Source: Candidatus Woesearchaeota archaeon (lineage in GTDB: Archaea > Nanobdellota > Nanobdellia > SCGC-AAA011-G17 > JACPIM01). Taken from it: a stretch of DNA of 64,000 nucleotides. The notes under the pieces were generated by a model. It ran no database searches and was not told the DNA's origin. It saw only the letters and a list, made by a program, of their open reading frames with translations. Shown piece by piece: positions 1-64,000 of the stretch. Each line of letters begins with the position of its first letter. Position 1 is the stretch's first letter. Where the stretch lies: contig CAZELK010000006.1 of assembly GCA_964513145.1 (NCBI GenBank), forward strand, positions 2,051 through 66,050, in the 5' to 3' direction. Both the position numbers and the translations under genes were made by a program.

Positions 1-1
1 A

Positions 2-577
2 AAAATTGGAATTAAAAAGTTCTTAGATGAACAGCAATTTCAAAATAAAATTGAAGAGAAGAGACATGTTTCCCATTCTTACTACATAATTGGATTTAAA
101 ACAATAACAATAGACAATAATGAAAGTTATGCTTTAGATTTAATAAGCGCTATTTTAGGTTATGGCCAGAGTTCAAGATTATTTAATGAAATTAGAACAA
201 AAAGGGGTTTATCTTATAATACTGGTGCAATACATGAATGCAATAAAAATTATGGATATTTTGCTGCTTATGTGAGCACAGAACATAAAAATGTCAAACT
301 ATGCAGAGAATTAATATTAAAAGAATTTAAACTTAAAAGTTTAACTGAAAAAGAAGTTGAAGATGCAAAAATTTTTTTAGAGGGAACAATTTTATTAAGA
401 AATGAAGACACCAAAGAACTGGCTGTTTCTTTAGGACACTGGGAATATTATAAAAATGATGCCAAACAGTTCTATGAGTATATTAAAAAAATCAAAAAAG
501 TTTCAAAAGAAGATATTTTAAGAATTTCTAAAAAATATTTCACTGGAAAATATACTGAAATATTACTTCATAATTAA
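2..577 (+). CDS. Peptidase M16 (insulinase-like) family protein, C-terminal part; 5' end lies outside the window
   Basis: Open frame from position 2 with no stop before 575-577. Contains the M16 C-terminal-domain motif ...GYGQSSRLFNEIRTKRGLSYNTGA... (compare LGGGMSSRLFQELREKRGLAYSV). The ORF track shows only the Met-initiated tail 272..577. Confidence 0.6.
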   Translation, partial: KIGIKKFLDEQQFQNKIEEKRHVSHSYYIIGFKTITIDNNESYALDLISAILGYGQSSRLFNEIRTKRGLSYNTGAIHECNKNYGYFAAYVSTEHKNVKLCRELILKEFKLKSLTEKEVEDAKIFLEGTILLRNEDTKELAVSLGHWEYYKNDAKQFYEYIKKIKKVSKEDILRISKKYFTGKYTEILLHN

Positions 578-900
578 GTTTGTTTTTTATAAACAAGTTC
601 CCTAATTGGTGTGTTAAATTCTGCCTCAAAAAAAGCCTTATCTACTATCTTCTGGTATGATATTTTATTATCATAAAGAACAATTTGAGAACCTGAAGCA
701 AACAAAACAAGATTTCTACTATTGTATCCAGTCAAGAAATCCCTAGACTCCAAATCATTAGCACCAGGCTCAAAAGATATTATTTCACCTTTTGCAAAAT
801 GCTTTGAAGCTTCTAATGAAACTTTTAATCTGACTTCTAAAGGCATATTTGTCATTTTAAGGAGTATATCTAACCATAGTTCTTGGAAAAGCGATTGCAT
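574..900 (-). CDS. hypothetical protein (108 aa)
   Basis: ORF in the track. Convergent with the M16 gene (4-nt stop overlap) and overlaps the asnS 3' end by 44 nt. No recognisable motif. Confidence 0.3.
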   Translation of the reverse strand: MQSLFQELWLDILLKMTNMPLEVRLKVSLEASKHFAKGEIISFEPGANDLESRDFLTGYNSRNLVLFASGSQIVLYDNKISYQKIVDKAFFEAEFNTPIRELVYKKQT

Positions 901-2149
901 CTTTAATATTATCTAATTTGCAAACCCAAGCAATAATTCTTTCTACACCCATACCAAAACCAGAATGAGGTATAGAACCATATTTTCTTAAATCCAAGTA
1001 CCAAGTATAATTTTTTGGGTTTTCTCCCTGCTGTTTTAACCTTGATTCTATTTTTTCTGGATCTGTTTCTCTTTCAGATCCGCCTATTACCTCGCCATAA
1101 CCTTCTGGAGCCAGACAATCAAAACCAAGAACTGTTTTTGGATTTTTTTCATCTTCCTTCATATAAAAGGCTTTAATTTCCTTTGGGTATTTTGTAACAA
1201 AAATTGGGGTATCAAATAAAGCAACGATTTTTTCTTCTTCTATTGTTCTTAGATCTTTGCCCCATTTTACTTTCATATTTTGTTTTTTATCTAATAATTC
1301 CAGGGCTTCATCATAAGTTATTCTTGGGAATTTCTTTTCCAAAGTTGGCTTTAATTTTTCAATATTCCTTTCCAACACTTTTAATTCTTCAATATTCTTT
1401 TCCAGAACTGTTTTTACTATGTGTTTAATCAAGCCTTCAGCAAGATCCATTAAATCAGTAAAATGCAACCATGCAGCTTCAACTTCAGCATGCCAATATT
1501 CTGTTAAATGCCTTGAAGTTTTTGATCTTTCTGCCCTGAATGACGGGGCTATGCAATAAATTCTCTCGAGTGAAAATATTACTGCTTCTGCATACAATTG
1601 CCAAGACTGAGTCAGGTACATTGGCTTTCCAAAATAATCAACTTTAAACAATGTTGAGCCGCCTTCACAAGCATTTGGAGTAAATGATGGACTTTGATGT
1701 TCAAAATAATTATTTTTTCTAAAATATTCATGTATTGATCCAAATACTGTGCTTCTTATTTTTAATATCGCATTTAGTCTTCTTGACCTTAACCACAAAT
1801 GCCTGTTATCTAAAAGTAGTTCTTCGCTTTGATCTTTATTAATCGGAAAAACATCTGCAAAACCAACTACATTTAATTTTGATACCTGAATTTCATAACC
1901 AGTTACAGCCCTTTTATCTTCTTTTATTTCACCTTCAATTTCAACTGAACTTTCAATCAACAATTTGTTTGCGTCAGCCCATTCTTTTTCTGAAACATTG
2001 TCTTTTTTTACAACTGTTTGAATTATGTTAGATGAATCTCTTATTATCAAAAAAACAAGATCTTTCTGTTTTCTTTCCCTATAAACCCAACCACGGATAT
2101 TTACTGAGCCTTTTTTATTTTCAAGTGCTTCTTTAATAGATATAAACAT
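857..2149 (-). CDS. asnS: Asparaginyl-tRNA synthetase (class IIb)
   Basis: 430 aa. Motif 2 is FRAERSKTSRHLTEYWHAEVEAAW (AsnRS-type RHLxEFW..E.E). Motif 3 is GFGMGVERIIAWVCKLDNIKDAIAFPRT. Has an N-terminal OB anticodon-binding domain. Confidence 0.85.
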   Translation of the reverse strand: MFISIKEALENKKGSVNIRGWVYRERKQKDLVFLIIRDSSNIIQTVVKKDNVSEKEWADANKLLIESSVEIEGEIKEDKRAVTGYEIQVSKLNVVGFADVFPINKDQSEELLLDNRHLWLRSRRLNAILKIRSTVFGSIHEYFRKNNYFEHQSPSFTPNACEGGSTLFKVDYFGKPMYLTQSWQLYAEAVIFSLERIYCIAPSFRAERSKTSRHLTEYWHAEVEAAWLHFTDLMDLAEGLIKHIVKTVLEKNIEELKVLERNIEKLKPTLEKKFPRITYDEALELLDKKQNMKVKWGKDLRTIEEEKIVALFDTPIFVTKYPKEIKAFYMKEDEKNPKTVLGFDCLAPEGYGEVIGGSERETDPEKIESRLKQQGENPKNYTWYLDLRKYGSIPHSGFGMGVERIIAWVCKLDNIKDAIAFPRTMVRYTP

Positions 2150-2181
2150 AGAAATTATTCCTTATTTTAAGTTTAAAAATA

Positions 2182-2586
2182 TTACTTAAATTTTTCAGGC
2201 ACAAAAGCAGCCAGATAATTAGAATTAGTCGAGATTGCATTATTACTAATATGGTCAATATCAAATTTACCTGAACTCCTTTTTGAGTTTTTTTCAGCAT
2301 ATACCAAGTTATCATCAGACTCCAGAATAAGATCAATAGCCAATTGAGAATGCTCTTCTAAAAATGAAAGCTCGTAAAAATCAAATTTTTGGTGTCTTGA
2401 TTTCTTATTTTCTAATGCTGGAAGAATTTTTTTTCTGGTTATTTTTACCTCTTCAGGAAGATTAGAATATGAAAATGTTATGTTGCCATTTTCATCAGCA
2501 ATTACTCTTTCTCCCAAAAGCCTGTAAATACTTTTTCCAAATAATTCTAATTTTATTGTAACTGCCTCTAAAGTAGCTGTTTGCAT
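2182..2586 (-). CDS. hypothetical protein (134 aa), immediately upstream of asnS on the same strand
   Basis: ORF in the track, co-directional with and 33 nt upstream of asnS. No confident family assignment. Confidence 0.45.
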   Translation of the reverse strand: MQTATLEAVTIKLELFGKSIYRLLGERVIADENGNITFSYSNLPEEVKITRKKILPALENKKSRHQKFDFYELSFLEEHSQLAIDLILESDDNLVYAEKNSKRSSGKFDIDHISNNAISTNSNYLAAFVPEKFK

Positions 2587-2620
2587 ATAAAGTTACTAAA
2601 ATCCGAGTTTTTATAGTTAT

Positions 2621-3085
2621 TTATTCAATAAAGTCTTCAATAACTGGGCTAACCAGCTCTAAAAAGTCTATTGTCAACATGATAATGCTTTTTGTCATTA
2701 AACCAGCATTAAATGCTATTTCTTTATTTTTTAACAAAGATTTATCCACAAAGGTTTTTATTTTGAATATATTTCCAAATGGTGGAACTTCACCAGGAAC
2801 ACAATTTGTGACTTTAATTACTTCTTCTTTTGTAGCCAGACTTAGACTTTTTTTATTGATAATTAATCTTAATTTTTTTAGATCTATTTTTTCATTACCA
2901 GGCAAGACACATAAAATAAATTCCCCTTCAGATCTCAAGATTATTGCTTTAGCCCCCTGATCTTCTGTAGTTCCACGAACCCTAGCAGAATCTTTGGATG
3001 TCGGTGTAGGCTCATGATCTAATAATTTATAGCTTATATTTTTAGAGTTTAAAATTTGTTTTATTTCATTAAAAACTGGTTCCAT
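2621..3085 (-). CDS. YbaK/ProX-type aminoacyl-tRNA deacylase (trans-editing domain)
   Basis: 154 aa. Shows the YbaK/EbsC-like pattern (..GAKAIILRSEG.., ..PGEVPPFG..). Confidence 0.65.
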   Translation of the reverse strand: MEPVFNEIKQILNSKNISYKLLDHEPTPTSKDSARVRGTTEDQGAKAIILRSEGEFILCVLPGNEKIDLKKLRLIINKKSLSLATKEEVIKVTNCVPGEVPPFGNIFKIKTFVDKSLLKNKEIAFNAGLMTKSIIMLTIDFLELVSPVIEDFIE

Positions 3086-3143
3086 TTCAAAAAAATTTAA
3101 AACTAGGAAACTTTATAAATATATTTTAGGGAAGAAATATTAA

Positions 3144-3245
3144 GCCCGGGTAGCTCAGACTTTTCCTATATTTAGGAATTGGAGCAACAGGTAGAGCGCA
3201 TGGCTGTTAACCATGAAGTCGGTGGTTCGAGTCCTCCCCTGGGCG
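3144..3245 (+). tRNA. tRNA-Asn (anticodon GTT) with a ~29-nt intron in the D-loop
   Basis: Acceptor stem GCCCGGG/CCTGGGC. D stem GCTC...GAGC is interrupted by ttttcctatatttaggaattggagcaaca. Anticodon arm CATGG-CTGTTAA-CCATG, anticodon GTT. T arm GGTGG-TTCGAGT-CCTCC. Mature length is ~73 nt. Confidence 0.7.
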
Positions 3246-3302
3246 TTTCTCTTAACTGTGATTTATGGCTGTAAAATTTAGAATTTATTAAACATTATGA
3301 TA

Positions 3303-4250
3303 TTATTTGGAATTCTTATTTAACTTATAAACTTTATAGAAACTTACAAGACCTATGATAATCAATATAGTTGCAATTAATATTATATCATTTTGCCTTA
3401 TCCTATAATTAAATATTGTTATGTCAAATATTAAGAATTCAGAAATTAATTTAATTGTCTTTCTTGGAACAAATTCATAAAAACTACCTAAACCCAATGA
3501 TATAATGCCTAATATTAACCATAAAACTTTATTTATTTTTGGGTTGCTATAATTTTCTAGTTTATATGTAATAATAAAATAATAGATAATATTTGAAATT
3601 ATAAAAGCTGAAACAGCGTGAATTAAATCACTTGAAAATAAAAATATCACGATTGCTGCAATTAAACCAAATATAAGACCAGAATATCTCTTTTTAAAAA
3701 ATATAAGACTTATAAGTGATGCAATTACAAAGGCTAAAATTGATGGCGTAATTAAATTAAAAGTCATTAATGCTGCGGCTTCTTCCTCACCAATTCCTTG
3801 CAACTTAAATCTTGATATAATAAAAATTGCATCTAAGGCTAGAGAAGCAAAACTAGCTAAAATAACAAAACTTATTTTCTTTAACCACTCCTCGGCTTTA
3901 ACCAATTTTAAAGCAGAAAAATATGCTATTAACATGAAAAACGAATGCATGAAAAAGAACCAAAACTGTTCATCAACACGAAATAATTCCCTGTTAATAG
4001 TTGGGTTTGCAAATAAATAATAAATATAAAAAATAAATGGGCCAGAAATGCTTGTTACTATTCCTTCTTCTTTTCCTTTGCCTATAAATTGCGCTATTAA
4101 AAATACTGTTAGAAATATAAGTGTTAATTTTATTGCAACATAATTAAGATGAACAGCCCAATCAGTTGCCAAATGATAAGCAATGTCTAAACCATTCATA
4201 ACCAGAGTTATTAATATAGAAAAAATAATGTTTGAATATAATTTATTCAT
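3303..4250 (-). CDS. polytopic integral membrane protein, function unknown
   Basis: 315 aa, roughly 9 hydrophobic segments. No catalytic motif recognised. Confidence 0.55.
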   Translation of the reverse strand: MNKLYSNIIFSILITLVMNGLDIAYHLATDWAVHLNYVAIKLTLIFLTVFLIAQFIGKGKEEGIVTSISGPFIFYIYYLFANPTINRELFRVDEQFWFFFMHSFFMLIAYFSALKLVKAEEWLKKISFVILASFASLALDAIFIISRFKLQGIGEEEAAALMTFNLITPSILAFVIASLISLIFFKKRYSGLIFGLIAAIVIFLFSSDLIHAVSAFIISNIIYYFIITYKLENYSNPKINKVLWLILGIISLGLGSFYEFVPRKTIKLISEFLIFDITIFNYRIRQNDIILIATILIIIGLVSFYKVYKLNKNSK

Positions 4251-4251
4251 T

Positions 4252-4656
4252 TTACTCTATAATTATTGAGCCTTTCATTGATGTGTGAATACCACATATA
4301 TAATCTACTTTACCTGGCTTGTCAAATGTAAAAGAAACAGTATCTCCTGTTTGTAGTTCATCTGATGTTAATGAGCCATCCACAGATTCAACTGTATGAG
4401 TTGCGCTGTCTTCATTTCTCCATGTAACTGTTGTACCTGGCTTAATACGAAGCTCATTTGGCACAAATTTAAAACCTTTTATTATAACTTGCGCATTATC
4501 TCCACCAGCACTTACTCCTTTTGTGTCGCCTTTTTTCTCGACATCAACTGGCTGAGAAATTTGCTCTTGAGTATTTGGTTGATCAGAACTTTTGCAGCCA
4601 GATATTAAGATGGCTGACACTAAGAGAATAATTAAAACTAAAAATATCTTTTTCAT
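4252..4656 (-). CDS. Blue-copper (cupredoxin, plastocyanin/amicyanin-like) lipoprotein
   Basis: Signal peptide plus lipobox LISGC. Type-1 Cu ligands H (SATHTVE) and C-x2-H-x2-M (YICGIHTSMKG). Confidence 0.75.
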   Translation of the reverse strand: MKKIFLVLIILLVSAILISGCKSSDQPNTQEQISQPVDVEKKGDTKGVSAGGDNAQVIIKGFKFVPNELRIKPGTTVTWRNEDSATHTVESVDGSLTSDELQTGDTVSFTFDKPGKVDYICGIHTSMKGSIIIE

Positions 4657-4691
4657 AAATGACTTTTTATATTTTAAATATATAAATCTTT

Positions 4692-5054
4692 TTAATTTTG
4701 GCTTTGACGCAATTCAACTTTATATTCCAAGACTTCGCCAAAATCGCGGCCCTTTAAAATATTAATCTTTTCTACAGCTTCTCTTGAATTTCTTTTTCTC
4801 TGTTCTACAAAAGACTCAAAAATAAGCCTGTCTCTTCCAGATAAATTTGAAAATAACCCCCTATTTATATAATCCAAGAATGATAAGTATGCTGCATTAA
4901 TTGGTGTTAAACCTGGCTGGGCAACAATATTAGTTGAATATAAAACTATTTCTGAACCGTTTATATCTGCACAGATGTGTGTATTATATACTTCTGTTTC
5001 TGCAAGAGAAACTTCTATTTTTGCCTCAAACTTTTGCGTCTTTGGTTTTGCCAT
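4692..5054 (-). CDS. hypothetical protein (120 aa)
   Basis: ORF in the track, no overlaps. No recognised motif. Confidence 0.5.
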   Translation of the reverse strand: MAKPKTQKFEAKIEVSLAETEVYNTHICADINGSEIVLYSTNIVAQPGLTPINAAYLSFLDYINRGLFSNLSGRDRLIFESFVEQRKRNSREAVEKINILKGRDFGEVLEYKVELRQSQN

Positions 5055-5254
5055 AAAATAACCAAATGCAATAGTTTTTTATATCTATCCCTTTAAATTA
5101 TTACAATTATTGTACCTTTCATTTCTTGGTGAATACTGCAATGATAATAATATTTTCCTAGCTTATAAAAATAGTTTAATATAAAAAAATAAGCAGTCTT
5201 AATTGATACAACTTAAACAAAGTTTTTTTATAGTGCTAATTTATACTTAATATT

Positions 5255-5995
5255 ATGTTTGTAAATAATATAGATCCAGTATTATTTAAAATCGGATTTT
5301 TTGAAATAAGATATTATGGATTAGTTTATCTTCTTGGATTTTTACTTGTTTTTTACACTTTAAAGAAAAATAAAAAGGAATTAAATTTAACTGATGATAA
5401 TATTTATGATTTACTTTTATATTTATTCTTTGGCGTTATTTTTGGTGCGAGATTATTTTATTTTATTTTTGATGAGCCCTTTACATTAATTAATGAACCA
5501 TTAGAATTTTTTAAAATATGGCATGGGGGCATGAGTTTTTTTGGCAGCTTAATCGGAGTCTTATTATCCGGGTTTTTTTACTGCAAAAGAAAGCAAATTG
5601 ATTTTTTTAAACTTGGCGATTATTTAGTTATTCCAACCACGATTGCCTTAATTTTTGGCAGAATTGCAAATTTTATTAACGGGGAAATTGTCGGCACAGT
5701 TACAAATTTACCTTGGTGTGTCTTGTTTGAAGGTTATTCTGACTGCAGGCACCCTTATCAAATTTATGCTTCTTTTTCCCATTTTATTTTATTGTTAATT
5801 TTATTTAGAACTAGAAAAATAAAAACTAAAAACGGAGTTTTGTTAATTAACTTTATTATTTTTTATTCTGTTTTAAGAGTTATCACTGATTTCTTTAGAG
5901 ATGAGCCAAAATTTTTTGGCTTAACAATATGGCAGTTATTTAGCATAGTATTTGCAATAATTGGTTTAATAGTTTATAAGAGAATCAAAAAATAA
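5255..5995 (+). CDS. lgt: Prolipoprotein diacylglyceryl transferase (bacterial-type Lgt)
   Basis: 246 aa, multi-TM. Lgt signature GRIANFINGEIVG (compare GRIGNFINGEL) plus the conserved H/W/Y pattern. Lipobox proteins occur elsewhere in the window. Confidence 0.7.
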   Translation: MFVNNIDPVLFKIGFFEIRYYGLVYLLGFLLVFYTLKKNKKELNLTDDNIYDLLLYLFFGVIFGARLFYFIFDEPFTLINEPLEFFKIWHGGMSFFGSLIGVLLSGFFYCKRKQIDFFKLGDYLVIPTTIALIFGRIANFINGEIVGTVTNLPWCVLFEGYSDCRHPYQIYASFSHFILLLILFRTRKIKTKNGVLLINFIIFYSVLRVITDFFRDEPKFFGLTIWQLFSIVFAIIGLIVYKRIKK

Positions 5996-6266
5996 AATTC
6001 TGAACCCTGACTAAAGACTCTAAAAGACCGACTTTATCTGAACCTAGTTCATCTACAGCTTGCTCTGATATGGTTAATGAATAAAATATACACTTACAGC
6101 GATTTTCTTGAAAAATTTTGTTTATTTCTCTTTTTAATTCTTCATAAGAGATGTGGATAGTAAGGGCTTTACTTGCTTCTCTACTCTCGCCTTTAATAAG
6201 ACCAGTGATTTTTCCCAATGTATAATTAGTTCTTGGTTCATAATCAATTTTAAGTTCCATTGTCAT
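5985..6266 (-). CDS. hypothetical protein (93 aa)
   Basis: ORF in the track. Divergent from gatC with a shared promoter region. Confidence 0.4.
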   Translation of the reverse strand: MTMELKIDYEPRTNYTLGKITGLIKGESREASKALTIHISYEELKREINKIFQENRCKCIFYSLTISEQAVDELGSDKVGLLESLVRVQNFIF

Positions 6267-6349
6267 GCTAATCCGATTTATGGCTTATTTATATTATTTT
6301 CTGTTTAGGATAAGATTTTAATACCCCTTGCAATTAATTTAAAACTAAT

Positions 6350-6634
6350 ATGAAGATCGATAGAGAGCTTATAGAAAAAGTAGCCAAAATATCCAGATTA
6401 AATTTAAAAGACGAAGAGAAAGAACAATTTATTAAAGATTTTAAAGACATAATTGATACTCTCTCCAAATTAAACAAAATTAATACTGACAATGTTGAGT
6501 TAAGTGTCCAACCTGTTAGAGTTGAAAATGTTTTTCGAGAAGATAATATAGAAAAAAGTTTAGATGAAAAAGAAATATTTCTAAATGCCAAGCACAAAGA
6601 AAAAGGATTTTTTAAAGGACCAAAGATTTTATGA
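6350..6634 (+). CDS. gatC: Asp/Glu-tRNA amidotransferase subunit C
   Basis: 94 aa. First gene of gatC-gatA-gatB, overlapping gatA by 4 nt. Typical GatC N-terminus (..VAKISRLNLKDEEKEQF..). Confidence 0.75.
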   Translation: MKIDRELIEKVAKISRLNLKDEEKEQFIKDFKDIIDTLSKLNKINTDNVELSVQPVRVENVFREDNIEKSLDEKEIFLNAKHKEKGFFKGPKIL

Positions 6635-7953
6635 AAACTGAAGAAGCTATAAATGAAGCAAGAGAATTAAATAAAAAATATAATTTCTTTATTACAATTA
6701 ATGAGAATCTTTTTAATGAAAAAGCTTTGCCAAAAAATGAAACTAAGATTATTTCTGTTAAAGATAATATTTGCACAAAGGGATTAAGAACAACAGCGGG
6801 ATCTAAAATTTTAGAAGATTATTATCCTGTTTTTGATGCGACTGTAATTGAACTGGCAGGGAAAAAAGGATATTCTATAATTGGAAAAACTAGCATGGAT
6901 GAGTTTGGTTTTGGAAGTTTTTCTACAAATTGCGCTTATGAAATACCAAAAAACCCCTTGGATGAAACTAAAACTTGTGGGGGTAGTTCTGGTGGCGGGG
7001 CTGGTTATACTTATGCCAGCAAATTTAGTGCTGCTTCTATAGCTGAAAGCACTGGGGGGAGCATATCTTGTCCAGCTGCATTTTGCAGTGTTGTTGGGAT
7101 TACACCAACATACGGGTTAATTTCCAGACATGGATTAATTGATTATGCCAATTCCCTAGATAAAATTGGTGTTTTTGGCAAATCTGTAAATGATAGTGTC
7201 AGACTATTAAATTCTATTTCTGGTTTTGATGAAAAAGACAGTACCTCTATTAATAAGGAAAAAGAAAATTATGAAAATTATCTTGGAAAAGATTGCAAAA
7301 AATTAAAAATAGGAATTATAAAAGAATTTTGTTCTGGATTAAATAAAAATGTTGAAAAAGAATTTTGGAATGGGGTGAAAAAGTTAGAGGACAACGGCAT
7401 AAAAACCAAAGAAGTTTCTTTTAAATCCAGTGATTTGTGTTTAAGCACTTATTATATTATAGCAATGTGTGAAGCGTCTACAAATTTAGCTAAATATTGC
7501 GGCATAAGATATGGCATGAGCAAAGAATTGAAAGGAACTTTTAATGAATATTTTTCTTCAATAAGAGAAGAATTTTTAGGAAAAGAAGCCAAGAGAAGAA
7601 TTTTATTAGGCACTTTTATGAGGATGGCTGGATATAGGGAAGCTTATTATATTAAGGCTTTAAAATTAAGAACTTTGATTACGCAGGAATTTAAAAAATT
7701 ATTCAAAGAATTTGATGTTTTGTTAACTCCAACAATGCCAATATTACCACCAAAGTTTTCGGATATAAAAAAATTAACTCCTTTAGAAAATTATATGAGT
7801 GATGTTTTAACTGTTGGACCGAATTTGTGCGGTTTCCCAATGATTTCAGTACCTGTATTAAAAAATAAACCAGTTGGTTTGCATTTTATTGCAGATCATT
7901 TGCAGGAAAATAAAATAATAAGCATTGGAGATTTTTATGAAAGAGTCAGATAA
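6631..7953 (+). CDS. gatA: Asp/Glu-tRNA amidotransferase subunit A (amidase signature family)
   Basis: 440 aa. Amidase signature GGSSGGGAG and Ser-cisSer-Lys context. Confidence 0.9.
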   Translation: MKTEEAINEARELNKKYNFFITINENLFNEKALPKNETKIISVKDNICTKGLRTTAGSKILEDYYPVFDATVIELAGKKGYSIIGKTSMDEFGFGSFSTNCAYEIPKNPLDETKTCGGSSGGGAGYTYASKFSAASIAESTGGSISCPAAFCSVVGITPTYGLISRHGLIDYANSLDKIGVFGKSVNDSVRLLNSISGFDEKDSTSINKEKENYENYLGKDCKKLKIGIIKEFCSGLNKNVEKEFWNGVKKLEDNGIKTKEVSFKSSDLCLSTYYIIAMCEASTNLAKYCGIRYGMSKELKGTFNEYFSSIREEFLGKEAKRRILLGTFMRMAGYREAYYIKALKLRTLITQEFKKLFKEFDVLLTPTMPILPPKFSDIKKLTPLENYMSDVLTVGPNLCGFPMISVPVLKNKPVGLHFIADHLQENKIISIGDFYERVR

Positions 7954-9328
7954 TGCTAAAATAGGCTTAGAAATTCATTTGCAATTATATTTAAAGAGCA
8001 AGCTATTTTGCGGATGTTCGAGTGATTCCAGCAAACCCAATTCATCCTTATGTCCACTTTGTTTGGGACATCCTGGAAGCAAGCCAGTAATCAATAACAA
8101 AGCAATTGAATTAGGAATTAAATTGGGATTGGCTTTAAATTGTACAATAAATAAAGAAAATTACTTTTCAAGAAAAACTTATTTTTACCCAGACATGAGC
8201 AAAAATTATCAAATAACACAATATGAATATCCTTTATGCATAAATGGACATGTCAGATTTAAAGATAAAATAATCAGAATAAAGAGAATTCATTTGGAAG
8301 AGGATCCGGCTTCTATACAATATCCAAAAACTATTTCTGATTCTGAATATTGCTTAATTGATTATAACAGATCTGGGGTTGCTTTATGTGAAATTGTTAC
8401 AGAACCTGATTTAACTTCTGCTCAAGAAGCCAGGGAATTTCTAGAACAATTAGCAACTATAATTGATTACCTAGAAATTTATGACTCTAAAAAATTTACA
8501 ACAAGGGTTGATGCTAATGTTTCATTGCCAGGAACAAAAAGGGTTGAGATAAAAAATATTACTGGATTTAAAGCTGTAGAAAAGGCAATCGGGTTTGAAA
8601 TTTTAAGGCAGAAAGGCAAATTAAGAAGAAATGAAGAATTTAAACAAGAAACAATGCATTATGATTCTTTTAGCAATAAAGTAATCCCATTAAGAGAAAA
8701 AGAATTTGAAGAAGATTATGGATATATTTTTGATCCTGACTTGCCGAAGATTGTTGTTGAAGAAAAATTAATCAAAAAAATTAAAGAAACTATACCAGAA
8801 CTACCAACTGAGAAAATTGAAAGATTAATTGAAAAATATAAAATTAGTGCAAATACAGCCAGTATTCTGGCTTCTGAAAGAGAAATTTGCGACTTGTTCG
8901 AAGAAAGTGTTAAAAAAATTGACAAAGAACTAGCTATAAATTTTATTACAGTTACATTAAAGAAAGTCCTTAATTATAATAATTTGAAATTAAAAGACAG
9001 CAAATTGACTTTGGATAATTTTATTAATTTATTAAAATTAATTGGAAAAAAAGATTTAACATCAAGGATGGGTGATTTATTGCTGAGAAGACTTGTTTTG
9101 AGCAATAAAAATACTGATGAATTAATTAAAGAACTAGGTTTTAAAAAAATAGAGAATTTTGACAAGGCTGTTGATACTATATTGATCAAAAATAAAAAAT
9201 CTGTTGAAGATTATAAAATGGGAAATTCCAAGGCTTTACATTTCTTAATCGGACAAATTTTAAGGGAATTAAAAGACAAAGCAGACCCAAAAAGCATTGA
9301 GAAAAAAATATTAGAAAAAATAAAATAA
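7925..9328 (+). CDS. gatB: Asp/Glu-tRNA amidotransferase subunit B
   Basis: 467 aa. N-terminal GLEIHLQL...KLFCGC. GatB-type cradle (..DYNRSGVALCEIVTEPD..). C-terminal YqeY-like tail. The start could instead be the internal Met at 7937. Confidence 0.85.
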   Translation: MEIFMKESDNAKIGLEIHLQLYLKSKLFCGCSSDSSKPNSSLCPLCLGHPGSKPVINNKAIELGIKLGLALNCTINKENYFSRKTYFYPDMSKNYQITQYEYPLCINGHVRFKDKIIRIKRIHLEEDPASIQYPKTISDSEYCLIDYNRSGVALCEIVTEPDLTSAQEAREFLEQLATIIDYLEIYDSKKFTTRVDANVSLPGTKRVEIKNITGFKAVEKAIGFEILRQKGKLRRNEEFKQETMHYDSFSNKVIPLREKEFEEDYGYIFDPDLPKIVVEEKLIKKIKETIPELPTEKIERLIEKYKISANTASILASEREICDLFEESVKKIDKELAINFITVTLKKVLNYNNLKLKDSKLTLDNFINLLKLIGKKDLTSRMGDLLLRRLVLSNKNTDELIKELGFKKIENFDKAVDTILIKNKKSVEDYKMGNSKALHFLIGQILRELKDKADPKSIEKKILEKIK

Positions 9329-9331
9329 AAA

Positions 9332-9550
9332 TTACCTTCGTTTAGAAGGTTTTTCCATACCCATACATGCCTGACATTCTGGGCAGTGGCACATTGCTAC
9401 TGATCCGAATCCAATTAGCAAAAATAAAACTGACCACCACTGGATATTCCAAAAAGTCCATACATTAAGGTCTTTTAATAAAAATAAGACACCAACAACT
9501 AAAAATAGAACACCACATAGCTTTCTACATTTTTTACATCCCATCATCAT
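9332..9550 (-). CDS. small membrane protein with Cys cluster (72 aa), hypothetical
   Basis: Two TM helices plus the motif CHCPECQAC. Confidence 0.35.
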   Translation of the reverse strand: MMMGCKKCRKLCGVLFLVVGVLFLLKDLNVWTFWNIQWWSVLFLLIGFGSVAMCHCPECQACMGMEKPSKRR

Positions 9551-9568
9551 TTTACATATCCTCCTTTT

Positions 9569-10099
9569 TTAAATTATACTAGCTTTTTTTATTACTACAT
9601 CAGTTAAAGGTTTATCGCTTGTGTCTCTTTTTGCATTACTTATTTTGTCAACAACATCCATACCTTCAACTACTTTACCGAATACTGGATGTTTTGCATC
9701 TAAGAAATTATTATCAACTGTATTTATAAAAAATTGACTGCCACCAGTATTAGGACCTGCATTTGCCATTGATATAGTACCACGATTATTTTTATTATTT
9801 TTTGTAAATTCATCCTTTATTACATACCCTGGACCGCCTCTTCCTGTTCCAGTTGGATCACCGCCCTGAATCATGAAGTTCGGAATAACCCTATGAAAAA
9901 TAACTCCGTCATAGAATTTTGAATTAACTAATTTTTTGAAATTATCAGATGTAATTGGCATTGTATTTTCAAATAATTCTATCTTTATATTACCAACAGA
10001 TGTTTCCAATAATACTATGCTGTTCATTTTATTTTCTGTTTTAGGTGTACAACCAGTTATTAAAAATAACATTAATAAGATTACTACCTCTTTCCGCAT
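9569..10099 (-). CDS. Cyclophilin-type peptidyl-prolyl cis-trans isomerase, lipoprotein
   Basis: Cyclophilin motifs (FHRVIPNFMIQGGDP, GTISMANAGPNTGGSQFFI). The likely start is MRKEVVILLMLFLITGC (lipobox LITGC). The track ORF extends 37 codons further upstream to 10210. Confidence 0.8.
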   Translation of the reverse strand: MRKEVVILLMLFLITGCTPKTENKMNSIVLLETSVGNIKIELFENTMPITSDNFKKLVNSKFYDGVIFHRVIPNFMIQGGDPTGTGRGGPGYVIKDEFTKNNKNNRGTISMANAGPNTGGSQFFINTVDNNFLDAKHPVFGKVVEGMDVVDKISNAKRDTSDKPLTDVVIKKASII

Positions 10100-10175
10100 T
10101 TTACTTATAATACTTGTCATATTTATATAACTTTCTAAGTGATAAATTTTTAAATGTAAAATATGTCTTATTATC

Positions 10176-10457
10176 ATGGTTAGATATAAACAAAGATGCA
10201 TGCGCTGCAAAAATAATATGGTTATTGTAACCCAGAATACAAAATTTCCTTTGTGCTACGACTGCCAAAAAGACGAACTGCATAAAGATATAAAAGACCC
10301 CAAAATGAAAAAGATGTTTGAAATACCTGAGGACTTTTATAAAAATAATGCGTTTTTAAGATCAATAAAAATCAATTACATCAGATTTGGAAAATTATCA
10401 GACAAACAAATAGAATGGTTTAATAAAACTGTAGATGGATTGAAGAAAGATAAATAA
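10176..10457 (+). CDS. zinc-ribbon protein (CxxC...CxxC), hypothetical
   Basis: 93 aa with CMRC...CYDC. Confidence 0.4.
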   Translation: MVRYKQRCMRCKNNMVIVTQNTKFPLCYDCQKDELHKDIKDPKMKKMFEIPEDFYKNNAFLRSIKINYIRFGKLSDKQIEWFNKTVDGLKKDK

Positions 10458-10467
10458 TATTGAAACA

Positions 10468-11778
10468 TTACGGTGTTAATCTTTCTGGATCGCGGGGGAG
10501 CAATATTGCTTCACGTACATTTTCCAGATTTAACATTCTCTGGATTAACCTGTCAAAACCAATACCTGCTCCGCCATGAGGGGGAGTTCCGTATTTGAAA
10601 ATATTAGCATAAAAAGACATTTTATCTAGATCTATTCCCTTTTCTTTAGACTGCTCTTTTAAAATATTATAATTATTTTCTCTTTGTGAGCCTGAAGAAA
10701 TTTCTACACCTTTGTAAACTAAATCAAATGATTTTGTAACTTTTTTATTTAAACTTGAACGCATTTGATAAAATGGTTTTTTCTCCCAAGGATATAGTGT
10801 AATAAAAACCATATCTGAATCATATTTTTCTTTTATTATCTCGCCAATTAATTTTTCGCCCTCTGAATCTAAATCTTCATTTTCTTTTAATTTTTTTCCT
10901 TTTTTCTCTATTAGTTTTTTTGCTTCTTCCAATGTAATTCTTGGGACTTGTTTTGGAATATCAATTTTTACATTTAACAAATCTAATTCTTCTTTGCATT
11001 TTTCTTTTACACTTGCCAGAACAAATTTCATTAACTCCTCAAGAACATCCATAACGTCGTTTTCATCTTTAATAAAACCCATTTCAATATCTATACCAGT
11101 AAATTCTGTTAAATGCCTTGTTGTATGGGATTTTTCTGCCCTGAAAACTTCACCAATCTCATAGACCCTTTCCATGCCTGAAACTACGAACATCTGCTTG
11201 TAAACTTGCGGACTTTGTGTTAGGAATGCTTCTTTACCAAAATAATCAATACTAAATTGTTCAGCTCCAGATTCTACACCACCAGCTGTTATTTTTGGAG
11301 TATTAATAGAAATAAATCCTTTTTCCTCGAAAAAATTAGAAACTATATTGAAAACTTTTGATCTTACCTTGAATATTGCTGAAATTTGCGGTCTTCTTAT
11401 ATCCAAAAATCTATAGTCTAATCTTTTATCTATTAATGTTTTTGATTTCTCTGATGTGTCTATAGGCAGAGGAGTTAGTGATTCTGATAAAATTTTTAAA
11501 TCTTCAACTGAAATTTCATAACCTTTTTTTGCTTCTTTGCTTGTCTTTACCTTTCCTTCGATTTCAACAACAGATTCTATTGATATTTTGTGAATTTTAT
11601 TGAACAAATTTTCATTTATATTTTCTTTATGAGAAACACATTGAATTAAACCAGTTTTATCTCTTAATAAAATAAACTGGACTTTACCTAAAGACCTTAT
11701 TTCAGAAACCCATCCTTTTACAAGGACTTTTTTATCATTTAATTTTTCATTTATTTCCGATATAAAAATACGATCCAT
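10468..11778 (-). CDS. aspS: Aspartyl-tRNA synthetase, archaeal type
   Basis: 436 aa. Motifs are FRAEKSHTTRHLTEFTGIDIEMGF and GIGFDRLIQRM...LLPRDPERLTP. N-terminal OB fold. Confidence 0.9.
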   Translation of the reverse strand: MDRIFISEINEKLNDKKVLVKGWVSEIRSLGKVQFILLRDKTGLIQCVSHKENINENLFNKIHKISIESVVEIEGKVKTSKEAKKGYEISVEDLKILSESLTPLPIDTSEKSKTLIDKRLDYRFLDIRRPQISAIFKVRSKVFNIVSNFFEEKGFISINTPKITAGGVESGAEQFSIDYFGKEAFLTQSPQVYKQMFVVSGMERVYEIGEVFRAEKSHTTRHLTEFTGIDIEMGFIKDENDVMDVLEELMKFVLASVKEKCKEELDLLNVKIDIPKQVPRITLEEAKKLIEKKGKKLKENEDLDSEGEKLIGEIIKEKYDSDMVFITLYPWEKKPFYQMRSSLNKKVTKSFDLVYKGVEISSGSQRENNYNILKEQSKEKGIDLDKMSFYANIFKYGTPPHGGAGIGFDRLIQRMLNLENVREAILLPRDPERLTP

Positions 11779-11822
11779 TAAAAATTTGGTGATAACAAGA
11801 ATTTATAACATTTGCGGTTGAA

Positions 11823-12281
11823 TTATGCGCCCTGAGCTATTTCTTTTGACCAGAACTCGTATGCCTCCTTATAAAATTTAAGCCCATTTTTCATTTCTTT
11901 TTCAGCATCCCTAAACTGAATATGGGAGACTCCATAAATTAGATTAGACAGACCATTTCTAAAAAATCTGTCATCTCTTTTTGGGAAATTTAGTTTTATT
12001 TCTTCAGGTATTCCAGAAAATTTGATAATATATTCATTGTCATTTTCGCTTCTTTTTTTATTATCATAAAAACAACATTTATATAATTTTATTAAGTCAT
12101 AAAGAAAAATTACTTTTTGCAGGAAATCCCTTTCCCTTGTTTTAATTTTTAACATTGGACACAAGCATAAGGATTTTCGAAATGCATTGCTTTCCAAAGA
12201 CTTTAAACTCACATTATCTACAAATTCTGAGATTCTTCCTTTATAAAAATTTATTTTAGTTTCTAATGAATTCTCACTCAT
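11823..12281 (-). CDS. hypothetical protein (152 aa)
   Basis: ORF in the track. No recognised motif. Confidence 0.45.
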   Translation of the reverse strand: MSENSLETKINFYKGRISEFVDNVSLKSLESNAFRKSLCLCPMLKIKTRERDFLQKVIFLYDLIKLYKCCFYDNKKRSENDNEYIIKFSGIPEEIKLNFPKRDDRFFRNGLSNLIYGVSHIQFRDAEKEMKNGLKFYKEAYEFWSKEIAQGA

Positions 12282-12455
12282 TTTTAAGTTTTTGAAATGT
12301 TTTACTTATTTAATCTTTTGCTAATGGATTAAAACCTTTTTTATAAAGTTTTGAATTGAGATAAATAATGGCGAAGTCAGTTATTTATATTGAAACATTA
12401 TAAACTTTTTAATCCTGGAAAATATAGTTCAAAGAATTTATTTTTAAGAATTATT

Positions 12456-12848
12456 TTAATATTTAAGAATTCTCAAATTAACTATTCTAGCATAATGAGC
12501 ATCCCCAGTTATAAGCTTTTCATTATTTATTCGAGCAATTGCAGCAATCATTATATCTTCTGTTTCTATTGTTAAACCTTTTTGTATAAGTTCAGCTTCT
12601 ATTTCAGCAGCTTCTTTTGCACTTTTCTCATCTAAATTTAATATCTCTAATGATTGTAAAAGTTCTATTATTTTAGATTTTTCTTTTTCTGATTGACCAG
12701 AGATTAAAGCGCCTGTCCAAAGTTCCATAACTGAAGGAGCTGCGATTGTTAATCTTGTTTCTGTTCTGTCAATTTCTTCTTTTAAAGCTTTTACTATTTC
12801 TTTTCCCTGCAACAAATCAATTATAAAACTTGTTTCTAAGCACGCCAT
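12456..12848 (-). CDS. vapC: PIN-domain ribonuclease (VapC-like toxin)
   Basis: 130 aa. N-terminal LETSFIIDLL carries the PIN acidic residue. A 4-nt-separated upstream partner (12851..13102) is present. Confidence 0.8.
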   Translation of the reverse strand: MACLETSFIIDLLQGKEIVKALKEEIDRTETRLTIAAPSVMELWTGALISGQSEKEKSKIIELLQSLEILNLDEKSAKEAAEIEAELIQKGLTIETEDIMIAAIARINNEKLITGDAHYARIVNLRILKY

Positions 12849-12850
12849 TT

Positions 12851-13102
12851 TTATTTTTCTTTAAATTTGTTAACAATTTGCTTTATTCTTAGTCTATGTG
12901 TTTCATTACGTTTTTTTCTTAATTCGTAAACTGAGTTTTCCAGTTTTCTTCCTTTTTCTTCCGATAAAATACCAAAAAAATTGCTAAGGGGCTTACGTTT
13001 TGAAACTCTAATAATTGTTTCACTAAAACTCTCTCTTGGGGCTTTTAATGATCTAAGGGCTTCATAAGCTTCCTTTGTTACAGTGATAGTTTTTATTGCC
13101 AT
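12851..13102 (-). CDS. VapB-like antitoxin (83 aa)
   Basis: Sits upstream of the PIN gene. Its N-terminus (AIKTITVTKEAYEALRSLK) is paralogous to 36064..36297 (ATKCITVTNEAYERLAHLK). Confidence 0.65.
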   Translation of the reverse strand: MAIKTITVTKEAYEALRSLKAPRESFSETIIRVSKRKPLSNFFGILSEEKGRKLENSVYELRKKRNETHRLRIKQIVNKFKEK

Positions 13103-13154
13103 ATTATGTTTAATAATGTTTAATTATATAAACGTTACTATGTTTAGTTTAGAA

Positions 13155-14579
13155 TTATTTTAATAATTTTTTTAATAAATCAGAAAGTTTTTTTCCGTCA
13201 ATTGAGCCTCTAAATGTTTTCATTGCTTCGCCCATTAAAGCTGAAAATGAAGCTCCTTTATTTTTAATTATTAATTCTTTTAATTTTATTTCTACTTCTT
13301 TTACATTAATTTGTTTATATTTATTTAAATCAATGTGCTTGCCTTGGGCTAAGTCCAATAATATCTCTTTTGCAGCTTCTCTTGTTATTCTTTTTTCTTG
13401 GAGATTTTTAAAAATAAACTCAAAATCTTTTTGTGATAATTTTTCTGGGCTGACATTAAATCTTCTTCTTATTTCTTTTGGATATTCAACCAATAACTCA
13501 GCCATCAAACTTGGATTTAGACAGTATTTTTCAGAATAATAGTCAAAAGGTATGCTTTCTTCCAAAATTTCTCTTGCAAGCTGTTCGTTTATTTTATATT
13601 TTTTCTCGAAATTTATTGCTCTTTCTGTTAGTAATTCTGGTATTTCAATTTGAGACAATAACTCTTTTGTTATTCTTATTAGAACTATATCTGTCTCAAC
13701 ATACATTCTGGAGCCTGTTGGCATTGGTCTTAAAAATGTTGATGTGAAATCCGGCTCAACTTTTCTAACTTCTGCTTTTAATTCTTTTTTATTTTTTATA
13801 TTTTCTAATTGCCTATTTATTTCATTTTCTATTGTTTTTGGAATTCCTCTTAAATCCTGAAAACCTTTTAATTCTACTCTTGGATGGTCTTTAATACTTA
13901 CATTCACATCCTGTCTTATTGAACCCAATCCAGATTTAAATTTTCCTGTTGATTTTAATATCATCCCCAAATATTCAGCAATTTCTTTTGCATGTTCGGG
14001 ATCTTTTATACTTGAATCTGTTGCTATTTCTATTAATGGAATTCCTAGTCTGTCTAAATTATAAATAACTGATTTTTCATCTTGTTTTATTTTTTTAGCC
14101 GCTTCTTCTTCTAAACAAATTGTGGGAATTTTTACTTCCCCTTTTGAAGTTTTTATAGAACCATTAATTGCGATTAAAGTAGTTCTTTGGAAACCAGAAA
14201 TATTAGAACCGTCAACTATAACCTTTCTCATTATTTGAATTTCATCAATTATTTTTGCATTTGTTAAAATAGCAACCTGTAAAGCAACTTTTAGTGCTTC
14301 TTTATTTAATTTTTCGGGCGGGGATTCGTCCAAATCAACTAAACAAGTTGTGTCTTTATTAATTTCATATATAAAGATTTTATCTTTTTGTGTTTCATAT
14401 AAAGCAGCTATATCTATTCCCCCTAATTCTCCGGCAGAAGCTTTTAATTTTCTTTTAATTGTATGGTCTACTTTTTCTGTATTTGTCAAAGAAGGACATT
14501 CACAAAATAATTTATGAGTTTCAATCTGCCTGTGAATTTCTAGACCAATACGTAAACCTAATTCTTTATAATTTAGCAT
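13155..14579 (-). CDS. gatE: Glu-tRNA(Gln) amidotransferase subunit E, compact form
   Basis: 474 aa. GLEIHRQI..KLFCEC and the GatE-specific VDGSNISGFQRTTLIAINGSI. It is ~150 aa shorter than typical GatE (~620 aa); the AspRS-like insertion domain appears absent or reduced. Confidence 0.75.
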   Translation of the reverse strand: MLNYKELGLRIGLEIHRQIETHKLFCECPSLTNTEKVDHTIKRKLKASAGELGGIDIAALYETQKDKIFIYEINKDTTCLVDLDESPPEKLNKEALKVALQVAILTNAKIIDEIQIMRKVIVDGSNISGFQRTTLIAINGSIKTSKGEVKIPTICLEEEAAKKIKQDEKSVIYNLDRLGIPLIEIATDSSIKDPEHAKEIAEYLGMILKSTGKFKSGLGSIRQDVNVSIKDHPRVELKGFQDLRGIPKTIENEINRQLENIKNKKELKAEVRKVEPDFTSTFLRPMPTGSRMYVETDIVLIRITKELLSQIEIPELLTERAINFEKKYKINEQLAREILEESIPFDYYSEKYCLNPSLMAELLVEYPKEIRRRFNVSPEKLSQKDFEFIFKNLQEKRITREAAKEILLDLAQGKHIDLNKYKQINVKEVEIKLKELIIKNKGASFSALMGEAMKTFRGSIDGKKLSDLLKKLLK

Positions 14580-15054
14580 TTTTTACTTTATTACTTAATC
14601 TATCCCATTTCATAGTATCTTTTTCAAAAAAAGATAATGCTTTTACTAAGTTCTTTTTATTTAAAGATTTTGATATGCAAATCCATCGACCATAATTATC
14701 TAATTTTATTTTTTTCATTGGTAATAGTTTAGATAATATCTCATGACATCCCCTGATTATTTTTTTACTTTTACACGAAACTTGTATATTTCTTGTTTTT
14801 CTAAGTACATGCCCTTCAAAAGTCATAAAGCCACATAAAAAGGCAATTCGAAATTTTAAATTTGAATTTTTAATCAATTTTGGTTCTGTTACAGTATACG
14901 TTTTCTCACCTAAAGGAAAGCCCAAAAATTTATTTAAGTATCTAACAACAATTTTATTATCTAAATCAATTCTAAAGGCTTTCTTTTTCTTACATTTCTT
15001 TAATTTCGATTTTATTCCAAATATATGAAAAATCCAACCTTGAAGTTTTAGCAT
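14566..15054 (-). CDS. LAGLIDADG-like (single-motif) homing-endonuclease-like protein
   Basis: 162 aa, very basic. Carries RIAFLCGFMTFEGHV, which resembles LAGFIDGDG. Confidence 0.4.
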   Translation of the reverse strand: MLKLQGWIFHIFGIKSKLKKCKKKKAFRIDLDNKIVVRYLNKFLGFPLGEKTYTVTEPKLIKNSNLKFRIAFLCGFMTFEGHVLRKTRNIQVSCKSKKIIRGCHEILSKLLPMKKIKLDNYGRWICISKSLNKKNLVKALSFFEKDTMKWDRLSNKVKNAKL

Positions 15055-15164
15055 TGAACTCTCATACGCTTCTGTAATATTTATAGCGTTGGATATTGTT
15101 AAAGTAATTTGTTTATTTTCTCTAAATTTATATAGTTCTTTAGGAATAATTGATATTGTATTTT

Positions 15165-15722
15165 TTAGTGTGTATTTTTTAGTCTAATTCTTAAAGCCTT
15201 TTTTGTTTTAAATATTTTAAATTCGTAATTATTATTTTTTAAAATTTTAATTAAATCTTCTTTAATTTTTGAATCTTTAATTTCTATTCCTATCCTATTA
15301 CATATATTGCCGTCTGCTGCATGCGCTCCACAAATTTTCGCTAGATCTATATTAATAGTTTTAACAGCTTTTATTGGTTTCGACTTATTACTATTACATT
15401 TAATATATTCAACATTTTCATTTATTAAATTAAAGTATTTGGGAGCTTTACATAAGGATATGACCATTTCAAATAAGGGAATTGGAATCCATTCGCGATC
15501 ATTATAAATTATTTCTTCAATTGGTCCTAAACTACATTTTAATCTATTCTTAATAATTCTAGATAACTCCTTCTTTGATAATTGCTTTTCTTCTATTATT
15601 TGGTTGAATAAACCCATAAAACTCTTTCTTAAATTCTTTCCCTTAAAACAAATCCAACTTTTTGGCGAGATATCTACTTTTTTATCATGAAGTTTAAATA
15701 AATCAAATTTATTTTTAGACAT
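15165..15722 (-). CDS. LAGLIDADG-like (single-motif) homing-endonuclease-like protein
   Basis: 185 aa with LAKICGAHAADGNI. Adjacent to and co-directional with 14566..15054. Confidence 0.4.
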   Translation of the reverse strand: MSKNKFDLFKLHDKKVDISPKSWICFKGKNLRKSFMGLFNQIIEEKQLSKKELSRIIKNRLKCSLGPIEEIIYNDREWIPIPLFEMVISLCKAPKYFNLINENVEYIKCNSNKSKPIKAVKTINIDLAKICGAHAADGNICNRIGIEIKDSKIKEDLIKILKNNNYEFKIFKTKKALRIRLKNTH

Positions 15723-15944
15723 TTAATAATGGTAGGTAAGTTATTATATAAACTGCAGGCTGGTCTTTGTCTTGTCTAGTAGTTTTGTCCTGTTGTTAAA
15801 ATGTTGTTATAAGCCTTATAAATCAATTTTAGTCCGAAAGATTTTTGGTTGTCTTGTATTAATTTTCGGAGAAGTCGGAAATTTTACGAAATTAATAGTT
15901 CTAGAACACAAATCTTTTTATATTAATCTTATCACGAATAATTT

Positions 15945-16235
15945 ATGGGTGGGGGTACAGGTGATTGCGAACTTGGAGATTCTGAGTTAAAGGAAGTTTA
16001 TAGTTTAGAATTTTTAACAACTATTGATGGGGAAGAATTTACAAGGAAGCAAATTGGCTTTTCAAAGGAGAAGTTTGTTGTTTTAAATGTACATGGCTCC
16101 AGATGTGAACATAAAGAGGTTCAAATAGGTCCTGATTTATATGCTTTATTTAAGGAACAAGCTTTAAAAGGAAGTTATAGGTCTGCAAAAGAGTTTTGTG
16201 CAGGCTTAGAAAAATCTCCTGAGAAAATTTATTAA
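15945..16235 (+). CDS. hypothetical protein (96 aa)
   Basis: ORF in the track. Convergent with gatD (stop overlap). Confidence 0.35.
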   Translation: MGGGTGDCELGDSELKEVYSLEFLTTIDGEEFTRKQIGFSKEKFVVLNVHGSRCEHKEVQIGPDLYALFKEQALKGSYRSAKEFCAGLEKSPEKIY

Positions 16236-17515
16236 TTTATTTCTGTTCTTTTTGATATTTCGCCATGTAAATTTTCATGAAATAATTCCTTAACTTTATT
16301 TTTAGGATAATTGCTTAAAAGCCAGGCTATTTTTATAAAAGCAGTTTCTGTTAATATATCCAGTAAATTTCCTATTACTCCTGCTTCCTGCAATAAACGA
16401 CCTGTAGAATAAACATTCATATTTATTCTACCGTAAATTGTTTGGGAGGTAGCTATTACAGGAATTTTTTTAGCTAATTTTTTTATTTCATTGTATATTT
16501 TTTTATTTTCTTTTGTGTATTTGTCAATTTCATTTATTGGAAAATTACCTGCAAGACCAAAACCTTCCAATATTAGCGCATCAAAATTTCTGTAATTAGA
16601 TATCTCTTTTGAAATCATATTTGGGTGTGATTTAAGAATGCCTATTTTCAATTTAGAATTAAATAGATTTAATTTTAAAGATTTATTTTCTTTTTTAACA
16701 TGCGGCTTTAAGAATGTAATATTGCCTTTTGAACTAATTCTTGCAATTGGCGAATCATTAACAACTTTAAAGGCATCTCTTGATGACGTGTGCATTTTTC
16801 TTGTTTTTAATGACGGCATTATCAAGCAGTTATCATCATTTGTTGATTCGTGCATGCAAATTGCAACGCCCTGAAAATCTGTTTTTGCTATAAAATTCGC
16901 TGCAGATATCAAATTTAATGCTGCATCAGTACTACCCCTGTCTGAGCTTCTTTGAGAACCTACCAAAATTACCGGGACATTTAAATTTTCCAGAATAAAT
17001 GTTAATGATGCTGATGTGAAGGCTAATGTGTCTGTGCCATGAGTTATTATTATGCCGTCAACCCCTTCTTTTATTTCCTTTTCAATTTCCTTTGCTATAA
17101 TATTATAGTGATTAAAATTCATGTCTTCTGAGAACATGCTGCTGATTAACCTTGATTTTATATTTGCTATTTTTTGAAGCTCGGGAAACATTGCAATGAT
17201 TTCTTCTGGGGTAAATTTTGATATTACACCCCCAGTTTCATAAGAAACCCTGCTTGAGATTGTTCCACCAGTATGAAGAATAGAAATTGTTTTTAGTTCT
17301 TTTTTAAATTGGATCTTTTGCTGTTCCTGATTTTTCTCTTCAAATTTCTTTATTAATTTTATAGATTTAATATTCTTTTTTAGAATTCCAATATTATACC
17401 CTGAAGACAACTTTATTACAATAATTTCCTTATTTTCTGATGGAACAAATGCCCCATTTAATACCCCTTTATTTGTGCTGATCTCTATTAAGTCGCCCAA
17501 ATTAAAATTCTGCAT
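16232..17515 (-). CDS. gatD: Glu-tRNA(Gln) amidotransferase subunit D (asparaginase-like)
   Basis: 427 aa. Asparaginase motifs HTGGTI and THGTDT, with the GatD N-terminal domain. Confidence 0.85.
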   Translation of the reverse strand: MQNFNLGDLIEISTNKGVLNGAFVPSENKEIIVIKLSSGYNIGILKKNIKSIKLIKKFEEKNQEQQKIQFKKELKTISILHTGGTISSRVSYETGGVISKFTPEEIIAMFPELQKIANIKSRLISSMFSEDMNFNHYNIIAKEIEKEIKEGVDGIIITHGTDTLAFTSASLTFILENLNVPVILVGSQRSSDRGSTDAALNLISAANFIAKTDFQGVAICMHESTNDDNCLIMPSLKTRKMHTSSRDAFKVVNDSPIARISSKGNITFLKPHVKKENKSLKLNLFNSKLKIGILKSHPNMISKEISNYRNFDALILEGFGLAGNFPINEIDKYTKENKKIYNEIKKLAKKIPVIATSQTIYGRINMNVYSTGRLLQEAGVIGNLLDILTETAFIKIAWLLSNYPKNKVKELFHENLHGEISKRTEIN

Positions 17516-17921
17516 TTATTTTAAATAAAATTACAAGTATAAAAATTATATTATTTTAAACTTTTATAAAATTGAGTTAATATGTTTACTAGAAAATATA
17601 TTTTCAAACTTATATCTTCTACTTCAAAAATATTTATATATTCAGAAAGAGTAAATAAATAATATTAAATTAAAAAGTTCATTTCGTGTGTTTGATTTTA
17701 ATTGGCGTTAAAATCAACTTAGTGTGTTTGAAATGAAATTTGGCTAATTTATTTCTAAACTAATTAGATTTATTTTCTTTGGCTTGAGTTTAAATCATTT
17801 AATCATTAAACCCTGAAAATTTATTTCTAAGAAGAATATATTATGAACTATAATATAAACTTTGTTGTGGTTCAGTATATATATCAAGATCAAAAATAAA
17901 AAAGTGGGGAGGAGAGTTAAT

Positions 17922-19022
17922 ATGATGGAAAGTTTTGTAAACCAGGCTTTGAAAAATACTAAAGAATTTGGTATGGATGATGTTCATGTTGGTGTAGCCA
18001 ACATTAAGGTTGTAGGTTGTGGTGGTGGAGGAAGTAATACTGTTACTTGGCTTCATAAGAAGGGTATTTCTGGAGCAGAGGTTGTAGCTCTTAATACTGA
18101 TAAACAGCATCTTGAAATTTCAAGTGCTGATTACAAAATTTTAATTGGAAAAGAATTAACAAGGGGTTTAGGCTGCGGCGGATTTCCTGAAAAGGGAAGA
18201 GAAGCAGCTAAAGAAAGTTTGCATGATTTAAAAGAAGTTTTGAAAAGTTCTGACATGGTTTTTGTTTGCGCTGGTTTGGGCGGAGGAACTGGAAGCGGAA
18301 GTGCACCAGTTGTAGCTCAATTAGCAAGAGAACAAGGGGCTATTGTTATTGGTACTGTTACTATGCCTTTTGATATTGAAAGGGCCAGGGTTGATAAAGC
18401 TGAATTTGCTTTACAACAATTAAGAGAAGTTAGTGATACTGTTATTGTTATTGACAACAACAGATTAACGAGTATTGCAGGAAACTTACCAATACAACAA
18501 GCATTTGCTGTTGCAAATGAATTAATTTCTACAATGATTAAGGGTATTGTTGAAACAATTGCAGTTCCATCATTAGTAAACTTAGACTATGCTGATGTAA
18601 AGGCAATAATGTCCAATGGTGATGTATCTGTTGTTGGTATTGGAGAAAGTGATACTGATTCAAGAGTAGAGGAAGCAACAAGAAGGGCATTAACAAACCC
18701 ATTATTGGATGTAAGTTATGATGGTGCAACTGGCGCTTTGATACACATAACTGGCGGAGATGACTTAACTTTAGATGAGGTCAATAGAACTGGTGAATTA
18801 ATTACTGAGAGTCTAGACCCTGATGCTAATGTTATCATGGGTGCAAGAATTGAACCTAGCATGAAAGGCAAGATAAGAGTTATGACTATTATAACTGGCG
18901 TAAACTCCCCATATATTCTTGGAAGGGTTGACAAGAAAAAATTTGCTAACCCTGGAGTGAAAGTTAGCCCTGATTTAGGGATAGACATGGTTGGGCTAAC
19001 TGCAGCTACAAGAAGGTTTTAA
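17922..19022 (+). CDS. ftsZ: Cell division GTPase FtsZ
   Basis: GGGTGSG tubulin signature. The N-terminus is MMESFVNQAL.. and GGGGEG aligns 8 nt upstream of ATG 17922. The track ORF starts at an upstream Met, 17862. Confidence 0.9.
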   Translation: MMESFVNQALKNTKEFGMDDVHVGVANIKVVGCGGGGSNTVTWLHKKGISGAEVVALNTDKQHLEISSADYKILIGKELTRGLGCGGFPEKGREAAKESLHDLKEVLKSSDMVFVCAGLGGGTGSGSAPVVAQLAREQGAIVIGTVTMPFDIERARVDKAEFALQQLREVSDTVIVIDNNRLTSIAGNLPIQQAFAVANELISTMIKGIVETIAVPSLVNLDYADVKAIMSNGDVSVVGIGESDTDSRVEEATRRALTNPLLDVSYDGATGALIHITGGDDLTLDEVNRTGELITESLDPDANVIMGARIEPSMKGKIRVMTIITGVNSPYILGRVDKKKFANPGVKVSPDLGIDMVGLTAATRRF

Positions 19023-19028
19023 GCTCCT

Positions 19029-19096
19029 GGGCATACTTTCCCCCATGCCCATGCTAAATCTTGCTAGTGCCATAGGCACTAGCTACTTTTTTTTAT
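19029..19096 (+). terminator. two GC-containing hairpins followed by a T9 run downstream of ftsZ
   Basis: GGGCAT-n10-ATGCCC, then GCTAGTGCC-ata-GGCACTAGC, then tactttttttttattttt. Confidence 0.35.
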
Positions 19097-19127
19097 TTTT
19101 AAACAGTTATACACAAGGAGATAAGAG

Positions 19128-20108
19128 GTGAAACTTTTGAATAAGGAAACAAAGATTTTTTTAATGGTTTTTTTAATTCTTGGCATAGGCTTTTTATCTA
19201 CTAATTTGGAAATAACTGGAAATACTCATTTAGTTAAGACAGAAAATAAATATTTTGAAGATTTGCCAACTGAATTAACAATAAATTCTTATCCTCCAAA
19301 GGCTGATATTTATATTTCTGGAAATTATATTGGACAAACGCCATTAACATTAACTGCCTTAGATCCGACATTATATGAAATTGAATTGAGGAAAATTGGA
19401 TATTATAATTTAAAAGAAAAAATAAATCTAGAAGCTAATATAGATAATGTAATAAGACTTGATTTAACAAAAATTGGGGAGGGAAGTTTATTTATCGACT
19501 CAAATATTAAAGAGGCTGATATTTACATAAATAATGAATTATCAGGAATCACACCAAAAAAAATATCTTTACTTGAAGGAGTTTATGATATAAAAATAAG
19601 AAAAAATAATTTCGCTGATTTTTTTACCTCGAAAGCAATAAAAGCTGGACAAAATGATAAATTATTTGCTAATTTAGACAATAAGAATTCTGGAAGCATG
19701 TATGTAGAAACTGAACCTAATGATGCAAAAATTTTAGTTGATGATGTTTATCAGGGTGTTACACCAAATTTACTAGGATTAAATACTGGTTCATATATTG
19801 TTAGAGTTGAAAAGGAAGGCTATGATTCAAAAACATTTAATGTTGAAATAAAAGAAAATGAGAGAAAAGACATTATAGCAAAATTAGATGCCAGTTTAGG
19901 CACTTTATTTGTCGGATCAGAGCCTTTTGGAGCCAAGATTTATATTGACGGAACTTATCAAGGAGTTACTCCAAAAATAGTTTCTGGTTTAGGTGATGGT
20001 TTTCATACTTTAAAAATAACCAAGGACTATTATGAGGAATATTTAGGTACAATAAAAGTAAAGAGACTGTATCCGAATAGTATTTATGTAAAATTAGTTA
20101 GAAAGTAA
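19128..20108 (+). CDS. PEGA-domain cell-surface protein (GTG start)
   Basis: Signal/TM peptide plus four PEGA-like repeats (..YIGQTPLTL...IELRKIGY.., ..VYQGVTPNLL...VRVEKEGY.., ..TYQGVTPKIV...LKITKDYY..). RBS aaggag lies 9 nt upstream. Confidence 0.7.
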   Translation: MKLLNKETKIFLMVFLILGIGFLSTNLEITGNTHLVKTENKYFEDLPTELTINSYPPKADIYISGNYIGQTPLTLTALDPTLYEIELRKIGYYNLKEKINLEANIDNVIRLDLTKIGEGSLFIDSNIKEADIYINNELSGITPKKISLLEGVYDIKIRKNNFADFFTSKAIKAGQNDKLFANLDNKNSGSMYVETEPNDAKILVDDVYQGVTPNLLGLNTGSYIVRVEKEGYDSKTFNVEIKENERKDIIAKLDASLGTLFVGSEPFGAKIYIDGTYQGVTPKIVSGLGDGFHTLKITKDYYEEYLGTIKVKRLYPNSIYVKLVRK

Positions 20109-20113
20109 ATTTT

Positions 20114-20755
20114 TTATTTTTTTATGATATTTTTTAGATTGGATTTTATTTTCTGAAATAAACTTTTTATTATATTTTTTATTTTATCAACTGGCTTTTC
20201 TTGTCCCCAACCAATTTCCTCAGCAGTCTTGTCTCCATATTTATTAAAAGATATAATCCTTTTTAGAGATACTTTTAATGGTTCTTTAAATGGCTTGTCA
20301 TAAGGATAACCAATTGTCAAGATTATTTGTGGCTGAATTCCTTCATCTATTCTTAATATCCTAGAAACTGCCTTTGGATCAAAAACATCGACCCAACACG
20401 TACCTAAACCAAGATCTACAGATTTTAATGAGATCAAGATTGCTGCAGCTGCAGAATTTTGAATAGAGTATTTTTCTGAGTTGTTTTTGTAATATGTTTT
20501 TAGTCTATTTATGTCACTGCAAACAACTATAAATAATGTGGCTGTATTCATCCAATATTGTCTTAAAGAAGCTTCAGCAATCTTGTTTTTTTTATCTTTA
20601 TCATTTACAGCTATAAACCTAAAATCCTGAAGATTTCCAGAATTTGGTGCATATCTTGCTGCATCCAATAAAAGAGTTAGTTTTTCAAATTCTACAGCTT
20701 TGTCAAGATACTTTCTTATGCTGCGACGAGTTTTTATTGCCTGATCTAAATCCAT
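20114..20755 (-). CDS. Nitroreductase-family oxidoreductase
   Basis: 213 aa. N-terminal AIKTRRSIRKY and a nitroreductase fold pattern. Confidence 0.7.
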   Translation of the reverse strand: MDLDQAIKTRRSIRKYLDKAVEFEKLTLLLDAARYAPNSGNLQDFRFIAVNDKDKKNKIAEASLRQYWMNTATLFIVVCSDINRLKTYYKNNSEKYSIQNSAAAAILISLKSVDLGLGTCWVDVFDPKAVSRILRIDEGIQPQIILTIGYPYDKPFKEPLKVSLKRIISFNKYGDKTAEEIGWGQEKPVDKIKNIIKSLFQKIKSNLKNIIKK

Positions 20756-20795
20756 ATAACAAGCTTTAAATTTATTAAATATTTAATTCTTTCTG

Positions 20796-22478
20796 ATGGA
20801 ATACAGCTATTTAGTTAAATATTATCTTGAATTAGGAAGCACAACAAAAAGACTGGAGAAGGTTGATATTCTTTCTAAACTCTTTAAAGAGGCTGATACT
20901 GAAGAACTTAGCTTAATCGTTTATTTAATTGAGGGAAGTGTTTTTCCTGAATTGGATGAGAGAAAAATAGGTTTTAGTTCCAGGCTTATGTTGAAGGCCC
21001 TAAGTTCTGTTACTGGTGTAAACCAAGATGAAATTGAAAAATTATTGAATATAAAGGGAGATTTAGGTTTAGTTGCTGAAGAATTAATTAAAAAGAAAAA
21101 ACAAACTACCTTAGATTCTAAAAATTTAGATATTCAGAAAGTTTTTCATAATATAAGAAAATTAGCTGAATTAGAAGGAGAAGGAACTGTAAATAAAAAA
21201 GTACAATTAGTTTCAGAATTATTAGGAAATGCAAAACCAATTGAAGCAAAGTTTATTGCAAGAACAATTTTAGAAGATTTGAGGGTTGGAGTTAAAGAAG
21301 GGATTATTCGGGATGCTATCAGCAAGGCATTTAATGTTGATGTCAAAGAAGTTGAGGATTCTTTTAACTTGATTATTGATTATGGGGAAGTTGCAAAACT
21401 AGCTAAAAAAAATAAATTAAAAGAAGTTTCAATTACTCTTGGGAAACCATTAAAATTAATGCTTGCCATTTTAGTAAAAAACATTAAAGAAGGTTTTGAG
21501 GCCCTGGGAAAACCTGTTCAAGCAGAGTTTAAATTGGATGGTTTTAGGGTCAGTGCACATAAAAATAAAGACAATATTATAAAATTGTTCACAAGAAGAA
21601 TGGAAGAGGTTACAAAACAATTCCCAGATGTGATATCTATTCTAAAAGATAATGTTGATGCAAAGGAGTTTATTTTAGATTGTGAAATTGTTGGCATAGA
21701 CAAAGATAATGGAAAATATCTGCCTTTTCAAAGCATTTCACAGAGAATAAGGAGAAAATATGACATTGAGAAAATGGCCAATGAATTTCCAGTTGAGGTT
21801 AATATTTTTGACGCAATATATTATAATGGAAAAAACCTGATGCAAATTCCATTAATTGAAAGAAGAAATATTTTAGAGAAAATTGTTAAAGGGAAAAAAG
21901 GAAAAATTGCATTAACTAAAAAACTTATTAGTGACAATGAAAAAGAACTTAATAATTTTTTCAAGGAATCATTAAAATCCGGAAATGAAGGTTTGATGTT
22001 AAAAAATATTAATTCTTTATATGTTCCAGGGAGATATGTTGATGGCTGGTGCAAATTAAAAAATGTTCTGGAGCCCCTGGACTTAGTAATTGTAAAATGT
22101 TTTTTTGGCGAAGGGAAGAGAGCTGGATGGTTAACTAGTTTTACTGTTGCATGCAGATCTGGAAATAAGTTTCTTAATATTGGTGATGTAAGTACTGGGT
22201 TAAAGGAGAAAGAAGGTGAAAACGGAGTGACTTATGAAGAGATGACTAATTTACTTAAACCTTTGATTAAAGAAGAAAAAGGGAAGGAAGTTATTGTTGA
22301 ACCCAAGATAGTAATAGAAGTCGGATATGAAGAAATTCAAAAAAGTACAACAAGCAGTTCTGGCTTCTCCCTGCGCTTTCCAAGATTCTTATTTTTACGT
22401 GAAGATAAGCCATTAAATGAAATAAATACTATAAATGATGTTGAAAAGATCTATAAAATGCAAAGAGGAAAGAGATAA
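20796..22478 (+). CDS. lig: ATP-dependent DNA ligase
   Basis: 560 aa. KxDG adenylation motif (EFKLDGFRV) and motifs III to VI. Confidence 0.9.
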   Translation: MEYSYLVKYYLELGSTTKRLEKVDILSKLFKEADTEELSLIVYLIEGSVFPELDERKIGFSSRLMLKALSSVTGVNQDEIEKLLNIKGDLGLVAEELIKKKKQTTLDSKNLDIQKVFHNIRKLAELEGEGTVNKKVQLVSELLGNAKPIEAKFIARTILEDLRVGVKEGIIRDAISKAFNVDVKEVEDSFNLIIDYGEVAKLAKKNKLKEVSITLGKPLKLMLAILVKNIKEGFEALGKPVQAEFKLDGFRVSAHKNKDNIIKLFTRRMEEVTKQFPDVISILKDNVDAKEFILDCEIVGIDKDNGKYLPFQSISQRIRRKYDIEKMANEFPVEVNIFDAIYYNGKNLMQIPLIERRNILEKIVKGKKGKIALTKKLISDNEKELNNFFKESLKSGNEGLMLKNINSLYVPGRYVDGWCKLKNVLEPLDLVIVKCFFGEGKRAGWLTSFTVACRSGNKFLNIGDVSTGLKEKEGENGVTYEEMTNLLKPLIKEEKGKEVIVEPKIVIEVGYEEIQKSTTSSSGFSLRFPRFLFLREDKPLNEINTINDVEKIYKMQRGKR

Positions 22479-22655
22479 TCTAAAAATTATTTTTGCAGTT
22501 TAAAATATATTTAATACTATACAAATCTTTTATCATAATAATATTTATATAGTAGTATCGAACTACAACTAAGTAGGAATAGTTTGTTGTTAAAAAAGAG
22601 AGTTTATATTGTACATGAGTAGTTAAAAAGTAGGTGATACCTGGGAGGGTTTATA

Positions 22656-23483
22656 ATGATTGTTAAAGATGATTTTTTAAATAAATTGAGACAATATTTC
22701 TCGCTAAATCTTTATGAAGTAAGGATTTGGACTGCACTTCTTTCTCGGGGTGTTTCCACTGCTGGTGAATTAAGTGACATTGGCAATGTTCCCAGATCAA
22801 GGGCTTATGATGTTTTAGAAAGTTTAGAAAAAAAAGGGTTTGTTGTAATGAAATTGGGCAAACCAATAAAATATTTGGCTGTTGAACCACTAGAAGTTGT
22901 TCACAGGGTTAAAAAAATAGTTAAACAAGTTTCTGATGAAAAAGTGAAAAAATTAGAAGACTTGAAAGGCAGTGATGTCTTGGGAGAACTTAATTTATTG
23001 TATAAACAAGGCATAGAGTTTGTTGAAGCAAGTGATTTATCAGGAGCTATCAGGGGAAGACACAATTTGTACACACATTTAGAAACTATGATAAAAAATG
23101 CAAAGAAAAGCGTTACAATAATGACTACAAGTAAGGGAGTTTTAAGAAAAATTGAGGCATTAAAACCTGAACTAGAAAGGCTTGCAAAGAGAGGAGTTAA
23201 TATCAGGATAGCTGCGCCAGTTTCCAAAGAAAATTTAGGTGCACTTCAAGAAGTTTCCAAAATAGCAGAAATAAGGCATAATGAAAATGTTCAGGCCAGA
23301 TTTGTGCTTGTTGACGGAAAAGAGATAATGTTTATGGCTTTAAATGATGATGAAGTTCATCCAAGCTATGATCTTGGTGTCTGGGTAAATACGCCTTATT
23401 TTACAACTGCAATGGAAAACATGTTCCAAACTTGCTGGAAAGATTTTGAACCTGTAGAAAAAGCTGTTGCCAGGATTAAGTAA
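22656..23483 (+). CDS. TrmB-family transcriptional regulator
   Basis: 275 aa. N-terminal wHTH (LYEVRIWTALLSRGVSTAGELSDIGNVPRSRAYDVLESLEKKGFV) plus a TrmB C-terminal domain. RBS gggaggg. Confidence 0.75.
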   Translation: MIVKDDFLNKLRQYFSLNLYEVRIWTALLSRGVSTAGELSDIGNVPRSRAYDVLESLEKKGFVVMKLGKPIKYLAVEPLEVVHRVKKIVKQVSDEKVKKLEDLKGSDVLGELNLLYKQGIEFVEASDLSGAIRGRHNLYTHLETMIKNAKKSVTIMTTSKGVLRKIEALKPELERLAKRGVNIRIAAPVSKENLGALQEVSKIAEIRHNENVQARFVLVDGKEIMFMALNDDEVHPSYDLGVWVNTPYFTTAMENMFQTCWKDFEPVEKAVARIK

Positions 23484-23493
23484 TTTATTATTT

Positions 23494-24273
23494 TTATATT
23501 TTTAATTTTCCCTTTTGCCAATCATTTACAATCATTCTGGAAGCAGATTCAAGATCCAAGACACCACCTTTTTTTAATTTGCCTTTTGATTTTGCTATTT
23601 CTTTTAGTGTTTCTAAAATGTCTTTTTTTACTTTTATATTATATTTATTTTCCAAAATTTTTTTGTTTTTTCTTATTAGATTTTCCAGAATTTTATAAGC
23701 TACTTCTTCATGATCTTCAATATTTGTCAGGGCAGATTTTAAGGCTAAATCTGATTCTTTTTTTTCCTTAGAAGGTATTACACCAGGAGTGTCTATTAAT
23801 TTAATATTTTTACTTAAATTAATCCACTGCATTCCCCTTGTAAAACCAGCAACTGGGCTTGTTCTTGCTTTTTTTCTTCCAATTAAATAGTTTATTATTG
23901 AAGATTTACCAGTATTTGGATAGCCAACTACACCTATAGTCATTGGTCTCTTTTTTACTGAACTGGTTATAGCTTTTATTAACCTTAATTTTCCACGCCT
24001 ATCTTTGCATGAAACTGGGACAGTTAATGATATTTCTTTTAGATTATCAAATGCCTGATGCAATTCATTTAAAGATACTAGATCAGACTTATTTAATATA
24101 AAAATAAATTTCTTGCCATAATCTCTCATCTTATTTTCTATTACTTCATTTCTTGTTTCATTGTAAAATCTTGAGTCCAAAACATTCAGTATTATATCTG
24201 ATTTTCTTAATATTTCGTCAACTATTTTCCAATATCTTGTCTTGACTGCACGCCAGTTTTTTGACTTTGCCAT
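23494..24273 (-). CDS. Circularly permuted ribosome-biogenesis GTPase (YlqF/RbgA/Nug family)
   Basis: 259 aa. The G4 motif (ILNKSDL) precedes G1 (GYPNTGKSS), which precedes G3 (DTPGV). Confidence 0.75.
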   Translation of the reverse strand: MAKSKNWRAVKTRYWKIVDEILRKSDIILNVLDSRFYNETRNEVIENKMRDYGKKFIFILNKSDLVSLNELHQAFDNLKEISLTVPVSCKDRRGKLRLIKAITSSVKKRPMTIGVVGYPNTGKSSIINYLIGRKKARTSPVAGFTRGMQWINLSKNIKLIDTPGVIPSKEKKESDLALKSALTNIEDHEEVAYKILENLIRKNKKILENKYNIKVKKDILETLKEIAKSKGKLKKGGVLDLESASRMIVNDWQKGKLKI

Positions 24274-24366
24274 AAAACATTATCCGCATAATTAGTATAT
24301 AAAATTAATCAATGAATTTTTAGATTTACAGACAATATTTATATAGTAAACAAATATTTTTTTATT

Positions 24367-26022
24367 ATGGATTTTAAAGAAGAGATTGTCAAAGAACTTA
24401 AAAAAGAAGTTAATGCTGATATTAATTTAGAAGTTCCGCCAGAATATAAACTTGGGGATTATGCTTTTCCTTGTTTTTCTTTATCTAAAACATACAAAAA
24501 AGACCCAAAAATAATTGCCTTAGAATTAAGCAAGAAAATTAAAAGCAAATACTTTTATGCAGAAGCAAATGGTCCGTATGTTAATTTCTTTTTAAGCAGA
24601 AAATTATTTGCTGAGAAACAAATCAAGGAAATTTTAGAAGGAATAAAAATAAAACCCAAGAATAAGAAAATATTGGTAGAATATTGCCATGCCAACACTC
24701 ATAAGGCTTTTCATATTGGACATACTAGAAACATCTGCTTTGGGGAGTCTATGTCAAGAATTCTTGAATACACTGGAAATAAAATAATAAGAGCAAACTA
24801 CCAAGGTGATATAGGGATGCATGTAGCTAAAACAATTTACGGCTTACTTAATTTAAAAAAATTAAAATTAAAAAAACCAGTGAAAAATAAAGGAAAATGG
24901 ATTGGACTAGTTTATGCTGCAGCAAGCAATCTTGTTTCCAATAATGAAGATGTTGCAAAAGAAGTTAATGAAATTAACCAGAAACTCTATGCTGGTGATA
25001 AAGAACTAATTAAAATCTGGAAAGAATCGAGAAAGTGGAGCATAGATTATTTTGAGAAGACAGTTTATCCTGATTTTAATGTTAAATTTGACAGATTTTA
25101 TTTTGAGAGTGAGGTTGAAAAACACGGAATAAAAATAGTTAAAAAATTAAAAGATGCGGGACATGCAAAACTCAGTGATGGGGCTATAATTGTAGATTTA
25201 AATAATTATAATCTTGGAATTTTTTTAATTTTAAAAAGTGATGGTACTGCCTTGTATTCTACCAAAGATTTAGCATTGGCAGAGCTGCAAGAAAAAGAAT
25301 TTAAACCAGATATGATAGTGCATATTGTTGGTTCTGAACAGAATCTATATTTTAAACAATTATTTAAAACACTGGAACTATATAACAAAAAAATAGCTGA
25401 CAAAGAGAAACATCTTTCTTATGAACTTGTAATTTTACCAACTGGGAAAATGTCTTCACGTGAAGGAAAAGTTGTTTTATACGACGATACTTTAAATGAA
25501 ATGACTGAATGTGCTGAAAAAGAAATAAAATCCAGAGACAAAGTAAATGAAAAAGAATTAAACAGGCGGGCCAAAATTATTGCACTTGCTGCAATAAAAT
25601 ATGCAATGCTATCACAAAATGCAAAAAAAGTGATTGTTTTTGAACAAGAAAAGTCTATTTCATTTGAGGGTGATACTGGTCCTTATTTATTATATTCTTA
25701 TGCAAGAGCAGGCTCAATATTAAGAAAAGACAAGAAAAAATATAAATTTAAAGTTGGTGACATAAATGATCCAGAATATCTAGTAATAAATAAATTAAGC
25801 AAATTTAAAGAAGTAATTGAGAAAGCAAGTGAACAAATGGATCCATCAATAGTTGCAAATTATGCTTTTGAGCTTTGCAAATTATTTAATGAATTTTATC
25901 ATTCTTCACAAGTTATTGGTTCAGGAAGAGAAGAATTTCTTATTTACTTAACCAAGGCTTTTAATAATATATTGGGAAAAGCATTGTATTTATTGGGCAT
26001 AGAAACTTTAGAAAAAATGTAA
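24367..26022 (+). CDS. argS: Arginyl-tRNA synthetase
   Basis: 551 aa. HIGH motif (ANTHKAFHIGHTRN) and a DALR anticodon-binding C-terminus. Confidence 0.9.
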   Translation: MDFKEEIVKELKKEVNADINLEVPPEYKLGDYAFPCFSLSKTYKKDPKIIALELSKKIKSKYFYAEANGPYVNFFLSRKLFAEKQIKEILEGIKIKPKNKKILVEYCHANTHKAFHIGHTRNICFGESMSRILEYTGNKIIRANYQGDIGMHVAKTIYGLLNLKKLKLKKPVKNKGKWIGLVYAAASNLVSNNEDVAKEVNEINQKLYAGDKELIKIWKESRKWSIDYFEKTVYPDFNVKFDRFYFESEVEKHGIKIVKKLKDAGHAKLSDGAIIVDLNNYNLGIFLILKSDGTALYSTKDLALAELQEKEFKPDMIVHIVGSEQNLYFKQLFKTLELYNKKIADKEKHLSYELVILPTGKMSSREGKVVLYDDTLNEMTECAEKEIKSRDKVNEKELNRRAKIIALAAIKYAMLSQNAKKVIVFEQEKSISFEGDTGPYLLYSYARAGSILRKDKKKYKFKVGDINDPEYLVINKLSKFKEVIEKASEQMDPSIVANYAFELCKLFNEFYHSSQVIGSGREEFLIYLTKAFNNILGKALYLLGIETLEKM

Positions 26023-26062
26023 GAACAATTTTGAAAAAAGCATTCGCGGAAAAACTTAGAAA

Positions 26063-26350
26063 TTATTTTTTATCAAATTCAACTTCTAATCCGCCAAATG
26101 ATTTTGCAATCAGATTATATATGAATGCAGTCAATAAGCCGGCAAAGAAACCCAGTGCGCCGTAAAATATTGGCAATATAATTATAAACCCAAATCCAAA
26201 GGAACCGAACATCATGGATTGTGTTGCCAAAGGGCCTGCAACTAAAGAGATTAAAGCAAAAAATATACCAAAAATAAGCCCAATAAGAGCCATTGAAATA
26301 GAATATATTTTGGCCATTGACAAAACATGAATTTTTTTTAAAACAACCAT
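26063..26350 (-). CDS. small membrane protein (95 aa), hypothetical
   Basis: Three predicted TM helices. Confidence 0.45.
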   Translation of the reverse strand: MVVLKKIHVLSMAKIYSISMALIGLIFGIFFALISLVAGPLATQSMMFGSFGFGFIIILPIFYGALGFFAGLLTAFIYNLIAKSFGGLEVEFDKK

Positions 26351-26437
26351 GATATTGTTATTTGACTTGGCTATATAAATATTAAGCGCTATATTGCAGT
26401 AGTAACTTTTATAAATAGTTTTTATTAAATTTATTAG

Positions 26438-26734
26438 ATGGAAACTGACTTTGGTGATTTATTTGCTTATCATGGTTTTAATAATATTACTATCAGAAAT
26501 GCAGTAAGAATAATTAAAATAATAAAAATTAATACTGCTAAGCGGGGTGTTAATTATTTAAATCCAAATGAATTAGAAATTTTAGTTGATAATTCTAATA
26601 TAATACATCTTTTGGTTGATAAAAAAATCCTTAAATTAGATAATGGGAATTACTCCCTTGATGAAGAAGGCATTAACAGATTAATTGAGAAAACAATGGG
26701 TGAAGAACCTGCTTACTTTATAGAGGGTTTTTAA
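26438..26734 (+). CDS. hypothetical protein (98 aa)
   Basis: ORF in the track. Confidence 0.4.
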   Translation: METDFGDLFAYHGFNNITIRNAVRIIKIIKINTAKRGVNYLNPNELEILVDNSNIIHLLVDKKILKLDNGNYSLDEEGINRLIEKTMGEEPAYFIEGF

Positions 26735-27093
26735 AATGAAAACTGTCAATCATAAGAAATGAATCAGTGTTAATGAGTTAGTTAAAGAAATGGAAAATTC
26801 TTGAATGAGTGGGGCAATGGTTCCTGATTGCGTGAAAAATATTATTGTTGAAAATAATAATCTTTATCATAGCTTTCCATTTAATTTATGAGGCTGTTAA
26901 AGACATGATATAATTTTCTACTTATGAATAATTGCAAAGTCTTTAAATATTGTTTTGTATTTATTAATAACATGGCAAAAGATAAAGATAAAAAGAAGGA
27001 ATATAAGAAAAAAGAGTATTATGAAAAAGATGAGGATATGGAAGATGAAGACATGGATGATGAAATAGAAGACGACTTAGATAAAGATGAAAA

Positions 27094-27792
27094 TTAACCA
27101 ATAAATTTTGGCAATGTCTTTTTCATATTAAAAGAATTTTTATTTTGTATAGGCAAGACTATTCTCGAAACTACTGCATTTAATGAATAAGGAAGGCGAA
27201 TTAATCTTATCCTTCCTTCTGTAACCCATTTATCCAGACCATAATTTTCAAATCTTTTTGCAAGCTCTTTTCTTTCTTTAATTCCGAATGTGTAGGCTTT
27301 TTTATCAAAAACATGAACATGGCAACCACGACCAGAATAGACTATTATAATTTTTTTAAAATCTAATTTCTCTTTTAATTTAAATGCATTCTCTATTGAT
27401 TTAATTATACATTTATTGCACACATCTCTGCAATTACAATCCAAATTATTTGCATCAATATCGAAGACAAGCTCCTGACCGAGAAAATTTTTACATTTGA
27501 AAAAATTTTTAGTTTTAAAACAGAATTTACATACTTTATTTCCTTTATGCAAATTTCTGTCATAATAGACGTCTTCTGGGAGATATTGCAATAGTTTTTT
27601 TCTTAAAGTTTTTGTTCTGAAAAATATTAATTTATTGTCTTTTCTAGGATTCTTTGTTATTTTAGTTTCTGTTCCCAAATCAACTGCAAAATATCCAGGC
27701 TTTACTTTAAAAAACGATAATGCTTTTTTTTCATTAAACTCTTTTGAATAAAAACTCTTCCTATCTTTTAAAGTAGAAGGCTTAAATATCAT
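27094..27792 (-). CDS. priS: DNA primase small subunit PriS (compact)
   Basis: 232 aa. Catalytic acidic motif (ELVFDIDANN), a Zn knuckle (CNCRDVCNKC) and SGRGCHVHVFD (compare SGGRGYHVHV). Confidence 0.65.
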   Translation of the reverse strand: MIFKPSTLKDRKSFYSKEFNEKKALSFFKVKPGYFAVDLGTETKITKNPRKDNKLIFFRTKTLRKKLLQYLPEDVYYDRNLHKGNKVCKFCFKTKNFFKCKNFLGQELVFDIDANNLDCNCRDVCNKCIIKSIENAFKLKEKLDFKKIIIVYSGRGCHVHVFDKKAYTFGIKERKELAKRFENYGLDKWVTEGRIRLIRLPYSLNAVVSRIVLPIQNKNSFNMKKTLPKFIG

Positions 27793-27951
27793 TAATATTT
27801 AGAATAGAACTGATTTTAATAAGTTTTTGGAAAGAGCACCTCTTTTTTTGTGCTCTTTTTTGAAATTAGAATTATTGCCCAGTATATAAACATTTATTGA
27901 ATGAAAGACATAGATTGAGAAATATTACAATAAATTTATATACAGAAATAA

Positions 27952-28272
27952 TTGAAAAATTTGATGAATCAATTATATTATGTATATAAAACAAATGAGA
28001 AGCTTACAGTGTATTCATCAGCCAATGAATTTGTCTATAAACGATTTACGCAATTTAAAAGTTTAATTGAATTTTTTTCTGAAATAATTGCTGATCATCA
28101 CAAACCGACACCTGATTTAAGTTATGACGTGCCTTCTGAACTTAAAAAAAGAAAAGATGGTGTAAAAAGAGTTCCCTTAGAAATAACAACATTATTTGAT
28201 TTAGTCAGAAGTCTGCATGATGCCTCTGAAAAACAAATTAAGAAAGGGATTAGACAAAACATCAATCAATAA
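27952..28272 (+). CDS. hypothetical protein (106 aa)
   Basis: ORF in the track. Confidence 0.4.
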   Translation: MKNLMNQLYYVYKTNEKLTVYSSANEFVYKRFTQFKSLIEFFSEIIADHHKPTPDLSYDVPSELKKRKDGVKRVPLEITTLFDLVRSLHDASEKQIKKGIRQNINQ

Positions 28273-28305
28273 ATTTATATATAATTAATTAAAATATTAA
28301 ATACA

Positions 28306-28566
28306 ATGGAAATAAAAAAGAAGTGCTGGCCCCAATCTTTTCAATTAATGTTAGATGGCAAGAAAAATTTTGATTTAAGACTTGCTGATTTTGATTTAAA
28401 TGAAGATGATACAATTATTTATGAGGAATGGGATCCTAAAACCAAGAAATATAGCGGAAGAGTTCTGAAAAAGCAAGTAAAAAATCTCAGGAAATTTAAG
28501 GCTACTGAATTTAACTCTATTCAAGACATAGAAAAATTCGGACATTATGCTATAGAATTTGAGTAA
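28306..28566 (+). CDS. small PUA/ASCH-like (DUF3850-like) protein
   Basis: 86 aa. The N-terminal region resembles ASCH/DUF3850. Confidence 0.35.
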   Translation: MEIKKKCWPQSFQLMLDGKKNFDLRLADFDLNEDDTIIYEEWDPKTKKYSGRVLKKQVKNLRKFKATEFNSIQDIEKFGHYAIEFE

Positions 28567-28646
28567 TTCTGGGTCTTAGTTTAATTATAAAAAGATTTAT
28601 AGTTAATTTTAAATATCTCAGGAAATTTCTATTTATGGGGTGATTC

Positions 28647-28922
28647 ATGGGAAATAAACTTTTATTTTTTACGGGAGAAGAATGTCCCCATTGTCATGAC
28701 TCTTTGCCGCTAATAGCCAGACTAGAAAAAGAACATAAACTTAAAATTGAAAAGATTGAGGTTTGGCATAATGCCAAAAATGCAGCTATTCTTGAGAAAT
28801 TAGACAATGGCAAATGTGGCGGTGTACCTTTTTTTTATAATGAAAATACAGGTGGATGGATTTGTGGAACTCCAAATTCTTATGAAGATTTAAAAGAGTG
28901 GGCTTTAGGCAAAAAGAAATAG
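28647..28922 (+). CDS. Thioredoxin/glutaredoxin-fold protein
   Basis: 91 aa. CPHC redox motif near the N-terminus. Confidence 0.6.
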   Translation: MGNKLLFFTGEECPHCHDSLPLIARLEKEHKLKIEKIEVWHNAKNAAILEKLDNGKCGGVPFFYNENTGGWICGTPNSYEDLKEWALGKKK

Positions 28923-28923
28923 T

Positions 28924-29991
28924 ATGTTAAGAATTTTAAAGAAGTTTGAAGTAAAAAGATTAGAAGTTTTAAATAAAGAAGGAAAGTATGATAAAAAATT
29001 AATGCCTAAGCTTAATAATAAAGACATAAAAAAGATTTATGAAGCAATGATTCTTACAAGAGTTTTTGATAGGAAAGCATTAAATTTACAGAGGCAGGGG
29101 AGATTAGGAACATATGCATCTATGGAGGGACAAGAGGCAACTATTATTGGTTCTGCTTATGCTTTAAAAAAAGAAGATTGGTTATTTCCTTGCTTTAGAG
29201 AAAATGGTGCCTTAATATTAAGAGGTCAATCAATGGAAGATTTGTTTCTTTATTGGGGCGGAGATGAAAGGGGAATGAATATTCCAAAAGATGTTAATAA
29301 CTTTCCAATAGCAATTCCAGTAGGCACACAAATATTACATGCTGTTGGTGTTGCTTTGGGAGCTAAAATACAAAATAAGAAAATATGCAGCTTAGTATAT
29401 TTTGGTGATGGTGCGACTTCAGAAGGAGATTTTCATGAAGGTCTGAACATGGCAGGAGTATTTAAATTACCTGTTGTTTTTATCTGCCAGAATAACCAGT
29501 GGGCAATTTCTGTACCATTAAAAAAACAAACTGCTTCTGAAACATTAGCACAAAAAGCGATAGCTTATGGTTTTAATGGCATACAAGTTGATGGAAATGA
29601 TGTGCTTGCTGTTTACAAAGCAACCAAAGAGGCTTTGGACAATGCAAGAAATGGGAATGGGCCGACTTTAATTGAATGCCAAACTTATAGAATAAATGAT
29701 CACACAACTTCTGATGATTCTAAAAAATACAGGAATGAAAAAGAAGTTACTGAATGGAAAAAGAAAGACCCGATAATAAGATTATGGAATTTCATGAAAA
29801 GAAAAAAACTGTGGAACAAAAAATATGAGCAGAAAATAATTGAAAAATCTACCAAAGATGTTGAGGCTGCTGTTAAAAAAGCTGAGTCAACACCAAAACC
29901 AAAAGTTGAAGACATGTTCAAATATGTTTACAGCAATATAACTCCAATACAAAAAGAAGAATTAGAATCTTTTAGGAAAAATGAAAACTAA
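28924..29991 (+). CDS. pdhA: Pyruvate/2-oxoacid dehydrogenase E1 component alpha subunit (TPP-binding)
   Basis: 355 aa. TPP motif GDGATSEGDFHEGLN...N. Confidence 0.85.
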   Translation: MLRILKKFEVKRLEVLNKEGKYDKKLMPKLNNKDIKKIYEAMILTRVFDRKALNLQRQGRLGTYASMEGQEATIIGSAYALKKEDWLFPCFRENGALILRGQSMEDLFLYWGGDERGMNIPKDVNNFPIAIPVGTQILHAVGVALGAKIQNKKICSLVYFGDGATSEGDFHEGLNMAGVFKLPVVFICQNNQWAISVPLKKQTASETLAQKAIAYGFNGIQVDGNDVLAVYKATKEALDNARNGNGPTLIECQTYRINDHTTSDDSKKYRNEKEVTEWKKKDPIIRLWNFMKRKKLWNKKYEQKIIEKSTKDVEAAVKKAESTPKPKVEDMFKYVYSNITPIQKEELESFRKNEN

Positions 29992-30967
29992 AATGGCTAA
30001 ATTAAATTTAGTAGAAGCAATAAACCTAGGATTAAAACAAGAAATGAAAAGAGACAAAAATGTAGTCATTTTGGGAGAAGATGTTGGCAAAGACGGCGGG
30101 GTTTTTAGAGTTACAGATAATTTACAAAAAATTTTTGGTGAAAAAAGAGTTTTTGACACACCTTTATGTGAATCTGGTATTGTCGGGGCTTCAATAGGCA
30201 TGGCTGTTTTTGGATTAAAACCTGTTTGCGAGATTCAATTTGATGGTTTTATTATGCCTGCTATTGATCAAATAATAACTCATGCAGCAAGAATCAGAAA
30301 CAGATCAAGGGGCAGATTTAAAGCTCCAATTGTTATAAGATGTCCTCATGGTGGTGGAATTAAGGCTCTGGAACATCATTCTGATTGTCCCGAGGTTTTA
30401 TTTGCCCATATACCCGGACTAAAAGTTGTTATACCTTCAACACCTTATGATGCAAAGGGATTAATTGCAAGTGCTATTAGAAGTGATGATCCAGTGATAT
30501 TTTTTGAACCTAAAAAAGTTTATAGGGCTATTAAAGAAGAAGTTCCTGAAAAAGAATATGTTATTCCAATAGGAAAAGCAAAAATTGTTCAAGAAGGAAA
30601 TGACATAACAATAATATCTTATGGTGCAATTATACATAAAGTAAAAGAAGCTGCAGATAAATTAAATGAAATCAGCTGCGAAATCATAGACTTAAGAACA
30701 TTAAGTCCATTAGATGAAGAAACAATTATTGATAGTGTGAAAAAAACTGGAAGAGCTTTGATTGTTCATGAAGCGCCAAAAATGTTTGGTGTTGGTGCAG
30801 AGATAAGCGCATTAATAAATCAAAAGGATTTATTGAGCCTGGAAGCACCTATAGAAAGAGTTGCTGGTTATGATGTTGTTGTTCCTTTGCCAAAATTAGA
30901 GGACTATCATATTCCGAATGTCGAAAGGATTATTAATGGAATAAAAAAAGTTGTTAACTTTGAATGA
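29981..30967 (+). CDS. pdhB: Pyruvate/2-oxoacid dehydrogenase E1 component beta subunit
   Basis: 328 aa, transketolase-like Pyr/C-terminal domains. Overlaps pdhA by 11 nt. Confidence 0.85.
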   Translation: MKTKMAKLNLVEAINLGLKQEMKRDKNVVILGEDVGKDGGVFRVTDNLQKIFGEKRVFDTPLCESGIVGASIGMAVFGLKPVCEIQFDGFIMPAIDQIITHAARIRNRSRGRFKAPIVIRCPHGGGIKALEHHSDCPEVLFAHIPGLKVVIPSTPYDAKGLIASAIRSDDPVIFFEPKKVYRAIKEEVPEKEYVIPIGKAKIVQEGNDITIISYGAIIHKVKEAADKLNEISCEIIDLRTLSPLDEETIIDSVKKTGRALIVHEAPKMFGVGAEISALINQKDLLSLEAPIERVAGYDVVVPLPKLEDYHIPNVERIINGIKKVVNFE

Positions 30968-30973
30968 GGTATC

Positions 30974-31867
30974 ATGAGTTTGGAATTAAGAATTATTGAA
31001 CCTGGGAAAAAAAATGGTGCATTTAACACTGCTTTAGATATGGCTCTTTTAGAATTAGTTGGAAATAATGAAAGCAAACCAACTATTGTACTTTCTGACT
31101 GGGAACCAACTGTTTCTTTAGGCAATTCTCAAAATTATTTTTTAGATGCTGATGAAGAAGCTTGCAGAAGACGCGGTGTTCAGATTGTAAGACGAAAGTC
31201 CGGCGGACAAGCTGTTTTTTTAGATGATAATTATTTTGTATTTTCAGTTATTGCCAAACCAAATATGTTCCCAAAAGACCTCACTATTTTAAGAAAATGG
31301 TTTTGCAATTTAGTTATTGAAATGCTTACTGATTATAATATCCCTGCTGAGTTTTATCAACCAGATAATATAGTTATAAAAGATGGTAATAGGTTTAGAA
31401 CATTGGGCAATTCCGGGCAAATTATTACTAACAAAGCAATTGTTGTACATGGATCTATAAGATATTCTTTAAAAAATCTTGATATAATGACTGATGTTTT
31501 AAAAGTAAATGGTCAAAAATTACATCAGTTTAAAGATGAAATTGAGAATATTCTCGCTGATGTTGAAAGATATAAATGCAAAATTGACTTAAAGCAAGCT
31601 TTCTTAGATCATTTCTCAAGCAAATACCAAGCTAATTTTCTTAGGGGTGAATTAAGCTTAACTGAAAAAAATAAAACAAATAAAATTGCAGATGATTTAA
31701 TTAAAAATGTTTCTGGAGAAATAAATTATAAATCCAGGGGTGTATGTTACTTTTTCTTAAATGGACAAAATTTAGTCCCTTCTCTTCAAAAATTTTTACC
31801 TGAAAATAAACCAAGTGAATGGCTTGATTCAGTTATCCAGCTTGAGGAAAGTGTAAATGGCATTTGA
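30974..31867 (+). CDS. lplA: Lipoate-protein ligase
   Basis: 297 aa. RRKSGGQAVFLD matches the LplA/LipB BPL_LPL motif. Embedded inside the PDH operon. Confidence 0.8.
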   Translation: MSLELRIIEPGKKNGAFNTALDMALLELVGNNESKPTIVLSDWEPTVSLGNSQNYFLDADEEACRRRGVQIVRRKSGGQAVFLDDNYFVFSVIAKPNMFPKDLTILRKWFCNLVIEMLTDYNIPAEFYQPDNIVIKDGNRFRTLGNSGQIITNKAIVVHGSIRYSLKNLDIMTDVLKVNGQKLHQFKDEIENILADVERYKCKIDLKQAFLDHFSSKYQANFLRGELSLTEKNKTNKIADDLIKNVSGEINYKSRGVCYFFLNGQNLVPSLQKFLPENKPSEWLDSVIQLEESVNGI

Positions 31868-33110
31868 ATTTAAATTTCCCGATGTAGGCGAGGGAATTCA
31901 TGAGGGAGAAATAGTTAAATGGCTTGTTAAAGAGGGAGATTCTGTAAAAGAAGATCAGCCATTATTAGAAGTGCAAACAGACAAGGCAATTGTCCAAATT
32001 CCAAGCCCAAAAACCGGGACTATATTAAAAATAAATTTTAAAACAGGCAACACTGTTAAAGTTGGCGAGGTTCTAATTGTAATTGGGGTGAAAGGTGAAC
32101 AAAATTCAAAGACAAAAGGTTTTGCAGTTGTCGGGAAATTAGAGGAAGCCAAAGATGAAGAGGCTTTGCCAAAACAAACTTTTAGGAAATTTGAGCAAAA
32201 CAAAAACACTGGAAAAGTTTTAGCCACACCAAAAGTCAGGGCTTTGGCTAAAAGATTAGGTGTTGATATTAACTTAATAAAAGGAACTGGAAAAAACGGG
32301 ATTATTTTTGATGATGATATAATAAACTTCAGCAAGAAACCGCTTTCTGAGAAAGTTTTACCTAAAACTGATAAACAAGGAATTAAAATAACAAAGAAAT
32401 ATGATTTTTACGGTTATGTTGACAGAGTGCCATTAAAAGGTCTGAGAAAAATTATTGCAGAGAATATGGTTAAATCAATTACAAAAGCAGTTCATGTTAC
32501 TCACATGGATTTTGCTGATGTTACTTATTTAACTGGTATTAGAGAAAGAGAAAAAATAAAGCTGCAGAAAAATGGAATAAAATTAACTTATTTACCTTTT
32601 ATTATCAAGGCAGCCATATCTGCTTTGAAAGAACACCCATATTTAAATTCTACATTAGATGAAGAAAATCAAGAGATTATCTTAAAAAAATATTATAATA
32701 TCGGAATAGCTGTTGATACTGAAGACGGCTTAATAGTTCCTGTAATTAAAAGGGCTGAAACAAAAGAAATTTCAGAACTTGCAAAAGATATTTCTAATTT
32801 AAGTAATCTAGCTAAAGAAAGAAAAATTGATTTAAGTGATCTAAAAGGCGGAACATTTACTATTACAAATATTGGCAGTATTGGTGGAACTTATGCAACG
32901 CCAATTATTAATTATCCTGAAAGTGCGATACTGGCTTTAGGCAGAATTCAAGACAATGCTTTAGTTATTAATAATAAAATACAAATTAGGAAAATATTGC
33001 CTTTTTCATTATCATTTGATCATAGAATTTTGGATGGTGCTGAAGCGGCAAAATTTGCCAACAAAGTTAAATCTCTTTTAGAAGACCCAGACTCTTTATT
33101 AAAATCTTAA
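31857..33110 (+). CDS. pdhC: Dihydrolipoamide acyltransferase (E2) of 2-oxoacid dehydrogenase complex
   Basis: 417 aa. Lipoyl domain (EVQTDKAIVQIPSP), E3-binding linker, and catalytic SFDHRILDGA. Confidence 0.85.
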   Translation: MAFEFKFPDVGEGIHEGEIVKWLVKEGDSVKEDQPLLEVQTDKAIVQIPSPKTGTILKINFKTGNTVKVGEVLIVIGVKGEQNSKTKGFAVVGKLEEAKDEEALPKQTFRKFEQNKNTGKVLATPKVRALAKRLGVDINLIKGTGKNGIIFDDDIINFSKKPLSEKVLPKTDKQGIKITKKYDFYGYVDRVPLKGLRKIIAENMVKSITKAVHVTHMDFADVTYLTGIREREKIKLQKNGIKLTYLPFIIKAAISALKEHPYLNSTLDEENQEIILKKYYNIGIAVDTEDGLIVPVIKRAETKEISELAKDISNLSNLAKERKIDLSDLKGGTFTITNIGSIGGTYATPIINYPESAILALGRIQDNALVINNKIQIRKILPFSLSFDHRILDGAEAAKFANKVKSLLEDPDSLLKS

Positions 33111-33389
33111 TTCCAGACCAGAAGCAGATTTAGGTTTTGAAGCACATAATTCGTTTGCTCTTTTTAATTCTGATCTATATCTTAATAAAATATTAAGTTC
33201 CGGCTCTTGAACTTGTTCTGAAAATCTGCTTAAAAAATCTTTTAATTTTTTATTTACATACCTAAAGTTATCTTCTTTAACTTCTATAAATCTAAGGAGT
33301 TCATTATCCGGATCTTCAGTTTGCAATTTAGCATACTCTGCAATTAATACTGAAGTTGCCATTTCATATGCTGATTTTATGCTTGTCAT
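33099..33389 (-). CDS. hypothetical protein (96 aa)
   Basis: ORF in the track, convergent with E2. Confidence 0.35.
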   Translation of the reverse strand: MTSIKSAYEMATSVLIAEYAKLQTEDPDNELLRFIEVKEDNFRYVNKKLKDFLSRFSEQVQEPELNILLRYRSELKRANELCASKPKSASGLELRF

Positions 33390-33442
33390 AAAAAAAATTA
33401 CCTTTACTTAGGTTTATAAATATTGCTAAATGTAATAATCTT

Positions 33443-34273
33443 ATGGAGTCAATTGGCGGACAAGCCCTGATTGAGGGTGTTTTAATGCGAAATAAAAGCA
33501 TTATTGGAATAGCAATTAGGAAACCAAACGGGCAAATTAAAACTGAAAAGCAACAATCTAATTTATTTGACAAATACAGAAAAATAATTTTTTTAAGAGG
33601 GATAATTGTTTTAATAGAAACTTTATATATTGGAACAAAGGCATTAATATATTCTGCTAATGAAGCTTCTTCTGAAAAAGATGAAAAAATCTCAAAAAAA
33701 GAAATATTTCTTAGCATATTCTTATCTTTAATATTTGGTGTGGGTTTTTTTATTTTGCTGCCATTTTATCTTACGAAATTTCTGGTTGATGATGGAATCT
33801 TATTTAATATTATTGACGGGTTATTGAGGGTATTTATTTTTATTATATATGTTATTGCAATTTCTTTTATGAAAGACATTAAAAGAGTTTTCCAATATCA
33901 TGGTGCTGAACACATGGCTGTACACTGCTATGAAAATAAAGACAAACTTACTGTAAATAACTGCAGAAAATACTCAACTATCCATGTTAGGTGTGGAACT
34001 AATTTCTTGTTTATAGTGTTATTATTGAGTATTATTGTATTTTCTTTTATAATAAGCGATATTTGGTATATTAAACTTCTTTCAAGAATAATTTTAATTC
34101 CTTTAATTGCTTCGCTTTCTTATGAGTTTTTAAAACTAAGCAGCAGATTTGAGAATTTCTTTTTAATAAGAATATTAACAAAACCAGGGCTGTTATTACA
34201 GAAAATAACCACGAAAAAGCCAGATGACAAGCAAATTGAAGTTGCCATATCTGCTTTGAAACTAGTTTCTTAA
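33443..34273 (+). CDS. DUF1385 (YqhQ-like) membrane protein
   Basis: 276 aa. IEGVLMRN, HGAEHM and a TM segment. Confidence 0.65.
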   Translation: MESIGGQALIEGVLMRNKSIIGIAIRKPNGQIKTEKQQSNLFDKYRKIIFLRGIIVLIETLYIGTKALIYSANEASSEKDEKISKKEIFLSIFLSLIFGVGFFILLPFYLTKFLVDDGILFNIIDGLLRVFIFIIYVIAISFMKDIKRVFQYHGAEHMAVHCYENKDKLTVNNCRKYSTIHVRCGTNFLFIVLLLSIIVFSFIISDIWYIKLLSRIILIPLIASLSYEFLKLSSRFENFFLIRILTKPGLLLQKITTKKPDDKQIEVAISALKLVS

Positions 34274-34274
34274 T

Positions 34275-35213
34275 ATGCAAATAAAAAACAAGTTTCCCAA
34301 ATTATCTAGCAAGGCTTTACTCAGCCCTATGTCTGGAGTAACAGATATAGCATTTAGAATACTTGCGAAAAAATATGGGGCTGGCTTAACTTATACGGAA
34401 TTTGTAAGCAGCGCCGGAATTGTGCGAAATAATAAAAATACTTTAGAAATGATTAAGACTGTGCCTTCTGAAAAACCTGTAGCTGTACAATTATTTGGGA
34501 ATAATGTTCAAGAGGTTGTTGATGCTGCAAAATTAATTGAAGACCAATTTGATGTTATTGATGTGAACTGCGGGTGTCCAGCATGGAAGGTTATAAAAAC
34601 CGGATCCGGAAGTGCGATGTTAAATGATGTCAATAAAATTGGCAAATTTATCAATAAACTTTCTTCATCTATAAACAAACCAGTCACATTGAAAATAAGA
34701 ACTGGGGTTGATGATAAAAAAGTTAATGCTGTTGAAGTTGCTAAAACAGCTGAAGAAAATGGTGCCAGTGCAATAGCTGTACATGGAAGAACACAAAAAC
34801 AAGGTTATAGTGGATCTGCTAACTGGGAAATTATTAAAAAAGTTAAAGAATCTGTAAATATTCCTGTAATTGGTAATGGTGATGTTTTTAGTCCTGAAAT
34901 TTTTAAAGAAAGATTAGAGCAAAGTAATGTTGATTTTATTATGATAGCAAGGGCAGCTATTGGAAACCTGTTTATTTTCAAACAAATTAAAGATTATATA
35001 AAATCAGGAACTTATGAAATTAAAAACCCTCTGGAACAATTCTCTGAATATTGTGTTCTTGCTGAGAAATATGAAGTTCCATTTAAGCTTGTTAAAAATC
35101 ATGCAATAAGATTTACAAAGGGTCTTGAAAAAGGATCAAAATTAAGAGAATTATTATCAAAATGCAATAATTTAAATGAAATAAAAAAGATAATATCTAA
35201 TTATGTTATTTAG
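34275..35213 (+). CDS. dus: tRNA-dihydrouridine synthase
   Basis: 312 aa. TIM-barrel FMN motifs (VDVNCGCP, catalytic K in ..LKIRTG.., AVHGRT). Confidence 0.85.
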   Translation: MQIKNKFPKLSSKALLSPMSGVTDIAFRILAKKYGAGLTYTEFVSSAGIVRNNKNTLEMIKTVPSEKPVAVQLFGNNVQEVVDAAKLIEDQFDVIDVNCGCPAWKVIKTGSGSAMLNDVNKIGKFINKLSSSINKPVTLKIRTGVDDKKVNAVEVAKTAEENGASAIAVHGRTQKQGYSGSANWEIIKKVKESVNIPVIGNGDVFSPEIFKERLEQSNVDFIMIARAAIGNLFIFKQIKDYIKSGTYEIKNPLEQFSEYCVLAEKYEVPFKLVKNHAIRFTKGLEKGSKLRELLSKCNNLNEIKKIISNYVI

Positions 35214-35254
35214 AACACAATTATTTATAAAATTAATTTTTTGTTAAAATTGAA

Positions 35255-35674
35255 ATGGACAAAGGCGAGTTTAAAATTCCAAGAGTTGGAAGTGCTATTC
35301 TAGTAGAAGATAATGGCAAATATCTTCTTGGCAAAAGGAACAAGCAAAATTACCAAAATTTCTGGGTTATTCCTGGCGGAAAAGTTGAATGGGGCGAGAA
35401 TTTAGAACAAGCAGGAATAAGGGAACTTAAAGAAGAAACAAATCTTGATGTTGAAATTGTGAAATTTCTTGGATGGAAGGAAATAATTAATACTAAAGAT
35501 GATTATCATAGATATGTTTTCTTTTTCCTGGGAAAATTAAAAGACCATGAGGTTGATATTAAAACTCTAGAAGATGTAAGTGAGGCGAAGTTTTTTGCAA
35601 TTGATGAAATAAAGAAAATTGACTTATTGGCCAATAGCGCTAAAGAAGTTTTTAAAATGATTAATTTATGGTAA
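35255..35674 (+). CDS. NUDIX hydrolase
   Basis: Nudix box GGKVEWGENLEQAGIRELKEETNL. Confidence 0.8.
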   Translation: MDKGEFKIPRVGSAILVEDNGKYLLGKRNKQNYQNFWVIPGGKVEWGENLEQAGIRELKEETNLDVEIVKFLGWKEIINTKDDYHRYVFFFLGKLKDHEVDIKTLEDVSEAKFFAIDEIKKIDLLANSAKEVFKMINLW

Positions 35675-36067
35675 TTAATAAGTTTCTATTTCTAAATTCT
35701 TTATTCTAGAAAAATCGCTAATATCTCGTGTTAAAACTTTCTCTTTTTTTAATAAGGCTATGGCGCCTATCATTATATCAATTGATCCAATCATATTCCC
35801 TTCTTTAGAAAGTTGTCCATCTATCTCTCCAGCTCTTTCTGCAGATTCTTTATTTAAAGAAATAATAAGTTGACTTCCTAAAATTTTCTCTATCTCTCGC
35901 TTTTCTTTTTCATATTTTTGACTTTTTATTAAACCGCTAAAAAGCTCAAATATAGACAAAGTTGTAATTATTAATGGCTCATTTTTTCTGATTAATTCTT
36001 CCAATTTCTTTAAGGCGTTCTCTTTTTTTCTTAATAAATCTATAATAAAACTTGTATCTAAAATCAT
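35675..36067 (-). CDS. vapC: PIN-domain ribonuclease (VapC-like toxin), second copy
   Basis: 130 aa. N-terminal ILDTSFIIDLL. Overlaps the upstream antitoxin gene by 4 nt. Confidence 0.8.
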   Translation of the reverse strand: MILDTSFIIDLLRKKENALKKLEELIRKNEPLIITTLSIFELFSGLIKSQKYEKEKREIEKILGSQLIISLNKESAERAGEIDGQLSKEGNMIGSIDIMIGAIALLKKEKVLTRDISDFSRIKNLEIETY

Positions 36068-36297
36068 TGTAATTCTTTTGCGGTTTTATCTAATTCCTTT
36101 CGCATTCTTTTATTTAAATCTTTAATATTATTTTCTAATTCGTCTGCGGCCTTACTAGACAATAATCCAACAATATCAAATAAAGACCTTTTATTTGTAA
36201 TTCTATTGATCACATCACTAAAGCTTTCTTTTTGTTTTTTTAAATGTGCTAGTCTTTCATAAGCTTCATTTGTTACAGTAATACATTTAGTTGCCAT
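36064..36297 (-). CDS. VapB-like antitoxin (77 aa), second copy
   Basis: Paralogous to 12851..13102. Upstream of the PIN gene. Confidence 0.65.
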   Translation of the reverse strand: MATKCITVTNEAYERLAHLKKQKESFSDVINRITNKRSLFDIVGLLSSKAADELENNIKDLNKRMRKELDKTAKELQ

Positions 36298-36395
36298 AAA
36301 ACTAAATACATTTATATATATTTAAATATTTCTACTATAATTCTAACTTTAAAACCTTGAAATAAATCGAAATAAATACTGGAGAAATCCAATAT

Positions 36396-37829
36396 TTAAC
36401 TTATTATAGAACTATACAAATTTATAGCTTCTGCAAAGGAGGCTGATGACAAGGATTTAGTGTCTATATAGTCTTTAATTGAGTTTAATAATTTCTCTGC
36501 TTTCTCAAGATATTCCTTATTATTTGTTTTTTTATATAAAGCCAATAATATTTTAACAGCCAAAGAATTTTCTTCTGTATCAATTCTTCTTATTTTTAAA
36601 TAACCAAAATTATCTTCTGAGTCTTGTATATCATAAAAAACTGTTTTATTTTTATCAAAGAAATTGTTAATTGTTTTCTCAATTAATTTCTCTGCTAAAC
36701 CCATGTATTTTTTTTCATTGGTGCTTAATAAAGAACTAATTAATAATAAATGATTTTTTAGCAAGCAAGGCTCACGAGCTTTAGAATCGTAAAAATGCAT
36801 AACCCCCTTACCTGAAACCATATTTACTATTATGAAATCCAATATTTTCAAAGCAATTTCCCCATATCTGGAATCTTTTAAAATTTCCGAAGCAATTAAA
36901 AATGAATTTATTGCATAACAATTAAAAGCTAAAAATAAAGTCTTGTCAATGAAAGGCTTTTTATATTCTGATCTTTGTTTTAATGTTAGTTTACTGTATT
37001 TTTCATCTGCATCTTGGCTTGAATAAAAGAATGTTTTTTCTTTATTCAAAAAAACTTCTATAATAAAATTAATTGTTTTTAATGCAACTTCTTTATATTT
37101 CTCATTTTCTGTCAATTTATACAAATATAAAAAGTTCTTCAATAATCTTGCATTGTCGTCAAGTAATTTTTCATAATGCGGGCTTGACCAATCTTGCTGC
37201 TGTGCATACCTATAAAAACCGCCTTCTTCTTTATCAAATATTTCATTATCAGCCATAGTTGAAAGGGTTTTTGTTAATATTACTCTTGCGTTTTTTTCTT
37301 CATCAAATAACATCATCAAAAAATCTATGATCTGATGATTTGGAAATTTTGGGAGAGGTCCAAAACCACCAAAGTATGGATCATAAGAAAGTTCTATTGT
37401 GCTTAAAATCTCCTGCTGCATTTTTTGTAAATCAGTATTATTGAATTTTGGCAATTCGAAAATTATTTCTTCTTTTATTTCTTTCTTGAATTTTTCTAAA
37501 GCATTGTCCAAAAAGTCCAACATATCAAAGGGTGGCAAGTATAAAGCACCTAGAATTAATCCGCCTTCTTTGTTCAAAATTGCTGTACTTGGCCAACCAC
37601 CCAAATTATATCTATTATTTATGTCTGGCCGTTTATCTGTATCAACCCTAATTGGAATAAAATTGTTATTTATTTTGTCAATAACTTTTGTGCTGGAATA
37701 TGTATCTTTATCTAATCTGTGGCACCAATGGCACCATATTGCAGATATGCTTAATAAAATCGGTTTTTTTTCTTTTTTTGATTTTTCAAAAGATTCTTTA
37801 CTCCATTCTAGCCAATTTGGTTTATCCAT
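36396..37829 (-). CDS. Thioredoxin-domain protein, DUF255 / YyaL family
   Basis: 477 aa. N-terminal thioredoxin-like fold (ISAIWCHWCH) followed by an alpha/alpha-barrel-like region. Confidence 0.75.
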   Translation of the reverse strand: MDKPNWLEWSKESFEKSKKEKKPILLSISAIWCHWCHRLDKDTYSSTKVIDKINNNFIPIRVDTDKRPDINNRYNLGGWPSTAILNKEGGLILGALYLPPFDMLDFLDNALEKFKKEIKEEIIFELPKFNNTDLQKMQQEILSTIELSYDPYFGGFGPLPKFPNHQIIDFLMMLFDEEKNARVILTKTLSTMADNEIFDKEEGGFYRYAQQQDWSSPHYEKLLDDNARLLKNFLYLYKLTENEKYKEVALKTINFIIEVFLNKEKTFFYSSQDADEKYSKLTLKQRSEYKKPFIDKTLFLAFNCYAINSFLIASEILKDSRYGEIALKILDFIIVNMVSGKGVMHFYDSKAREPCLLKNHLLLISSLLSTNEKKYMGLAEKLIEKTINNFFDKNKTVFYDIQDSEDNFGYLKIRRIDTEENSLAVKILLALYKKTNNKEYLEKAEKLLNSIKDYIDTKSLSSASFAEAINLYSSIIS

Positions 37830-37881
37830 TTCTAGACTATCAACAATAGAATTTATAAAGTATTTTGTTATCTTCAGAAAA

Positions 37882-39645
37882 ATGAAAAAAATAGCAGTAA
37901 TAATTGATAAAGGCAGGTGCTATCCAGAAAGATGCCAACATGAATGCATGAAGTTTGATCCTGTCAACAGATCTGGAGGGCAAGGTTTTCATTTAGGTAT
38001 AGATGGAAAATCCTGTATTGACGAAAAAATAGCTACTGAAATGCATAAAATTTGTGCAAAGAAATGTCCTTTTAACGCAATTACTATTGTAAATTTACCA
38101 GAAGCTTTGAAAGAAGAACCAATTCACAGATTTGGAAACAATGGATTTATGCTTTATGGTCTGCCTTTGTTTAAAGAAAATAAAGTCATCGGTATTTTGG
38201 GTAGAAATGGAATTGGCAAAAGCACGGCATTAAATATTTTATCAGGAAGCTTAGTGCCAAATTTAGGAAGATATGATGAGAAAACTAAAGATGAGAATGT
38301 AATAAGCAGATATTCTAAAGTTTCCTTAGGTGGTTATTTTAAAAAATTATATGATGAAAAAATTAAATTCTCATACAAACCGCAAAGGGTTGAATTAATC
38401 AACAAGGCTTTTGATGGAAAAGTTATTGACTTGTTAAAAAAAATTGATGAAAAAAATGAAAGCGAAAGATTAATTGAAGAATTTGAACTTGACAAAATAA
38501 AAAATAGAAATATTAAAGACTTATCTGGGGGAGAATTACAGAAATTAGCAATAATTGCAACTTATGTAAAAAAAGCAGATTATTATTTTTTTGATGAACC
38601 TTCTTCTTTTTGTGATATTCAAAACAGAATTAAACTTGCAAAACTAATAAAAGAATTAAGCAAAAATTCTAGTGTCATTGTAGTTGACCATGATTTAGCT
38701 ACTTTGGATTTTGTTTCTGATGAGATTCAAATTGTTTATGGCGAGCCTGGGGCATATGGTATTTTTTCCCAAAGCAAGGGAATAAGCAGGGCAATTAATG
38801 AATATCTTGAAGGCAATTTAAAGGAAGAAAACATCAGATATAGAAATTACAGCATTAATTTTAATCCATTGACTTATAGAAGAGAGCATCATAATGAAAT
38901 ATTTCTTGAAATTCCCTTATTGAGAAAGCATTTTAGTGATTTTAAATTAGAAATAAACAAGTTTAATTTATTTAAAGGGCAGGTTGTTGCTATAATGGGC
39001 GCAAATGGATTAGGGAAAAGCACATTTTTGAATATTATTTCTGGAAAAATTAAGGCAGACAATTCTGATTTTAAAATTAAAAATGTTTCATACAAAGAAC
39101 AAGACCTAGAAAGCAAAGACATGAGTGTAAATGAATATTTATTATCAAAAGGAAATGATCTTTTTACAGATAACTGGCTAAAATCAATTTTAATTGAAAA
39201 GCTTAATTTAGAAAGATTATTTGATGACAATATGAAGACCTTATCTGGCGGAGAACTGCAAAAAGTAAATATTGCCGGGGCTTTGGCAAAAAAAACTGAC
39301 ATCGTACTACTTGATGAGCCGTCAGCTTTTATTGATGTTGAAGACAGATTGAAAGTAGCTGAAATAATAAAAGATTTTGCAATTAAAAAGGAGATATGCG
39401 CTATTATTGTTGACCATGATATCCAATTTATTGATTATTTGGCAGATGCTATTTTAGTTTTTGAAGGAATACCTGGAAAAGAAGGAAGAGTTTCTGGGCC
39501 TTTTTTAAAAAATGATGGCATGAATAAAGTTTTAAAAAATCTTGAGATTACCTATAGAAAAGATAAAGATACGAACAGGGCAAGAATAAACAAAGAAGGT
39601 TCTCAATTAGACCAGATGCAAAAAAATAAAGGGGAATATTACTAG
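37882..39645 (+). CDS. abcE1: ABCE1 / RNase L inhibitor (ribosome recycling factor, twin-ABC ATPase with N-terminal 4Fe-4S domains)
   Basis: Start is MKKIAVIIDKGRCYPERCQHEC (two Cys clusters). Two NBDs (GRNGIGKST and GANGLGKST, LSGGELQ x2). The track ORF starts at 37399, an upstream in-frame extension that overlaps the opposite-strand gene and is not credible. Confidence 0.9.
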   Translation: MKKIAVIIDKGRCYPERCQHECMKFDPVNRSGGQGFHLGIDGKSCIDEKIATEMHKICAKKCPFNAITIVNLPEALKEEPIHRFGNNGFMLYGLPLFKENKVIGILGRNGIGKSTALNILSGSLVPNLGRYDEKTKDENVISRYSKVSLGGYFKKLYDEKIKFSYKPQRVELINKAFDGKVIDLLKKIDEKNESERLIEEFELDKIKNRNIKDLSGGELQKLAIIATYVKKADYYFFDEPSSFCDIQNRIKLAKLIKELSKNSSVIVVDHDLATLDFVSDEIQIVYGEPGAYGIFSQSKGISRAINEYLEGNLKEENIRYRNYSINFNPLTYRREHHNEIFLEIPLLRKHFSDFKLEINKFNLFKGQVVAIMGANGLGKSTFLNIISGKIKADNSDFKIKNVSYKEQDLESKDMSVNEYLLSKGNDLFTDNWLKSILIEKLNLERLFDDNMKTLSGGELQKVNIAGALAKKTDIVLLDEPSAFIDVEDRLKVAEIIKDFAIKKEICAIIVDHDIQFIDYLADAILVFEGIPGKEGRVSGPFLKNDGMNKVLKNLEITYRKDKDTNRARINKEGSQLDQMQKNKGEYY

Positions 39646-39692
39646 TTCTTAATACGAAAACTATTTATATATGTTAAACTATACCATATATA

Positions 39693-39995
39693 TTGGCAGA
39701 AGAGATATTCAACCATAAGAATATTGATGAAAATGGAAATATTACAGAAATTAAAATATTAAAAATTCCGAAAACAACTGATAACCCTGAAGGTATTTCA
39801 TATTCGCTTGTTTATATAAAAAATGATAAGCGCATAATTGGTTATGACAATTTTGGCGGACATAAAATAAATACAAATTGCCACCATAAACATATTAAAA
39901 ATAGAATTGAAATTTATGAATTTATAGATGAATGGAAATTAATACAAGATTTTATGGATGATATTAAAAAAATAAATAAAGGAGTTATAAAATGA
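39693..39995 (+). CDS. small His-rich protein (100 aa), possible toxin-antitoxin or regulatory partner
   Basis: NTNCHHKHIKNR motif. Overlaps the downstream HTH gene by 4 nt (ATGA). Confidence 0.4.
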   Translation: MAEEIFNHKNIDENGNITEIKILKIPKTTDNPEGISYSLVYIKNDKRIIGYDNFGGHKINTNCHHKHIKNRIEIYEFIDEWKLIQDFMDDIKKINKGVIK

Positions 39996-40366
39996 AAATC
40001 AAAAACATAAAAATTACTATAAATGACAGAAAACAAGCTTTGAATGAATTCGCCCATACATTAGCAAGAGCTCGAGAAGGTGAAATAATCTACAAACATA
40101 AAGAAATTTCATTTCAAGATGTTTATACATTAAGAAAATTTCTAACTGAAAAAAGAATAGAATTACTACATATAATAAAACATTATAATCCAGAATCAAT
40201 GTATGAATTAGCAAAAATTGTTAATAGAGATTTAAAAAGCATAACTACAGATATATCTATTTTAAAAGATTTAAATCTAGTAAGTCTAGAAAAAATTAAA
40301 GAAAAAAGAATAAAGGTCAAACCCAAAGTTGAATTTAATAAAATAAATGTTGAAATTACAATATAA
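39992..40366 (+). CDS. predicted HTH transcriptional regulator (124 aa)
   Basis: Central wHTH-like segment (SMYELAKIVNRDLKSITTDISILKDLNLV). Confidence 0.5.
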   Translation: MKIKNIKITINDRKQALNEFAHTLARAREGEIIYKHKEISFQDVYTLRKFLTEKRIELLHIIKHYNPESMYELAKIVNRDLKSITTDISILKDLNLVSLEKIKEKRIKVKPKVEFNKINVEITI

Positions 40367-40509
40367 CTATCAGAAATGGGCGATTTAGAAATAATAGAAA
40401 AATTAACTGCTAAAAGTAAGCTTACAAAGAAAGATGTTTTAGAATTAAGCAGAAAAATAAATAATAATGTATCAAGAAAACTGGGATTATATTAATATAA
40501 TTAAAGGCA

Positions 40510-41367
40510 TTATTTTTTATTTTTTTCGCGCGCGAGACGTACCCCGAGCCCGCCATTCGAGAGATCAGGATTGCCATTGCAGCCCAGGTAAGCCCAGTCA
40601 GCAACAGCACCGAACCAAGCGACTCTACAATCAACAGGATACCAATAATTAAAATCAGTTCCTTCTTTTGTTGGCATTCCCTGCTTATTAAAAGAACTTA
40701 ATTCAACTTTACAGTCTTTCATTACACAAGTTTCTAGAGGTTCAGAATTTGTTGCTTCTAGTTTTTTACATTTAGTTCTATGATTGTAATTTAAATGTAA
40801 ATTTCCATTTTTATCTTCGAATTTGGCATCTAACCATTCTGCCCTATAAGGATCTCTTACTTCTGTAATATCCAAATAAAGAGTTTGCAAATCTGATTTT
40901 GATATTTTATTTCCCAATCCATCTTCTGCTTTACCTGATTTTAATAATAAAAGAAAATCTGCAAATTCTCTTAAGTTTAACATTCTTGCATCTTGCTTAT
41001 GGGCTTCTTTATGAGTTTCATACCAATTATTTCGGTGTAATATTCTTTCTTTAGCAACATATAAACTATGAGAAGGCATGAAAACATAATCTGCCAAATT
41101 AGCTTCTTGAACTGAAGTTATTTTTTCTAGTTTTTTCCCAATCATCTCTTGTTCTGTTACTTCTTCGGACTTTTCTTCTTGTTTTTTGTCTTTCTTTGAT
41201 TTTTCTAGCTGAATTTCTTGTTCAATATTGTCTGTTAAATATAATCCAGAACCAACTATTTCATTTAATTTAAATAGATAATCTTTCGAGAATTTATCAG
41301 AATCTGATATTTCTTTGCATATTTTCTCTAGTTCACTTTTCCAAGCTTCAAATGATTCAAAAACCAT
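40510..41367 (-). CDS. hypothetical protein (285 aa) with a compositionally foreign, GC-rich C-terminal domain
   Basis: Acidic/Lys-rich middle. C-terminus CRVAWFGAVADWAYLGCNGNPDLSNGGLGVRLAR is encoded by a ~60% GC stretch (40510-40640) with non-native codons (ctg, ggc, gcg, cgc). Confidence 0.55.
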   Translation of the reverse strand: MVFESFEAWKSELEKICKEISDSDKFSKDYLFKLNEIVGSGLYLTDNIEQEIQLEKSKKDKKQEEKSEEVTEQEMIGKKLEKITSVQEANLADYVFMPSHSLYVAKERILHRNNWYETHKEAHKQDARMLNLREFADFLLLLKSGKAEDGLGNKISKSDLQTLYLDITEVRDPYRAEWLDAKFEDKNGNLHLNYNHRTKCKKLEATNSEPLETCVMKDCKVELSSFNKQGMPTKEGTDFNYWYPVDCRVAWFGAVADWAYLGCNGNPDLSNGGLGVRLAREKNKK

Positions 41368-41529
41368 CTTAATTTTTGATAAATTTAAGCTTTTAAATCT
41401 TTCGACTTATTACTACTTATAAGTTATCAATATTACTTAGATAGTTTTAAATACTCTGATTGAGAATTATGTTCTATATACTTAGCTAGTATGGCTTTGT
41501 ATAGATAAATTAAATAGGAGAGATAAATA

Positions 41530-41703
41530 ATGGGATTTGAACACAAAGGCGGAAGAAGAGAAGGCGGAGGCGGATTTCAAAGAGAAGAATTTGAAATAAC
41601 TTGTGCTGATTGTCAGCAAAAGGCCAAAGTACCTTTCAAGCCAAGACCAGACAGACCTGCATATTGCAGAGAATGTTATAACTCTAAACATAGAGACAAG
41701 TAA
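41530..41703 (+). CDS. small Gly/Arg-rich zinc-ribbon protein (57 aa)
   Basis: MGFEHKGGRREGGGGF...CADCQQ...CRECYN. RBS aggagag lies 8 nt upstream. Preferred over the antisense track ORF 41482..41691. Confidence 0.45.
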   Translation: MGFEHKGGRREGGGGFQREEFEITCADCQQKAKVPFKPRPDRPAYCRECYNSKHRDK

Positions 41704-41724
41704 GAATTCTAAAGTAATTTTTAT

Positions 41725-42351
41725 TTAGGGGAAATTTTTTATTTTTGTTTTATTTTTTATTTTATAGTTAGATAGATTTCTATTTGTTTTTGCTAATTTT
41801 AATCTGGTTTCTTTAACCAATGCTAAAGATACAAAAACAGAAATCAAAGACAAAGTAAACATTGTAAAAAATAAGGCTTCAAAACCAAAGTATGAAACTA
41901 AAAAACCACCAGCTAAAGCTGCCAAAGAACTTATTATATAACTCATAGATTCCCAAGCACCCCATTCTGAAACATATTTATTTTTATCAATATTTTTTGA
42001 ATATAATCCATCATATAATGGAGATAAAACAGCTATTGCAAAACCAAATATTACCTCAACTATATACAAATGAACTGGTTTCGAGACAAACATATAACTA
42101 AAAAAACCCACTGAACTCAACAAATAACCAACTGGGAGCAATTTTTCTTTGTATTTTAGTCTATCCTCCCACTTGCTTATAATATAAATCAAAATTCCTG
42201 CGCTAATAGAAAATATGGCAATTGCGTAGCTTGCTTCTAAAATACCACCTTCAATTTTTTCAACAAAAATAGCATAAATCGGACCCAACATATTATTGAC
42301 GAATGTTGAAAATGCAGCAGCTAATAAAAGTATATTCAACTCTTTTTTCAT
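41725..42351 (-). CDS. 6-TM membrane protein (half-MFS-like)
   Basis: 208 aa, six hydrophobic helices. Confidence 0.5.
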   Translation of the reverse strand: MKKELNILLLAAAFSTFVNNMLGPIYAIFVEKIEGGILEASYAIAIFSISAGILIYIISKWEDRLKYKEKLLPVGYLLSSVGFFSYMFVSKPVHLYIVEVIFGFAIAVLSPLYDGLYSKNIDKNKYVSEWGAWESMSYIISSLAALAGGFLVSYFGFEALFFTMFTLSLISVFVSLALVKETRLKLAKTNRNLSNYKIKNKTKIKNFP

Positions 42352-42476
42352 GAATAAAAATAGATTTAATAAATATATAAATTTAATTAAAAAATTTTAC
42401 ACTCTTTTTTTGGCTTGGACTATTTAAAAAAGATTGCACCATTATAATTTTTAAAAAAATAATTTCCCAAATATTT

Positions 42477-42746
42477 TTATTTGGCATTTTGATCAACTAT
42501 TTTTTCCAGCTTGCCTTCTTCATGGCCAAATTCTTCTAATTTTCCGTTAATTAACTTGTAAGAGGTTTTACTAAAATGATCGTAGTTGCCATCGTTATCA
42601 AGATCGAAATAAGTTACTGTTTCTTTTTTAATTTCTTTTCTTTCTACTATTCCGAATGGATTAAATTTAAAGACAGCACATCTTAAAAAGTAAAGAGCGC
42701 CTAAAGCAGCCAGTACTCCAATAATGTAATTTTGTTTTTTTGACAT
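42477..42746 (-). CDS. hypothetical membrane-anchored protein (89 aa)
   Basis: N-terminal TM helix. Sits 1 nt from the sufC stop. Confidence 0.4.
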   Translation of the reverse strand: MSKKQNYIIGVLAALGALYFLRCAVFKFNPFGIVERKEIKKETVTYFDLDNDGNYDHFSKTSYKLINGKLEEFGHEEGKLEKIVDQNAK

Positions 42747-42747
42747 A

Positions 42748-43494
42748 TTAATTAGTTTCTTGCAATAATTTCTCGTAACCTTTGCTTTCTAATTCTACAG
42801 CCAAATCATGAGATCCTGTTTTTTTTATTTTTCCATCTACAAAAATATGAACTTGGTCTGGCTTTATGTACTGCAAAATTCTATTATAATGCGTAATCAA
42901 CAAAATACCCATATTAAGATTTTTTTTAATTGTGTTAATTCCTTCTGCAATTATCTTTAATGAATCTATGTCTGTACCACTGTCTGTTTCATCAAGAATT
43001 GCAAATTTTGGTTCTAAAATTGCCAACTGCAGTATTTCTGCCTTTTTCTTTTCTCCGCCAGAAAAGCCTTCGTTTAAATATCTTCTTGCAAATTTTTCAT
43101 CCATTTTTAACATTGACATTTTATCTTTCATTAATTTGTAAAACTCTAATACTGACATAGAAGAATCTTTTAATGTATTTAATGCTGTTCTTAAAAAGTT
43201 TGACAGGGTGACGCCGGAGATTTCAGAAGGATACTGGAAAGACAAAAATAACCCTTTTTTAGCCCTTATTTCCGGATTTGCATTTGTTATATCTTCTCCA
43301 TTTAATAAAATTCTCCCTTTTGTTATTTTGTATTTTGGTGAGCCCATTAAAGTATTTCCCAAAGAAGTTTTGCCGCTTCCATTCGGACCCATCAAAGCAA
43401 CTACTTCGCCTTTTTTTATTCTTAGATTTACGCCTTTGATTATTTCTTTATCTTCCAATGAAACATGCAGATCTTCAATTAATAATTCTTCCAT
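42748..43494 (-). CDS. sufC: Fe-S cluster assembly ATPase SufC
   Basis: Walker A GPNGSGKTS, signature LNEGFSGGEKK, Walker B ILDETDSG. The likely start is MEELLIEDLHV; the track ORF extends 12 codons upstream. Confidence 0.9.
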   Translation of the reverse strand: MEELLIEDLHVSLEDKEIIKGVNLRIKKGEVVALMGPNGSGKTSLGNTLMGSPKYKITKGRILLNGEDITNANPEIRAKKGLFLSFQYPSEISGVTLSNFLRTALNTLKDSSMSVLEFYKLMKDKMSMLKMDEKFARRYLNEGFSGGEKKKAEILQLAILEPKFAILDETDSGTDIDSLKIIAEGINTIKKNLNMGILLITHYNRILQYIKPDQVHIFVDGKIKKTGSHDLAVELESKGYEKLLQETN

Positions 43495-43504
43495 ATTTAT
43501 TCCC

Positions 43505-43945
43505 CTACAAACATACCTTATTTTTATCAATTACATTAAATATTTCTCCGCGGTATATTTTAATTACTCTTCTCAATGCTTCCAAACCTAAACAAGCACA
43601 TTTAACTCTTACTGGGCTAATCGGGATACTTAAAAGTTCGTAAACTTTTTCTTTTGTTATCCTTTCTGCTTCTTCTATTGTTTTCCCCTTTATTTCAGAA
43701 AGTAACATAGATGAGGCAGCCATACTTATTGCACAACCTTTCCCAAAAAATCTTATGTCTTTTATATAGTCACTTTCTATTTTAATTTGTACAGTTTCTT
43801 CATCCCCACACAATGGATTGAATTCCCTATGCTGAGCATCGAAATTTTCCAATTTACCAAATTGTCTTGGGTGTGTATAATGATCCAGAATATTCTCTCT
43901 GTAAATGCCTTCGCCAGCATAATTTTTATCAATTATTTCTGTCAT
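43505..43945 (-). CDS. sufU: SufU/IscU-type Fe-S scaffold (NifU N-terminal domain)
   Basis: 146 aa. Conserved Cys in LCGDEETV, GCAISMAAS and VKCACLG. Confidence 0.8.
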   Translation of the reverse strand: MTEIIDKNYAGEGIYRENILDHYTHPRQFGKLENFDAQHREFNPLCGDEETVQIKIESDYIKDIRFFGKGCAISMAASSMLLSEIKGKTIEEAERITKEKVYELLSIPISPVRVKCACLGLEALRRVIKIYRGEIFNVIDKNKVCL

Positions 43946-45173
43946 TTTTAAAAATGCTCCTTACTTTGTCTAAAGCCAAAATAAATTTATCAATTTCTTC
44001 TTTTGTATTGTAAAAATACAAACTTATTCTGCAAAGTGCTGCTTCTTTTAAAACTTCCCTTACCAAAGGCATTGCACACATGTGGCCAGCCCTTATTGCT
44101 ATGCCTTCTGAATCCAATATTGCAGCAACATCATGGGGATGAATGTCTGATAAATTAAATGATATTAAAGAGGACCTGTTTTTCGGACCATATATTTTTA
44201 TATCTTTTTGATCGAGTAATTTTTTATATAAATAATTTGTAAGCTCTTTTTCATAATCTTCGATATTTTCCATACTGATAAAATTCAGATAATCTATTGC
44301 TGCACCAAAAGCAACTGCTTCAGCAATTTGAGGAGTGCCTGCTTCAAATTTCCAAGGCAATGTATTAAAAGTTGCATAGTCAAATGCAACTTCTCTTATC
44401 ATATCTCCACCATACAGGAAAGGAGTCATTTTTTCCAATAAATGTTTTTTACCATATAAAACCCCTATTCCAGTAGGGCCGCACATTTTATGACCTGAAA
44501 AAACCAAAAAATCTACATCCAAATCTTTTACATCAACCTTCATGTGCGGAACACTTTGGGCACCATCAACAATGAATAATGAATTATTTTCATGAACTAA
44601 TCTTGATATTTCCTTTACTGGATTTATTGTACCCAATACATTTGAGACATGTGTTATTGAGACTATTTTTGTTTTTTTATTTAATAGTTTTTTTAAATGG
44701 TTTAAATCTAAATTTCCTTCTTTGTCTACTTTTACAAAGTTCAATTTTAATTTTTTTAGTTTTGCTAATTGCTGCCAAGGAACTATATTGCTGTGATGCT
44801 CCATTTGGGAGACAATTATTTCATCATTTTCATTTAAATTATTTAACAATGAATAAGCAACTAAATTCAATGACTCAGTTGTATTTTTAGTAAATATTAT
44901 CTCTTCGAAACCAGAATTAATAAATTCAGCAACTTTTTTATGGGCTTCTTCGTACAGCAAAGTTGATTCTTCAGCTAATTTGTGAATACCACGATGAATA
45001 TTTGCATTGTGTTTTTCAAAGAAATCTTTTAATGTATTTATAACAATTGCTGGTTTTTGTGATGTAGCTCCAGAGTCCAAATAGATTAAAGGCTTATTAT
45101 TAACTATTCTAGCAAGTATTGGGAAGTCTTTTCTTATCTTCTCTATATTAATTTGTTTTGTTAAAATTTCCAT
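43929..45173 (-). CDS. sufS: Cysteine desulfurase SufS (class II aminotransferase V)
   Basis: 414 aa. PLP lysine in FSGHKMCGPTGIG and catalytic Cys in RAGHMCAMP. Confidence 0.9.
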   Translation of the reverse strand: MEILTKQINIEKIRKDFPILARIVNNKPLIYLDSGATSQKPAIVINTLKDFFEKHNANIHRGIHKLAEESTLLYEEAHKKVAEFINSGFEEIIFTKNTTESLNLVAYSLLNNLNENDEIIVSQMEHHSNIVPWQQLAKLKKLKLNFVKVDKEGNLDLNHLKKLLNKKTKIVSITHVSNVLGTINPVKEISRLVHENNSLFIVDGAQSVPHMKVDVKDLDVDFLVFSGHKMCGPTGIGVLYGKKHLLEKMTPFLYGGDMIREVAFDYATFNTLPWKFEAGTPQIAEAVAFGAAIDYLNFISMENIEDYEKELTNYLYKKLLDQKDIKIYGPKNRSSLISFNLSDIHPHDVAAILDSEGIAIRAGHMCAMPLVREVLKEAALCRISLYFYNTKEEIDKFILALDKVRSIFKNDRNN

Positions 45174-45174
45174 T

Positions 45175-46359
45175 TTATTTTAATTTAGAATTTATTGCTT
45201 TTCTAAGATTTTTTCTTGCCTCTTTTATTTTAATTTTTCTTATTATTGGATCAAAAAAACCTTTTATCATTAATTTTACAGCCTTATCTTCAGGCAATCC
45301 CCTTGATTTCAAGTAAAATAATTTTTCTCTGTCTAATCTCGAGACTGTTGTACCATGACTACATTTTACATCATTATTGTTAATTTCTAAATTCGGTATC
45401 GGGTCTATCTCAGCATTTGAACTTAATAACAAAGCATCCTGCTTTTGATAACCATTTGAGTTTGAGGCATTTTCAGCTATTTTTACAAGACCATTATAAA
45501 CTACTTTTGATTTATTATCTAAAACGCCACGAACAGCCATATCTGATTTTGTATGCTTAGAATTGTGGTATATTGAAGAATTAAAATCAAACTGCTGCTC
45601 TTTGTTTGAGAAAAATAAACTAAAAACATTTGTGCTTGAGCCTTCTTCTTCTAATTTTGTAAGTATTTCTGATTTTGTTAATTTACTGCCTAAGCAAAAA
45701 TCAATCCAATTAATATTTGCATTTTTGTTAACAACAGCTCTTTTTGTAGAAAAATTTATTGTGTTTTGTGAAAGATTTTGGAAGTTTATATAATTTAAAC
45801 TTGAATTATTATTTACAAAGATTTCTGTTATTTTTGTTTTGTAGGATTTATTTTCATTGCTTGATAATTCTTCTTCAAAAATAGATGCTGAACTATTTTC
45901 ACCTAAAATAATTATATTATGCTGAAATTCTGAATCTCCACCTATATTTGATAATTTAATGGGCTCTTTTAAAGTAACATTCTCTGGGACATATACTAAT
46001 ACCCCTTTATTCCATAATAATGTATGCAAGGCTTCGAATTTACCTATTGATGGAAAACAAGAAAGAAAATGTTTTTTTATTAAATCTTCATGGCTTTTTA
46101 ATGCTACAGATAAATTTTCTATAATTACATCTTTATAGTTTGGTAATTTAATTTCTTTTTTCTCCGGAAGTTGAATCTCGTTTAGATTTATTTCTGATGA
46201 GTTAAGAGTTATTGCTATCCCGTACTTTAATTGTGGCAATGGCAAAGAATTGAAAATATTTAAAGCATTTAATCTTTTTTCCTTCATCCAAGCAGGCTCA
46301 TCGCTATTTTGGATTTGGTTTATTATTTCTCTGTCCTGAAAATTTAAATTTTGATTCAT
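45175..46359 (-). CDS. sufD: Fe-S cluster assembly protein SufD
   Basis: 394 aa. SufB/D beta-helix family. Shorter than the adjacent SufB and lacks its Cys motifs. Confidence 0.8.
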   Translation of the reverse strand: MNQNLNFQDREIINQIQNSDEPAWMKEKRLNALNIFNSLPLPQLKYGIAITLNSSEINLNEIQLPEKKEIKLPNYKDVIIENLSVALKSHEDLIKKHFLSCFPSIGKFEALHTLLWNKGVLVYVPENVTLKEPIKLSNIGGDSEFQHNIIILGENSSASIFEEELSSNENKSYKTKITEIFVNNNSSLNYINFQNLSQNTINFSTKRAVVNKNANINWIDFCLGSKLTKSEILTKLEEEGSSTNVFSLFFSNKEQQFDFNSSIYHNSKHTKSDMAVRGVLDNKSKVVYNGLVKIAENASNSNGYQKQDALLLSSNAEIDPIPNLEINNNDVKCSHGTTVSRLDREKLFYLKSRGLPEDKAVKLMIKGFFDPIIRKIKIKEARKNLRKAINSKLK

Positions 46360-46390
46360 TTTAACCTTTTTTGTGAAAAAAACTTTTTAT

Positions 46391-47800
46391 TTAACCCAGA
46401 GACTTATCCATTTCTAATTCAATTAACCTGTTTAATTCTACAGCATATTCCAGTGGCAGTGCTTTTACTATTGGTTCTATAAAACCAGCTACAATCATTT
46501 TCATAGCCTGTTCTTCTGACAAACCTCTTGATCTTAAGTAAAATATTTGTTCATCACTTATTTTACCAACAGTTGCTTCATGAGCTATTTCAGCGTCATT
46601 TTCTTTTATTTCCATATAAGGAAATGTATTTGATTTTGACTGCTCATCAATTAGCAGAGCGTCACATTGAACAGCAGCTTTTGTATTTAAAGCGCCTTTT
46701 GCAACTTTCAACAAACCCCTATAAGATGTTATACCGCCGTCTTTGGCAATACTCTTTGATCTTGTTACTGATGTTGTTTCAGGAGCTAAATGATAAATTT
46801 TTGTTCCAGTATCCTGATTTTGTCCTTTACCTGCGAATGCAATTCCAAGAAAATCCGATCTTGCTTTTCTTCCAATTAAAACAGAACAAGGATATAACAT
46901 TGTACATCGGCTTCCCGAATTTCCATTTAACCAGTTGATTGTACCTTCTTCATCTACAATTGCTCTTTTTGTATTTAAATTAAAAGTATTTTTTGACCAA
47001 TTTTCTACACTTATGTAAGATGCTTTTGCTTTTTTCTTAACATGAATTTCAACACAACCAGCATGAATAGAACTTGCTACATACTGCGGAGCGGAGCAAC
47101 CTTCAAAATATTGCATTTCTGCACCTTCATCTACAATAATTAAAGTATGTTCAAATTGACCCATTTTTTCTGCATTCATTCTGAAATAAGCTTGTAATGG
47201 AACTTCAACTTTAACATTTTTAGGTATATAAATAAAAGTCCCACCAGACCAGACTGCAGCATGCAAAGCAGAAAACTTATGCAAGGCAACTGGAACACAT
47301 CTTGTCATAAAATGCTTTTTAAATAATTCCGGATATTTATTAATAGCTATGTCACAGTCAGTGAAAATGACCCCTTTTTCTTCCAAATCTTTTTTTAAAT
47401 TATGATAAACTGCCTGAGACTCATATTGCAATCCAACGCCACCAAGAACATTTCTTTCTGCTTCTGGAATTCCTAATTTTTCAAAGGTTCTCCTAATATC
47501 TTCTGGCAAGTCTTCCCATTTTGTTGCATTCTCTTTTGCATCGGGAGTAGCGAAAAATTTTATTTTATTAAAATCATTCATTAATTGACTTATATCAGGA
47601 CCCCAATTCGGAATTGGCATGGAGTTAAATATTTTTAAAGCATTTAACCTAAATTGGCGCATCCATTCAGGTTCCTTTTTATAATCAGAAATTTTATGAA
47701 TAATTTCTTCTGTTAAACCTTCGCCAGCAATGTATTTAAACCGATCTTCATTTTTATGATCAAACATCTCTCTTGATAATTGTTCTTGAATTTGTTTCAT
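46391..47800 (-). CDS. sufB: Fe-S cluster assembly protein SufB
   Basis: 469 aa, with a typical SufB conserved C-terminal region. Confidence 0.9.
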   Translation of the reverse strand: MKQIQEQLSREMFDHKNEDRFKYIAGEGLTEEIIHKISDYKKEPEWMRQFRLNALKIFNSMPIPNWGPDISQLMNDFNKIKFFATPDAKENATKWEDLPEDIRRTFEKLGIPEAERNVLGGVGLQYESQAVYHNLKKDLEEKGVIFTDCDIAINKYPELFKKHFMTRCVPVALHKFSALHAAVWSGGTFIYIPKNVKVEVPLQAYFRMNAEKMGQFEHTLIIVDEGAEMQYFEGCSAPQYVASSIHAGCVEIHVKKKAKASYISVENWSKNTFNLNTKRAIVDEEGTINWLNGNSGSRCTMLYPCSVLIGRKARSDFLGIAFAGKGQNQDTGTKIYHLAPETTSVTRSKSIAKDGGITSYRGLLKVAKGALNTKAAVQCDALLIDEQSKSNTFPYMEIKENDAEIAHEATVGKISDEQIFYLRSRGLSEEQAMKMIVAGFIEPIVKALPLEYAVELNRLIELEMDKSLG

Positions 47801-47802
47801 TT

Positions 47803-48972
47803 TTATATTAGAATTTTTGATTCTACCTCCCTCTTGAAAGTTTTATTTCTAAGAATGTCTACAATCTCAGCCAGAATTTTAGCAACATAATTTATTTCTT
47901 CCTCTGTATTAAATTTTGATAATGTAAACCTTAAAGTCCCTCTTGCATAATCTTCGGAAATATTTAATGCTCTTATCACATGGCTTACGCCAATTTTATG
48001 CGAAGAACATGCTGAACCGCTGGAAACATAAATTCCATAATCATTTAAATGCAAGATTAAAGTTTCAGACTCCATTCCCTTAATTGATATGTTTAAAGTA
48101 TTGGGGAGTCTTAATTCAGGGTGACCATTTAATTTTGAATTTTGTATTTTTAATAGTGAACTTTCTAATTTATTTCTTAGACTAATTAATTTTTTTACAA
48201 TTACTTCCTTATCTTGCTGTGAAATCTCCAAGGCTTTTGTAAAACCTATTATTGACAACAGGTTCTCAGTTCCAGATCTTAAACCAAATTCCTGCTCTCC
48301 ACCATGAATTAATGGATCCAATTTTATTCCTTTTTTTACATATAATAAGCCGGCTCCTTTTGGGCCATGCATTTTTATTGAATTTAATGTTAGTAATGAA
48401 CAATTTAAGTTATTCACATTTAAATCCAATAAAAAAGCTTGACAAGCATCTGTGTGGAAAATAATATTCTTTTCTTTTGATATATTTCCTATTTCAGAAA
48501 TATTTTGTATAGTTCCGATTTCATTATTTGCGTAGATTATTGAAATTAGAATTGTATTTTTTGTAATCTCTTTTTTTAGTTTTTCTAAATCTATTAAACC
48601 ATATTTATCCACGTCCAGATAAGTTACCTTAAAACCCTGTGTTTCCAAATATTTACATGTGTTTAATACAGAATGATGCTCTATTTTTGATGTGATAATA
48701 TGATTGCCTTTTGATTTGTTTGCAAAGACAGCACCTTTAATTGCTAAATTATTACTTTCAGTTCCGCCTGAAGTGAAAATAATTTCGTTAGATCCTGTTT
48801 TTAAAATTTCAGCTGCTTTTTGCCTGCAGTTGTCCAAGATGTTTTTTGCTTCGCTACCAAGATCGTGAAAACTACTTGGATTATAATAAATTTCCTCATA
48901 TTTCTGCATTTCTTCTTTAACTAATGGATCTAGTTGTGCAGAAGCTGCATTGTCAAGATAAATTTGTTTCAT
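47803..48972 (-). CDS. Cysteine desulfurase, NifS/IscS-like (class I)
   Basis: 389 aa. PLP Lys in SIKMHGPKGAG and SGSACSS active-site loop. Confidence 0.85.
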   Translation of the reverse strand: MKQIYLDNAASAQLDPLVKEEMQKYEEIYYNPSSFHDLGSEAKNILDNCRQKAAEILKTGSNEIIFTSGGTESNNLAIKGAVFANKSKGNHIITSKIEHHSVLNTCKYLETQGFKVTYLDVDKYGLIDLEKLKKEITKNTILISIIYANNEIGTIQNISEIGNISKEKNIIFHTDACQAFLLDLNVNNLNCSLLTLNSIKMHGPKGAGLLYVKKGIKLDPLIHGGEQEFGLRSGTENLLSIIGFTKALEISQQDKEVIVKKLISLRNKLESSLLKIQNSKLNGHPELRLPNTLNISIKGMESETLILHLNDYGIYVSSGSACSSHKIGVSHVIRALNISEDYARGTLRFTLSKFNTEEEINYVAKILAEIVDILRNKTFKREVESKILI

Positions 48973-49345
48973 TTTTTTTTGTTAAGCAAATATCACAAGT
49001 ATCTGGCAAGCCTTCGTTATGATATTGACAGGCTTTACAAACAACTTTATTTTGTAGTGCACTTTCAAGCAAATGCTGCATTTCTTGGAACAATAATTTT
49101 CCATTTTGTGAAATTAATTGCGCTGATTTTTTTATCTCTTCTTTTGTCTGATCATCAAATGTAATTTCGTTTGCCCTTTTTTCCCGGATATATTGTGAAA
49201 CTGCTGCTTCTGTTACTCCTATTACCTTAGCTATAGTTTTTTGATCCAAGCCAAGCTTTTTCATTTCCAAAGTTAATTCTTTCCTTAAAGCAGGCAGAAT
49301 ATACCAAACAGCTATTTCCTGAGGTTGTAGATTTTTCTTAACCAT
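48953..49345 (-). CDS. HTH (XRE-like) transcriptional regulator with C-terminal Cys cluster; first gene of the suf operon
   Basis: 130 aa. HTH segment QKTIAKVIGVTEAAVSQYI. C-terminal CKACQ...CDIC. Confidence 0.6.
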   Translation of the reverse strand: MVKKNLQPQEIAVWYILPALRKELTLEMKKLGLDQKTIAKVIGVTEAAVSQYIREKRANEITFDDQTKEEIKKSAQLISQNGKLLFQEMQHLLESALQNKVVCKACQYHNEGLPDTCDICLTKKNETNLS

Positions 49346-49453
49346 AGTTAATTTTTGTTCTTAAATATATATAAAACTATCTGTTCGACCTTATTCTCCC
49401 TTAAAAGTGGTATTTGCCAAATAAAAAATTTTAAAATGGCGTGAAACCTTAAT

Positions 49454-49594
49454 ATGAAAATGAAATGCACTATATGTGGAGAAAAAATTGAAACTGGAAT
49501 TTTAGATAAGGTTAGAGGGACTTATATAAAGAAAAAAATTGTCTGTTCTGCTTGCCAAAGCAAATACAAAGACAAGATTTTAGAAAAAATTTAA
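49454..49594 (+). CDS. small zinc-ribbon protein (46 aa), tentative
   Basis: MKMKCTICGEKI...CSACQSKY. Too short for the ORF track. Confidence 0.3.
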   Translation: MKMKCTICGEKIETGILDKVRGTYIKKKIVCSACQSKYKDKILEKI

Positions 49595-49626
49595 TTAAAA
49601 TAAATTATTGACAAGAATAATTATAT

Positions 49627-49698
49627 GCCTCTGTAACTCAATGGCAGAGTGCCGCCTTCGTAAGGCGGAGGTTTTGGGTTCAAATCCCATCAGAGGCT
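49627..49698 (+). tRNA. tRNA-Thr (anticodon CGT)
   Basis: Acceptor GCCTCTG/CAGAGGC. D arm ACTC-AATGGC-GAGT. Anticodon arm CCGCC-TTCGTAA-GGCGG. T arm TTGGG-TTCAAAT-CCCAT. Discriminator T. Confidence 0.85.
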
Positions 49699-49709
49699 TT
49701 ATTACAAAA

Positions 49710-49853
49710 TTATTTTATTTTTTCACGTAATTTGTTTAAAAGCTTATATTCCTCTTTTGTTGCATTACCTTCTTTGCACTTTGCTTCTAAGGCAGCAAGT
49801 TGCTCACGATATCCTTTTTGTACTTTAACTATATCTTTTTTTCCACAACCCAT
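49710..49853 (-). CDS. small Lys-rich protein (47 aa), tentative
   Basis: MGCGKKDIVKVQKGYREQLAALEAKCKEGNATKEEYKLLNKLREKIK. Obtained by manual translation; not in the track. Confidence 0.25.
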   Translation of the reverse strand: MGCGKKDIVKVQKGYREQLAALEAKCKEGNATKEEYKLLNKLREKIK

Positions 49854-50286
49854 TTTAAATATGTATTTTGTTAATATTTAAATATTGGGAAACAATTTGC
49901 GTATAGGACACAGACATATTACAGAGAACTTTGCATAATTAACTTTTTACAGAGAACTTTTATATTATTTGGGTTTGGTCCAATTACAACTTTAAGTTGT
50001 GTGGGTTTTCTTTGTTTTTTATTTAATTTTTAATTAAATTGTTATAGCTCTTGCTATGTTGCTTTTTATTAGGAAATTTAGTCTGTGAAAATTGTATGCT
50101 AGGTATACAAATCCCTGCTGCACATAAACTCTTGGTTTTCTATAATAAAAATATCTTCAAGTTCTACTTCTCTCGTTGTATGTGTTCAGGAAAATATCTG
50201 GTAGTATTGAAAGTGCAATTCTCCAAGTACAGTTCCTGCTAACAGATCCAAACTAACTCTCGTGGCTTCGCCAGGGGCTTTAATCC

Positions 50287-50940
50287 CTAATAGATAATAA
50301 ATTCAGACATTGGACCATTGCCATTTCCACGAAAATGAATTTTTTTTGCATGCAGGTTATAGCGATTAAATTCTGATATAGCAAGGCAACCTGAGAAAAT
50401 ATCATACTCATTGCTTCCTGTTATAACTACACCACCCACATTATAACCCTCTACTACGCCAAATGTTGGTGGGGGAATTTTATCTGTAAAAGGTATAGCA
50501 CCGCTGTTGCGCAATAAACTTATAATAGCATTGTCTGCTTCTGAACCAATTGCTATGAAGTTAGTTGAAAAAGGATCTTGTACATTTCTTGCTTCTTGAA
50601 TTACATCCTGAGAAAAGGATGCATTAGAACCATATCTCCTTTTGACTTCAGCTTCTAAGTCTATTTTTATTTTAAAAGCACCTTGACGTACTTGAGAAAT
50701 TGGATTTATTGAATTACTACGACTAATATTACTACCAATAATAATTCTTGAGGTTTGATAGCTTATTATAAAATCATCTAATCTTTTATCTATATAGTCA
50801 AGCTGAATGCCTCCTTGCAACTGGGTTGATTTTTGACTTGATGATGAACTACCACAACCATAATTTTTGCCAATAACAATTGCTGCAAGACCTTTTGCTG
50901 CTACAGAAAAAAACTCTCTTCGATTTAATGATTTTTTCAT
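50287..50940 (-). CDS. Tat-signal (twin-arginine) exported protein, function unknown
   Basis: 217 aa. N-terminal NRREFFSVAAKGLAAIVIG is a classic Tat motif. Gene GC is visibly above the window average. Confidence 0.55.
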   Translation of the reverse strand: MKKSLNRREFFSVAAKGLAAIVIGKNYGCGSSSSSQKSTQLQGGIQLDYIDKRLDDFIISYQTSRIIIGSNISRSNSINPISQVRQGAFKIKIDLEAEVKRRYGSNASFSQDVIQEARNVQDPFSTNFIAIGSEADNAIISLLRNSGAIPFTDKIPPPTFGVVEGYNVGGVVITGSNEYDIFSGCLAISEFNRYNLHAKKIHFRGNGNGPMSEFIIY

Positions 50941-51041
50941 ATAACACCCCTAATTTAGTTTGATTATATAACTTAATAAATATTATTGTAGTTAAGACAT
51001 CTTTCGAAAGGTTAAAATCTTTAAGTGTTTTTTAAATAGGT

Positions 51042-51275
51042 ATGGCTAAAATAAAATACAAAGTATTGTGCAAGAAATGCAAGAAATATTTTACTCCTGT
51101 AAAAAGCAAAATATCTTATTTGGGTTATTGCAAAGAATGCAGTTTTATACCTGGCAAATGCAGATTCATCACTGAAATTGGCTATCCTTGCGTAAATGAT
51201 GCTGAATTTTTTGGCTATTGCATACAACATTTTTTGAAGGTTCCTTTATCTAAATTGACAAAAGAAGTGAAATAA
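51042..51275 (+). CDS. zinc-ribbon protein (77 aa), hypothetical
   Basis: CKKCKK...CKEC pattern. Confidence 0.4.
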   Translation: MAKIKYKVLCKKCKKYFTPVKSKISYLGYCKECSFIPGKCRFITEIGYPCVNDAEFFGYCIQHFLKVPLSKLTKEVK

Positions 51276-51322
51276 TTTATGAAGAAAATTTTATAAAGTA
51301 ACTACTTCTCTGTTCTTTTTAT

Positions 51323-51503
51323 GTGGGGGTGCCAGAGCCTGGTCAATAAGTTTGACTAAATGGGCAGGAACAGAGTTGCTAAACTCAGATTGCCAAACTT
51401 AAGATTTCCTATGAGAAATCCTGTGGCTTAGTGCCTACGCAGGTTCAAAATAAGCTTTTGGAGCTCGTAACTCCTAGAACTTAGGAAAGCCCTGTCCCCC
51501 ACA
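51323..51503 (+). ncRNA. structured RNA, probably an intron-containing tRNA (tRNA-Leu-like)
   Basis: 7-bp terminal helix GTGGGGG/CCCCCAC plus A discriminator. The 5' part TG-CCAG-AGCCTGGTCAA matches the tRNA-Leu D arm with extra inserted nucleotides. The T stem GCAGG...CCTGT flanks TTCAAAA plus ~40 nt inserted. Candidate Leu anticodon loops are CTTAAGA and CTCAGAT. I could not fold the middle unambiguously. Confidence 0.35.
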
Positions 51504-51637
51504 TTTATCATTTTATAATTTATACCTACACTTTATCGCATTATTAATTATGTAGTGTTAACCCAAATAATAATCAAATTTATTTTTTGCAACTTATTCG
51601 AATAGTTTAAAAATAGATTTTAGTTCTGTTTTTTATT

Positions 51638-51762
51638 GCCTGGGTAGCTTAGCTAGTGGAGCACAGAATTCGCTCAGACCCTTGGTATAAACTTTGAAAG
51701 TTTTTATCAAAGCTAAGAAAACAAAAAGGGTGAGGTCGCGGGCGCAAATCCCGTCCTAGGCT
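51638..51762 (+). tRNA. intron-containing tRNA-like gene (possibly tRNA-Thr GGU) with an atypical T-loop
   Basis: Acceptor GCCTGGG/CCTAGGC plus T discriminator. D arm GCTT-AGCTAGTG-GAGC. Variable AGGTC. T arm GCGGG-CGCAAAT-CCCGT. A tentative anticodon stem GACCC/GGGTG with loop TTGGTAT requires a 13-nt and a ~40-nt insertion. Followed by T7. Confidence 0.45.
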
Positions 51763-51789
51763 TTTTTTAAACAAAATATTTTTGTATGC

Positions 51790-51948
51790 AACTTAAAAAC
51801 TTTTAATTAATGACAAAATAAATAATACTATGAAAATTACAAATAGAATTTTTGCTATTGATGCAGAAACTCCAGCAATAAATCTGAAACCTAATATGCC
51901 CGTTATTATTGCTACTATTAAAAATGTTAATGTCCAACCAAGCACCAT
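51790..51948 (-). CDS. DUF1328 / UPF0391 small membrane protein (52 aa)
   Basis: [51 protein letters not shown] matches the family consensus (M.GW...FL..A....LGF..IAG.A..IAKILF.IFL). Not in the track (<60 aa). Confidence 0.6.
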
Positions 51949-52076
51949 GATAGATAAATATTTTTAGCACTTATAATCTTATGTTGTGGTTTTTCAAACT
52001 ACAGCTATAAGAATTCTCATATTATCAAAGCTTCAAACTACGGAACTTATTTAAATAACAACCAAATAACAATCAT

Positions 52077-52547
52077 ATGGACTTAAAAGAAGAGTATGAA
52101 AAATTAAGAAAAAATTACAAACTTCCCAGTTATGAAGATTTAGACAGAGAATTTGAACTGCTTTATGTTGCCAAATTAGAAGAAATAAAATTCCCATTAA
52201 GATTTATCAGGAGAAGAATTACAGATAAACTTAGCTGGTTTTGCAATATGATGCAAAATATAATACAGCCCAATCCAGGTTCTTTAATAAGTCTAGAAGA
52301 AAGCAAGTTTTTTTCAGACAATGACAGAGCAAAAATAATAAATCTACTAAAAGAATTAATGTATTTTGAAAGAGAGTCGCTTATTTTAGAAGTTTATTTT
52401 AATGAAAAAGATGATGTTGAATTTATAAATAATATCTTTGACATCTGGGACAAAACAAAAAAAGAAATTAAATTTATAACAGATATACTTAAAAAAGGCT
52501 GGAAAAAAGAAATGAAAAAAGAGGAAAAAGAACATTATTTTGGCTAA
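52077..52547 (+). CDS. hypothetical cytoplasmic protein (156 aa), first gene of the pilus locus
   Basis: ORF in the track. Lies 2 nt upstream of the first pilin-like gene. Confidence 0.5.
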   Translation: MDLKEEYEKLRKNYKLPSYEDLDREFELLYVAKLEEIKFPLRFIRRRITDKLSWFCNMMQNIIQPNPGSLISLEESKFFSDNDRAKIINLLKELMYFERESLILEVYFNEKDDVEFINNIFDIWDKTKKEIKFITDILKKGWKKEMKKEEKEHYFG

Positions 52548-52549
52548 AG

Positions 52550-53221
52550 ATGAATAAAAGAGGTCAGGTTTATATCTTATTTGCATTAGTTATAGCCTTA
52601 GTTGTTTTTGTTTTAACTAATAAATCAAACATAATCAATATTACTCCTAGTGACAGCGAGTTTAAGGAGATATCAGAAAATTATGAAACTGAAAGCAGCA
52701 ATCTTGTAAGTTCTTTAATAAAATTTAATAAACTTGATGAAGAAATATCAGAACAGTTTGCAACATTCAGCATTTTATTTACACAATATTCAAAAAGCAA
52801 AAATCCTTCTTTTGGACTGGTTTATTTTCTTAATCACAATAATGTTTTAAGAGTAGGAAATTTTTTAGATAAAAATATAAAAGTAACTGGCGGCAGTTCT
52901 GATATTAATCTTGAGGGCTGTTATTCCCTTGTTCCTGTTTTTATAAATTATAATACTTTTCAAATAAACAATTATATTGATTATGAAACATACAGGCGCA
53001 ATTCTATTACTTCCCCATGTGTTAATGAAATAACACCAGCGCCTGATCAAATAATTTTGAAAATAGGTGATGAAGAAATTGAATATGAAGTTAATATTAT
53101 ACCACAACAACCCAGGGTTGTAGTCATAAGCAGGGAAAACTTGTTTCAAGACAGAAAGGTTTTTTTAGATGATCAATTTGTAAAAGGAAAAAGACATAGG
53201 GATAATAGAGATGATGATTAA
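52550..53221 (+). CDS. class III signal peptide (archaeal type IV pilin-like) protein
   Basis: MNKRGQVYILFALVIALVVFVL: a K/R-G-Q cleavage motif followed by a hydrophobic helix. Confidence 0.55.
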   Translation: MNKRGQVYILFALVIALVVFVLTNKSNIINITPSDSEFKEISENYETESSNLVSSLIKFNKLDEEISEQFATFSILFTQYSKSKNPSFGLVYFLNHNNVLRVGNFLDKNIKVTGGSSDINLEGCYSLVPVFINYNTFQINNYIDYETYRRNSITSPCVNEITPAPDQIILKIGDEEIEYEVNIIPQQPRVVVISRENLFQDRKVFLDDQFVKGKRHRDNRDDD

Positions 53222-53657
53222 AAAAAAGGGACAGTCTGAATTTGTAGCATATGTTTTGCTGATAGGCATGGCTGTTGCACTAGCATCAATAATCGGAGTA
53301 TGGAGTTTTAATAATGCACAAAAAGTTAGTGATAATATAATAAAACAAAACAAAATAGAAGAAAAATGCGACCAATTAGCTATTAGCAGCAAAATTATTT
53401 GCCTTAATAATGCTGTAGATTCTATTAGTATTTCTAACACCGGCTATTTTACAATTGATGAAGTTAAAATAACTAATCCAGAAACTGGGCTGGAAAATTG
53501 CTTTAATAAAGTCACAAAAATAAAACCAGGAGAGTCCAGGATTACACAAACTTTAAATAATTGCGATACTGCCATATTATTGCCTTTAGTCAAGATTTCA
53601 GATGATGAGACAATAGGGTGCAGTGAAAAAAAATTGGTGTTGAAATTAATATGTTAA
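53211..53657 (+). CDS. class III signal peptide (archaeal type IV pilin-like) protein
   Basis: MMIKKKGQSEFVAYVLLIGMAVALASIIG: KKGQ|S, a classic prepilin peptidase site. Confidence 0.65.
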   Translation: MMIKKKGQSEFVAYVLLIGMAVALASIIGVWSFNNAQKVSDNIIKQNKIEEKCDQLAISSKIICLNNAVDSISISNTGYFTIDEVKITNPETGLENCFNKVTKIKPGESRITQTLNNCDTAILLPLVKISDDETIGCSEKKLVLKLIC

Positions 53658-54103
53658 AATTTAGAAAGAGGGGTATTTCGCCTTTAATTGCAACTGTGTT
53701 GCTGATCGGGTTTACTGTTGCTATTGCAGCAATAGTAATTTTCTGGAGCAGAAATTTTGTAAAAGAAAAGGCAGAAAAAGAAGGTGCTTTATCAGAAAAA
53801 AAATTAAAATGTGAAAATGTAGAAATTGACATTAAAAGCATTGATAAATTAAATAAAAATATTGTTATTGAAAATAAAGGCAATGAGGACATTGATGGAT
53901 TTATATTAAGAGTTGTTTCTGGTGGTGTTGGATCAGATAAAATTACATTAAAATTAGAAGCTTTAAAAACAGCAACAATTACATATTCTTTTGATTTGGA
54001 AACAAATTCAAAAATTGATTTGATACCAGCATTAAAACCAGAAGGAACAAATGCACCTTTGGTTCCTTGCTCAAATAAACATAAAGTTATAAAAACTGAA
54101 TAA
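53651..54103 (+). CDS. archaeal type IV pilin (Pilin_N / class III signal peptide)
   Basis: MLKFRKRGISPLIATVLLIGFTVAIAAIVIFW. Confidence 0.7.
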   Translation: MLKFRKRGISPLIATVLLIGFTVAIAAIVIFWSRNFVKEKAEKEGALSEKKLKCENVEIDIKSIDKLNKNIVIENKGNEDIDGFILRVVSGGVGSDKITLKLEALKTATITYSFDLETNSKIDLIPALKPEGTNAPLVPCSNKHKVIKTE

Positions 54104-54120
54104 ATTTTAAGGAGGTAAAA

Positions 54121-54579
54121 ATGAGATTTTTAAATAAAAAAGGTATTTCACCTTTAATTGCAACTGTATTATTAATAGGATTTACTGTTGCCTTGGCTGC
54201 AGTAGTCATTACATGGGGCAGCGGATTTGTAAACAGGGTTACAACTGGCACTGACCAAAGAACTTCAAAGGCTATCTCATGCACAGGTGATCTGGATTTT
54301 GAAATTACAAAAGTAACATGTCCAGACACAATACTTGTCAATAACAAAGGCAATTTAGCTATTGAAAGCTTAAATTTAAGATTTTTTGATGAAAATGGAA
54401 ATCTAGCTGGAGTTCCTGCAACAACAGCGCCAATAGAAAAATATGAATTGAAATCAATTACACAAGCTATACCAGTTGGAACAACAAAAGTAGAGGCAAT
54501 TGCAACAGTTATAATTGACGGACAAGAAGCAGTATGCAGTGAAGCAGCAAAACAAAGAACATTTAGCCCAGCCTGCTAA
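54121..54579 (+). CDS. archaeal type IV pilin (class III signal peptide), paralog
   Basis: MRFLNKKGISPLIATVLLIGFTVALAAVVITWGSGFV. Conserved Cys at ~55 and at the C-terminus (..FSPAC). Strong SD aaggaggt 5 nt upstream. Confidence 0.75.
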   Translation: MRFLNKKGISPLIATVLLIGFTVALAAVVITWGSGFVNRVTTGTDQRTSKAISCTGDLDFEITKVTCPDTILVNNKGNLAIESLNLRFFDENGNLAGVPATTAPIEKYELKSITQAIPVGTTKVEAIATVIIDGQEAVCSEAAKQRTFSPAC

Positions 54580-54649
54580 ATTTTTTTCTTTTTTTATTAT
54601 TTATGAGTTAATATACTTCTTTATATAATTGAATTAATTTTATTTTTTT

Positions 54650-55111
54650 ATGGGGTTTTTAAATAAAAAAGGTATTTCACCTTTAATTGCAACTGTATTA
54701 TTAATAGGATTTACTGTTGCCTTGGCTGCAGTAGTCATTACATGGGGCAGCGGGTTTGTACAAAGAATTACAACTGGGACTGAAGACAGAACAACAAGAA
54801 CTGTAACTTGCACTAGTGATGTAAACTTTGAAATTACAAAAGTTGACTGTAATACAAAAGCAGTTACAATAACAAATACTGGTGATTTTCCTATCCTTGG
54901 ATTTACATTTAGATTTTTTAATAGTGGAGGCGATTATTTGGGAATGACAAATGGTGATGGAGCAAATAAATTTGAGGTTAAAATTATTAATCTTCAAAAT
55001 ATCCCTTCTACAACCAGCAAAGTAGAAGCTTTATCAACAATAATACTTGAAGGTCAGAATGTTACATGCAAAGATATAATCAAAGAAAAAATATTTAGTC
55101 CAGCTTGTTAA
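54650..55111 (+). CDS. archaeal type IV pilin (class III signal peptide), paralog
   Basis: N-terminal ~105 nt are identical to 54121..54579 bar one mismatch. C-terminal ..FSPAC. Confidence 0.75.
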   Translation: MGFLNKKGISPLIATVLLIGFTVALAAVVITWGSGFVQRITTGTEDRTTRTVTCTSDVNFEITKVDCNTKAVTITNTGDFPILGFTFRFFNSGGDYLGMTNGDGANKFEVKIINLQNIPSTTSKVEALSTIILEGQNVTCKDIIKEKIFSPAC

Positions 55112-55143
55112 TTCTGGTAGCTTAATGAATTAAAGGATTCTCG

Positions 55144-55716
55144 TCAAATCAACTTTTTAACTTTAACTCTTATTTTTTCCGGATATCTTTTCAAATAAGT
55201 TTCTAATCTTTTAAAATTTATTTTCTTTTTTATTTCTCTTAATAATTGTTTATCAATTGACTGATTAAAAACCACCATGTCAATAAATGTTTTTTCAATA
55301 TCTGAGTACGGAAAGTAAAAACTACCCTCTTTTAAAAGCTCAAAACCAAAAAAATACTTTTTATTAATATTTCTTATCAAAACATTTGTCCCCAAAAATT
55401 CTCTAATTCCCCTTCTAACTTTTTTTGTAGTTAAAATTACAGGTATTGTTTCCTGCTCCCATAAACCATAAAAACTTAAGGCGGTTTGCAATCCTAAATA
55501 AGCTGGTTTAAATGCAAAAACAGGAAGAGAACTTTCGTCATATTTTGTATAAAATCCCTTACCAACTTTTTTTACTTTATTTTTCTTTAAAAGATTTGAA
55601 ATTAATAATTTTGCATAGTTATTCTTTCCAATTATTCTCTCAATAGATTTAAAGTCTACTACTGGACTTCTTTCAAATAATCTCTCTATTTTTTTTAAAT
55701 GTATTTGTTTTCCCAT
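55144..55716 (-). CDS. AbiEi-like (type IV TA antitoxin-like) wHTH protein
   Basis: 190 aa. N-terminal ..LLKKNKVKKVGKGFYTKYD.. resembles the AbiEi_4 domain (L..G.l.rv.rGvY). Overlaps the upstream gene by 22 nt. Confidence 0.45.
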   Translation of the reverse strand: MGKQIHLKKIERLFERSPVVDFKSIERIIGKNNYAKLLISNLLKKNKVKKVGKGFYTKYDESSLPVFAFKPAYLGLQTALSFYGLWEQETIPVILTTKKVRRGIREFLGTNVLIRNINKKYFFGFELLKEGSFYFPYSDIEKTFIDMVVFNQSIDKQLLREIKKKINFKRLETYLKRYPEKIRVKVKKLI

Positions 55717-56174
55717 TTCTTTTTTATATAATCAAACATTTCGTCAGAAGAAGGAATAATTCCTTCAGTAATTATGGCTTTTAAATTACTTTCATCAATT
55801 GGTTTTTTATAATATTTAATTAGTTTTTCAATATCTTTATTGTGAATTTTAGAATTTTTCAACAAGAAGAAAATATCCCATAAATCCCTGACTTTAAATC
55901 TTTTTAGATAAGTATTAATTTTTTCAATTAAAAAATCTTCAATTGTCAGACTATAAATCGAGATTAAAGTCCCATCAGACATTTCATAATCACAAATTAC
56001 GCCTGAAATCTTTTGAAAGGTCGCTTCCAATCTAACAGAAGTTCTATCAAATTCCAGTTCAGAATAAATGCTATTTTCTGATATCTTTTTCTTCTTAATT
56101 TGAAATCCTATCTTTTTTAAATTTTCAAATAATAACTCAATTTTTGAATTATCGTTTGGAAAATAAAAATCCAA
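55695..56174 (-). CDS. AbiEii-like nucleotidyltransferase-fold protein (short)
   Basis: 159 aa. C-terminal VRDLWDIFFLL matches the AbiEii (DUF1814) RDlYDl..L motif. The N-terminal NTase motifs are degenerate or truncated. Confidence 0.4.
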   Translation of the reverse strand: MDFYFPNDNSKIELLFENLKKIGFQIKKKKISENSIYSELEFDRTSVRLEATFQKISGVICDYEMSDGTLISIYSLTIEDFLIEKINTYLKRFKVRDLWDIFFLLKNSKIHNKDIEKLIKYYKKPIDESNLKAIITEGIIPSSDEMFDYIKKKWENKYI

Positions 56175-56425
56175 ATCTTCAGAAAATCTTTTTCCCTGAT
56201 AACATCTCCATATCCCTGTTCCCCCATAAAACTGCTTTTTTTAAATAGAATAAACTTCCTGAACAATTAAATCCTGGGCATAAGCTATTTTTTTGTGAGT
56301 TTCCCTGTTCAATCTTATCTGCAAAGGTAATTTTTCCATATTATTAACAAAAGTTATATATCTATATATCTTTCTGTTAATATAATAAATAACTAAAAAA
56401 CTTTCTATTTTATATTATTTATTGT

Positions 56426-56546
56426 ATATTTACTCATTATTAATGAATTATAGATACGATTAATATGGTAAACCTTCCTACTATTCACTATCCTAATGAA
56501 ACTCCCACATAAATAGTGAATAATACCTCATATTTTCTATTGAGAA
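56426..56546 (+). repeat. direct repeat copy A (~121 bp core, diverged extension to ~56610)
   Basis: atatttactcattattaatgaattata...ttcactatc...aataatac[ct]tcatattttctatt[t]gagaa. About 85% identical to 59265..59386. Confidence 0.7.
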
Positions 56547-56640
56547 GTTTGCAAAATAGTTAATTTAGATTTGTCACTTATACAAAAAGCTTTCTAATAT
56601 TAATAGTAAACTTTATAAGTAAGCTTTCTATTTATATTAT

Positions 56641-57927
56641 ATGGATTTTAAAAGTATAATTAAAGAACAAAGAGAAGAACTCGAAAAAATAGAAAGAGAA
56701 GAAAAAATAATAGAAAGAACTAATTTAGAAGAGTCTAAAATAGCATTAAAATACCCAAATATACTTGCTATTTTAGGTATTAGAAGGTGCGGTAAGTCAA
56801 TTTTTTCATATTTATTGGCAAAACCACATAAATTTGCATACATTAATTTTGATGACGAAAGGCTAGCTGGATTGAAAAGTGGGGACTTGAACAAGATTTT
56901 AGAATCTTTTTATGAAATTTATGGAGATATAGAATTTATAATTTTAGATGAAATACAAAATATAGATAACTGGGAACTATTTGTCAATAGATTAAGAAGA
57001 ACAAAAAAAATAATCTTAACAGGAAGCAATTCTAAACTTTTATCAGGGGAATTATCAACTCATTTAACTGGAAGATACTTAAATAAATTATTGTTTCCAT
57101 TTTCTTTTAAAGAACTATTAAAATTGAAAGATTTTAAAGAAAATAATGTTTATACAACACAAGAAAAAGCAAAAATTATGGGACTTTTGCAAGAATATCT
57201 TGAACTGGGTGGATTCCCGGAAGCATATAAATTTGGAAGAGGAATAATTTTAAGAATTTATGAAGATATATTAACAAAGGATATTTTATTAAGACACAAT
57301 ATAACCAAGAGAGAAGAAATAAAAAAATTAGCTAAATACTTAATAACAAATTCTTCTGGAGAAATAACTTATAGCAAATTAGCAAAAATATTTAATATTA
57401 AACATGTTTCAACAATATCTAACTGGATTTCGTTTCTCGAAAATGCTTTTTTGATTTTTAGATTGGAAAGATTTGACTTTAAGTTAAAACAGCAATTTAT
57501 AGCTCCAAAGAAAGTATATTGTATTGATTCCGGACTTGTTAATTCAATAGGGTTTCAATTCTCAGAAAATAAGGGAGAAATTATTGAAAATGAAGCTGCA
57601 TTAGAATTACAGAGAAGAAAAGCTATAGATAAATCTCTTGAAGTTTATTATTGGAAAAACCATCAGCAGAATGAAGTAGATTTTGTTCTAAAAAGAGACA
57701 AAAAAATAGAAAGTTTAATTCAAGTCAGCTATATAAACTCAAAAGAAGAAATAAAAGAAAGAGAAATTAATTCTTTAATAAAAGCAAGCAAAGAGCTAAA
57801 ATGTAAAAATCTTGTTGTTATAACCTGGGATTATGAATCAGAAGAAAAGTTTTATGGAGAAGAGATTAAATTTGTTCCATTATGGAATTGGCTGCTTGGA
57901 TATAAAGAACATATTAAAATAAACTAA
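56641..57927 (+). CDS. AAA+ ATPase, AAA_14/DUF4143 family
   Basis: 428 aa. Walker A GIRRCGKS, Walker B IILDEIQ, DUF4143-like C-terminal half. Confidence 0.8.
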   Translation: MDFKSIIKEQREELEKIEREEKIIERTNLEESKIALKYPNILAILGIRRCGKSIFSYLLAKPHKFAYINFDDERLAGLKSGDLNKILESFYEIYGDIEFIILDEIQNIDNWELFVNRLRRTKKIILTGSNSKLLSGELSTHLTGRYLNKLLFPFSFKELLKLKDFKENNVYTTQEKAKIMGLLQEYLELGGFPEAYKFGRGIILRIYEDILTKDILLRHNITKREEIKKLAKYLITNSSGEITYSKLAKIFNIKHVSTISNWISFLENAFLIFRLERFDFKLKQQFIAPKKVYCIDSGLVNSIGFQFSENKGEIIENEAALELQRRKAIDKSLEVYYWKNHQQNEVDFVLKRDKKIESLIQVSYINSKEEIKEREINSLIKASKELKCKNLVVITWDYESEEKFYGEEIKFVPLWNWLLGYKEHIKIN

Positions 57928-57998
57928 GTCATCATTTATTGTTATCACTATTGATTTAAGACAATAATTTATATAGAGAAATTTATATAAAATTATAG

Positions 57999-58505
57999 AT
58001 GAGATTTTTAAATAAGAGGGGTATTTCTCCTTTAATTGCAACTGTATTATTAATTGGGTTTACTGTTGCCTTGGCTGCAGTAGTTATTACTTGGGGCAGC
58101 GGGTTTGTTAACAAGGTTACTTCAACTACAGAAGAAAGCACATTAAAAACAATTTCCTGCACTACTGATGTAAGTTTTGAAATTACAAAAGTAACATGTG
58201 ATACTGAACCTGGAAATCCAGATCCAAGCACAATAACTGTAGATAATCGCGGTAGTTTAGATATTGAAGGTCTAATTTTAAGATTTTATGATATTAATGG
58301 AGAGGTTTCTGGAGAAGCAACCAATACTGAACCCATTGGTAAATTCGAAGTTAAAACTATTTTGTTATATCCTGACACAATTCCGCAAGAAAAAATACCA
58401 ACTGAGACAACTAAAGTAGAGGCAATTGCAGTAGTCAAATATAATGATCAAAATTTAACTTGTGGTGGGAATGCAAGACAGAAATCATTTACTCCTTCCT
58501 GTTAA
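57999..58505 (+). CDS. archaeal type IV pilin (class III signal peptide), paralog
   Basis: MRFLNKRGISPLIATVLLIGFTVALAAVVITWGSGFV. C-terminal ..FTPSC. Confidence 0.75.
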   Translation: MRFLNKRGISPLIATVLLIGFTVALAAVVITWGSGFVNKVTSTTEESTLKTISCTTDVSFEITKVTCDTEPGNPDPSTITVDNRGSLDIEGLILRFYDINGEVSGEATNTEPIGKFEVKTILLYPDTIPQEKIPTETTKVEAIAVVKYNDQNLTCGGNARQKSFTPSC

Positions 58506-58512
58506 TTCTTAC

Positions 58513-59094
58513 ATGAAAAAAGGCCAGATATGGACATCAGCAGTTTTGTATATAGTTATAGGAGTAATTACAATATCAATTATTTTAAGTGCTGGGGTAC
58601 CTTTAGTAAATAAATTAAAAGATAAAAATACAATAATCCAAACAAAAGAATTAATGCTGGACTTGGATAAAGTAATTAGGGAAGTTAGAAATGAGGGGCC
58701 TGGTTCGAAAAGGGTTATACAGCCTTTTGTTATAAAGGATGGAAATTTTTTTATTAATACAACAAATAATGAAAATAAAATACAATGGATATTGAAAACT
58801 AGTGCTGTATTTGTTGAACCTTGTGGAAAAACAAAAGCAGACTGCTTAAGCAATAATTTAATTATTAAAGAGGGGCCTTTAAGTATTTATGACACTGATA
58901 CTATTGTTGAAGATGAATATATTATTAATTTGGAATTAGACTATGCTGGCGTTGGTTTTTTGAAAATGAAAGAGGGTCTTGGCAAAGATGCGCCTTTGCT
59001 AGGGAGATTTTCTTTTATAATTGAAAATTCTGGTGCTGATATTACAAGAAGTCCACCAACGAACCTGCCTGATTTGGATATTACAGTAAATTGA
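58513..59094 (+). CDS. class III signal peptide (pilin-like) protein
   Basis: MKKGQIWTSAVLYIVIGVITISIIL. The track ORF (58462) extends upstream into the preceding gene. Confidence 0.6.
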   Translation: MKKGQIWTSAVLYIVIGVITISIILSAGVPLVNKLKDKNTIIQTKELMLDLDKVIREVRNEGPGSKRVIQPFVIKDGNFFINTTNNENKIQWILKTSAVFVEPCGKTKADCLSNNLIIKEGPLSIYDTDTIVEDEYIINLELDYAGVGFLKMKEGLGKDAPLLGRFSFIIENSGADITRSPPTNLPDLDITVN

Positions 59095-59264
59095 ACGGTT
59101 TCTTCAAAAAAAAAGTAAGAACTTGATTTTTATATCCTAACTAAGCTTTTCATTTATTTTCTTGAGATTGAAAAGTATTATTTTTTGCAGATTTGAAAGT
59201 AATTTTTTATCTTCTCTTGCTCTTGCCCCTTTAGTATAATTCAGGTATTCGTCCAGCAATCTGC

Positions 59265-59386
59265 ATATTTACTCATTATTAATGAATTATATATGGGATT
59301 AATATGGCAGACCCCCCTATTATTCACTATCATAATAATATTTCACCATAAATAATGAATAATACTTCATATTTTCTATTTGAGAA
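59265..59386 (+). repeat. direct repeat copy B
   Basis: See copy A. A further diverged similarity exists at ~59420-59445 versus ~56585-56610. Confidence 0.7.
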
Positions 59387-59567
59387 ACACCTTAAATCTG
59401 TAGTCTGACTAAAATAAGAAAACCATAAATTTTCTCTTACTATTAATGGTGAGGAAGGCAGGGGTTTTGCTGGACTGGGTTTTTCATGGTAATGTTACTA
59501 TTTATTTGTTAATGCACTTCTTTATATAGAATAAGTTGATAATTTATTTATAAAAGAGCTGTGTTAA

Positions 59568-60815
59568 ATGAAATTAGAAAATACATTAACTATTTTTTGT
59601 ATTTCCCTTTTGGGTTTTTTATTGTTATTAGTTAATTTTTATACTGTTAAATATAATGAAGACATTACTGGACAAATTGTATTAAGTGATTTTGCCTTGT
59701 TTGGTGCTGCTGCTTCTGGTGATAAAAATGCATGCAATGCCATTGCAAGCACTTATGCAGGAAATTTGGATGTTTTACCAAAATCAGTTTTAGATGCATG
59801 CAGATTTCCAAAGACTCCTTCTTTTTCTACACAAGTTGATAATTTAAACTTGGAACAATTAGATACAAATCTGAAAAATGTAGACAATTCTATTGCACAA
59901 TTAGATTTATTAGGATCTGCCATGAGCAACAGTATACCTAGTCTAAAAGAAGAAAAAACTACTTTAGAAGGTGAATTTATTTCTCTTAAAACTGAGATCC
60001 CTAAGTTAGCAACTACTATTTCTGAATTTGATACAAAACTTAGAAAAGTTAATTCAGATTTAAGCAAAGCAAAAAGTAAACCCTGCAAAATATTTCAAAC
60101 CAGCTGCAAGACTTTAAAGAACCAAGAAGTTTCTAAATTTAAATCTGAAGCTGATTTATTAAATAAAGACAAATCTTCTGCAGTAAGGAATAGCAAAGGA
60201 AAAACAGTTTTATTAAATAATAAAAGAGCTAAATTAAGTGATTTATCTTCCCAAATACAATTAGCTGAACAAGTTAAAGCTAATATTGGAAATAAGAAAA
60301 ATGAATTAAATAAGTTAAAGAATGACATTACTAATAAAATAAGTGAATTGGAAAAAGAAATTTTAGATGAAACAATTCGTGTTGAAGATGAGGATGATAT
60401 ATCAAATGCAGAAGTATCCAAAACTAGTAAAGTCTGCCATTGCACTCTGCGAGAGATAACAGAGGTAGAATGCAAGAAGAAAGGAATTCCTATTCAAACT
60501 GGTCCTGAAACTATTACTCCTTGGGAAGAAGGTGTTGCAAGTGGCGGTACTTGGAAAGTTTATCTTGATCGGGGTTTTGGTATGTCTGCAACAAAGTGCA
60601 CGCGTGATTTGATTTATCCAGATGGTGCCTGTAATTCTGATGCGGACTGCATAGAGGGCTGTGCCTTTAAAATGCAGGATCAAGGGTCGACGGCGAGACT
60701 TGATTGCTTGGATACAGTGGAAAGAATTTGTGCAAAGAGAGGAGGGACAACGAATAAACTTTACTGGCCTGTTCGAAAGGAAGGTATTTGTTTGGATGTA
60801 GTTAGCGCTCCTTGA
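59568..60815 (+). CDS. membrane-anchored coiled-coil protein with Cys-rich C-terminal domain (candidate surface/adhesin protein)
   Basis: 415 aa. N-terminal signal anchor. ~250 aa Lys/Asn/Leu-rich coiled coil. C-terminal ~130 aa with 14 Cys (CHC...ECKKKG...CTRD...CNSDADCIEGC...). The C-terminus is encoded by GC-rich DNA. Confidence 0.6.
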   Translation: MKLENTLTIFCISLLGFLLLLVNFYTVKYNEDITGQIVLSDFALFGAAASGDKNACNAIASTYAGNLDVLPKSVLDACRFPKTPSFSTQVDNLNLEQLDTNLKNVDNSIAQLDLLGSAMSNSIPSLKEEKTTLEGEFISLKTEIPKLATTISEFDTKLRKVNSDLSKAKSKPCKIFQTSCKTLKNQEVSKFKSEADLLNKDKSSAVRNSKGKTVLLNNKRAKLSDLSSQIQLAEQVKANIGNKKNELNKLKNDITNKISELEKEILDETIRVEDEDDISNAEVSKTSKVCHCTLREITEVECKKKGIPIQTGPETITPWEEGVASGGTWKVYLDRGFGMSATKCTRDLIYPDGACNSDADCIEGCAFKMQDQGSTARLDCLDTVERICAKRGGTTNKLYWPVRKEGICLDVVSAP

Positions 60816-61059
60816 AACATAGGTTTAGCACCCAAACTTAATCTTTAACTGCTTTAGGTGCTAATAAATATCAATAAGAATTGCACTACCAATACCGAAG
60901 ATTTTATTTTTCATTTAATTATTACTAAATAAATAACATCCTTATTAATTAAGGGTGAAGTCAGATTATCTTGTAGAACTCTCGGGGACTTTCTATAACA
61001 ACTTTTTTAATCCTGTTTCAAACATAGCTTTTAAATATTAGAAATGCAAATAATTATTT

Positions 61060-64000
61060 ATGTTAGGTCAAAATAAAGAGGTTATAGAGTTCAAGCCGAT
61101 TTTTTACATAAATCCAAGACCAGAGATAGCTGAATTACCTGATGTAAAAGAAAAGCAAAAAATAGATGTGAGATATGTTTTATTAGAACCTTATGTAAAT
61201 GCACATATTTTCTGGGACAAAGAAAACAATGAACTTGTATATTATGTTGAAGAACCACAATTAGATGAAAAAGAATTAAATGTCCTGAATATTTTAGAAA
61301 ATGGGATAAATGAATTAATAAACATCAGCTTTATTGCAATGAAAAATACTGATGTTGTAGTTGAATATTTAGAAAAAAACATAAGGGTTTTATTAAATGA
61401 ATTGAAAATAAGCATTTCCAAAGAATCTTATTTAAAATTAATGTATTATATTTACAGAGATTTTGTTGGACTAAATGAAATTGAGCCTTTGCTAAAGGAT
61501 TATTATATTGAAGATATTGAATGCAATGGTGTTAATACTCCAATTTACATTGTCCATAGAAAATACAGGAATTTAAGAACAAATATTATTTTTAAAGATG
61601 CAAAAGAATTAACTAGTTTTGTAGAAAAATTAGCACAAAAATGCGGGAAATATATATCTTATGCTTCCCCTTTATTAGACGCAAGTTTGCCAGATGGGTC
61701 GCGTATTCAAGCAACATTCACGCAAGATATTTCTTCAAGAGGACCAAGTTTTTGCTTTGCTGACGGATATTTACAATTAAATAATGGCGAGGTTGTGAAA
61801 ATAAATAAATTATTTGAAAAATGTAAAAATGACTTTGGTTCAAGTTTTGATAAAGAAAATGAAATTGTTAATGTAACTAATGTTGGTGTTTGCGGAGTTG
61901 ATGAAAATAATTTAAAACAAATTGATTCTAAACTAAAAACTATAATAAAATTGAAACCACCTGAAGAATTAGTAAATATTGGATTTGATGATGGTTCAGA
62001 AATAATCACAACTACAAACCACTTATTTCATGTGGTGGATAATGATTTAAGCCTTTTAGAAGCACATAAATTAAAAACCGGGTTGTTTGTACCTATGCCT
62101 TCTAAAGTAGATGTAGAGGGTTGCATGCAATCTATCAACATAGTCAATTTAATAAAGGAATTTTCTTATTTATATAAAGTCTGTCTAGTTTCAAACCAAG
62201 AAATTAAAAACATAGTTTCCAACAATATTGATTTTTATAAAAATAAAAGCAGAGATTATAGAATACAAATGGCTCAGGACTATACAGTACATAATTCTTA
62301 TTTCTATGAGATTCTTTCAAGAGGAAGCTCAATTTCTTTTGAAGTTCTTAATGAAATATGTGATCTTAATTCTCTGGATGAAATCAATTTAGTTGTTTAT
62401 GGCGGTCCTGTTAAAAAAGAAAGAAAATCTATAAATGTACCAAAAATTTTAGATGAGGAATTAGCTTATCTGGCTGGTGCTATAATTAGTGATGGTCATC
62501 TCAGTAAATATAGTATTGATATTGCTTGTTATAATACTGGATTTACAAATGCGGTTACTACCAGACTAAAAAATAAATTTGGGAAATTTAATGTCTATTA
62601 TAATGGTACCAGAGTTTATTTGTGCAATCTATTTGTGCCTTTTTTCTTCAATAAAATATTTGGCATACCTTATGGAAGGAAAGCAAAAATTGTAAATATT
62701 CCGGAGATAATATTTAAATCAGATAATAAAATAATTGCCGCTTTTTTAAAAGGTTTATTTGACGGTGATGGGACATGCAAATCTGGAATAAGCTATAAAA
62801 CAAGCTCCAAAGAACTTGCAGAACAATTAACTTATTTATTAGCCAGATTAGGGTTATATTCCAAAATTATACTTAAAAAGAATATGTATAGAGTTCTTAT
62901 ACCGTCAATTTATGAAAATATTTATTCTGAAAAAATTAATTTTTGTGATACTTTTAAAATTAAATGTTTGAGCGAGTTACTTTTGAAGAAAGGAAATAAT
63001 GCCAAATCTTATATTAGACATGGCAGAGTCCCTGCAAAACCCATCCTGAACTTAATGAAAGATGTGGGTTTATCTAAAAATAAAGCAAGTAAATTATGTA
63101 AAGTGAGCTATAACAGATTAGTACATTATGACTCCTTGTCAAAACCTTTTGTTAAACAAATAATTAGTTTAATAGAATTGGAAATAGAAAACAAGGGGAT
63201 AAAAAACTGCAAATTAGACTACATAAAATGGTTAGTTGGATGTGAACAAGAATTTGTTAAAATTAAACATGTAAAAATCTTTGAAAATAAAAATAAAATA
63301 CCAGTTTATGATATAGAATTAGAACCTTGTAAATTCTTTATAGCTGGAAACAAACCAATGAATATTTTTGATACAGTTAGAAAATTTACAAAAGACCCAT
63401 GGACCCCAGTTAAATTAATGCAATTTAAAACAGTTTCACCAGAAATTTTGGCTTATCTCTGGCTGTTAATAGAAAATGAAGCAAATATAATGATAATCGG
63501 CGGAACTGGTTCTGGAAAAACTTCTTTTCTGAACTCGATTGCTTTTTTTATTCCGCCAGCAGCAAGGGTTGTTTCAATTGAGGATAGTGTCACTGGAGAC
63601 TCCGAGATTATATATAAAAATAAAGATAAAATTGAAAAATTAACAATAGGTAAATTAACAAAATTAGTAAATAGTAAAAAAATTAATTTAGAAAACATTG
63701 AAATTTTGACAGTAGATGATGACTGGAAAGTCAGATTTGGAAAACCCAGCAAATTTATAAAACATTCAACAAATAAAGATATATTCAAAATTACAACTTC
63801 GACTGGCAGAATAATAGAGGTAACAAAAGATCATTCTTTGTTTACACTAACCACTTCCGGATTAGTTGAAGTAAAACCAGAGAATTTAGAAGAAAATGTA
63901 TCCTGTATTGCTGTTCCCAGAGTTCTGCCTATAGAAGGAAAAGGTTTTTTTGATATTAATTTAATTAATCATTTAAATTATTTTAATGAAGATTTTTTAA
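61060..64000 (+). CDS. FlaI/GspE-family type IV pilus/archaellum assembly ATPase, interrupted by two inteins; 3' end outside the window
   Basis: Extein ...SRIQATFTQDISSRGPSF | TVRKFTKDPWTPVKLMQ...IMIIGGTGSGKTSFLNSIAFFIPPAARVVSIED | ... aligns to FlaI (..SRRGTSFTIRKF.., Walker A, ..ISIEDT..). The ORF stays open to the window end. Confidence 0.8.
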   Translation, partial: MLGQNKEVIEFKPIFYINPRPEIAELPDVKEKQKIDVRYVLLEPYVNAHIFWDKENNELVYYVEEPQLDEKELNVLNILENGINELINISFIAMKNTDVVVEYLEKNIRVLLNELKISISKESYLKLMYYIYRDFVGLNEIEPLLKDYYIEDIECNGVNTPIYIVHRKYRNLRTNIIFKDAKELTSFVEKLAQKCGKYISYASPLLDASLPDGSRIQATFTQDISSRGPSFCFADGYLQLNNGEVVKINKLFEKCKNDFGSSFDKENEIVNVTNVGVCGVDENNLKQIDSKLKTIIKLKPPEELVNIGFDDGSEIITTTNHLFHVVDNDLSLLEAHKLKTGLFVPMPSKVDVEGCMQSINIVNLIKEFSYLYKVCLVSNQEIKNIVSNNIDFYKNKSRDYRIQMAQDYTVHNSYFYEILSRGSSISFEVLNEICDLNSLDEINLVVYGGPVKKERKSINVPKILDEELAYLAGAIISDGHLSKYSIDIACYNTGFTNAVTTRLKNKFGKFNVYYNGTRVYLCNLFVPFFFNKIFGIPYGRKAKIVNIPEIIFKSDNKIIAAFLKGLFDGDGTCKSGISYKTSSKELAEQLTYLLARLGLYSKIILKKNMYRVLIPSIYENIYSEKINFCDTFKIKCLSELLLKKGNNAKSYIRHGRVPAKPILNLMKDVGLSKNKASKLCKVSYNRLVHYDSLSKPFVKQIISLIELEIENKGIKNCKLDYIKWLVGCEQEFVKIKHVKIFENKNKIPVYDIELEPCKFFIAGNKPMNIFDTVRKFTKDPWTPVKLMQFKTVSPEILAYLWLLIENEANIMIIGGTGSGKTSFLNSIAFFIPPAARVVSIEDSVTGDSEIIYKNKDKIEKLTIGKLTKLVNSKKINLENIEILTVDDDWKVRFGKPSKFIKHSTNKDIFKITTSTGRIIEVTKDHSLFTLTTSGLVEVKPENLEENVSCIAVPRVLPIEGKGFFDINLINHLNYFNEDFL
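61753..63372 (+). mobile_element. Intein 1 (540 aa) with LAGLIDADG homing-endonuclease domain
   Basis: Starts CFADGY (block A). Block B TTTNHLFHV. Two LAGLIDADG motifs (LAYLAGAIISDGH, IAAFLKGLFDGDG). C-terminal block VYDIELEPCKFFIAGNKPMNIFD followed by +1 Thr; the last residue appears to be Asp rather than Asn. Confidence 0.75.
63586..64000 (+). mobile_element. Intein 2 (partial), inserted at the conserved IED|T site
   Basis: Begins SVTGDSEII (Ser1 block A). Block B TKDHSLF. Continues past the window end. Confidence 0.55.

Follow-up and report, generated by a model that had tools for sequence, protein, structure and literature searches.

A probable archaeal type IV pilus operon with an intein-interrupted assembly ATPase gene in a Woesearchaeota-like genome

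The window, the whole 64-kb stretch of DNA that was analysed, ends in a series of genes with class-III-type N-termini followed by a secretion ATPase gene. This raises the question of which filament system, if any, is encoded there. The region very likely covers the 5' two-thirds of an operon that is conserved in Woesearchaeota/Nanoarchaeota and encodes an archaeal type IV pilus (type IV filament). The gene cluster is an ordinary example of a known pilus system in a tiny DPANN (Woesearchaeota-like) archaeon. Its sole uncommon feature is the assembly motor gene, which is interrupted by three self-splicing inteins with predicted splicing competence. All seven genes reported in the initial annotation to start with [KR]G/[Q/I] (slash, putative cleavage position) and a hydrophobic helix were present on the plus strand at 52550–59094. 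A strict regular expression was applied in six frames to all 210 stop-to-stop segments with a length of 60 aa or more, which held 695 candidate starts. It matched six of the seven pilin-type genes and nothing outside the locus; the seventh was missed with an H-domain of 17 residues, just under the cutoff used. Across the 64 kb, the class-III-type N-terminus pattern was confined to the pilin locus, so chance does not account for the cluster. The genes had been called consecutive or near-consecutive. They do share one strand, but the pilin array is split by an AbiE/AAA_14 insertion. Cysteine counts were even in all seven pilin-type proteins, and every pilus gene had an intact ORF. Features below lie on the plus strand unless stated otherwise.

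The major-pilin candidates were genes E (54121–54579, 152 aa), F (54650–55111, 153 aa) and G (57999–58505, 168 aa). F and G showed 56% and 64% identity to E, respectively, and F and E were 83% identical at the nucleotide level across the first 206 nt. The cleavage-site motif K[KR]G/ISPLIATVLLIGFTVALAAVVITW was present in each, in E as NKKG/ISPLIATVLLIGFTVALAAVVITW. Gene D (53651–54103, 150 aa) encoded a further Pilin_N-type pilin with the N-terminus FRKRG/ISPLIATVLLIGFTVAIAAIVIFW. The cutoff of TIGR02537, the NCBIfam archaellin/type IV pilin N-terminal model, was passed by the four genes tested, C, D (32.4 bits), E (39.5 bits) and G (39.5 bits), and a fifth gene, with an identical N-terminus, is counted as matching too. 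Scores for Pfam Pilin_N were all below the gathering threshold (17–22 vs 25.2 bits), with 18.9 for D, 19.2 for F and 22.0 for G. Among 81 pilin family members, position -2 was K/R in 80, position -1 was G in 79 and position +3 was Pro in all. The family of gene E comprised 450 members in DPANN MAGs. The AF2 model of E (pLDDT 89.8) consisted of a helix at residues 11–57 followed by a β-sandwich, and the best full-length Foldseek matches were 8FK7 and 8FJ5, solved archaeal type IV pilus subunits. At the sequence level, the family profile matched 8FK7 (1.2e-7) and also 8REY and 9MYG. Model matches, predicted fold and solved relatives agree with the type IV pilin identity proposed earlier.

The cysteines required a correction. 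Four Pilin_N-type genes had been said to share an internal SCT[GST]D and a C-terminal Cys. Three of the four fit this description, but gene D has KCEN and ends in KTE; it retains only the pair equivalent to C54/C139 and lacks the C-terminal Cys. Orthologs of D in L007–L009 have 2 Cys. In the alignment, the three major paralogs carry four conserved Cys (54, 67, 139 and 152), not the single pair described before. Each of the four was at least 90% conserved in the pilin family, and 2-Cys members lacked both C67 and C152. A disulfide between the internal and the C-terminal Cys is probably a mis-pairing; as judged from the sequences, C54–C139 and C67–C152 are probably the bonded pairs.

Other pilin-like genes surround these paralogs. 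Gene B (52550–53221, 223 aa, 2 Cys) starts with MNKRG/QVYILFALVIALVVFVL (MNKRG/QVYIL...), an Epd/EppA-type KGQ site with Gln at +1. It matched no Pfam or NCBIfam profile. Orthologs in L005, L007, L008 and L009 comprised 203–385 aa and began with MNKKG/QIYIL. B is a candidate minor pilin of variable length. Gene C (53211–53657, 148 aa, 6 Cys; KKKG/QSEFVAYVLLIGMAVALA, KKKG/QSEFVAYVLLIG...) scored 21.0 bits with TIGR02537 against a cutoff of 20. It was an alignable, distant paralog of the major pilins and shared the equivalents of the invariant C54 and C139. Gene H (58513–59094, 193 aa, 2 Cys) has a KGQI site in MKKG/QIWTSAVLYIVIGVITISI (MKKG/QIWTSAVLYIVIG...). Comparison with homologs placed its true start at 58513 and not at the GTG further upstream at 58462. 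Orthologs were present in L002, L004, L005 and L007–L009, and the whole family comprised only 28 clusters, each of them labelled as a hypothetical protein of Woesearchaeota. The AF2 model (pLDDT 83.6) showed a helix at residues 2–61 and then a β domain; searches gave no family match and no PDB fold match for the β domain (best E 0.18). The first gene of the cluster, A (52077–52547), encoded a cytoplasmic protein of 156 aa with no TM segment and no Pfam or NCBIfam match, 2 nt upstream of B. An ortholog with 49% identity was located at the equivalent position in L009, whereas in L007 and L008 B had none upstream. Gene A is tied to the pilus only by its position.

Two stretches of the locus varied between lineages. 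The insertion between F and G was missing from all nine related loci. Its first part (55144–56339, minus strand) comprised a 190-aa ORF (55144–55716) without a family match, occupying the place of an AbiEi antitoxin, plus an AbiEii-like toxin gene broken by an in-frame TAA at 56241–56243, with a PF08843 score of 24.7 bits for its C-terminal fragment. The second part (56641–57927) encoded a 428-aa AAA_14 + DUF4143 ATPase (111.7 and 87.7 bits), which is no pilus component. Between H and the ATPase gene, the variable accessory gene I (59568–60815, 415 aa) encoded a protein that starts with a signal anchor, contains a coiled coil and is rich in Cys at its C-terminus. Profile searches with it returned coiled-coil noise matches only, and it is a possible surface protein or adhesin. 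Its one relative (29% identity) was found in L004 only, on the opposite strand. Of the nine related loci, six had H directly upstream of the ATPase gene; two inserted genes separated them in L004, and they adjoined in all other related loci holding both.

The pilus assembly ATPase gene of the T2SSE/VirB11 family starts at 61060 and is cut off by the window end at 64000. The full gene encoded a precursor of 2011 aa, of which 524 aa would be left after predicted splicing of three LAGLIDADG inteins. Intein boundary analysis placed the N-extein at 61060–61752 and the middle extein with Walker A at 63373–63585. The spliced protein aligned with Archaeoglobus fulgidus GspE (2OAP) with E=2.9e-123, colinear over all three splice junctions, followed by FlaI (4II7, 3e-80) and CpaF (4e-50). 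Walker A, Asp box, Walker B and His box were all intact. It scored 106.5 bits with T2SSE and 396.7 bits with the FlaI equivalog model, for which the cutoff is 550. The earlier label of a FlaI-like ATPase was thus right at superfamily level but not below it, as the protein is nearer to afGspE (Clade 2). This proximity and the sub-cutoff FlaI score point to a pilus and not to an archaellum.

Intein 1 (61753–63372, 540 aa) contains a LAGLIDADG endonuclease and is inserted at RGPSF/TVRKF. It scored 76.3 bits with Intein_splicing and 57.2 bits with LAGLIDADG_3 and has Cys1, a TxxH block B and Thr at +1, with an atypical end ...NIFD in place of the canonical ...HN. Among the related loci compared, this site was filled in the window lineage only. 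Intein 2 (499 aa) starts at 63586; its N-terminal part extends to the window end and its own end corresponds to window-equivalent position 65082. It interrupts the Asp box at SIED/TREL and has Ser1, a C-terminal ...LLHN and Thr at +1; the site was also filled in L002. Inteins in the ATPase ORF, from 61060 to the window end, had not been noticed in the earlier reading of the sequence.

Downstream genes were examined on L001, a near-identical contig with 1 nt different from the window in 7,488. Two T2SSF genes directly 3' of the ATPase gene bore out the expectation that a FlaJ/TadC platform would lie just downstream. Each half of this split platform holds exactly one T2SSF domain, and the halves matched positions 6–243 and 264–544 of the 555 positions of the ArlJ profile. 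The locus, described as ending with the ATPase gene, instead runs on; the window ends inside that gene, and the two platform genes and at least one more pilin-like gene (M) follow beyond it. Two such genes (M and N) were present in related loci. The pilus gene order was shared by nine related Woesearchaeota/Nanoarchaeota genomes. As stated before, the 64 kb contained neither a Peptidase_A24 nor a T2SSF gene. L001 likewise lacked a prepilin peptidase (Peptidase_A24, PibD, FlaK or EppA), as did the 10 kb to either side of the platform gene in the eight related loci whose matches were full-length, and class III processing is therefore given here as a prediction.

Relationships of the motor bear on two other filament types. 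An archaellum (motility) locus, with archaellins as the Pilin_N-type proteins and FlaI/ArlI as the ATPase, is extremely improbable. By name, FlaI is the best NCBIfam match of the ATPase, relatives are labelled 'flagellar protein FlaI' in some databases and TIGR02537 takes in archaellins as well as pilins. However, the FlaI score stayed below its cutoff, the PDB search gave 415 bits for afGspE and 273 bits for FlaI, and the platform halves were far under the ArlJ cutoffs (90 vs 550). No FlaH, FlaF, FlaG, FlaCDE, FlaX or Arch_flagellin Pfam match occurred in the window, L001 or the nine related loci, while seven components are common to all archaella (Makarova 2016). This reading is largely refuted. 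An Epd-type ('System 1'/Clade 1) pilus as in Methanococcus maripaludis, an archaeal Tad relative with a dedicated EppA peptidase, is unlikely. A two-gene platform is a System 1 hallmark and has been reported in DPANN (2026 TFF preprint), and B, C and H carry KGQ[V/S/I] sites with Gln at +1, identical to the EpdB-E sites. Yet two tadC-like genes also occur in many Clade 2 loci (Makarova 2016), and the ATPase was far nearer to Clade 2 afGspE (415 bits) than to CpaF/TadA-type enzymes (174 and 151 bits). The most conserved multi-copy pilins are PilA-like proteins of 150–170 aa with a globular domain and Ile at +1, not Flp-like proteins of about 70 aa, and no EppA or 9-TM peptidase was present in the locus.

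Whether such a pilus still functions, and as a filament, was considered as well. If intein 1 cannot splice, the ATPase and hence the pilus would be non-functional in the source organism. The locus is very unlikely to be a decaying or non-functional remnant, with an array split by a mobile insertion and an ATPase disabled by three inteins, one of them C-terminally degenerate. The insertion with its pseudogenised AbiEii, the additional gene between H and the ATPase gene and the F-D end of intein 1 would fit decay. However, the insertion is intergenic and breaks no gene, the pilus ORFs are intact and the 6-kb ATPase ORF stays open at 29% GC; with 0.082 stops expected per codon under base composition, none occurred over 2011 codons (log10 P = -75). 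Intein 1 retains both LAGLIDADG motifs and splicing blocks A, B and F, and splicing is documented for inteins ending in C-terminal Asp, Gln or Glu (PMC4031507). A non-filament or short-pseudopilus system, either a bindosome-like assembly or a DNA exchange/uptake machinery like Ups or Com, is quite unlikely to replace the adhesive pilus. DNA uptake is often raised for DPANN genomes, and there were partial matches to BasE, UpsA and UpsF models. These were far under the cutoffs (BasE 227 vs 1000, UpsF 71 vs 400, UpsA 35 vs 130), and the UpsA match spanned the N-terminal helix only. The loci contained no substrate-binding proteins with class III signals and no DNA-processing genes, and the major pilin matched filament-forming subunits over its full length.

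For the type IV pilus, the following assembly is proposed. The prepilins that would enter the membrane are the major-pilin paralogs E, F and G, perhaps with D as a fourth, and the minor pilin-like proteins B, C and H, plus M from downstream of the window and N, which was found in related loci. A class III signal peptidase, presumably encoded elsewhere in the genome, would cut a leader of 4–8 residues after [KR]G. The hexameric secretion ATPase would gain activity only once the three inteins have left the precursor, and could then drive a platform of two half-size, one-domain T2SSF proteins, comparable to a single FlaJ/PilC with two domains or to the TadB/TadC pair. This platform would extract pilins from the membrane and polymerise them, with the N-terminal helices as filament core and the Ig-like β-sandwich, probably stapled by the two disulfides, facing outward. 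The filament would most likely serve adhesion to surfaces or host cells, a role that would suit DPANN archaea, for which an episymbiotic lifestyle has been inferred.

Among known systems, the PilA1-6/PilB3-PilC3 adhesion pili of Haloferax volcanii (Makarova 2016 Clade 2, 'System 2'; filament structure 8FJ5) share several major-pilin paralogs with a near-identical conserved Pilin_N-type H-domain ([KRD][GA]/[VI]S...), the helix plus β-sandwich pilin fold, an arCOG01817/afGspE-type ATPase and a locus without peptidase. In contrast to H. volcanii, where pilA genes are unlinked, one operon here holds the pilins, the ATPase and a platform divided between two genes. Four conserved Cys, few N-glycosylation sequons and sub-threshold Pilin_N scores mark the pilins, and KGQ-type pilin-like genes and the lineage-specific H, M and N are additional. 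The Epd pilus of M. maripaludis likewise has two platform genes (EpdJ/K) and many minor pilins per operon, and some of its subunits carry KGQ[VIL] sites for processing. It differs in its CpaF/TadA-like ATPase, in major pilins unlike the globular ones with Ile at +1 found here, and in EppA, DUF2341 adhesins and FleN/MinD, which are absent from the present locus. As in the bacterial Tad platform TadB/TadC, two separate one-domain T2SSF proteins are encoded, but here one represents the N-terminal and the other the C-terminal half of archaeal FlaJ/ArlJ; ATPase and pilins are of archaeal types, and both a secretin and an Flp-type pilin are lacking.

Among solved structures, A. fulgidus GspE (AF0659, 2OAP/2OAQ) is the best relative of the spliced ATPase, aligned over residues 22–521 with all nucleotide-binding motifs in common; it has no inteins, whereas the gene described here has three. 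From archaeal VirB11/COG0630 secretion ATPases (e.g. KlbA-type), 21 inteins have already been catalogued (Novikova et al. 2016, Table 3). The present inteins resemble these in containing LAGLIDADG motifs and in interrupting an archaeal secretion ATPase at its conserved nucleotide-binding motifs. They differ in that three occur in one gene, one of them with a C-terminal Phe-Asp, and in that the ATPase orthologs offer five alternative sites in all, of which 0–3 are filled per genome.

Seven genes with class-III-type prepilin N-termini lay on the plus strand within the gene run that starts at 52077, as the initial annotation had reported. These were B (52550-53221), C (53211-53657), D (53651-54103), E (54121-54579), F (54650-55111), G (57999-58505) and H (58513-59094). 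Their N-termini consisted of a short basic leader closed by [KR]G and, after a Gln or Ile, a hydrophobic stretch 17 to ~25 residues long. A strict regular expression for the [KR]G leader architecture was run over six frames, 210 segments and 695 starts, and its matches were confined to this locus. The archaeal class III site is described as G, A or S at -1 with a charged residue at -2 and cleavage before a ~20-residue H-domain near the N-terminus (PMC4371748). Judged by sequence pattern, all seven genes conformed to the published motif, which was also kept in 81 family members and in the orthologs of B, C, D and H and of M and N, two further pilin-like genes beyond the platform genes. Two site types were present side by side, K[KR]G|ISP in D-G and KGQ[V/S/I] in B, C and H. 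The former resembles the PilA site of H. volcanii (RA|VS) and the latter is identical to the sites at which EppA processes the Epd pilins of M. maripaludis. D-G additionally shared the segment GISPLIATVLLIGFTVA(L/I)AA(V/I)VI(T/F)W.

Model searches covered part of this set. The NCBIfam model TIGR02537 (archaellin/type IV pilin N-terminal; cutoff 20 bits) was scanned against B, C, D, E, G and H and matched E and G with 39.5 bits each, D with 32.4 bits and C with 21.0 bits, with no match for B and H. The N-terminus of F is identical to that of TIGR02537-positive paralogs. With Pfam Pilin_N (PF07790), the window pilins scored 17.4-22.0 bits, under the gathering score of 25.2, and these sub-threshold alignments spanned the N-terminal 30-70 profile positions only. 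A precomputed PF07790 match was present in some more distant family members. Pfam and NCBIfam searches with A, B, H, I, M, N and a 60-75-aa ORF of some related loci returned nothing above noise. Recent duplication or an assembly artefact was rejected as the origin of the pilin paralogs, the nucleotide identity being just 82-83% over the most conserved 206 nt.

The major pilins E, F and G held four Cys each, at the conserved positions 54, 67, 139/140/155 and the C-terminal residue. A Cys pair with a C-terminal member had originally been assigned to four Pilin_N-type genes; this holds for E, F and G, which end in Cys, but not for D, which retained only the first and third conserved Cys. Among the 81 family members, C139 was invariant and C54, C67 and C152 were at least 90% conserved. 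C67 and C152 were lost together in all five two-Cys members, so the disulfides of the major pilins are probably C54-C139 and C67-C152, an arrangement that replaces the bond first proposed between the internal and the C-terminal Cys. Cys counts were even in all seven pilin-like proteins of the window, and N-glycosylation sequons numbered just 0-2.

An AlphaFold2 model of E calculated with 81 homologs reached a pLDDT of 89.8, with a helix at 11-57 followed by a β-sandwich. Foldseek searches against the PDB gave full-length matches only to the type IV pilus subunits 8FK7 (P. calidifontis) and 8FJ5 (H. volcanii). At the sequence level, the family profile of E matched 8FK7, 8REY and 9MYG. The model of H (pLDDT 83.6) comprised a helix at 2-61 and a β-domain, and both models presented the lollipop fold of a long N-terminal α-helix with a β-rich globular domain. 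No significant PDB match was obtained for the fold of H (best E-value 0.18), leaving its β-domain without a solved counterpart. The H family held 28 clusters, every one a hypothetical Woesearchaeota protein.

The ATPase ORF starting at 61060 ran past the window end and greatly exceeded the length of a secretion ATPase. The Logan contig L001, which covers the final 7,488 nt of the window and differs there at a single base (window position 58893), provided the full-length gene of 2011 aa, including three LAGLIDADG inteins. Their removal yielded a product of 524 aa. This extein aligned gap-free at every junction with GspE of A. fulgidus (afGspE, 2OAP) at E=2.9e-123, followed by FlaI with 3e-80 and CpaF with 4e-50. 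Ranked by match score, the solved relatives reached 415 bits (afGspE), 273 bits (FlaI) and 174 bits (CpaF). The T2SSE score was 106.5 bits, and Walker A, Asp box, Walker B and His box aligned with those of afGspE. The first designation as a FlaI-like ATPase holds at superfamily level only: afGspE was closer, and the FlaI equivalog NF058587 gave 396.7 against a cutoff of 550. A membrane platform had been predicted just downstream of the ATPase, and two T2SSF genes were located there, outside the window at L001 10586-11857 and 11858-12712, with T2SSF scores of 55.4 and 67.0 bits, respectively. Each carried one T2SSF domain, the first gene matching the N-terminal half of ArlJ/FlaJ and the second the C-terminal half. 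The ATPase with a two-gene platform was kept in the eight related loci having both platform genes. The split platform is a fixed feature of the lineage and not a frameshift. Behind the platform genes followed the class-III-like gene M, starting with ...G|AIHVDWAISMGLFL. Four of the related loci (L006-L009), forming one sub-lineage, held a conserved helical ORF of 60-75 aa between ATPase and T2SSF_N (e.g. L007 6876-7103); its Pfam matches were at noise level only, and as a separate gene it was absent from the window lineage.

The nine related loci, all from GTDB representative genomes, had the order [A]-B-C-D-major pilin(s)-H-ATPase-T2SSF_N-T2SSF_C-M-N, with N starting as NKKG|FIRTIEAVIAI. Seven pilin-like genes were counted in the window and one more just past its end, and the related loci defined a ninth and a tenth, so that the complete system has up to ten class-III-type proteins. 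Beyond the cluster, the related loci continued with unrelated housekeeping genes for archease, a CobW-like GTPase and RtcB. The closest genomes were MAGs labelled 'Candidatus Woesearchaeota' or 'Nanoarchaeota', several of them groundwater-derived, and the best relative among GTDB representatives was 80% identical. These relatives place the source among the DPANN archaea, in the Woesearchaeota/Nanoarchaeia group. An identical pilin sequence was present on an NCBI MAG contig of 84 kb. Between F and G, an insertion at 55144-57927 comprised an AbiE-like toxin-antitoxin pair on the minus strand and an AAA_14/DUF4143 ATPase on the plus strand. AbiEii was pseudogenised by an in-frame TAA at 56241-56243 in its N-terminal part, just upstream of the nucleotidyltransferase motif. 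The insertion was absent from the nine related loci and unique to the window; only short, low-identity AT-rich repeats flanked it, none of them convincing as terminal repeats. Gene I, coding for 415 aa with a coiled coil and a Cys-rich C-terminus, was a variable insert common only to the window and L004. Rfam and tRNA scans found nothing in the pilus locus.

The triple-intein motor gene is the most unusual feature of the locus and had been missed by the initial annotation. The intein-bearing part of the gene spans window positions 61753-64000 and L001 5241-10118. Intein 1 (window 61753-63372, 540 aa) was inserted at RGPSF|TVRKF, intein 2 (from window 63586, 499 aa) in the Asp box at SIED|TREL, and intein 3 (beyond the window, 448 aa) in the His box at FQGMS|SGHPS. 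Within the window part of the ATPase, the intein splicing domain PF14890 scored 76.3 bits and LAGLIDADG PF14528 scored 57.2 bits. Class 1 inteins were recognised by Cys or Ser at position 1, a C-terminal His-Asn, Cys, Ser or Thr at +1 and a colinear host after removal. Colinearity was observed with 2OAP and with the intein-free ortholog of L003. Inteins 2 and 3 were canonical, with S...HN|T and S...HN|S. Intein 1 had C1 and T at +1, but ended in Phe-Asp in place of His-Asn; its blocks A, B and F and both LAGLIDADG motifs were intact. Splicing is known for inteins with C-terminal Asp, Gln or Glu (PMC4031507), and we infer that intein 1 is splicing-competent. The frame of 2011 codons was open despite a stop being expected every ~12 codons (log10 P = -75), indicating selection on the whole precursor.

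The pilus ATPase is an intein hot spot. Its orthologs are invaded at five distinct sites, namely LPDG|S, RGPSF|T, GK|T in Walker A, IED|T in the Asp box and GMS|S in the His box. Compared with the intein-free L003, 0-3 of them were occupied per genome. Besides the window lineage, intein-bearing ATPase genes were observed in L002, L004 and L005. The best 120 homologs of the extein were all intein-free, with lengths of 509-632 aa; since the window's own 2011-aa protein was missing among them, this ranking is biased against intein-bearing alleles and provides no frequency estimate. Inteins in archaeal COG0630/VirB11 ATPases have already been catalogued, 21 in number (Novikova et al. 2016). Downstream of the pilus genes in the related loci, the RtcB-like tRNA ligase was greatly enlarged, to 808 aa in L003 (14476-16902) and 971 aa in L004 (15874-18789), and measured 487-491 aa in L002 and L006-L008. 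RtcB is a known intein host, and the enlarged variants probably contain further inteins.

The reported lack of a prepilin peptidase inside the window was borne out by a scan of all multi-TM proteins, which included LGT, DUF1385, an MFS fragment and others. A protein of 315 aa with about nine hydrophobic segments, encoded on the minus strand at 3303-4250, was considered as a 9-TM peptidase and rejected, as it had neither a Pfam or NCBIfam match nor GxGD. A prepilin peptidase was likewise absent from L001 and, in the eight related loci that matched over full length (L002-L009), from the 10 kb around the platform gene. It is usual for a PibD-type peptidase gene to lie outside the pilus locus. Leader cleavage by a PibD/FlaK/EppA-type peptidase and incorporation into a filament are predicted.

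The window was archaeal in character, had ~29% GC and encoded housekeeping genes including FtsZ and an ATP-dependent ligase-sized ORF. ORFs at 6350-9328 and 13155-17515 resembled GatCAB and GatD/GatE by size, order and N-terminal sequence, placing both in one 64-kb stretch. A bacterial-type prolipoprotein diacylglyceryl transferase (Lgt, PF01790, 205 bits) was encoded at 5255-5995 in this archaeal genome. A cupredoxin gene 3-4 kb away from it (4252-4656) had a lipobox-like N-terminus (..LISGC). Unlinked to the pilus locus, a protein of 314 aa (19164-20108) carried four PEGA domains (183.6 bits) and is possibly a surface or S-layer-associated protein. The only clear tRNA was tRNA-Thr at 49627-49698. 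A partial tRNA-like Rfam match at 3188-3241 was borderline (30.2 bits; gathering score 29) and was not called by ARAGORN.

Overall, the interpretation as a type IV pilus locus was upheld, with corrections concerning the Cys, the ATPase and the extent of the locus. Standard type IV filament assembly is the most likely mechanism. Prepilins would be inserted via Sec and their leaders cut by a class III peptidase whose gene lies elsewhere in the genome. The ATPase would then drive extraction and polymerisation on a heterodimeric platform, and the resulting filament would have helices at its core and expose Ig-like domains stapled by disulfides. An attached life on host cells is assumed for DPANN archaea, and pili are prime candidates for the contact. 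Judged from this biology, the pilus probably serves adhesion, perhaps to host cells. To our knowledge, DPANN pilus systems have so far been described only in broad surveys. The locus provides a complete conserved parts list of a pilus for Woesearchaeota, with pilins, a two-gene platform and a Clade 2-like ATPase, and adds a high-confidence model of the major pilin, in which two disulfides are probable. Its motor gene, with three inteins and five alternative sites in orthologs, offers a natural system for intein invasion of a non-replicative ATPase. Current understanding is not overturned by the locus.

Identity as an archaellum was excluded on gene content and model scores, because FlaH, FlaF, FlaG, FlaC/D/E, FlaX and archaellins (PF01917) were absent from the window locus, L001 and L002-L010, and the cutoffs for FlaI and ArlJ were not reached. 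The ArlJ equivalog models gave the platform at most 90 bits against cutoffs of 400-570. Among archaeal pili the signals were mixed, with the ATPase and the PilA-like major pilins pointing to Clade 2/System 2 and the split platform and KGQ sites to System 1/Epd. The 2026 TFF preprint gives the split platform as the hallmark of System 1 and reports System 1 in DPANN. An Epd-type pilus of Clade 1/System 1 has two platform genes, as found here. Its ATPase, however, is CpaF/TadA-like, whereas the extein reached only the 174 bits noted for CpaF, and TadA TIGR03819 gave 151.5 against a cutoff of 373. Epd-type major pilins are short, Flp-like and ~70 aa long, in contrast to the 150-168 aa with a globular domain encoded here. 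A 9-TM EppA peptidase as in Epd-type systems was present neither in the window locus nor in the related loci.

The same mixture could also be read as a distinct, unclassified type IV filament subtype that combines a Clade 2-type ATPase, PilA-like doubly disulfide-stapled major pilins, a split platform, KGQ-type minor pilins and the lineage-restricted H, M and N. Such a filament would be specialised for host-cell contact by DPANN episymbionts, and the variable intein load, with 0-3 of the five sites filled, would gate assembly post-translationally and not be purely selfish DNA. We consider this combined proposal unlikely. For placement in Clade 2, the affiliation of afGspE to Clade 2/arCOG01817 (Makarova et al.) has to be set against the single platform gene used as the System 2 criterion in the 2026 TFF preprint, from which the locus departs with a platform split in all eight related loci having both genes. 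On platform gene number for Clade 2/System 2, this preprint and Makarova 2016 disagree. Since the latter describes many Clade 2 loci with two tadC-like genes and also notes that some Nanoarchaea have Clade 2 ATPases, the locus was provisionally, pending phylogeny, classified as a Clade 2-like pilus of the archaeal type IV kind whose platform is split.

Follow-up and report, generated by a model that had tools for sequence, protein, structure and literature searches.

The locus and its pilus-operon context

The window, that is, the whole stretch of 64,000 nucleotides that was analysed, contains a type IV pilus operon of a Woesearchaeota-like DPANN archaeon, in which three ORFs stand between pilin genes. 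All three were found where the original prediction had placed them, with the 22-nt overlap of the two minus-strand ORFs (55695-55716), and the peptides VGKGFYTKYD and VRDLWDIFFLL were both recovered in the translated ORFs. The features of the region and the evidence used to define them are the following (the ATPase gene is divergent to the AbiE cassette).

52077..55111, plus strand: upstream part of the pilus operon, with ORFs of 156, 223, 148, 150, 152 and 153 aa (TIGR02537, synteny with relatives L038 and L040)
55112..57998, no strand: inserted segment of ~2.9 kb between the second and third paralogous pilin genes (synteny)
55144..55716, minus strand: intact AbiEi antitoxin gene, 190 aa (PADLOC AbiEi PDLC02267, homologs, fold match)
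55695..56339, minus strand: disrupted abiEii toxin gene of 214 codons, a DUF1814/COG2253 nucleotidyltransferase (translation, Pfam AbiEii, homologs)
55695..56174, minus strand: "159-aa NTase" ORF, the 3' remnant of abiEii from a TTG codon (Leu56) (translation, alignment)
56220..56246, minus strand, approximate boundaries: lesion stretch (DNA alignments with the closest intact relative)
56343..56380, minus strand, approximate boundaries: promoter/operator element of the AbiE cassette (conserved in relatives)
56641..57927, plus strand: intact stand-alone AAA_14/DUF4143 ATPase gene, 428 aa, PDC-S01 candidate type (Pfam and PADLOC)
57999..59094, plus strand: downstream part of the pilus operon, with a 168-aa pilin paralog and a 210-aa pilin-like protein (profile searches, synteny)

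Five ORFs (starting at 53211, 53651, 54121, 54650 and 57999) scored above the cut-off of TIGR02537, Pfam Pilin_N fell just under its cut-off for the flanking pilins, and the last four upstream ORFs (148, 150, 152 and 153 aa) have an archaeal class III signal peptide/pilin N-terminus. A family of 206-nt repeats with copies at 54116, 54645 and 57994 corresponds to the 5' ends of pilin genes. In four relatives (L038 and L040 to L042; ~60-63% identical in a marker protein) the same operon is found gene by gene, lacking the insertion and with 15-90 nt separating the pilin genes.

By synteny, the segment 55112-57998 is thus a lineage-specific insertion in the operon, because in the related operons these pilin genes adjoin one another; the earlier description of a segment interrupting a pilin array agrees with this contiguity in relatives lacking it. 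Loss of the segment by the synteny relatives would be a less parsimonious explanation. G+C content is 0.25-0.26 across the three island genes versus 0.295-0.32 in the pilin flanks. The search for terminal repeats or a target duplication around the island returned just the repeats of the pilin paralogs and chance matches in AT-rich sequence, and no integrase marks an insertion route.

Toxin, antitoxin and promoter of the AbiE cassette

The assignment of the minus-strand pair to AbiEi and AbiEii, proposed from the sequence alone, was upheld by profile searches and by fold matches. The 190-aa protein matched 16 PADLOC AbiEi models (best PDLC02267, E=9e-18, residues 15-179), and 22 PADLOC AbiEii models matched the toxin (best 6e-15). 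With Pfam the outcome was divided: AbiEii, like the AAA_14 and DUF4143 models of the ATPase, scored above its cut-off (PF08843, 49.8 bits against a cut-off of 22.5, E=5.5e-13, for the 214-codon read-through protein), but AbiEi_4 remained below it on the 190-aa protein (15.7 bits, cut-off 25). None of the three island proteins matched an NCBIfam model.

For AbiEi, 1463 homologs of 190-204 aa were collected, which bear the JGI name "predicted transcriptional regulator of viral defense system". PDB sequence searches with the single sequence and with a profile gave nothing useful. The AlphaFold model is of low quality (pLDDT 62, with residues 61-137 under 50), since the alignment lacked diversity, and it was used solely for the Foldseek comparison, where the low-confidence model had AbiEi 6Y8Q as its sole significant PDB fold match (E=6e-4). 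An H-S-H-H-S-S topology was predicted for residues 2-57. AbiEi deviates at none of the 56 columns conserved at ≥95%, and its dN/dS relative to the relative L001 is 0.11.

The 159-aa ORF was rejected as a gene of its own: its TTG "start" is Leu56 inside the catalytic EDLDF motif, and the frame is open further upstream. What had been called an unusually short NTase is therefore a piece of a broken 214-codon gene and no compact toxin. The abiEii frame runs upstream to an ATG at 56339-56337, with a TAA at codon 33 (56243-56241) as its sole break, upstream of the catalytic GGT...RFSEDLD motif. DNA alignments with the closest intact relative show that one nucleotide has been lost from a T run and two more 21 nt beyond it, so that the codons between the two deletions, including the TAA, are out of frame, and the frame is restored downstream. 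Also considered was a frameshift within the A-run that precedes the TTG; it was ruled out, the upstream part being in the same frame with one TAA. Identical lesions were found in the Logan assemblies of two runs (SRR12113424 and SRR12113420). By comparison, abiEii is intact in 32 of 32 complete relatives from the genome collection, the gene of the 33rd being cut by a contig end.

Among 749 AbiEii homologs, the best 120 (51-88% identical) are 210-239 aa long, with the one exception of P0051, which is the 159-aa version of this same gene. G39, G40, R51, S53, D55, D57, K140, R147 and RDLWD are conserved in the alignment, and the catalytic residues G39, G40, R51, S53, D55, D57, K140, R147 and D152/D155 are still encoded in the window. 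Intact relatives have the motifs hG[GS]...R-x-[ST]-x-D-h-D (I/II), K...R (III) and D (IV) in a translatable ORF; this does not hold for the window copy, where motifs I/II lie between the TAA and the first possible start, Leu56. The 159-aa remnant lacks motif I (GG), R51, S53 and D55, and by itself scores 24.7 bits with Pfam AbiEii (cut-off 22.5). In the AbiEii of Streptococcus agalactiae, mutation of G49, R63 or D67 abolishes toxicity (PMC3985639), and the equivalents of these residues fall outside the remnant; T65 is the neutralising phosphosite (bioRxiv 10.64898/2026.01.19.700257). The intact homolog P0001 (88% identical) was modelled (pLDDT 82) with a DNA polymerase beta-like NTase fold similar to those of the solved DUF1814 toxins, and its top PDB matches were JHP933 4o8s (3e-6), 4ok0, MenT4 6y56 (2e-5) and MenT1 8an4 (1e-4); the AbiEii profile also matches 4o8s, 4ok0 and 6y56 by sequence.

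As no start is available between the TAA and Leu56, abiEii is, as far as its reading frame indicates, dead in this genome. The window toxin departs from 5 of 91 conserved columns, three of them in the frameshifted stretch and two (R16K, N124T) common to the intact P0001, and dN/dS is 0.11-0.13 for both AbiE genes. Because the remaining toxin gene still looks selected, its inactivation is dated as recent by its sequence. A low-frequency intact abiEii allele may exist, since the two runs probably sample the same community. No AbiEii relative was found in the scan of viral contigs, and carriage by known viruses is without evidence.

A 37-nt consensus (TTAACGAAAGATATATAAATrTATAACyTTTGTwrAT) was found in 31 of 31 relatives, the flanking DNA being unalignable. 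It consists of a BRE/TATA promoter within an imperfect palindrome and ends 3 nt before the toxin ATG, pointing to a leaderless mRNA. Base composition makes the TATA-rich core of the palindrome self-complementary, and the informative part of the palindrome is the outer arms AACGAAAG/CTTTTGTT. The window copy carries two mutations absent from the relatives, a 1-nt insertion (AAC[A]GAAAG) and an A-to-G change in the TATA box, which are present in both Logan contigs too. The window has one such element, that of the cassette itself, against 0 expected by chance.

The toxin-first order had been pointed out as an inversion of the canonical arrangement; this is correct, but it is not special to the locus, being invariant in 33 of 33 species-level loci of the DPANN clade and found also in an Omnitrophota relative (L036). 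The two genes form an adjacent co-oriented pair in 33 of 33 archaeal relatives and one bacterial relative, with an overlap of 19-22 nt in most clade loci (22 nt in the window). No recurrent neighbour surrounds the cassette, which occurs in 33 other genomic contexts, and within 6 kb of 34 AbiE loci there is neither a PDC-S01 ATPase nor a window-type pilin. The literature search returned no explicit description of a toxin-first DPANN clade, one paper's wording on the typical order being ambiguous; the enrichment of AbiE and PDC systems in DPANN archaea has already been published (PMC12988326).

The closest characterised systems are AbiE of Lactococcus lactis and S. agalactiae and MenAT3/MenAT4 of Mycobacterium tuberculosis, which combine a COG5340 antitoxin with a COG2253/DUF1814 NTase toxin (classed as type IV and lately moved to type VII). 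Shared with them are an overlapping two-gene operon, an inverted repeat at the promoter, a toxin matching Pfam AbiEii with the motifs GG...R-x-S/T-x-D-x-D, K...R and RDLWD, the predicted fold of the intact homolog (JHP933, MenT4, MenT1), and a partner of ~190 aa with a wHTH and a C-terminal domain that matches AbiEi HMMs and 6Y8Q. The DPANN clade differs in its toxin-first order (AbiE, MenAT3/4 and the archaeal PygAT of Pyrococcus yayanosii are antitoxin-first), in its shorter toxin (~217 aa versus ~250-300 aa) and in its archaeal, mostly leaderless BRE/TATA promoter; a nonsense-disrupted toxin together with a mutated promoter/operator is proper to the window copy.

The AAA_14/DUF4143 ATPase

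The identification of the third ORF as a DUF4143 AAA ATPase was correct. Its protein scored above the Pfam cut-offs for AAA_14 (3e-32, 111.7 bits) and DUF4143 (9e-25, 87.7 bits), with a weak Mrr_cat match in its C-terminal region (0.011), and matched PADLOC PDC-S01 (PDLC04787, E=4.5e-103) on profile positions 8-408 of 412. PDC-S01 is described as an ATPase fused to a PD-(D/E)xK nuclease-like domain (PMC12988326). The ATPase resembles this COG1373-type, single-gene phage-defence candidate by its full-length HMM match, its AAA_14 and DUF4143 domains, its stand-alone organisation, its weak Mrr-like nuclease signal and its abundance in archaea; no notable difference was seen, the family itself being a candidate by sequence (PMC12988326). 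There are 136 metagenome relatives, up to 88% identical, and dN/dS is 0.08. The protein is probably an NTP-driven nucleic-acid sensor/effector, and a defence candidate.

Among 45 loci at least 50% identical there is no conserved neighbour, the largest cluster (4 loci) being paralogous ATPases. The ATPase had been grouped with the AbiE pair in the original prediction; judging from gene neighbourhoods it is not a partner of the pair, because an AbiE-like gene lies within 6 kb in 3 of 80 ATPase loci and the ATPase in 0 of 34 AbiE loci. The suggested link of the islet to pili as virus receptors is likewise not borne out, since no window-type pilin stands beside either cassette elsewhere (none among the 80 ATPase loci). 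An unrelated pilin-like ORF adjoins the ATPase in three distant loci.

Interpretation of the insertion

The reading retained (probability of about 0.8) is that of a lineage-specific insertion with two independent, horizontally mobile defence-type cassettes, an AbiE cassette whose toxin is dead and an intact PDC-S01 ATPase. In intact members of this DPANN-specific clade, a DUF1814 toxin AbiEii of ~217 aa is encoded first and an AbiEi of ~195 aa next, and the operon is driven by the conserved, mostly leaderless BRE/TATA promoter within the palindrome. If the clade works like its homologs, AbiE of S. agalactiae and MenAT of M. tuberculosis, the toxin would add nucleotides to tRNA 3' ends and thereby block translation, and AbiEi would neutralise it by inducing autophosphorylation of the serine in R-F-S53-E-D-L-D (PMC3985639; bioRxiv 10.64898/2026.01.19.700257; PMC11375011). 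AbiEi may also bind the palindrome and repress the promoter, an autorepression proposed by analogy. Abortive-infection activity is likely absent from the window copy, and with its toxin disrupted the AbiE part is most likely no working defence system. What is left is at most an orphan AbiEi; speculatively, it could act in repression or give immunity to AbiE cassettes that arrive anew.

A functional islet, with a compact 159-aa toxin in inverted order that cooperates with the ATPase among pilins acting as virus receptors, would fit the correct family assignments, the position within the pilin array and the reported enrichment of AbiE and PDC systems in DPANN archaea (PMC12988326), but is very unlikely: the 159-aa ORF lacks G39/G40, R51, S53 and D55, intact homologs (best 120 of 749) are all 210-239 aa long, the abiEii frame continues upstream through a single TAA, and in no relative is the pair tied to the ATPase or to window-type pilins. 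That the pair might instead be a conserved pilus-biogenesis or regulatory component, as its place in the operon and the DNA-binding wHTH of AbiEi (which could in principle regulate neighbours) might suggest, has hardly any probability left, given that it is absent from the syntenic pilus operons of relatives, that in the 33 other contexts where it occurs neither a recurrent neighbour nor a window-type pilin accompanies it, that both proteins match AbiE models, and that the operator-like element occurs once in the window, at the cassette's promoter.

More weight, though still a small one, is given to the stop being a sequencing or assembly artefact, or being read through or recoded, so that a full-length toxin and a functional cassette would result. 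One of the deletions is in a T homopolymer, the deletions total 3 nt and keep the downstream frame, and the rest of abiEii shows no decay. Against an artefact, the NCBI assembly is identical to independent Logan assemblies of two runs, and the second lesion is a 2-nt deletion outside a homopolymer; against recoding, the standard code gives long, normally terminated ORFs elsewhere in the window, so that TAA is not reassigned; against read-through, A36, L37 and H38 beside the GG motif (≥95% conserved) would still be replaced. A functional cassette is further opposed by the two additional unique lesions of its promoter. Somewhat less improbable, but doubtful, is that the DPANN AbiE clade represents a distinct AbiE regulatory design in which the retained AbiEi perhaps has a function of its own. 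Here the order is toxin-first, the 22-nt dual-coding overlap would suggest translational coupling, the leaderless promoter would lie within a palindromic operator better conserved than the proteins, and an AbiEi kept perfectly conserved after the death of the toxin could confer "anti-addiction" immunity to the many related AbiE cassettes circulating in DPANN communities, or regulate host genes.

Under the retained reading of two independent cassettes, the proposed defence islet is real, with defence families on an inserted segment, but it is an ordinary one with a dead AbiE toxin. The finding is useful chiefly as a correction: what looks like a "short, inverted" AbiE is one copy, broken not long ago, of a cassette that is very common in DPANN archaea, and HMM surveys of the PADLOC type would still count this copy as a system. 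The widespread DPANN AbiE clade to which it belongs is uniformly toxin-first and has a strikingly conserved 37-nt promoter/palindrome. Toxin-antitoxin loci are expected to decay toxin first, since earlier loss of the antitoxin would be lethal. Like decayed toxin-antitoxin loci and orphan antitoxins, the locus has an inactivated toxin and an intact antitoxin; it departs from the usual decay by paired compensating deletions that keep the downstream frame and by its promoter/operator mutations. It illustrates this expected order in a natural setting, the toxin having been lost first and the antitoxin kept.

Insertion in a type IV pilus operon

The three ORFs of the original prediction were recovered at its coordinates, together with the 22-nt overlap of the two minus-strand ORFs (190 and 159 aa) and the peptides quoted from them.

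ORFs of the inserted segment (island, 55112-57998)
55144-55716, minus strand, AbiEi antitoxin ORF, 190 aa
55695-56174, minus strand, remnant nucleotidyltransferase ORF, 159 aa, TTG start
56641-57927, plus strand, ATPase ORF, 428 aa

Five ORFs flanking the island scored above cut-off for TIGR02537 (archaellin/type IV pilin N-terminal domain); three of these five are paralogs (starts at 54121, 54650 and 57999), and their 5' ends form a 206-nt repeat family. Window-wide G+C is 0.29; the pilin genes stand at 0.295-0.32 and the three island genes at 0.25-0.26. Syntenic operons were reached in L038, a Woesearchaeota MAG, and on three groundwater scaffolds (L040-L042) by following homologs of the 210-aa pilin-like protein encoded downstream; their order is 156 aa, 227 aa, four or five pilins of ~150 aa, ~195 aa, T2SSE ATPase and two T2SSF genes. 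The window matches these operons gene by gene (44-78% identity); their pilin genes are spaced by 15-90 nt and the insertion is absent. The proposed insertion among pilins was thus borne out by these relatives, and the segment holding the AbiE pair and the ATPase is, on this comparison, an insertion in the pilus operon. Terminal repeats were searched for around the island and none was found.

A second variable spot in the operon follows the last pilin-like gene and precedes the T2SSE ATPase; here the window encodes (59568-60815, plus strand) a protein of 415 aa that has a membrane segment at its N-terminus, a Cys-rich C-terminus and a long coiled coil. L038 has nothing at this position and L040 has two unrelated-looking minus-strand genes, one of them 28% identical to the 415-aa protein over 286 aligned positions. 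Downstream of the pilins, the T2SSE-family ATPase for pilus assembly is rich in inteins (Intein_splicing and LAGLIDADG_3), and since counts differ between loci, the intein load varies between related DPANN genomes.

Intein-bearing T2SSE ATPases
Window, 61060-64000, runs off the end
L037 (this organism), 4548-10583, 2011 aa, at least three intein hits
L038, 10665-13739, 1024 aa, one intein hit
L040, 13322-18697, 1791 aa, two intein hits

The Rfam tRNA match at 3188-3241 (plus strand) is weak and short, with 30.2 bits (gathering score 29) over 54 nt and model positions 4-67. ARAGORN does not call it, and it may represent a fragment or half of a tRNA, or a chance hit.

Identity and linkage of the island genes

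The minus-strand pair is AbiE. In PADLOC, the 190-aa protein hits AbiEi models (9e-18, residues 15-179); AbiEii models are hit (6e-15) by the read-through protein, the 214-codon abiEii translated through its TAA. The ATPase contains AAA_14 (3e-32) and DUF4143 (9e-25) domains, and its residues 335-398 give a weak Mrr-like signal. The predicted families were therefore recovered, and among the HMMs suggested for checking them DUF1814 (Pfam AbiEii), AAA_14 and DUF4143 matched, but the Pfam AbiEi_4 score of the 190-aa protein fell under threshold. Structure prediction agreed for the antitoxin through a poor model (pLDDT 62), whose sole significant PDB match is AbiEi 6Y8Q, and for the nucleotidyltransferase through P0001, the closest intact toxin homolog (pLDDT 82, confident), whose top PDB matches are the DUF1814 nucleotidyltransferases JHP933, MenT4 and MenT1.

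The ATPase gene is intact (dN/dS 0.08 versus an 87%-identical relative) and its product matches PADLOC type PDC-S01 over its full length (4.5e-103). PDC-S01, an archaea-enriched ATPase fused to a PD-(D/E)xK domain, was the fourth commonest defence or defence-candidate system of prokaryotes in a 2026 survey; DPANN archaea are enriched in AbiE and PDCs, most of the latter still unvalidated (PMC12988326).

Neither a link between the AbiE pair and the ATPase nor a link to pili, both proposed initially, was supported. Within 6 kb of 34 AbiE loci there was no ATPase, no window-type pilin and no recurrent neighbour; among 80 loci with ATPase relatives (up to 88% identical), an AbiE-like gene was nearby in just 3, a window-type pilin in 0, and no neighbour recurred beyond 4 loci. 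None of the viral contigs scanned carries the toxin family.

The sole other locus with both cassette types neighbouring is L053 (5220-5648 and 10540-11744). The ATPase relative there (85% identical) is immediately preceded by a distant AbiEii-like gene and followed, 3.3 kb downstream on the opposite strand, by an AbiE pair of the same clade. At the more distant loci L073, L075 and L076 (ATPases 55-57% identical), the ATPase has directly upstream an ORF whose N-terminus is of the archaeal class III signal peptide/pilin-like type (e.g. L073 5071-5538), probably by coincidence, such genes being numerous in DPANN genomes. At L001 (8041-12286), the closest intact AbiE cassette lies within a dense toxin-antitoxin island with a PIN and two MNT/Polbeta genes, one of them paired with HEPN, and a Polbeta/DUF6932 pair is found just upstream of the pilus operons of L040-L042 (5435-6512); small TA cassettes seem to build up in the surroundings of these loci.

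Disruption of the abiEii toxin gene

The 159-aa ORF, originally described as an unusually short nucleotidyltransferase, corresponds to the 3' part of a gene broken by a TAA. Upstream of its TTG, which is Leu56 within the catalytic EDLDF motif, the frame is unbroken to an ATG at 56339 except for this one codon (translation MEKLPLQIRLNRETHKKIAYAQDLIVQEVYSI*KKQFYGGTGIWRCYQGKRFSEDLDFYF...), and Pfam AbiEii scores 49.8 bits (E=5.5e-13) on the read-through protein versus 24.7 bits on the remnant. A database search returned 749 toxin homologs, of which the best 120 are 51-88% identical and 210-239 aa long, except P0051, the 159-aa version of the window's own gene. The homologs come from MAGs of Woesearchaeota, Pacearchaeota and Nanoarchaeota, and NCBI lists some as AbiEii/AbiGii family toxin. 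Judging from its DNA, the toxin gene of the window is broken, not a short nucleotidyltransferase.

In a DNA alignment with P0001 (88% identical, loci L001/L002), the window gene lacks one base in a T run (TATTTTAAAC to TA-TTTAAAA) and, 21 nt on, two bases (TTTTACATGG to TTTT--ATGG); the codons in between, the TAA among them, are out of frame. An assembly artefact is unlikely as the source of these lesions, because the Logan assemblies of SRR12113424 and SRR12113420 carry the identical sequence. Among 33 archaeal species-representative genomes with the toxin locus, recovered using the family alignment, the complete ORFs are intact in 32/32 (213-220 codons by homolog alignment) and the 33rd ends at a contig edge. 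No ATG, GTG or TTG is present between the TAA and Leu56, so any product would lack G39/G40, R51, S53 and D55. In S. agalactiae AbiEii, toxicity needs G49, R63 and D67, equivalents of clade residues absent from the remnant (PMC3985639), and T65, the S53 equivalent, is the neutralising phosphosite (bioRxiv 10.64898/2026.01.19.700257).

Columns at least 95% conserved (91 toxin, 56 antitoxin) point to a recent inactivation of the toxin and an intact antitoxin. The window toxin deviates at 5 of its columns (average 1.05, maximum 4 in 115 homologs), three being the frameshifted stretch itself and two (R16K, N124T) being common to intact P0001 (toxin alignment A1), and the antitoxin at 0; pairwise dN/dS versus L001 is 0.11-0.13 and 0.11, respectively.

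Gene order and promoter element of the clade

The inverted gene order had been taken as an oddity of the locus. It is instead a clade-level variant, since in 33/33 archaeal loci the toxin is followed directly, on its own strand, by an AbiEi homolog (190-203 aa), usually with a 22-nt overlap as in the window, whereas in characterised AbiE, MenAT3/4 and Pyrococcus PygAT the antitoxin comes first; one distant Omnitrophota relative is also toxin-first. The locus is a decayed example of already known kinds, and its two seemingly unusual features come down to a disrupted toxin gene and a clade-wide gene order.

A 37-nt element (TTAACGAAAGATATATAAATrTATAACyTTTGTwrAT) precedes the toxin ATG in 31/31 relatives. 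Its distance from the ATG is 3-11 nt in 24 loci, 18 of them with exactly 3 nt, and 20-28 nt in the remaining 7; DNA farther upstream is unalignable. The element can be read as a BRE/TATA box placed ~25 nt before the ATG, which would imply leaderless transcripts. An imperfect palindrome encloses the BRE/TATA (AACGAAAGATATAT opposite ATATAACTTTTGTT, reverse complement of the latter AACAAAAGTTATAT) and, since AbiEi autoregulation works through inverted repeats (PMC3985639, PMC7319586), we infer by analogy a putative AbiEi operator. Unique to the window copy are one extra nucleotide in the left arm (AAC[A]GAAAG) and a G in place of an A in the TATA box; the Logan contigs carry both, and no second such element occurs within the window.

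The putative operator is located at L003-L035 (just upstream of abiEii starts) and at window 56343-56380, and its conservation exceeds that of the proteins it would control (50-88% identity). The same operator accompanies a complete DPANN-type AbiE cassette (toxin 62% identical) on a contig labelled uncultured Methanosarcinales archaeon (L026, CAYSCV010000023.1), either by horizontal transfer or because the contig was binned wrongly.

The clade architecture (toxin first, dual-coding overlap, presumed leaderless palindromic promoter) is the sole part of the locus possibly worth follow-up, and the 37-nt element looks like a ready-made candidate operator for tests of archaeal AbiEi autoregulation.

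Follow-up and report, generated by a model that had tools for sequence, protein, structure and literature searches.

The window, meaning the whole 64,000-nucleotide stretch of DNA analyzed here, derives from an archaeon whose relatives are Candidatus Woesearchaeota, in agreement with the DPANN affiliation proposed in a preliminary description of this DNA. The open reading frame at 59568–60815 on the forward strand is genuine and encodes 415 amino acids plus a stop codon, as described there. It follows an array of pilin-like genes: for those at 53211, 53651 and 54121 the match to TIGR02537 is at or above the cut-off, and for those at 54650 and 57999 a match to PF07790 stays below threshold. Downstream lies a T2SSE/FlaI-type assembly ATPase gene that is split by inteins; on a longer contig the ATPase comprises 2011 aa and is followed by two T2SSF genes. 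These matches bore out the earlier placing of the gene between a pilin array and a FlaI-like ATPase. The last pilin-like gene of the array has 28 homologues (39–99% identity), and in relatives the ATPase comes directly after it. Coordinates of all features are collected in Table 1.

Table 1. Features at the pilin–ATPase junction, with positions counted from the first letter of the window.
Feature	Position	Strand	Details
Last pilin-like gene of the array	58513..59094	+	193 aa from internal Met; class III-type N-terminus MKKG|QIWTSAVLY
Upstream spacer, left part of insert	59095..59567	+	473 bp; mosaic of 125-bp repeat and pilin-type promoter block
125-bp non-coding repeat	59262..59386	+	85% identical to 56423–56546; internal inverted repeats
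Promoter-like block	59495..59551	+	~77% identical to region upstream of pilin gene 54650
Target ORF	59568..60815	+	415 aa + stop
N-terminal hydrophobic helix	59571..59645	+	residues 2–26; read as uncleaved signal anchor, N-in/C-out
Membrane-proximal helical module	59649..59837	+	residues 28–90; Cys56/Cys78 pair and PSFST motif, conserved
Helical stalk (predicted)	59850..60404	+	helix 95–170, turn 171–177, helix 178–279
Orphan C-terminal module	60408..60812	+	residues 281–415; acidic linker, then 10-Cys domain
Direct repeat, first copy	60815..60826	+	AAACATAGGTTT; overlaps last base of stop codon
Direct repeat, second copy	61020..61031	+	AAACATAGCTTT; junction motif
T2SSE/FlaI-type assembly ATPase, start	61060..64000	+	runs past window end

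The target gene is an accessory insert, because nine related loci (L005–L008, L009/L010, L011 and L013–L015) have no gene between the last pilin-like gene and the ATPase. These loci include the closest relatives (neighboring pilin-like protein 80% and 72% identical), and in them the ATPase starts about 40–85 bp after the last pilin-like gene. The ATPase and, contig extent permitting, both T2SSF genes are retained throughout. Self-contained and about 1.9 kb long (59095 to about 61015), the insert occupies this short gap between the pilin genes and the genes for ATPase and platform in a type IV pilus-like locus that is conserved in Woesearchaeota. Different cargo was observed at the same junction in other lineages. 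Locus L003 carries a homologue of the target together with a 368-aa gene in the opposite orientation, and in locus L016 the junction holds genes for a CARDB protein of 900 aa and for a secreted protein of 591 aa that contains 21 Cys. The junction is thus a recurrent insertion hotspot that also collects unrelated genes, and for this reason location alone provides weak evidence for a pilus-linked function. Similarity between the target and the Cys-rich protein of L016 was restricted to a 13-residue motif, Y.D..CN.D.DCI (pairwise E = 0.021); none was detected to the Cys-rich accessory proteins of L009/L010.

The non-coding parts of the insert are composite. The second copy of the 125-bp repeat lies upstream of an AAA_14 gene, and no copies were found in viral contigs. 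A structured RNA was considered for this repeat and rejected, with fold z-scores of only −1 to −2. Within the promoter-like block, CTTCTTTATATA is found at 59516–59527 with a TATA box, TTTATATA, at 59520–59527, and the block probably functions as an archaeal promoter. A search of the upstream spacer for a remnant of the 368-aa gene of L003 found none. On the downstream side, the AAACATAGCTTT motif occurs in relatives after the last pilin-like gene and leads there into the conserved ATPase promoter TTTAAATATTAGAAA; this promoter motif is kept beside the target at 61020–61045. A search for transposon-like ends across the whole insert turned up no convincing terminal repeats, inverted or direct.

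The encoded protein has a single hydrophobic segment (residues ~3–26; Kyte–Doolittle 19-residue maximum of 2.35), supporting the N-terminal membrane anchor proposed previously. Flanking charges and Cys pairing suggest an N-in, C-out orientation. The N-terminus, MKLENTLTIF, contains no prepilin motif. The membrane-proximal residues 28–90 form the best-conserved block of the protein family. Beyond it, significant heptad periodicity was detected in three blocks across residues 95–279, where matches to coiled-coil families such as SMC were generic only; the long coiled coil described earlier is upheld. A monomer AlphaFold2 model built from a two-sequence alignment predicts that this stalk folds as an antiparallel hairpin of 76- and 102-residue helices (pLDDT 74–97). 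The predicted turn (SKPCKIFQTSCK) is polar and is flanked by Cys173/Cys180, a pair conserved in the family.

Of the 15 Cys in the whole protein, 14 lie outside the membrane helix and one within it. The preliminary description had placed 14 in the C-terminal domain; this domain in fact holds 10 (residues 290, 292, 302, 344, 355, 361, 365, 380, 388 and 408), and 14 is the total outside the membrane helix. The number of extracytoplasmic Cys is even in the target and in every pilin-like protein of the locus, and all four Cys of the N-terminal part are conserved in the family (4/4). N-x-S/T sequons were depleted in the two members (0 against 4.3 expected, P = 0.008; 1 against 5.7 expected, P = 0.013). 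A VKOR gene was noted near the pilus locus of one relative.

Exhaustive single-sequence HMMER searching matched the target only to P0002-type proteins, over residues 1–261 and at 28–30% identity, and these homologues come from one other Woesearchaeota lineage. A profile search with genome and metagenome contig scans gave the same single sister lineage and no further members. Homology ends near residue 261, at the point of a change in composition; from there the sister protein continues into an unrelated Trp/Pro-rich tail. The tail therefore appears to be swappable, and these two observations bear out the earlier view of the C-terminal domain as a separable module. Between the window and L003, the flanking pilus proteins are 44–81% identical, compared to 28% for the N-terminal part of the target. 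Variation inside the sister lineage concentrates in the tail: P0005 and P0002 differ by three substitutions in 286 N-part residues, and by about 17 substitutions and four indels in the 155-residue tail (counted by hand on the alignment).

The C-terminal domain was largely without relatives in the databases searched. In a word-indexed search of 5.8 billion proteins the sole match was a fragment of the target itself, and exhaustive HMMER searching of 1.84 billion representative proteins returned one borderline FG-GAP-like repeat protein. Sequence searches of Pfam, NCBIfam, PHROGs and PDB gave no match, nor did phage tblastn and a viral contig scan, and no paralogue is present in the window or in loci L001–L010. 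Searching with this domain separately from the coiled coil thus yielded, apart from the borderline repeat, neither a homologue nor a donor. In the FG-GAP-like alignment (PF13517), target residues 329–402 pair with one 71-residue unit (WKVYL...YW.V) at 32% identity, and do so in the same register against five repeats of P0004, a Bacteroidota-type T9SS protein that itself matches FG-GAP_3 and Por_Secre_tail. The match is weak (hhalign probability 59%, library-wide E-value 5.4e-4, no Pfam match). The target has a single unit, however, and the Ca-binding DxNxDGxxD motif is not conserved; the alignment suggests a lead to follow rather than membership of the repeat family. The domain contains a C290-H-C292 sequence and no CxxC pairs. 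Its single-sequence AlphaFold2 model was unusable (pLDDT 37).

The preliminary description had drawn attention to GC-rich DNA at the 3' end of the gene, and a sliding-window profile agrees. GC is not uniform across the gene, rising from 27.6% in codons 1–280 to 44.2% in codons 281–415 (window, 29.1%), and the 300-nt GC maximum of the 64 kb (0.453, at 60511) falls in the target tail. The GC-rich codons cited earlier are present (GCG x2, GGC x2, ACG x3, CGG x1 and GAC x1), as is the GTCGAC site, at 60686–60691. The patch is coding, since its frame stays open for 135 codons and GC3 lies below GC1 and GC2. A structured RNA in this patch was also considered and discarded, Rfam searches at the gathering threshold and at E ≤ 10 having given nothing credible.

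The source of this contrast was assessed by resampling synonymous codons from window usage with the amino-acid sequence fixed. Resampling predicts 39.9% GC for the tail. About 11 of the 15 excess GC points (about 70%) are accordingly due to amino-acid composition (GC1 0.50, GC2 0.51), and the contrast mostly reflects a Gly/Ala/Cys/Arg/Thr-rich globular domain beside a Lys/Asn/Leu/Ser-rich coiled coil. The remaining excess is codon choice, with GC3 at 0.32 against 0.23 expected (z = 2.7, P = 0.008), CGN used for 4/7 Arg, ACG for 3/13 Thr and TTA for 0/7 Leu. Synonymous usage switches within the gene (GC3 0.15 to 0.32). Twelve CpG dinucleotides occur in the 405 nt of the tail, the window maximum, whereas the 840 nt that open the gene contain one. 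The unrelated tail of the sister protein is also GC-richer than the rest (40.8% versus 30.1%), but its GC3 of 0.18 shows no rise. Other GC peaks of the window lie in conserved GatA-type amidase and FtsZ genes. The GatD gene has a GC3 deviation of similar size (z = 3.06), and the codon-usage anomaly of the tail is no larger than that of this one housekeeping gene in the window.

Horizontal acquisition had been proposed from the foreign composition. This proposal is weak, as the GC excess is mostly driven by amino acids and no donor was found. The residual codon and CpG shift coincides with the domain boundary, and the tail is absent from the only homologues. The high-GC3, CpG-rich usage hints at a relatively recent origin of the tail from a less AT-rich source, and acquisition of the tail as a module is plausible but unproven. 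A more general caution applies: in a genome of 29% GC, a GC-rich patch inside a gene mostly marks a globular Gly/Ala/Cys/Arg-rich domain beside a Lys/Asn-rich coiled coil, and on its own is no evidence of horizontal transfer.

Proteins of a comparable kind are known from related archaea. Coiled-coil proteins (CCPs) have been described from the two type IV pilus-like loci that are conserved among cluster-2 DPANN archaea, Woesearchaeota included; they were likened to nucleoporins or to reovirus sigma-1, were proposed to act in cell–cell interaction, and have been seen in proteomic data from Ca. Nanohaloarchaeum antarcticus (Hamm 2024, Nat Commun, PMC11291902). By the locus definition used for them, the gene lies no more than about 10 genes from CpaF/TadC/pilin genes, and the genome is that of a cluster-2 DPANN archaeon (PMC11291902). 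The target likewise belongs to a DPANN genome, lies within that distance among genes for a CpaF/FlaI-type ATPase, a TadC/FlaJ-type platform and pilins, and has a predicted structure dominated by coiled coil. It differs in two respects: HMMER searching recovered no nanohaloarchaeal or otherwise CCP-like relative, and the target, rather than being a conserved member of the locus family, is inserted optionally and has a Cys-rich tail that is exchangeable. Reovirus sigma-1 (6GAO) was not among the top 50 Foldseek PDB matches of the monomer model, and PDB and BFVD fold searches with the full-length model gave generic long-helix matches only. In Nanoarchaeota populations, the genes that have diversified most are those for surface proteins and pilus components (PMC6142677).

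The target is best read as an accessory protein of the cell surface that evolves fast, comparable in kind to those known from the vicinity of pilus genes in DPANN (Hamm 2024), and is a candidate cell-contact protein. On balance we favor, by a small margin over even chances, a lineage-restricted protein of the cell surface with a head, a stalk and a contact role, rather than a core pilus component. The N-terminal helix would act as an uncleaved signal anchor; everything beyond it would lie outside the cell, and the 14 external Cys would form disulfides. Base and stalk would provide a scaffold that stays constant; should the stalk fold as the predicted hairpin, the arm of 76 residues would measure about 11 nm. 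The C-terminal module would be an exchangeable, fast-evolving putative binding head for cell–cell or cell–surface contact, and recombination at the linker (residues ~262–289) would have attached it to the stalk. Co-expression with pili may be expected from the resemblance of the proximal promoter block to that of a pilin gene. A role in adhesion or host recognition is suggested by context, and the binding-head role of the domain is pure inference. An intramolecular hairpin would return the C-terminal module toward the membrane and away from the distal tip, an arrangement that may suit a receptor-binding head less well. The conserved anchor and helical stalk, the unrelated C-terminal module of the sister protein and the concentration of variation in that module recall modular receptor-binding proteins, in which the stalk is conserved and the distal domain exchangeable, such as phage tail fibres, reovirus sigma-1 and bacterial coiled-coil surface adhesins. 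Phage, viral and PDB searches revealed no homology of the target to these, however, and the target is modeled as an intramolecular hairpin rather than a parallel trimer and would be membrane-anchored rather than virion- or filament-borne.

The preliminary description had instead suggested a pilus-associated adhesin or tip protein; on such a reading the target would sit on or at the end of the filament and display its Cys-rich domain to the host. Bacterial non-pilin adhesins that dock on minor-pilin complexes (PilY1/PilC) offer a precedent, and the position between pilin array and assembly ATPase, the pilin-like promoter block and the locus linkage kept by the L003 homologue are all in its favor. 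The target resembles archaeal type IV pilins and minor pilins in its locus, secretion and even number of extracytoplasmic Cys, but is much longer, is dominated by α-helical coiled coil, has no PF07790/TIGR02537 match and lacks the [KR]-G/A motif of a class III signal, unlike its neighbors; pilin identity was therefore rejected. An uncleaved membrane anchor also could not be extruded with the filament, and the nine loci without the gene keep all pilin, ATPase and platform genes. A pilus-borne role is thus very unlikely. The absence from nine loci bears equally on a scaffold or regulator of the machinery, either bitopic and FlaX- or PilN/PilO-like, or a cytoplasmic HP0958/CT398-like hairpin with a metal domain acting on the ATPase. 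The target adjoins the ATPase, its domain contains His/Cys, Foldseek lists HP0958, CT398 and MSMEG_4306 (hairpin plus Zn ribbon) as weak matches, and an intracellular coiled-coil protein of a halobacterial pilus locus has been likened to HP0958 (PMC4858521). All Foldseek matches, however, are generic helical hairpins with E ≥ 2.7e-3. The gene is not conserved with the machinery, being absent from loci that retain the ATPase, and a core assembly scaffold was rejected on this ground. HP0958/CT398-type identity was rejected despite the predicted hairpin, given the N-terminal membrane helix and the lack of CxxC...CxxC pairs; conserved Cys pairs along the whole ectodomain, flanking charges favoring N-in, C-out and sequon depletion point the same way. 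We regard a machinery role as highly improbable.

The most probable of the alternatives, though still unlikely, is a surface protein unconnected with pili, for example an envelope or S-layer strut, that settled in a permissive hotspot without any acquired module, its GC content arising purely from amino-acid composition. Such a protein would fit the share of the GC excess predicted from amino acids, the GC-rich but low-GC3 sister tail, the GC peaks in conserved Gly/Ala-rich proteins elsewhere in the window, the uptake of clearly unrelated genes by the locus and the differing junction contents of different lineages. It fits less well with homologous genes at the same junction in two lineages, a pilin-like promoter and other junction occupants that are also secreted, adhesin-like or Cys-rich, and it leaves the sharp intragenic GC3 and CpG switch. 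An α-helical pore-forming or membrane-perturbing protein of the ClyA type, aimed at the host membrane, is extremely improbable. Remodeling of host membranes by DPANN symbionts is documented (PMC11291902), NCBIfam gave weak matches to MakA (E = 0.008) and NheC (E = 0.046), and the top, equally weak Foldseek PDB matches were AhlC, MakA, NheA, XaxA/YaxA and SmhB. The MakA score was 15.2 bits against a cut-off of 320, however, Foldseek E-values were at least 2.7e-3 with query-normalized TM-scores of at most 0.39, and SMC arms scored equally, indicating generic long-helix similarity. The polar hairpin turn offers no hydrophobic head or tongue and no second hydrophobic segment is present, so ClyA-family identity was rejected.

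A bolder extension of the accessory surface-protein reading would make the junction a dedicated hotspot for swapping lineage-specific, disulfide-rich surface proteins. The family would combine a constant anchored stalk with recombined binding heads, some of them foreign, as a host-range or partner-specificity cassette system of episymbiotic archaea akin to the swapping of phage receptor-binding modules. We consider this quite unlikely. Most candidate genes for partner-cell recognition and attachment by DPANN lie near pilus genes and encode surface proteins that lack annotation, and the locus offers a testable example: a two-lineage family in which anchor and stalk are conserved and the tail is exchangeable and varies fast. 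The same junction collects in another lineage a CARDB protein, named for a Pfam cell-adhesion-related domain, alongside a Cys-rich secreted protein. If the tail does bind a host surface component, it would provide a handle on host specificity. Further inserts near the target include an AbiEii-like gene, its neighbor and an AAA_14 ATPase.

The 415-aa protein encoded between the pilin-like gene and the pilus ATPase (table below) carries a single hydrophobic segment at residues ~3–26, in which no prepilin motif or obvious signal-peptidase site was found. Flanking charges would favour an N-in, C-out orientation of this membrane helix. Residues 28–90 form a small helical module in the predicted structure (pLDDT 66–81), whose Cys56/Cys78 pair is kept in the sole homologue along with GNL.VLP and PSFST motifs. 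The stalk comprises two long predicted helices with heptad periodicity (residues 95–170 and 178–279, pLDDT 74–97), split by a short turn that is flanked by a second conserved cysteine pair, 173/180. In the monomer model, based on a two-sequence alignment, these helices would pack as an antiparallel hairpin; an extended oligomer is also conceivable. An acidic linker (residues 262–289) leads into the C-terminal domain, and the predicted model of this tail was unusable (pLDDT just 37). Only ten of the 15 cysteines fall in residues 290–408; of the other five, one belongs to the membrane helix and four to the N-terminal two thirds. The 14 that the preliminary description placed in the end domain is the number outside the membrane helix.

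The N-terminal 261 residues matched a single sister lineage at 28–30% identity (P0002, P0005 and P0035–39), annotated as 'hypothetical protein, Candidatus Woesearchaeota archaeon' (RIFCSPHIGHO2_02_FULL_29_19). The tail of the sister protein is wholly different and consists of Trp/Pro-rich repeats. In the target, the linker, the composition change and the point where homology ends all lie within a few dozen nucleotides of one another. By hand count on the alignment, P0005 and P0002 are separated by 3 substitutions over 286 stalk residues, compared with about 17 substitutions and 4 indels over 155 tail residues. Flanking pilus proteins of the window and the sister locus (L003) are 44–81% identical, versus 28% for the stalk, and the tails are unalignable. 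Using the C-terminal domain as query, a word-indexed protein search recovered nothing beyond a fragment of this protein itself. An exhaustive HMMER scan of 1.84 billion representatives gave one borderline match (E = 5.4e-4), a Bacteroidota-type FG-GAP_3/T9SS-tail protein aligned over one 71-residue repeat unit in consistent register (32% identity; 59% probability on profile comparison). PDB, Pfam, NCBIfam, PHROGs and phage and viral collections yielded nothing, and by these searches the domain appears to be an orphan.

High GC in the C-terminal DNA was confirmed, at 44.2% for the last 135 codons against 27.6% for codons 1–280 and 29.1% for the window. The top 300-nt value of the whole 64 kb (0.453) falls within the tail, as do the codons and the GTCGAC site that had been singled out. 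A hidden RNA gene in this patch was ruled out by an empty Rfam search of the tail and a frame that is open throughout with coding-type GC by codon position (GC1 0.50, GC2 0.51, GC3 0.32). The expected GC of the tail was obtained by resampling synonymous codons from the codon usage of the window with the peptide held constant. This already yields 39.9%, so ~11 of the 15 excess GC points reflect amino-acid composition. GC3 nevertheless exceeded the 0.23 expected from resampling (z = 2.7, P = 0.008). Arginine is encoded by CGN in 4 of 7 cases (window share 10%), threonine by ACG in 3 of 13 (3%) and leucine by TTA in 0 of 7 (55%). The 405 nt of the tail hold 12 CpG, the window maximum, versus a single one in the gene's first 840 nt; the observed/expected CpG ratio of the window is 0.43. 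The codon shift is not unique in the window, since the GatD gene deviates with z = 3.06. In the sister protein the tail reaches 40.8% GC versus 30.1%, a rise wholly in GC1 and GC2 (GC3 0.18). Next to Lys/Asn/Leu/Ser-rich coiled coils, GC-rich tails are to be expected in this genome, and the sole remaining hint of a different history for the tail is a modest shift in synonymous usage within the gene. The feature originally reported is real, while its foreign composition is in part an artefact of amino-acid content, with the residual codon and CpG shift left standing. A horizontal origin of the tail is possible because the module boundary matches the composition change, the codon/CpG shift persists and the sister lineage lacks the tail. 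Such an origin is unproven, as no donor turned up. The remaining GC peaks of the window (about 0.39–0.41; 6821–7200 and 18011–19130) fall within the genes for the GatA-type amidase and FtsZ, showing that local GC maxima in this genome follow conserved Gly/Ala-rich domains of proteins.

Features of the pilus locus and of related loci, with window positions unless a locus is named
Feature	Position	Strand	Remarks
156-aa gene, 223-aa gene, then pilins			first in locus order
190-aa gene adjoining AbiEii-like gene	55144–55716	minus	second in order (insert); splits pilin array
AbiEii-like nucleotidyltransferase	55695–56174	minus	same insert; splits pilin array
AAA_14/DUF4143 ATPase	56641–57927		same insert; splits pilin array
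One further pilin, then 193-aa pilin-like gene			third in order, followed by target
Target	59568–60815	plus	415 aa
125-bp repeat, two copies	56423–56546; 59262–59386		85% identity, same orientation
AAACATAGSTTT, two copies	60815–60826; 61020–61031		first at target stop codon; second 205 bp on
AAACATAGCTTTTAAATAT(A/T)AGAAA motif	61020–61045		retained promoter motif
GTCGAC	60686–60691		inside target tail
T2SSE/FlaI-type pilus ATPase	61060–64000, continuing L001 (longer contig) 4548–10583		fourth in order; 2011 aa on longer contig; several inteins (Intein_splicing + LAGLIDADG_3); then two T2SSF genes
Second-site genes	L009 1523–4536; L010 715–4247		345-aa 16-Cys anchored protein + 659/832-aa secreted protein
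Junction genes of L016	9533–14184		900-aa CARDB-domain protein (minus strand) + 591-aa signal-peptide protein
VKOR-family gene	L006 18616–19458		few genes from pilus locus

Related loci were gathered using the 193-aa pilin-like neighbour as query. In nine of them (L005, L006, L007, L008, L009/L010, L011, L013, L014 and L015) the target is absent and the ATPase begins about 40–85 bp after the pilin-like gene; these include the closest relatives (pilin-like protein 80% and 72% identical). Because this gap is short in relatives and the window keeps the promoter motif conserved in it, the stretch between 59095 and about 61015 represents an insert of roughly 1.9 kb. At the sister-lineage junction lie the target homologue and a 368-aa gene in opposite orientation. 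The more distant relative L016 has two other genes there, the smaller product combining an acidic helical middle with a C-terminal region of 21 Cys. In L009/L010, secreted proteins that combine Cys-rich and coiled-coil parts are encoded at a second site of the pilus locus, not at the junction. In the larger of these, a long coiled coil comes after Cys-rich repeats; between the two near-identical strains, one version has an additional repeat of roughly 90 residues and a longer coiled-coil end.

The spacer upstream of the target is a mosaic of a repeat and a promoter-like block. Copies of the 125-bp non-coding repeat precede two accessory genes, the target and the AAA_14/DUF4143 gene, and contain internal inverted repeats (TATTATTCACTAT / ATAATGAATAATA). 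No copies were found in related loci or viral contigs, and its RNA fold was not significant; it could be a shared operator or an insertion footprint. The second element, a 57-bp block that surrounds a TTTATATA box, is similar to the promoter region of pilin gene 54650. Downstream, the window contains exactly two copies of the 12-nt motif AAACATAGSTTT, against a chance expectation of about 0.07 exact copies (our own base-composition estimate), and these bracket the 193-bp segment from the target's stop codon to the ATPase promoter. Relatives have a single copy, directly after the last pilin-like gene. Insertion or recombination may have left the two copies behind as a duplication.

Each of the seven pilin-like proteins in the locus has an even number of cysteines, as does the target outside its membrane helix (14). 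The VKOR-family gene of the relative L006 (a disulfide-bond formation enzyme) fits these even counts. N-x-S/T sequons are depleted in the target (0 versus 4.3 expected, P = 0.008) and in P0002 (1 versus 5.7, P = 0.013); the seven pilin-like proteins pooled are also low (5 versus about 12). Taken together, even cysteines, sequon depletion and a VKOR gene near the pilus locus of a relative would be consistent with an exported, disulfide-bonded ectodomain. The target is neither a pilin nor a conserved machine component, and its membrane anchor is ill-suited to a filament-borne tip protein. The proposed tip-adhesin role is unsupported. The evidence best fits an accessory surface protein, fast-evolving and disulfide-bonded, that would combine a constant anchor and stalk with an exchangeable C-terminal module. 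A surface-contact role is most likely: the protein would probably be expressed together with the pili and serve in contact with surfaces or partners.

In cluster-2 DPANN, Woesearchaeota among them, conserved type IV pilus-like loci encode coiled-coil proteins for which a role in host interaction has been proposed; those of Ca. Nanohaloarchaeum antarcticus were detected by proteomics (PMC11291902). The target is alike in kind, and represents a new, unannotated variant in this already described class. Exhaustive HMMER found no sequence homology to those proteins, and fold searches of the predicted model did not recover a sigma-1-like structure. ClyA-family toxins, SMC arms and HP0958-type hairpins came up as weak sequence and fold matches, which reflect generic long-helix similarity. 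The reading of the target as a rapidly evolving surface protein also agrees with data on Nanoarchaeota populations, where surface proteins show the greatest diversification of all genes (PMC6142677).

The window belongs to the chromosome of an AT-rich archaeon and codes for GatD, GatE/GatB, a GatA-type amidase, FtsZ, DNA ligase, ArgRS, ABCE1 and SufB. A marginal Rfam tRNA match of 54 nt at 3188–3241 (+) (30.2 bits versus a gathering score of 29; none reported by ARAGORN) may represent a tRNA fragment, or else a tRNA that is split or atypical. Three genes split the pilin array over 55144–57927; in relatives L009–L011 the AAA_14 gene lies elsewhere, near archease. Intein load of the ATPase also differs among relatives, from 523–528 aa without inteins to 973, 1024, 1179, 1254, 1486, 1806 and 2008 aa in others.
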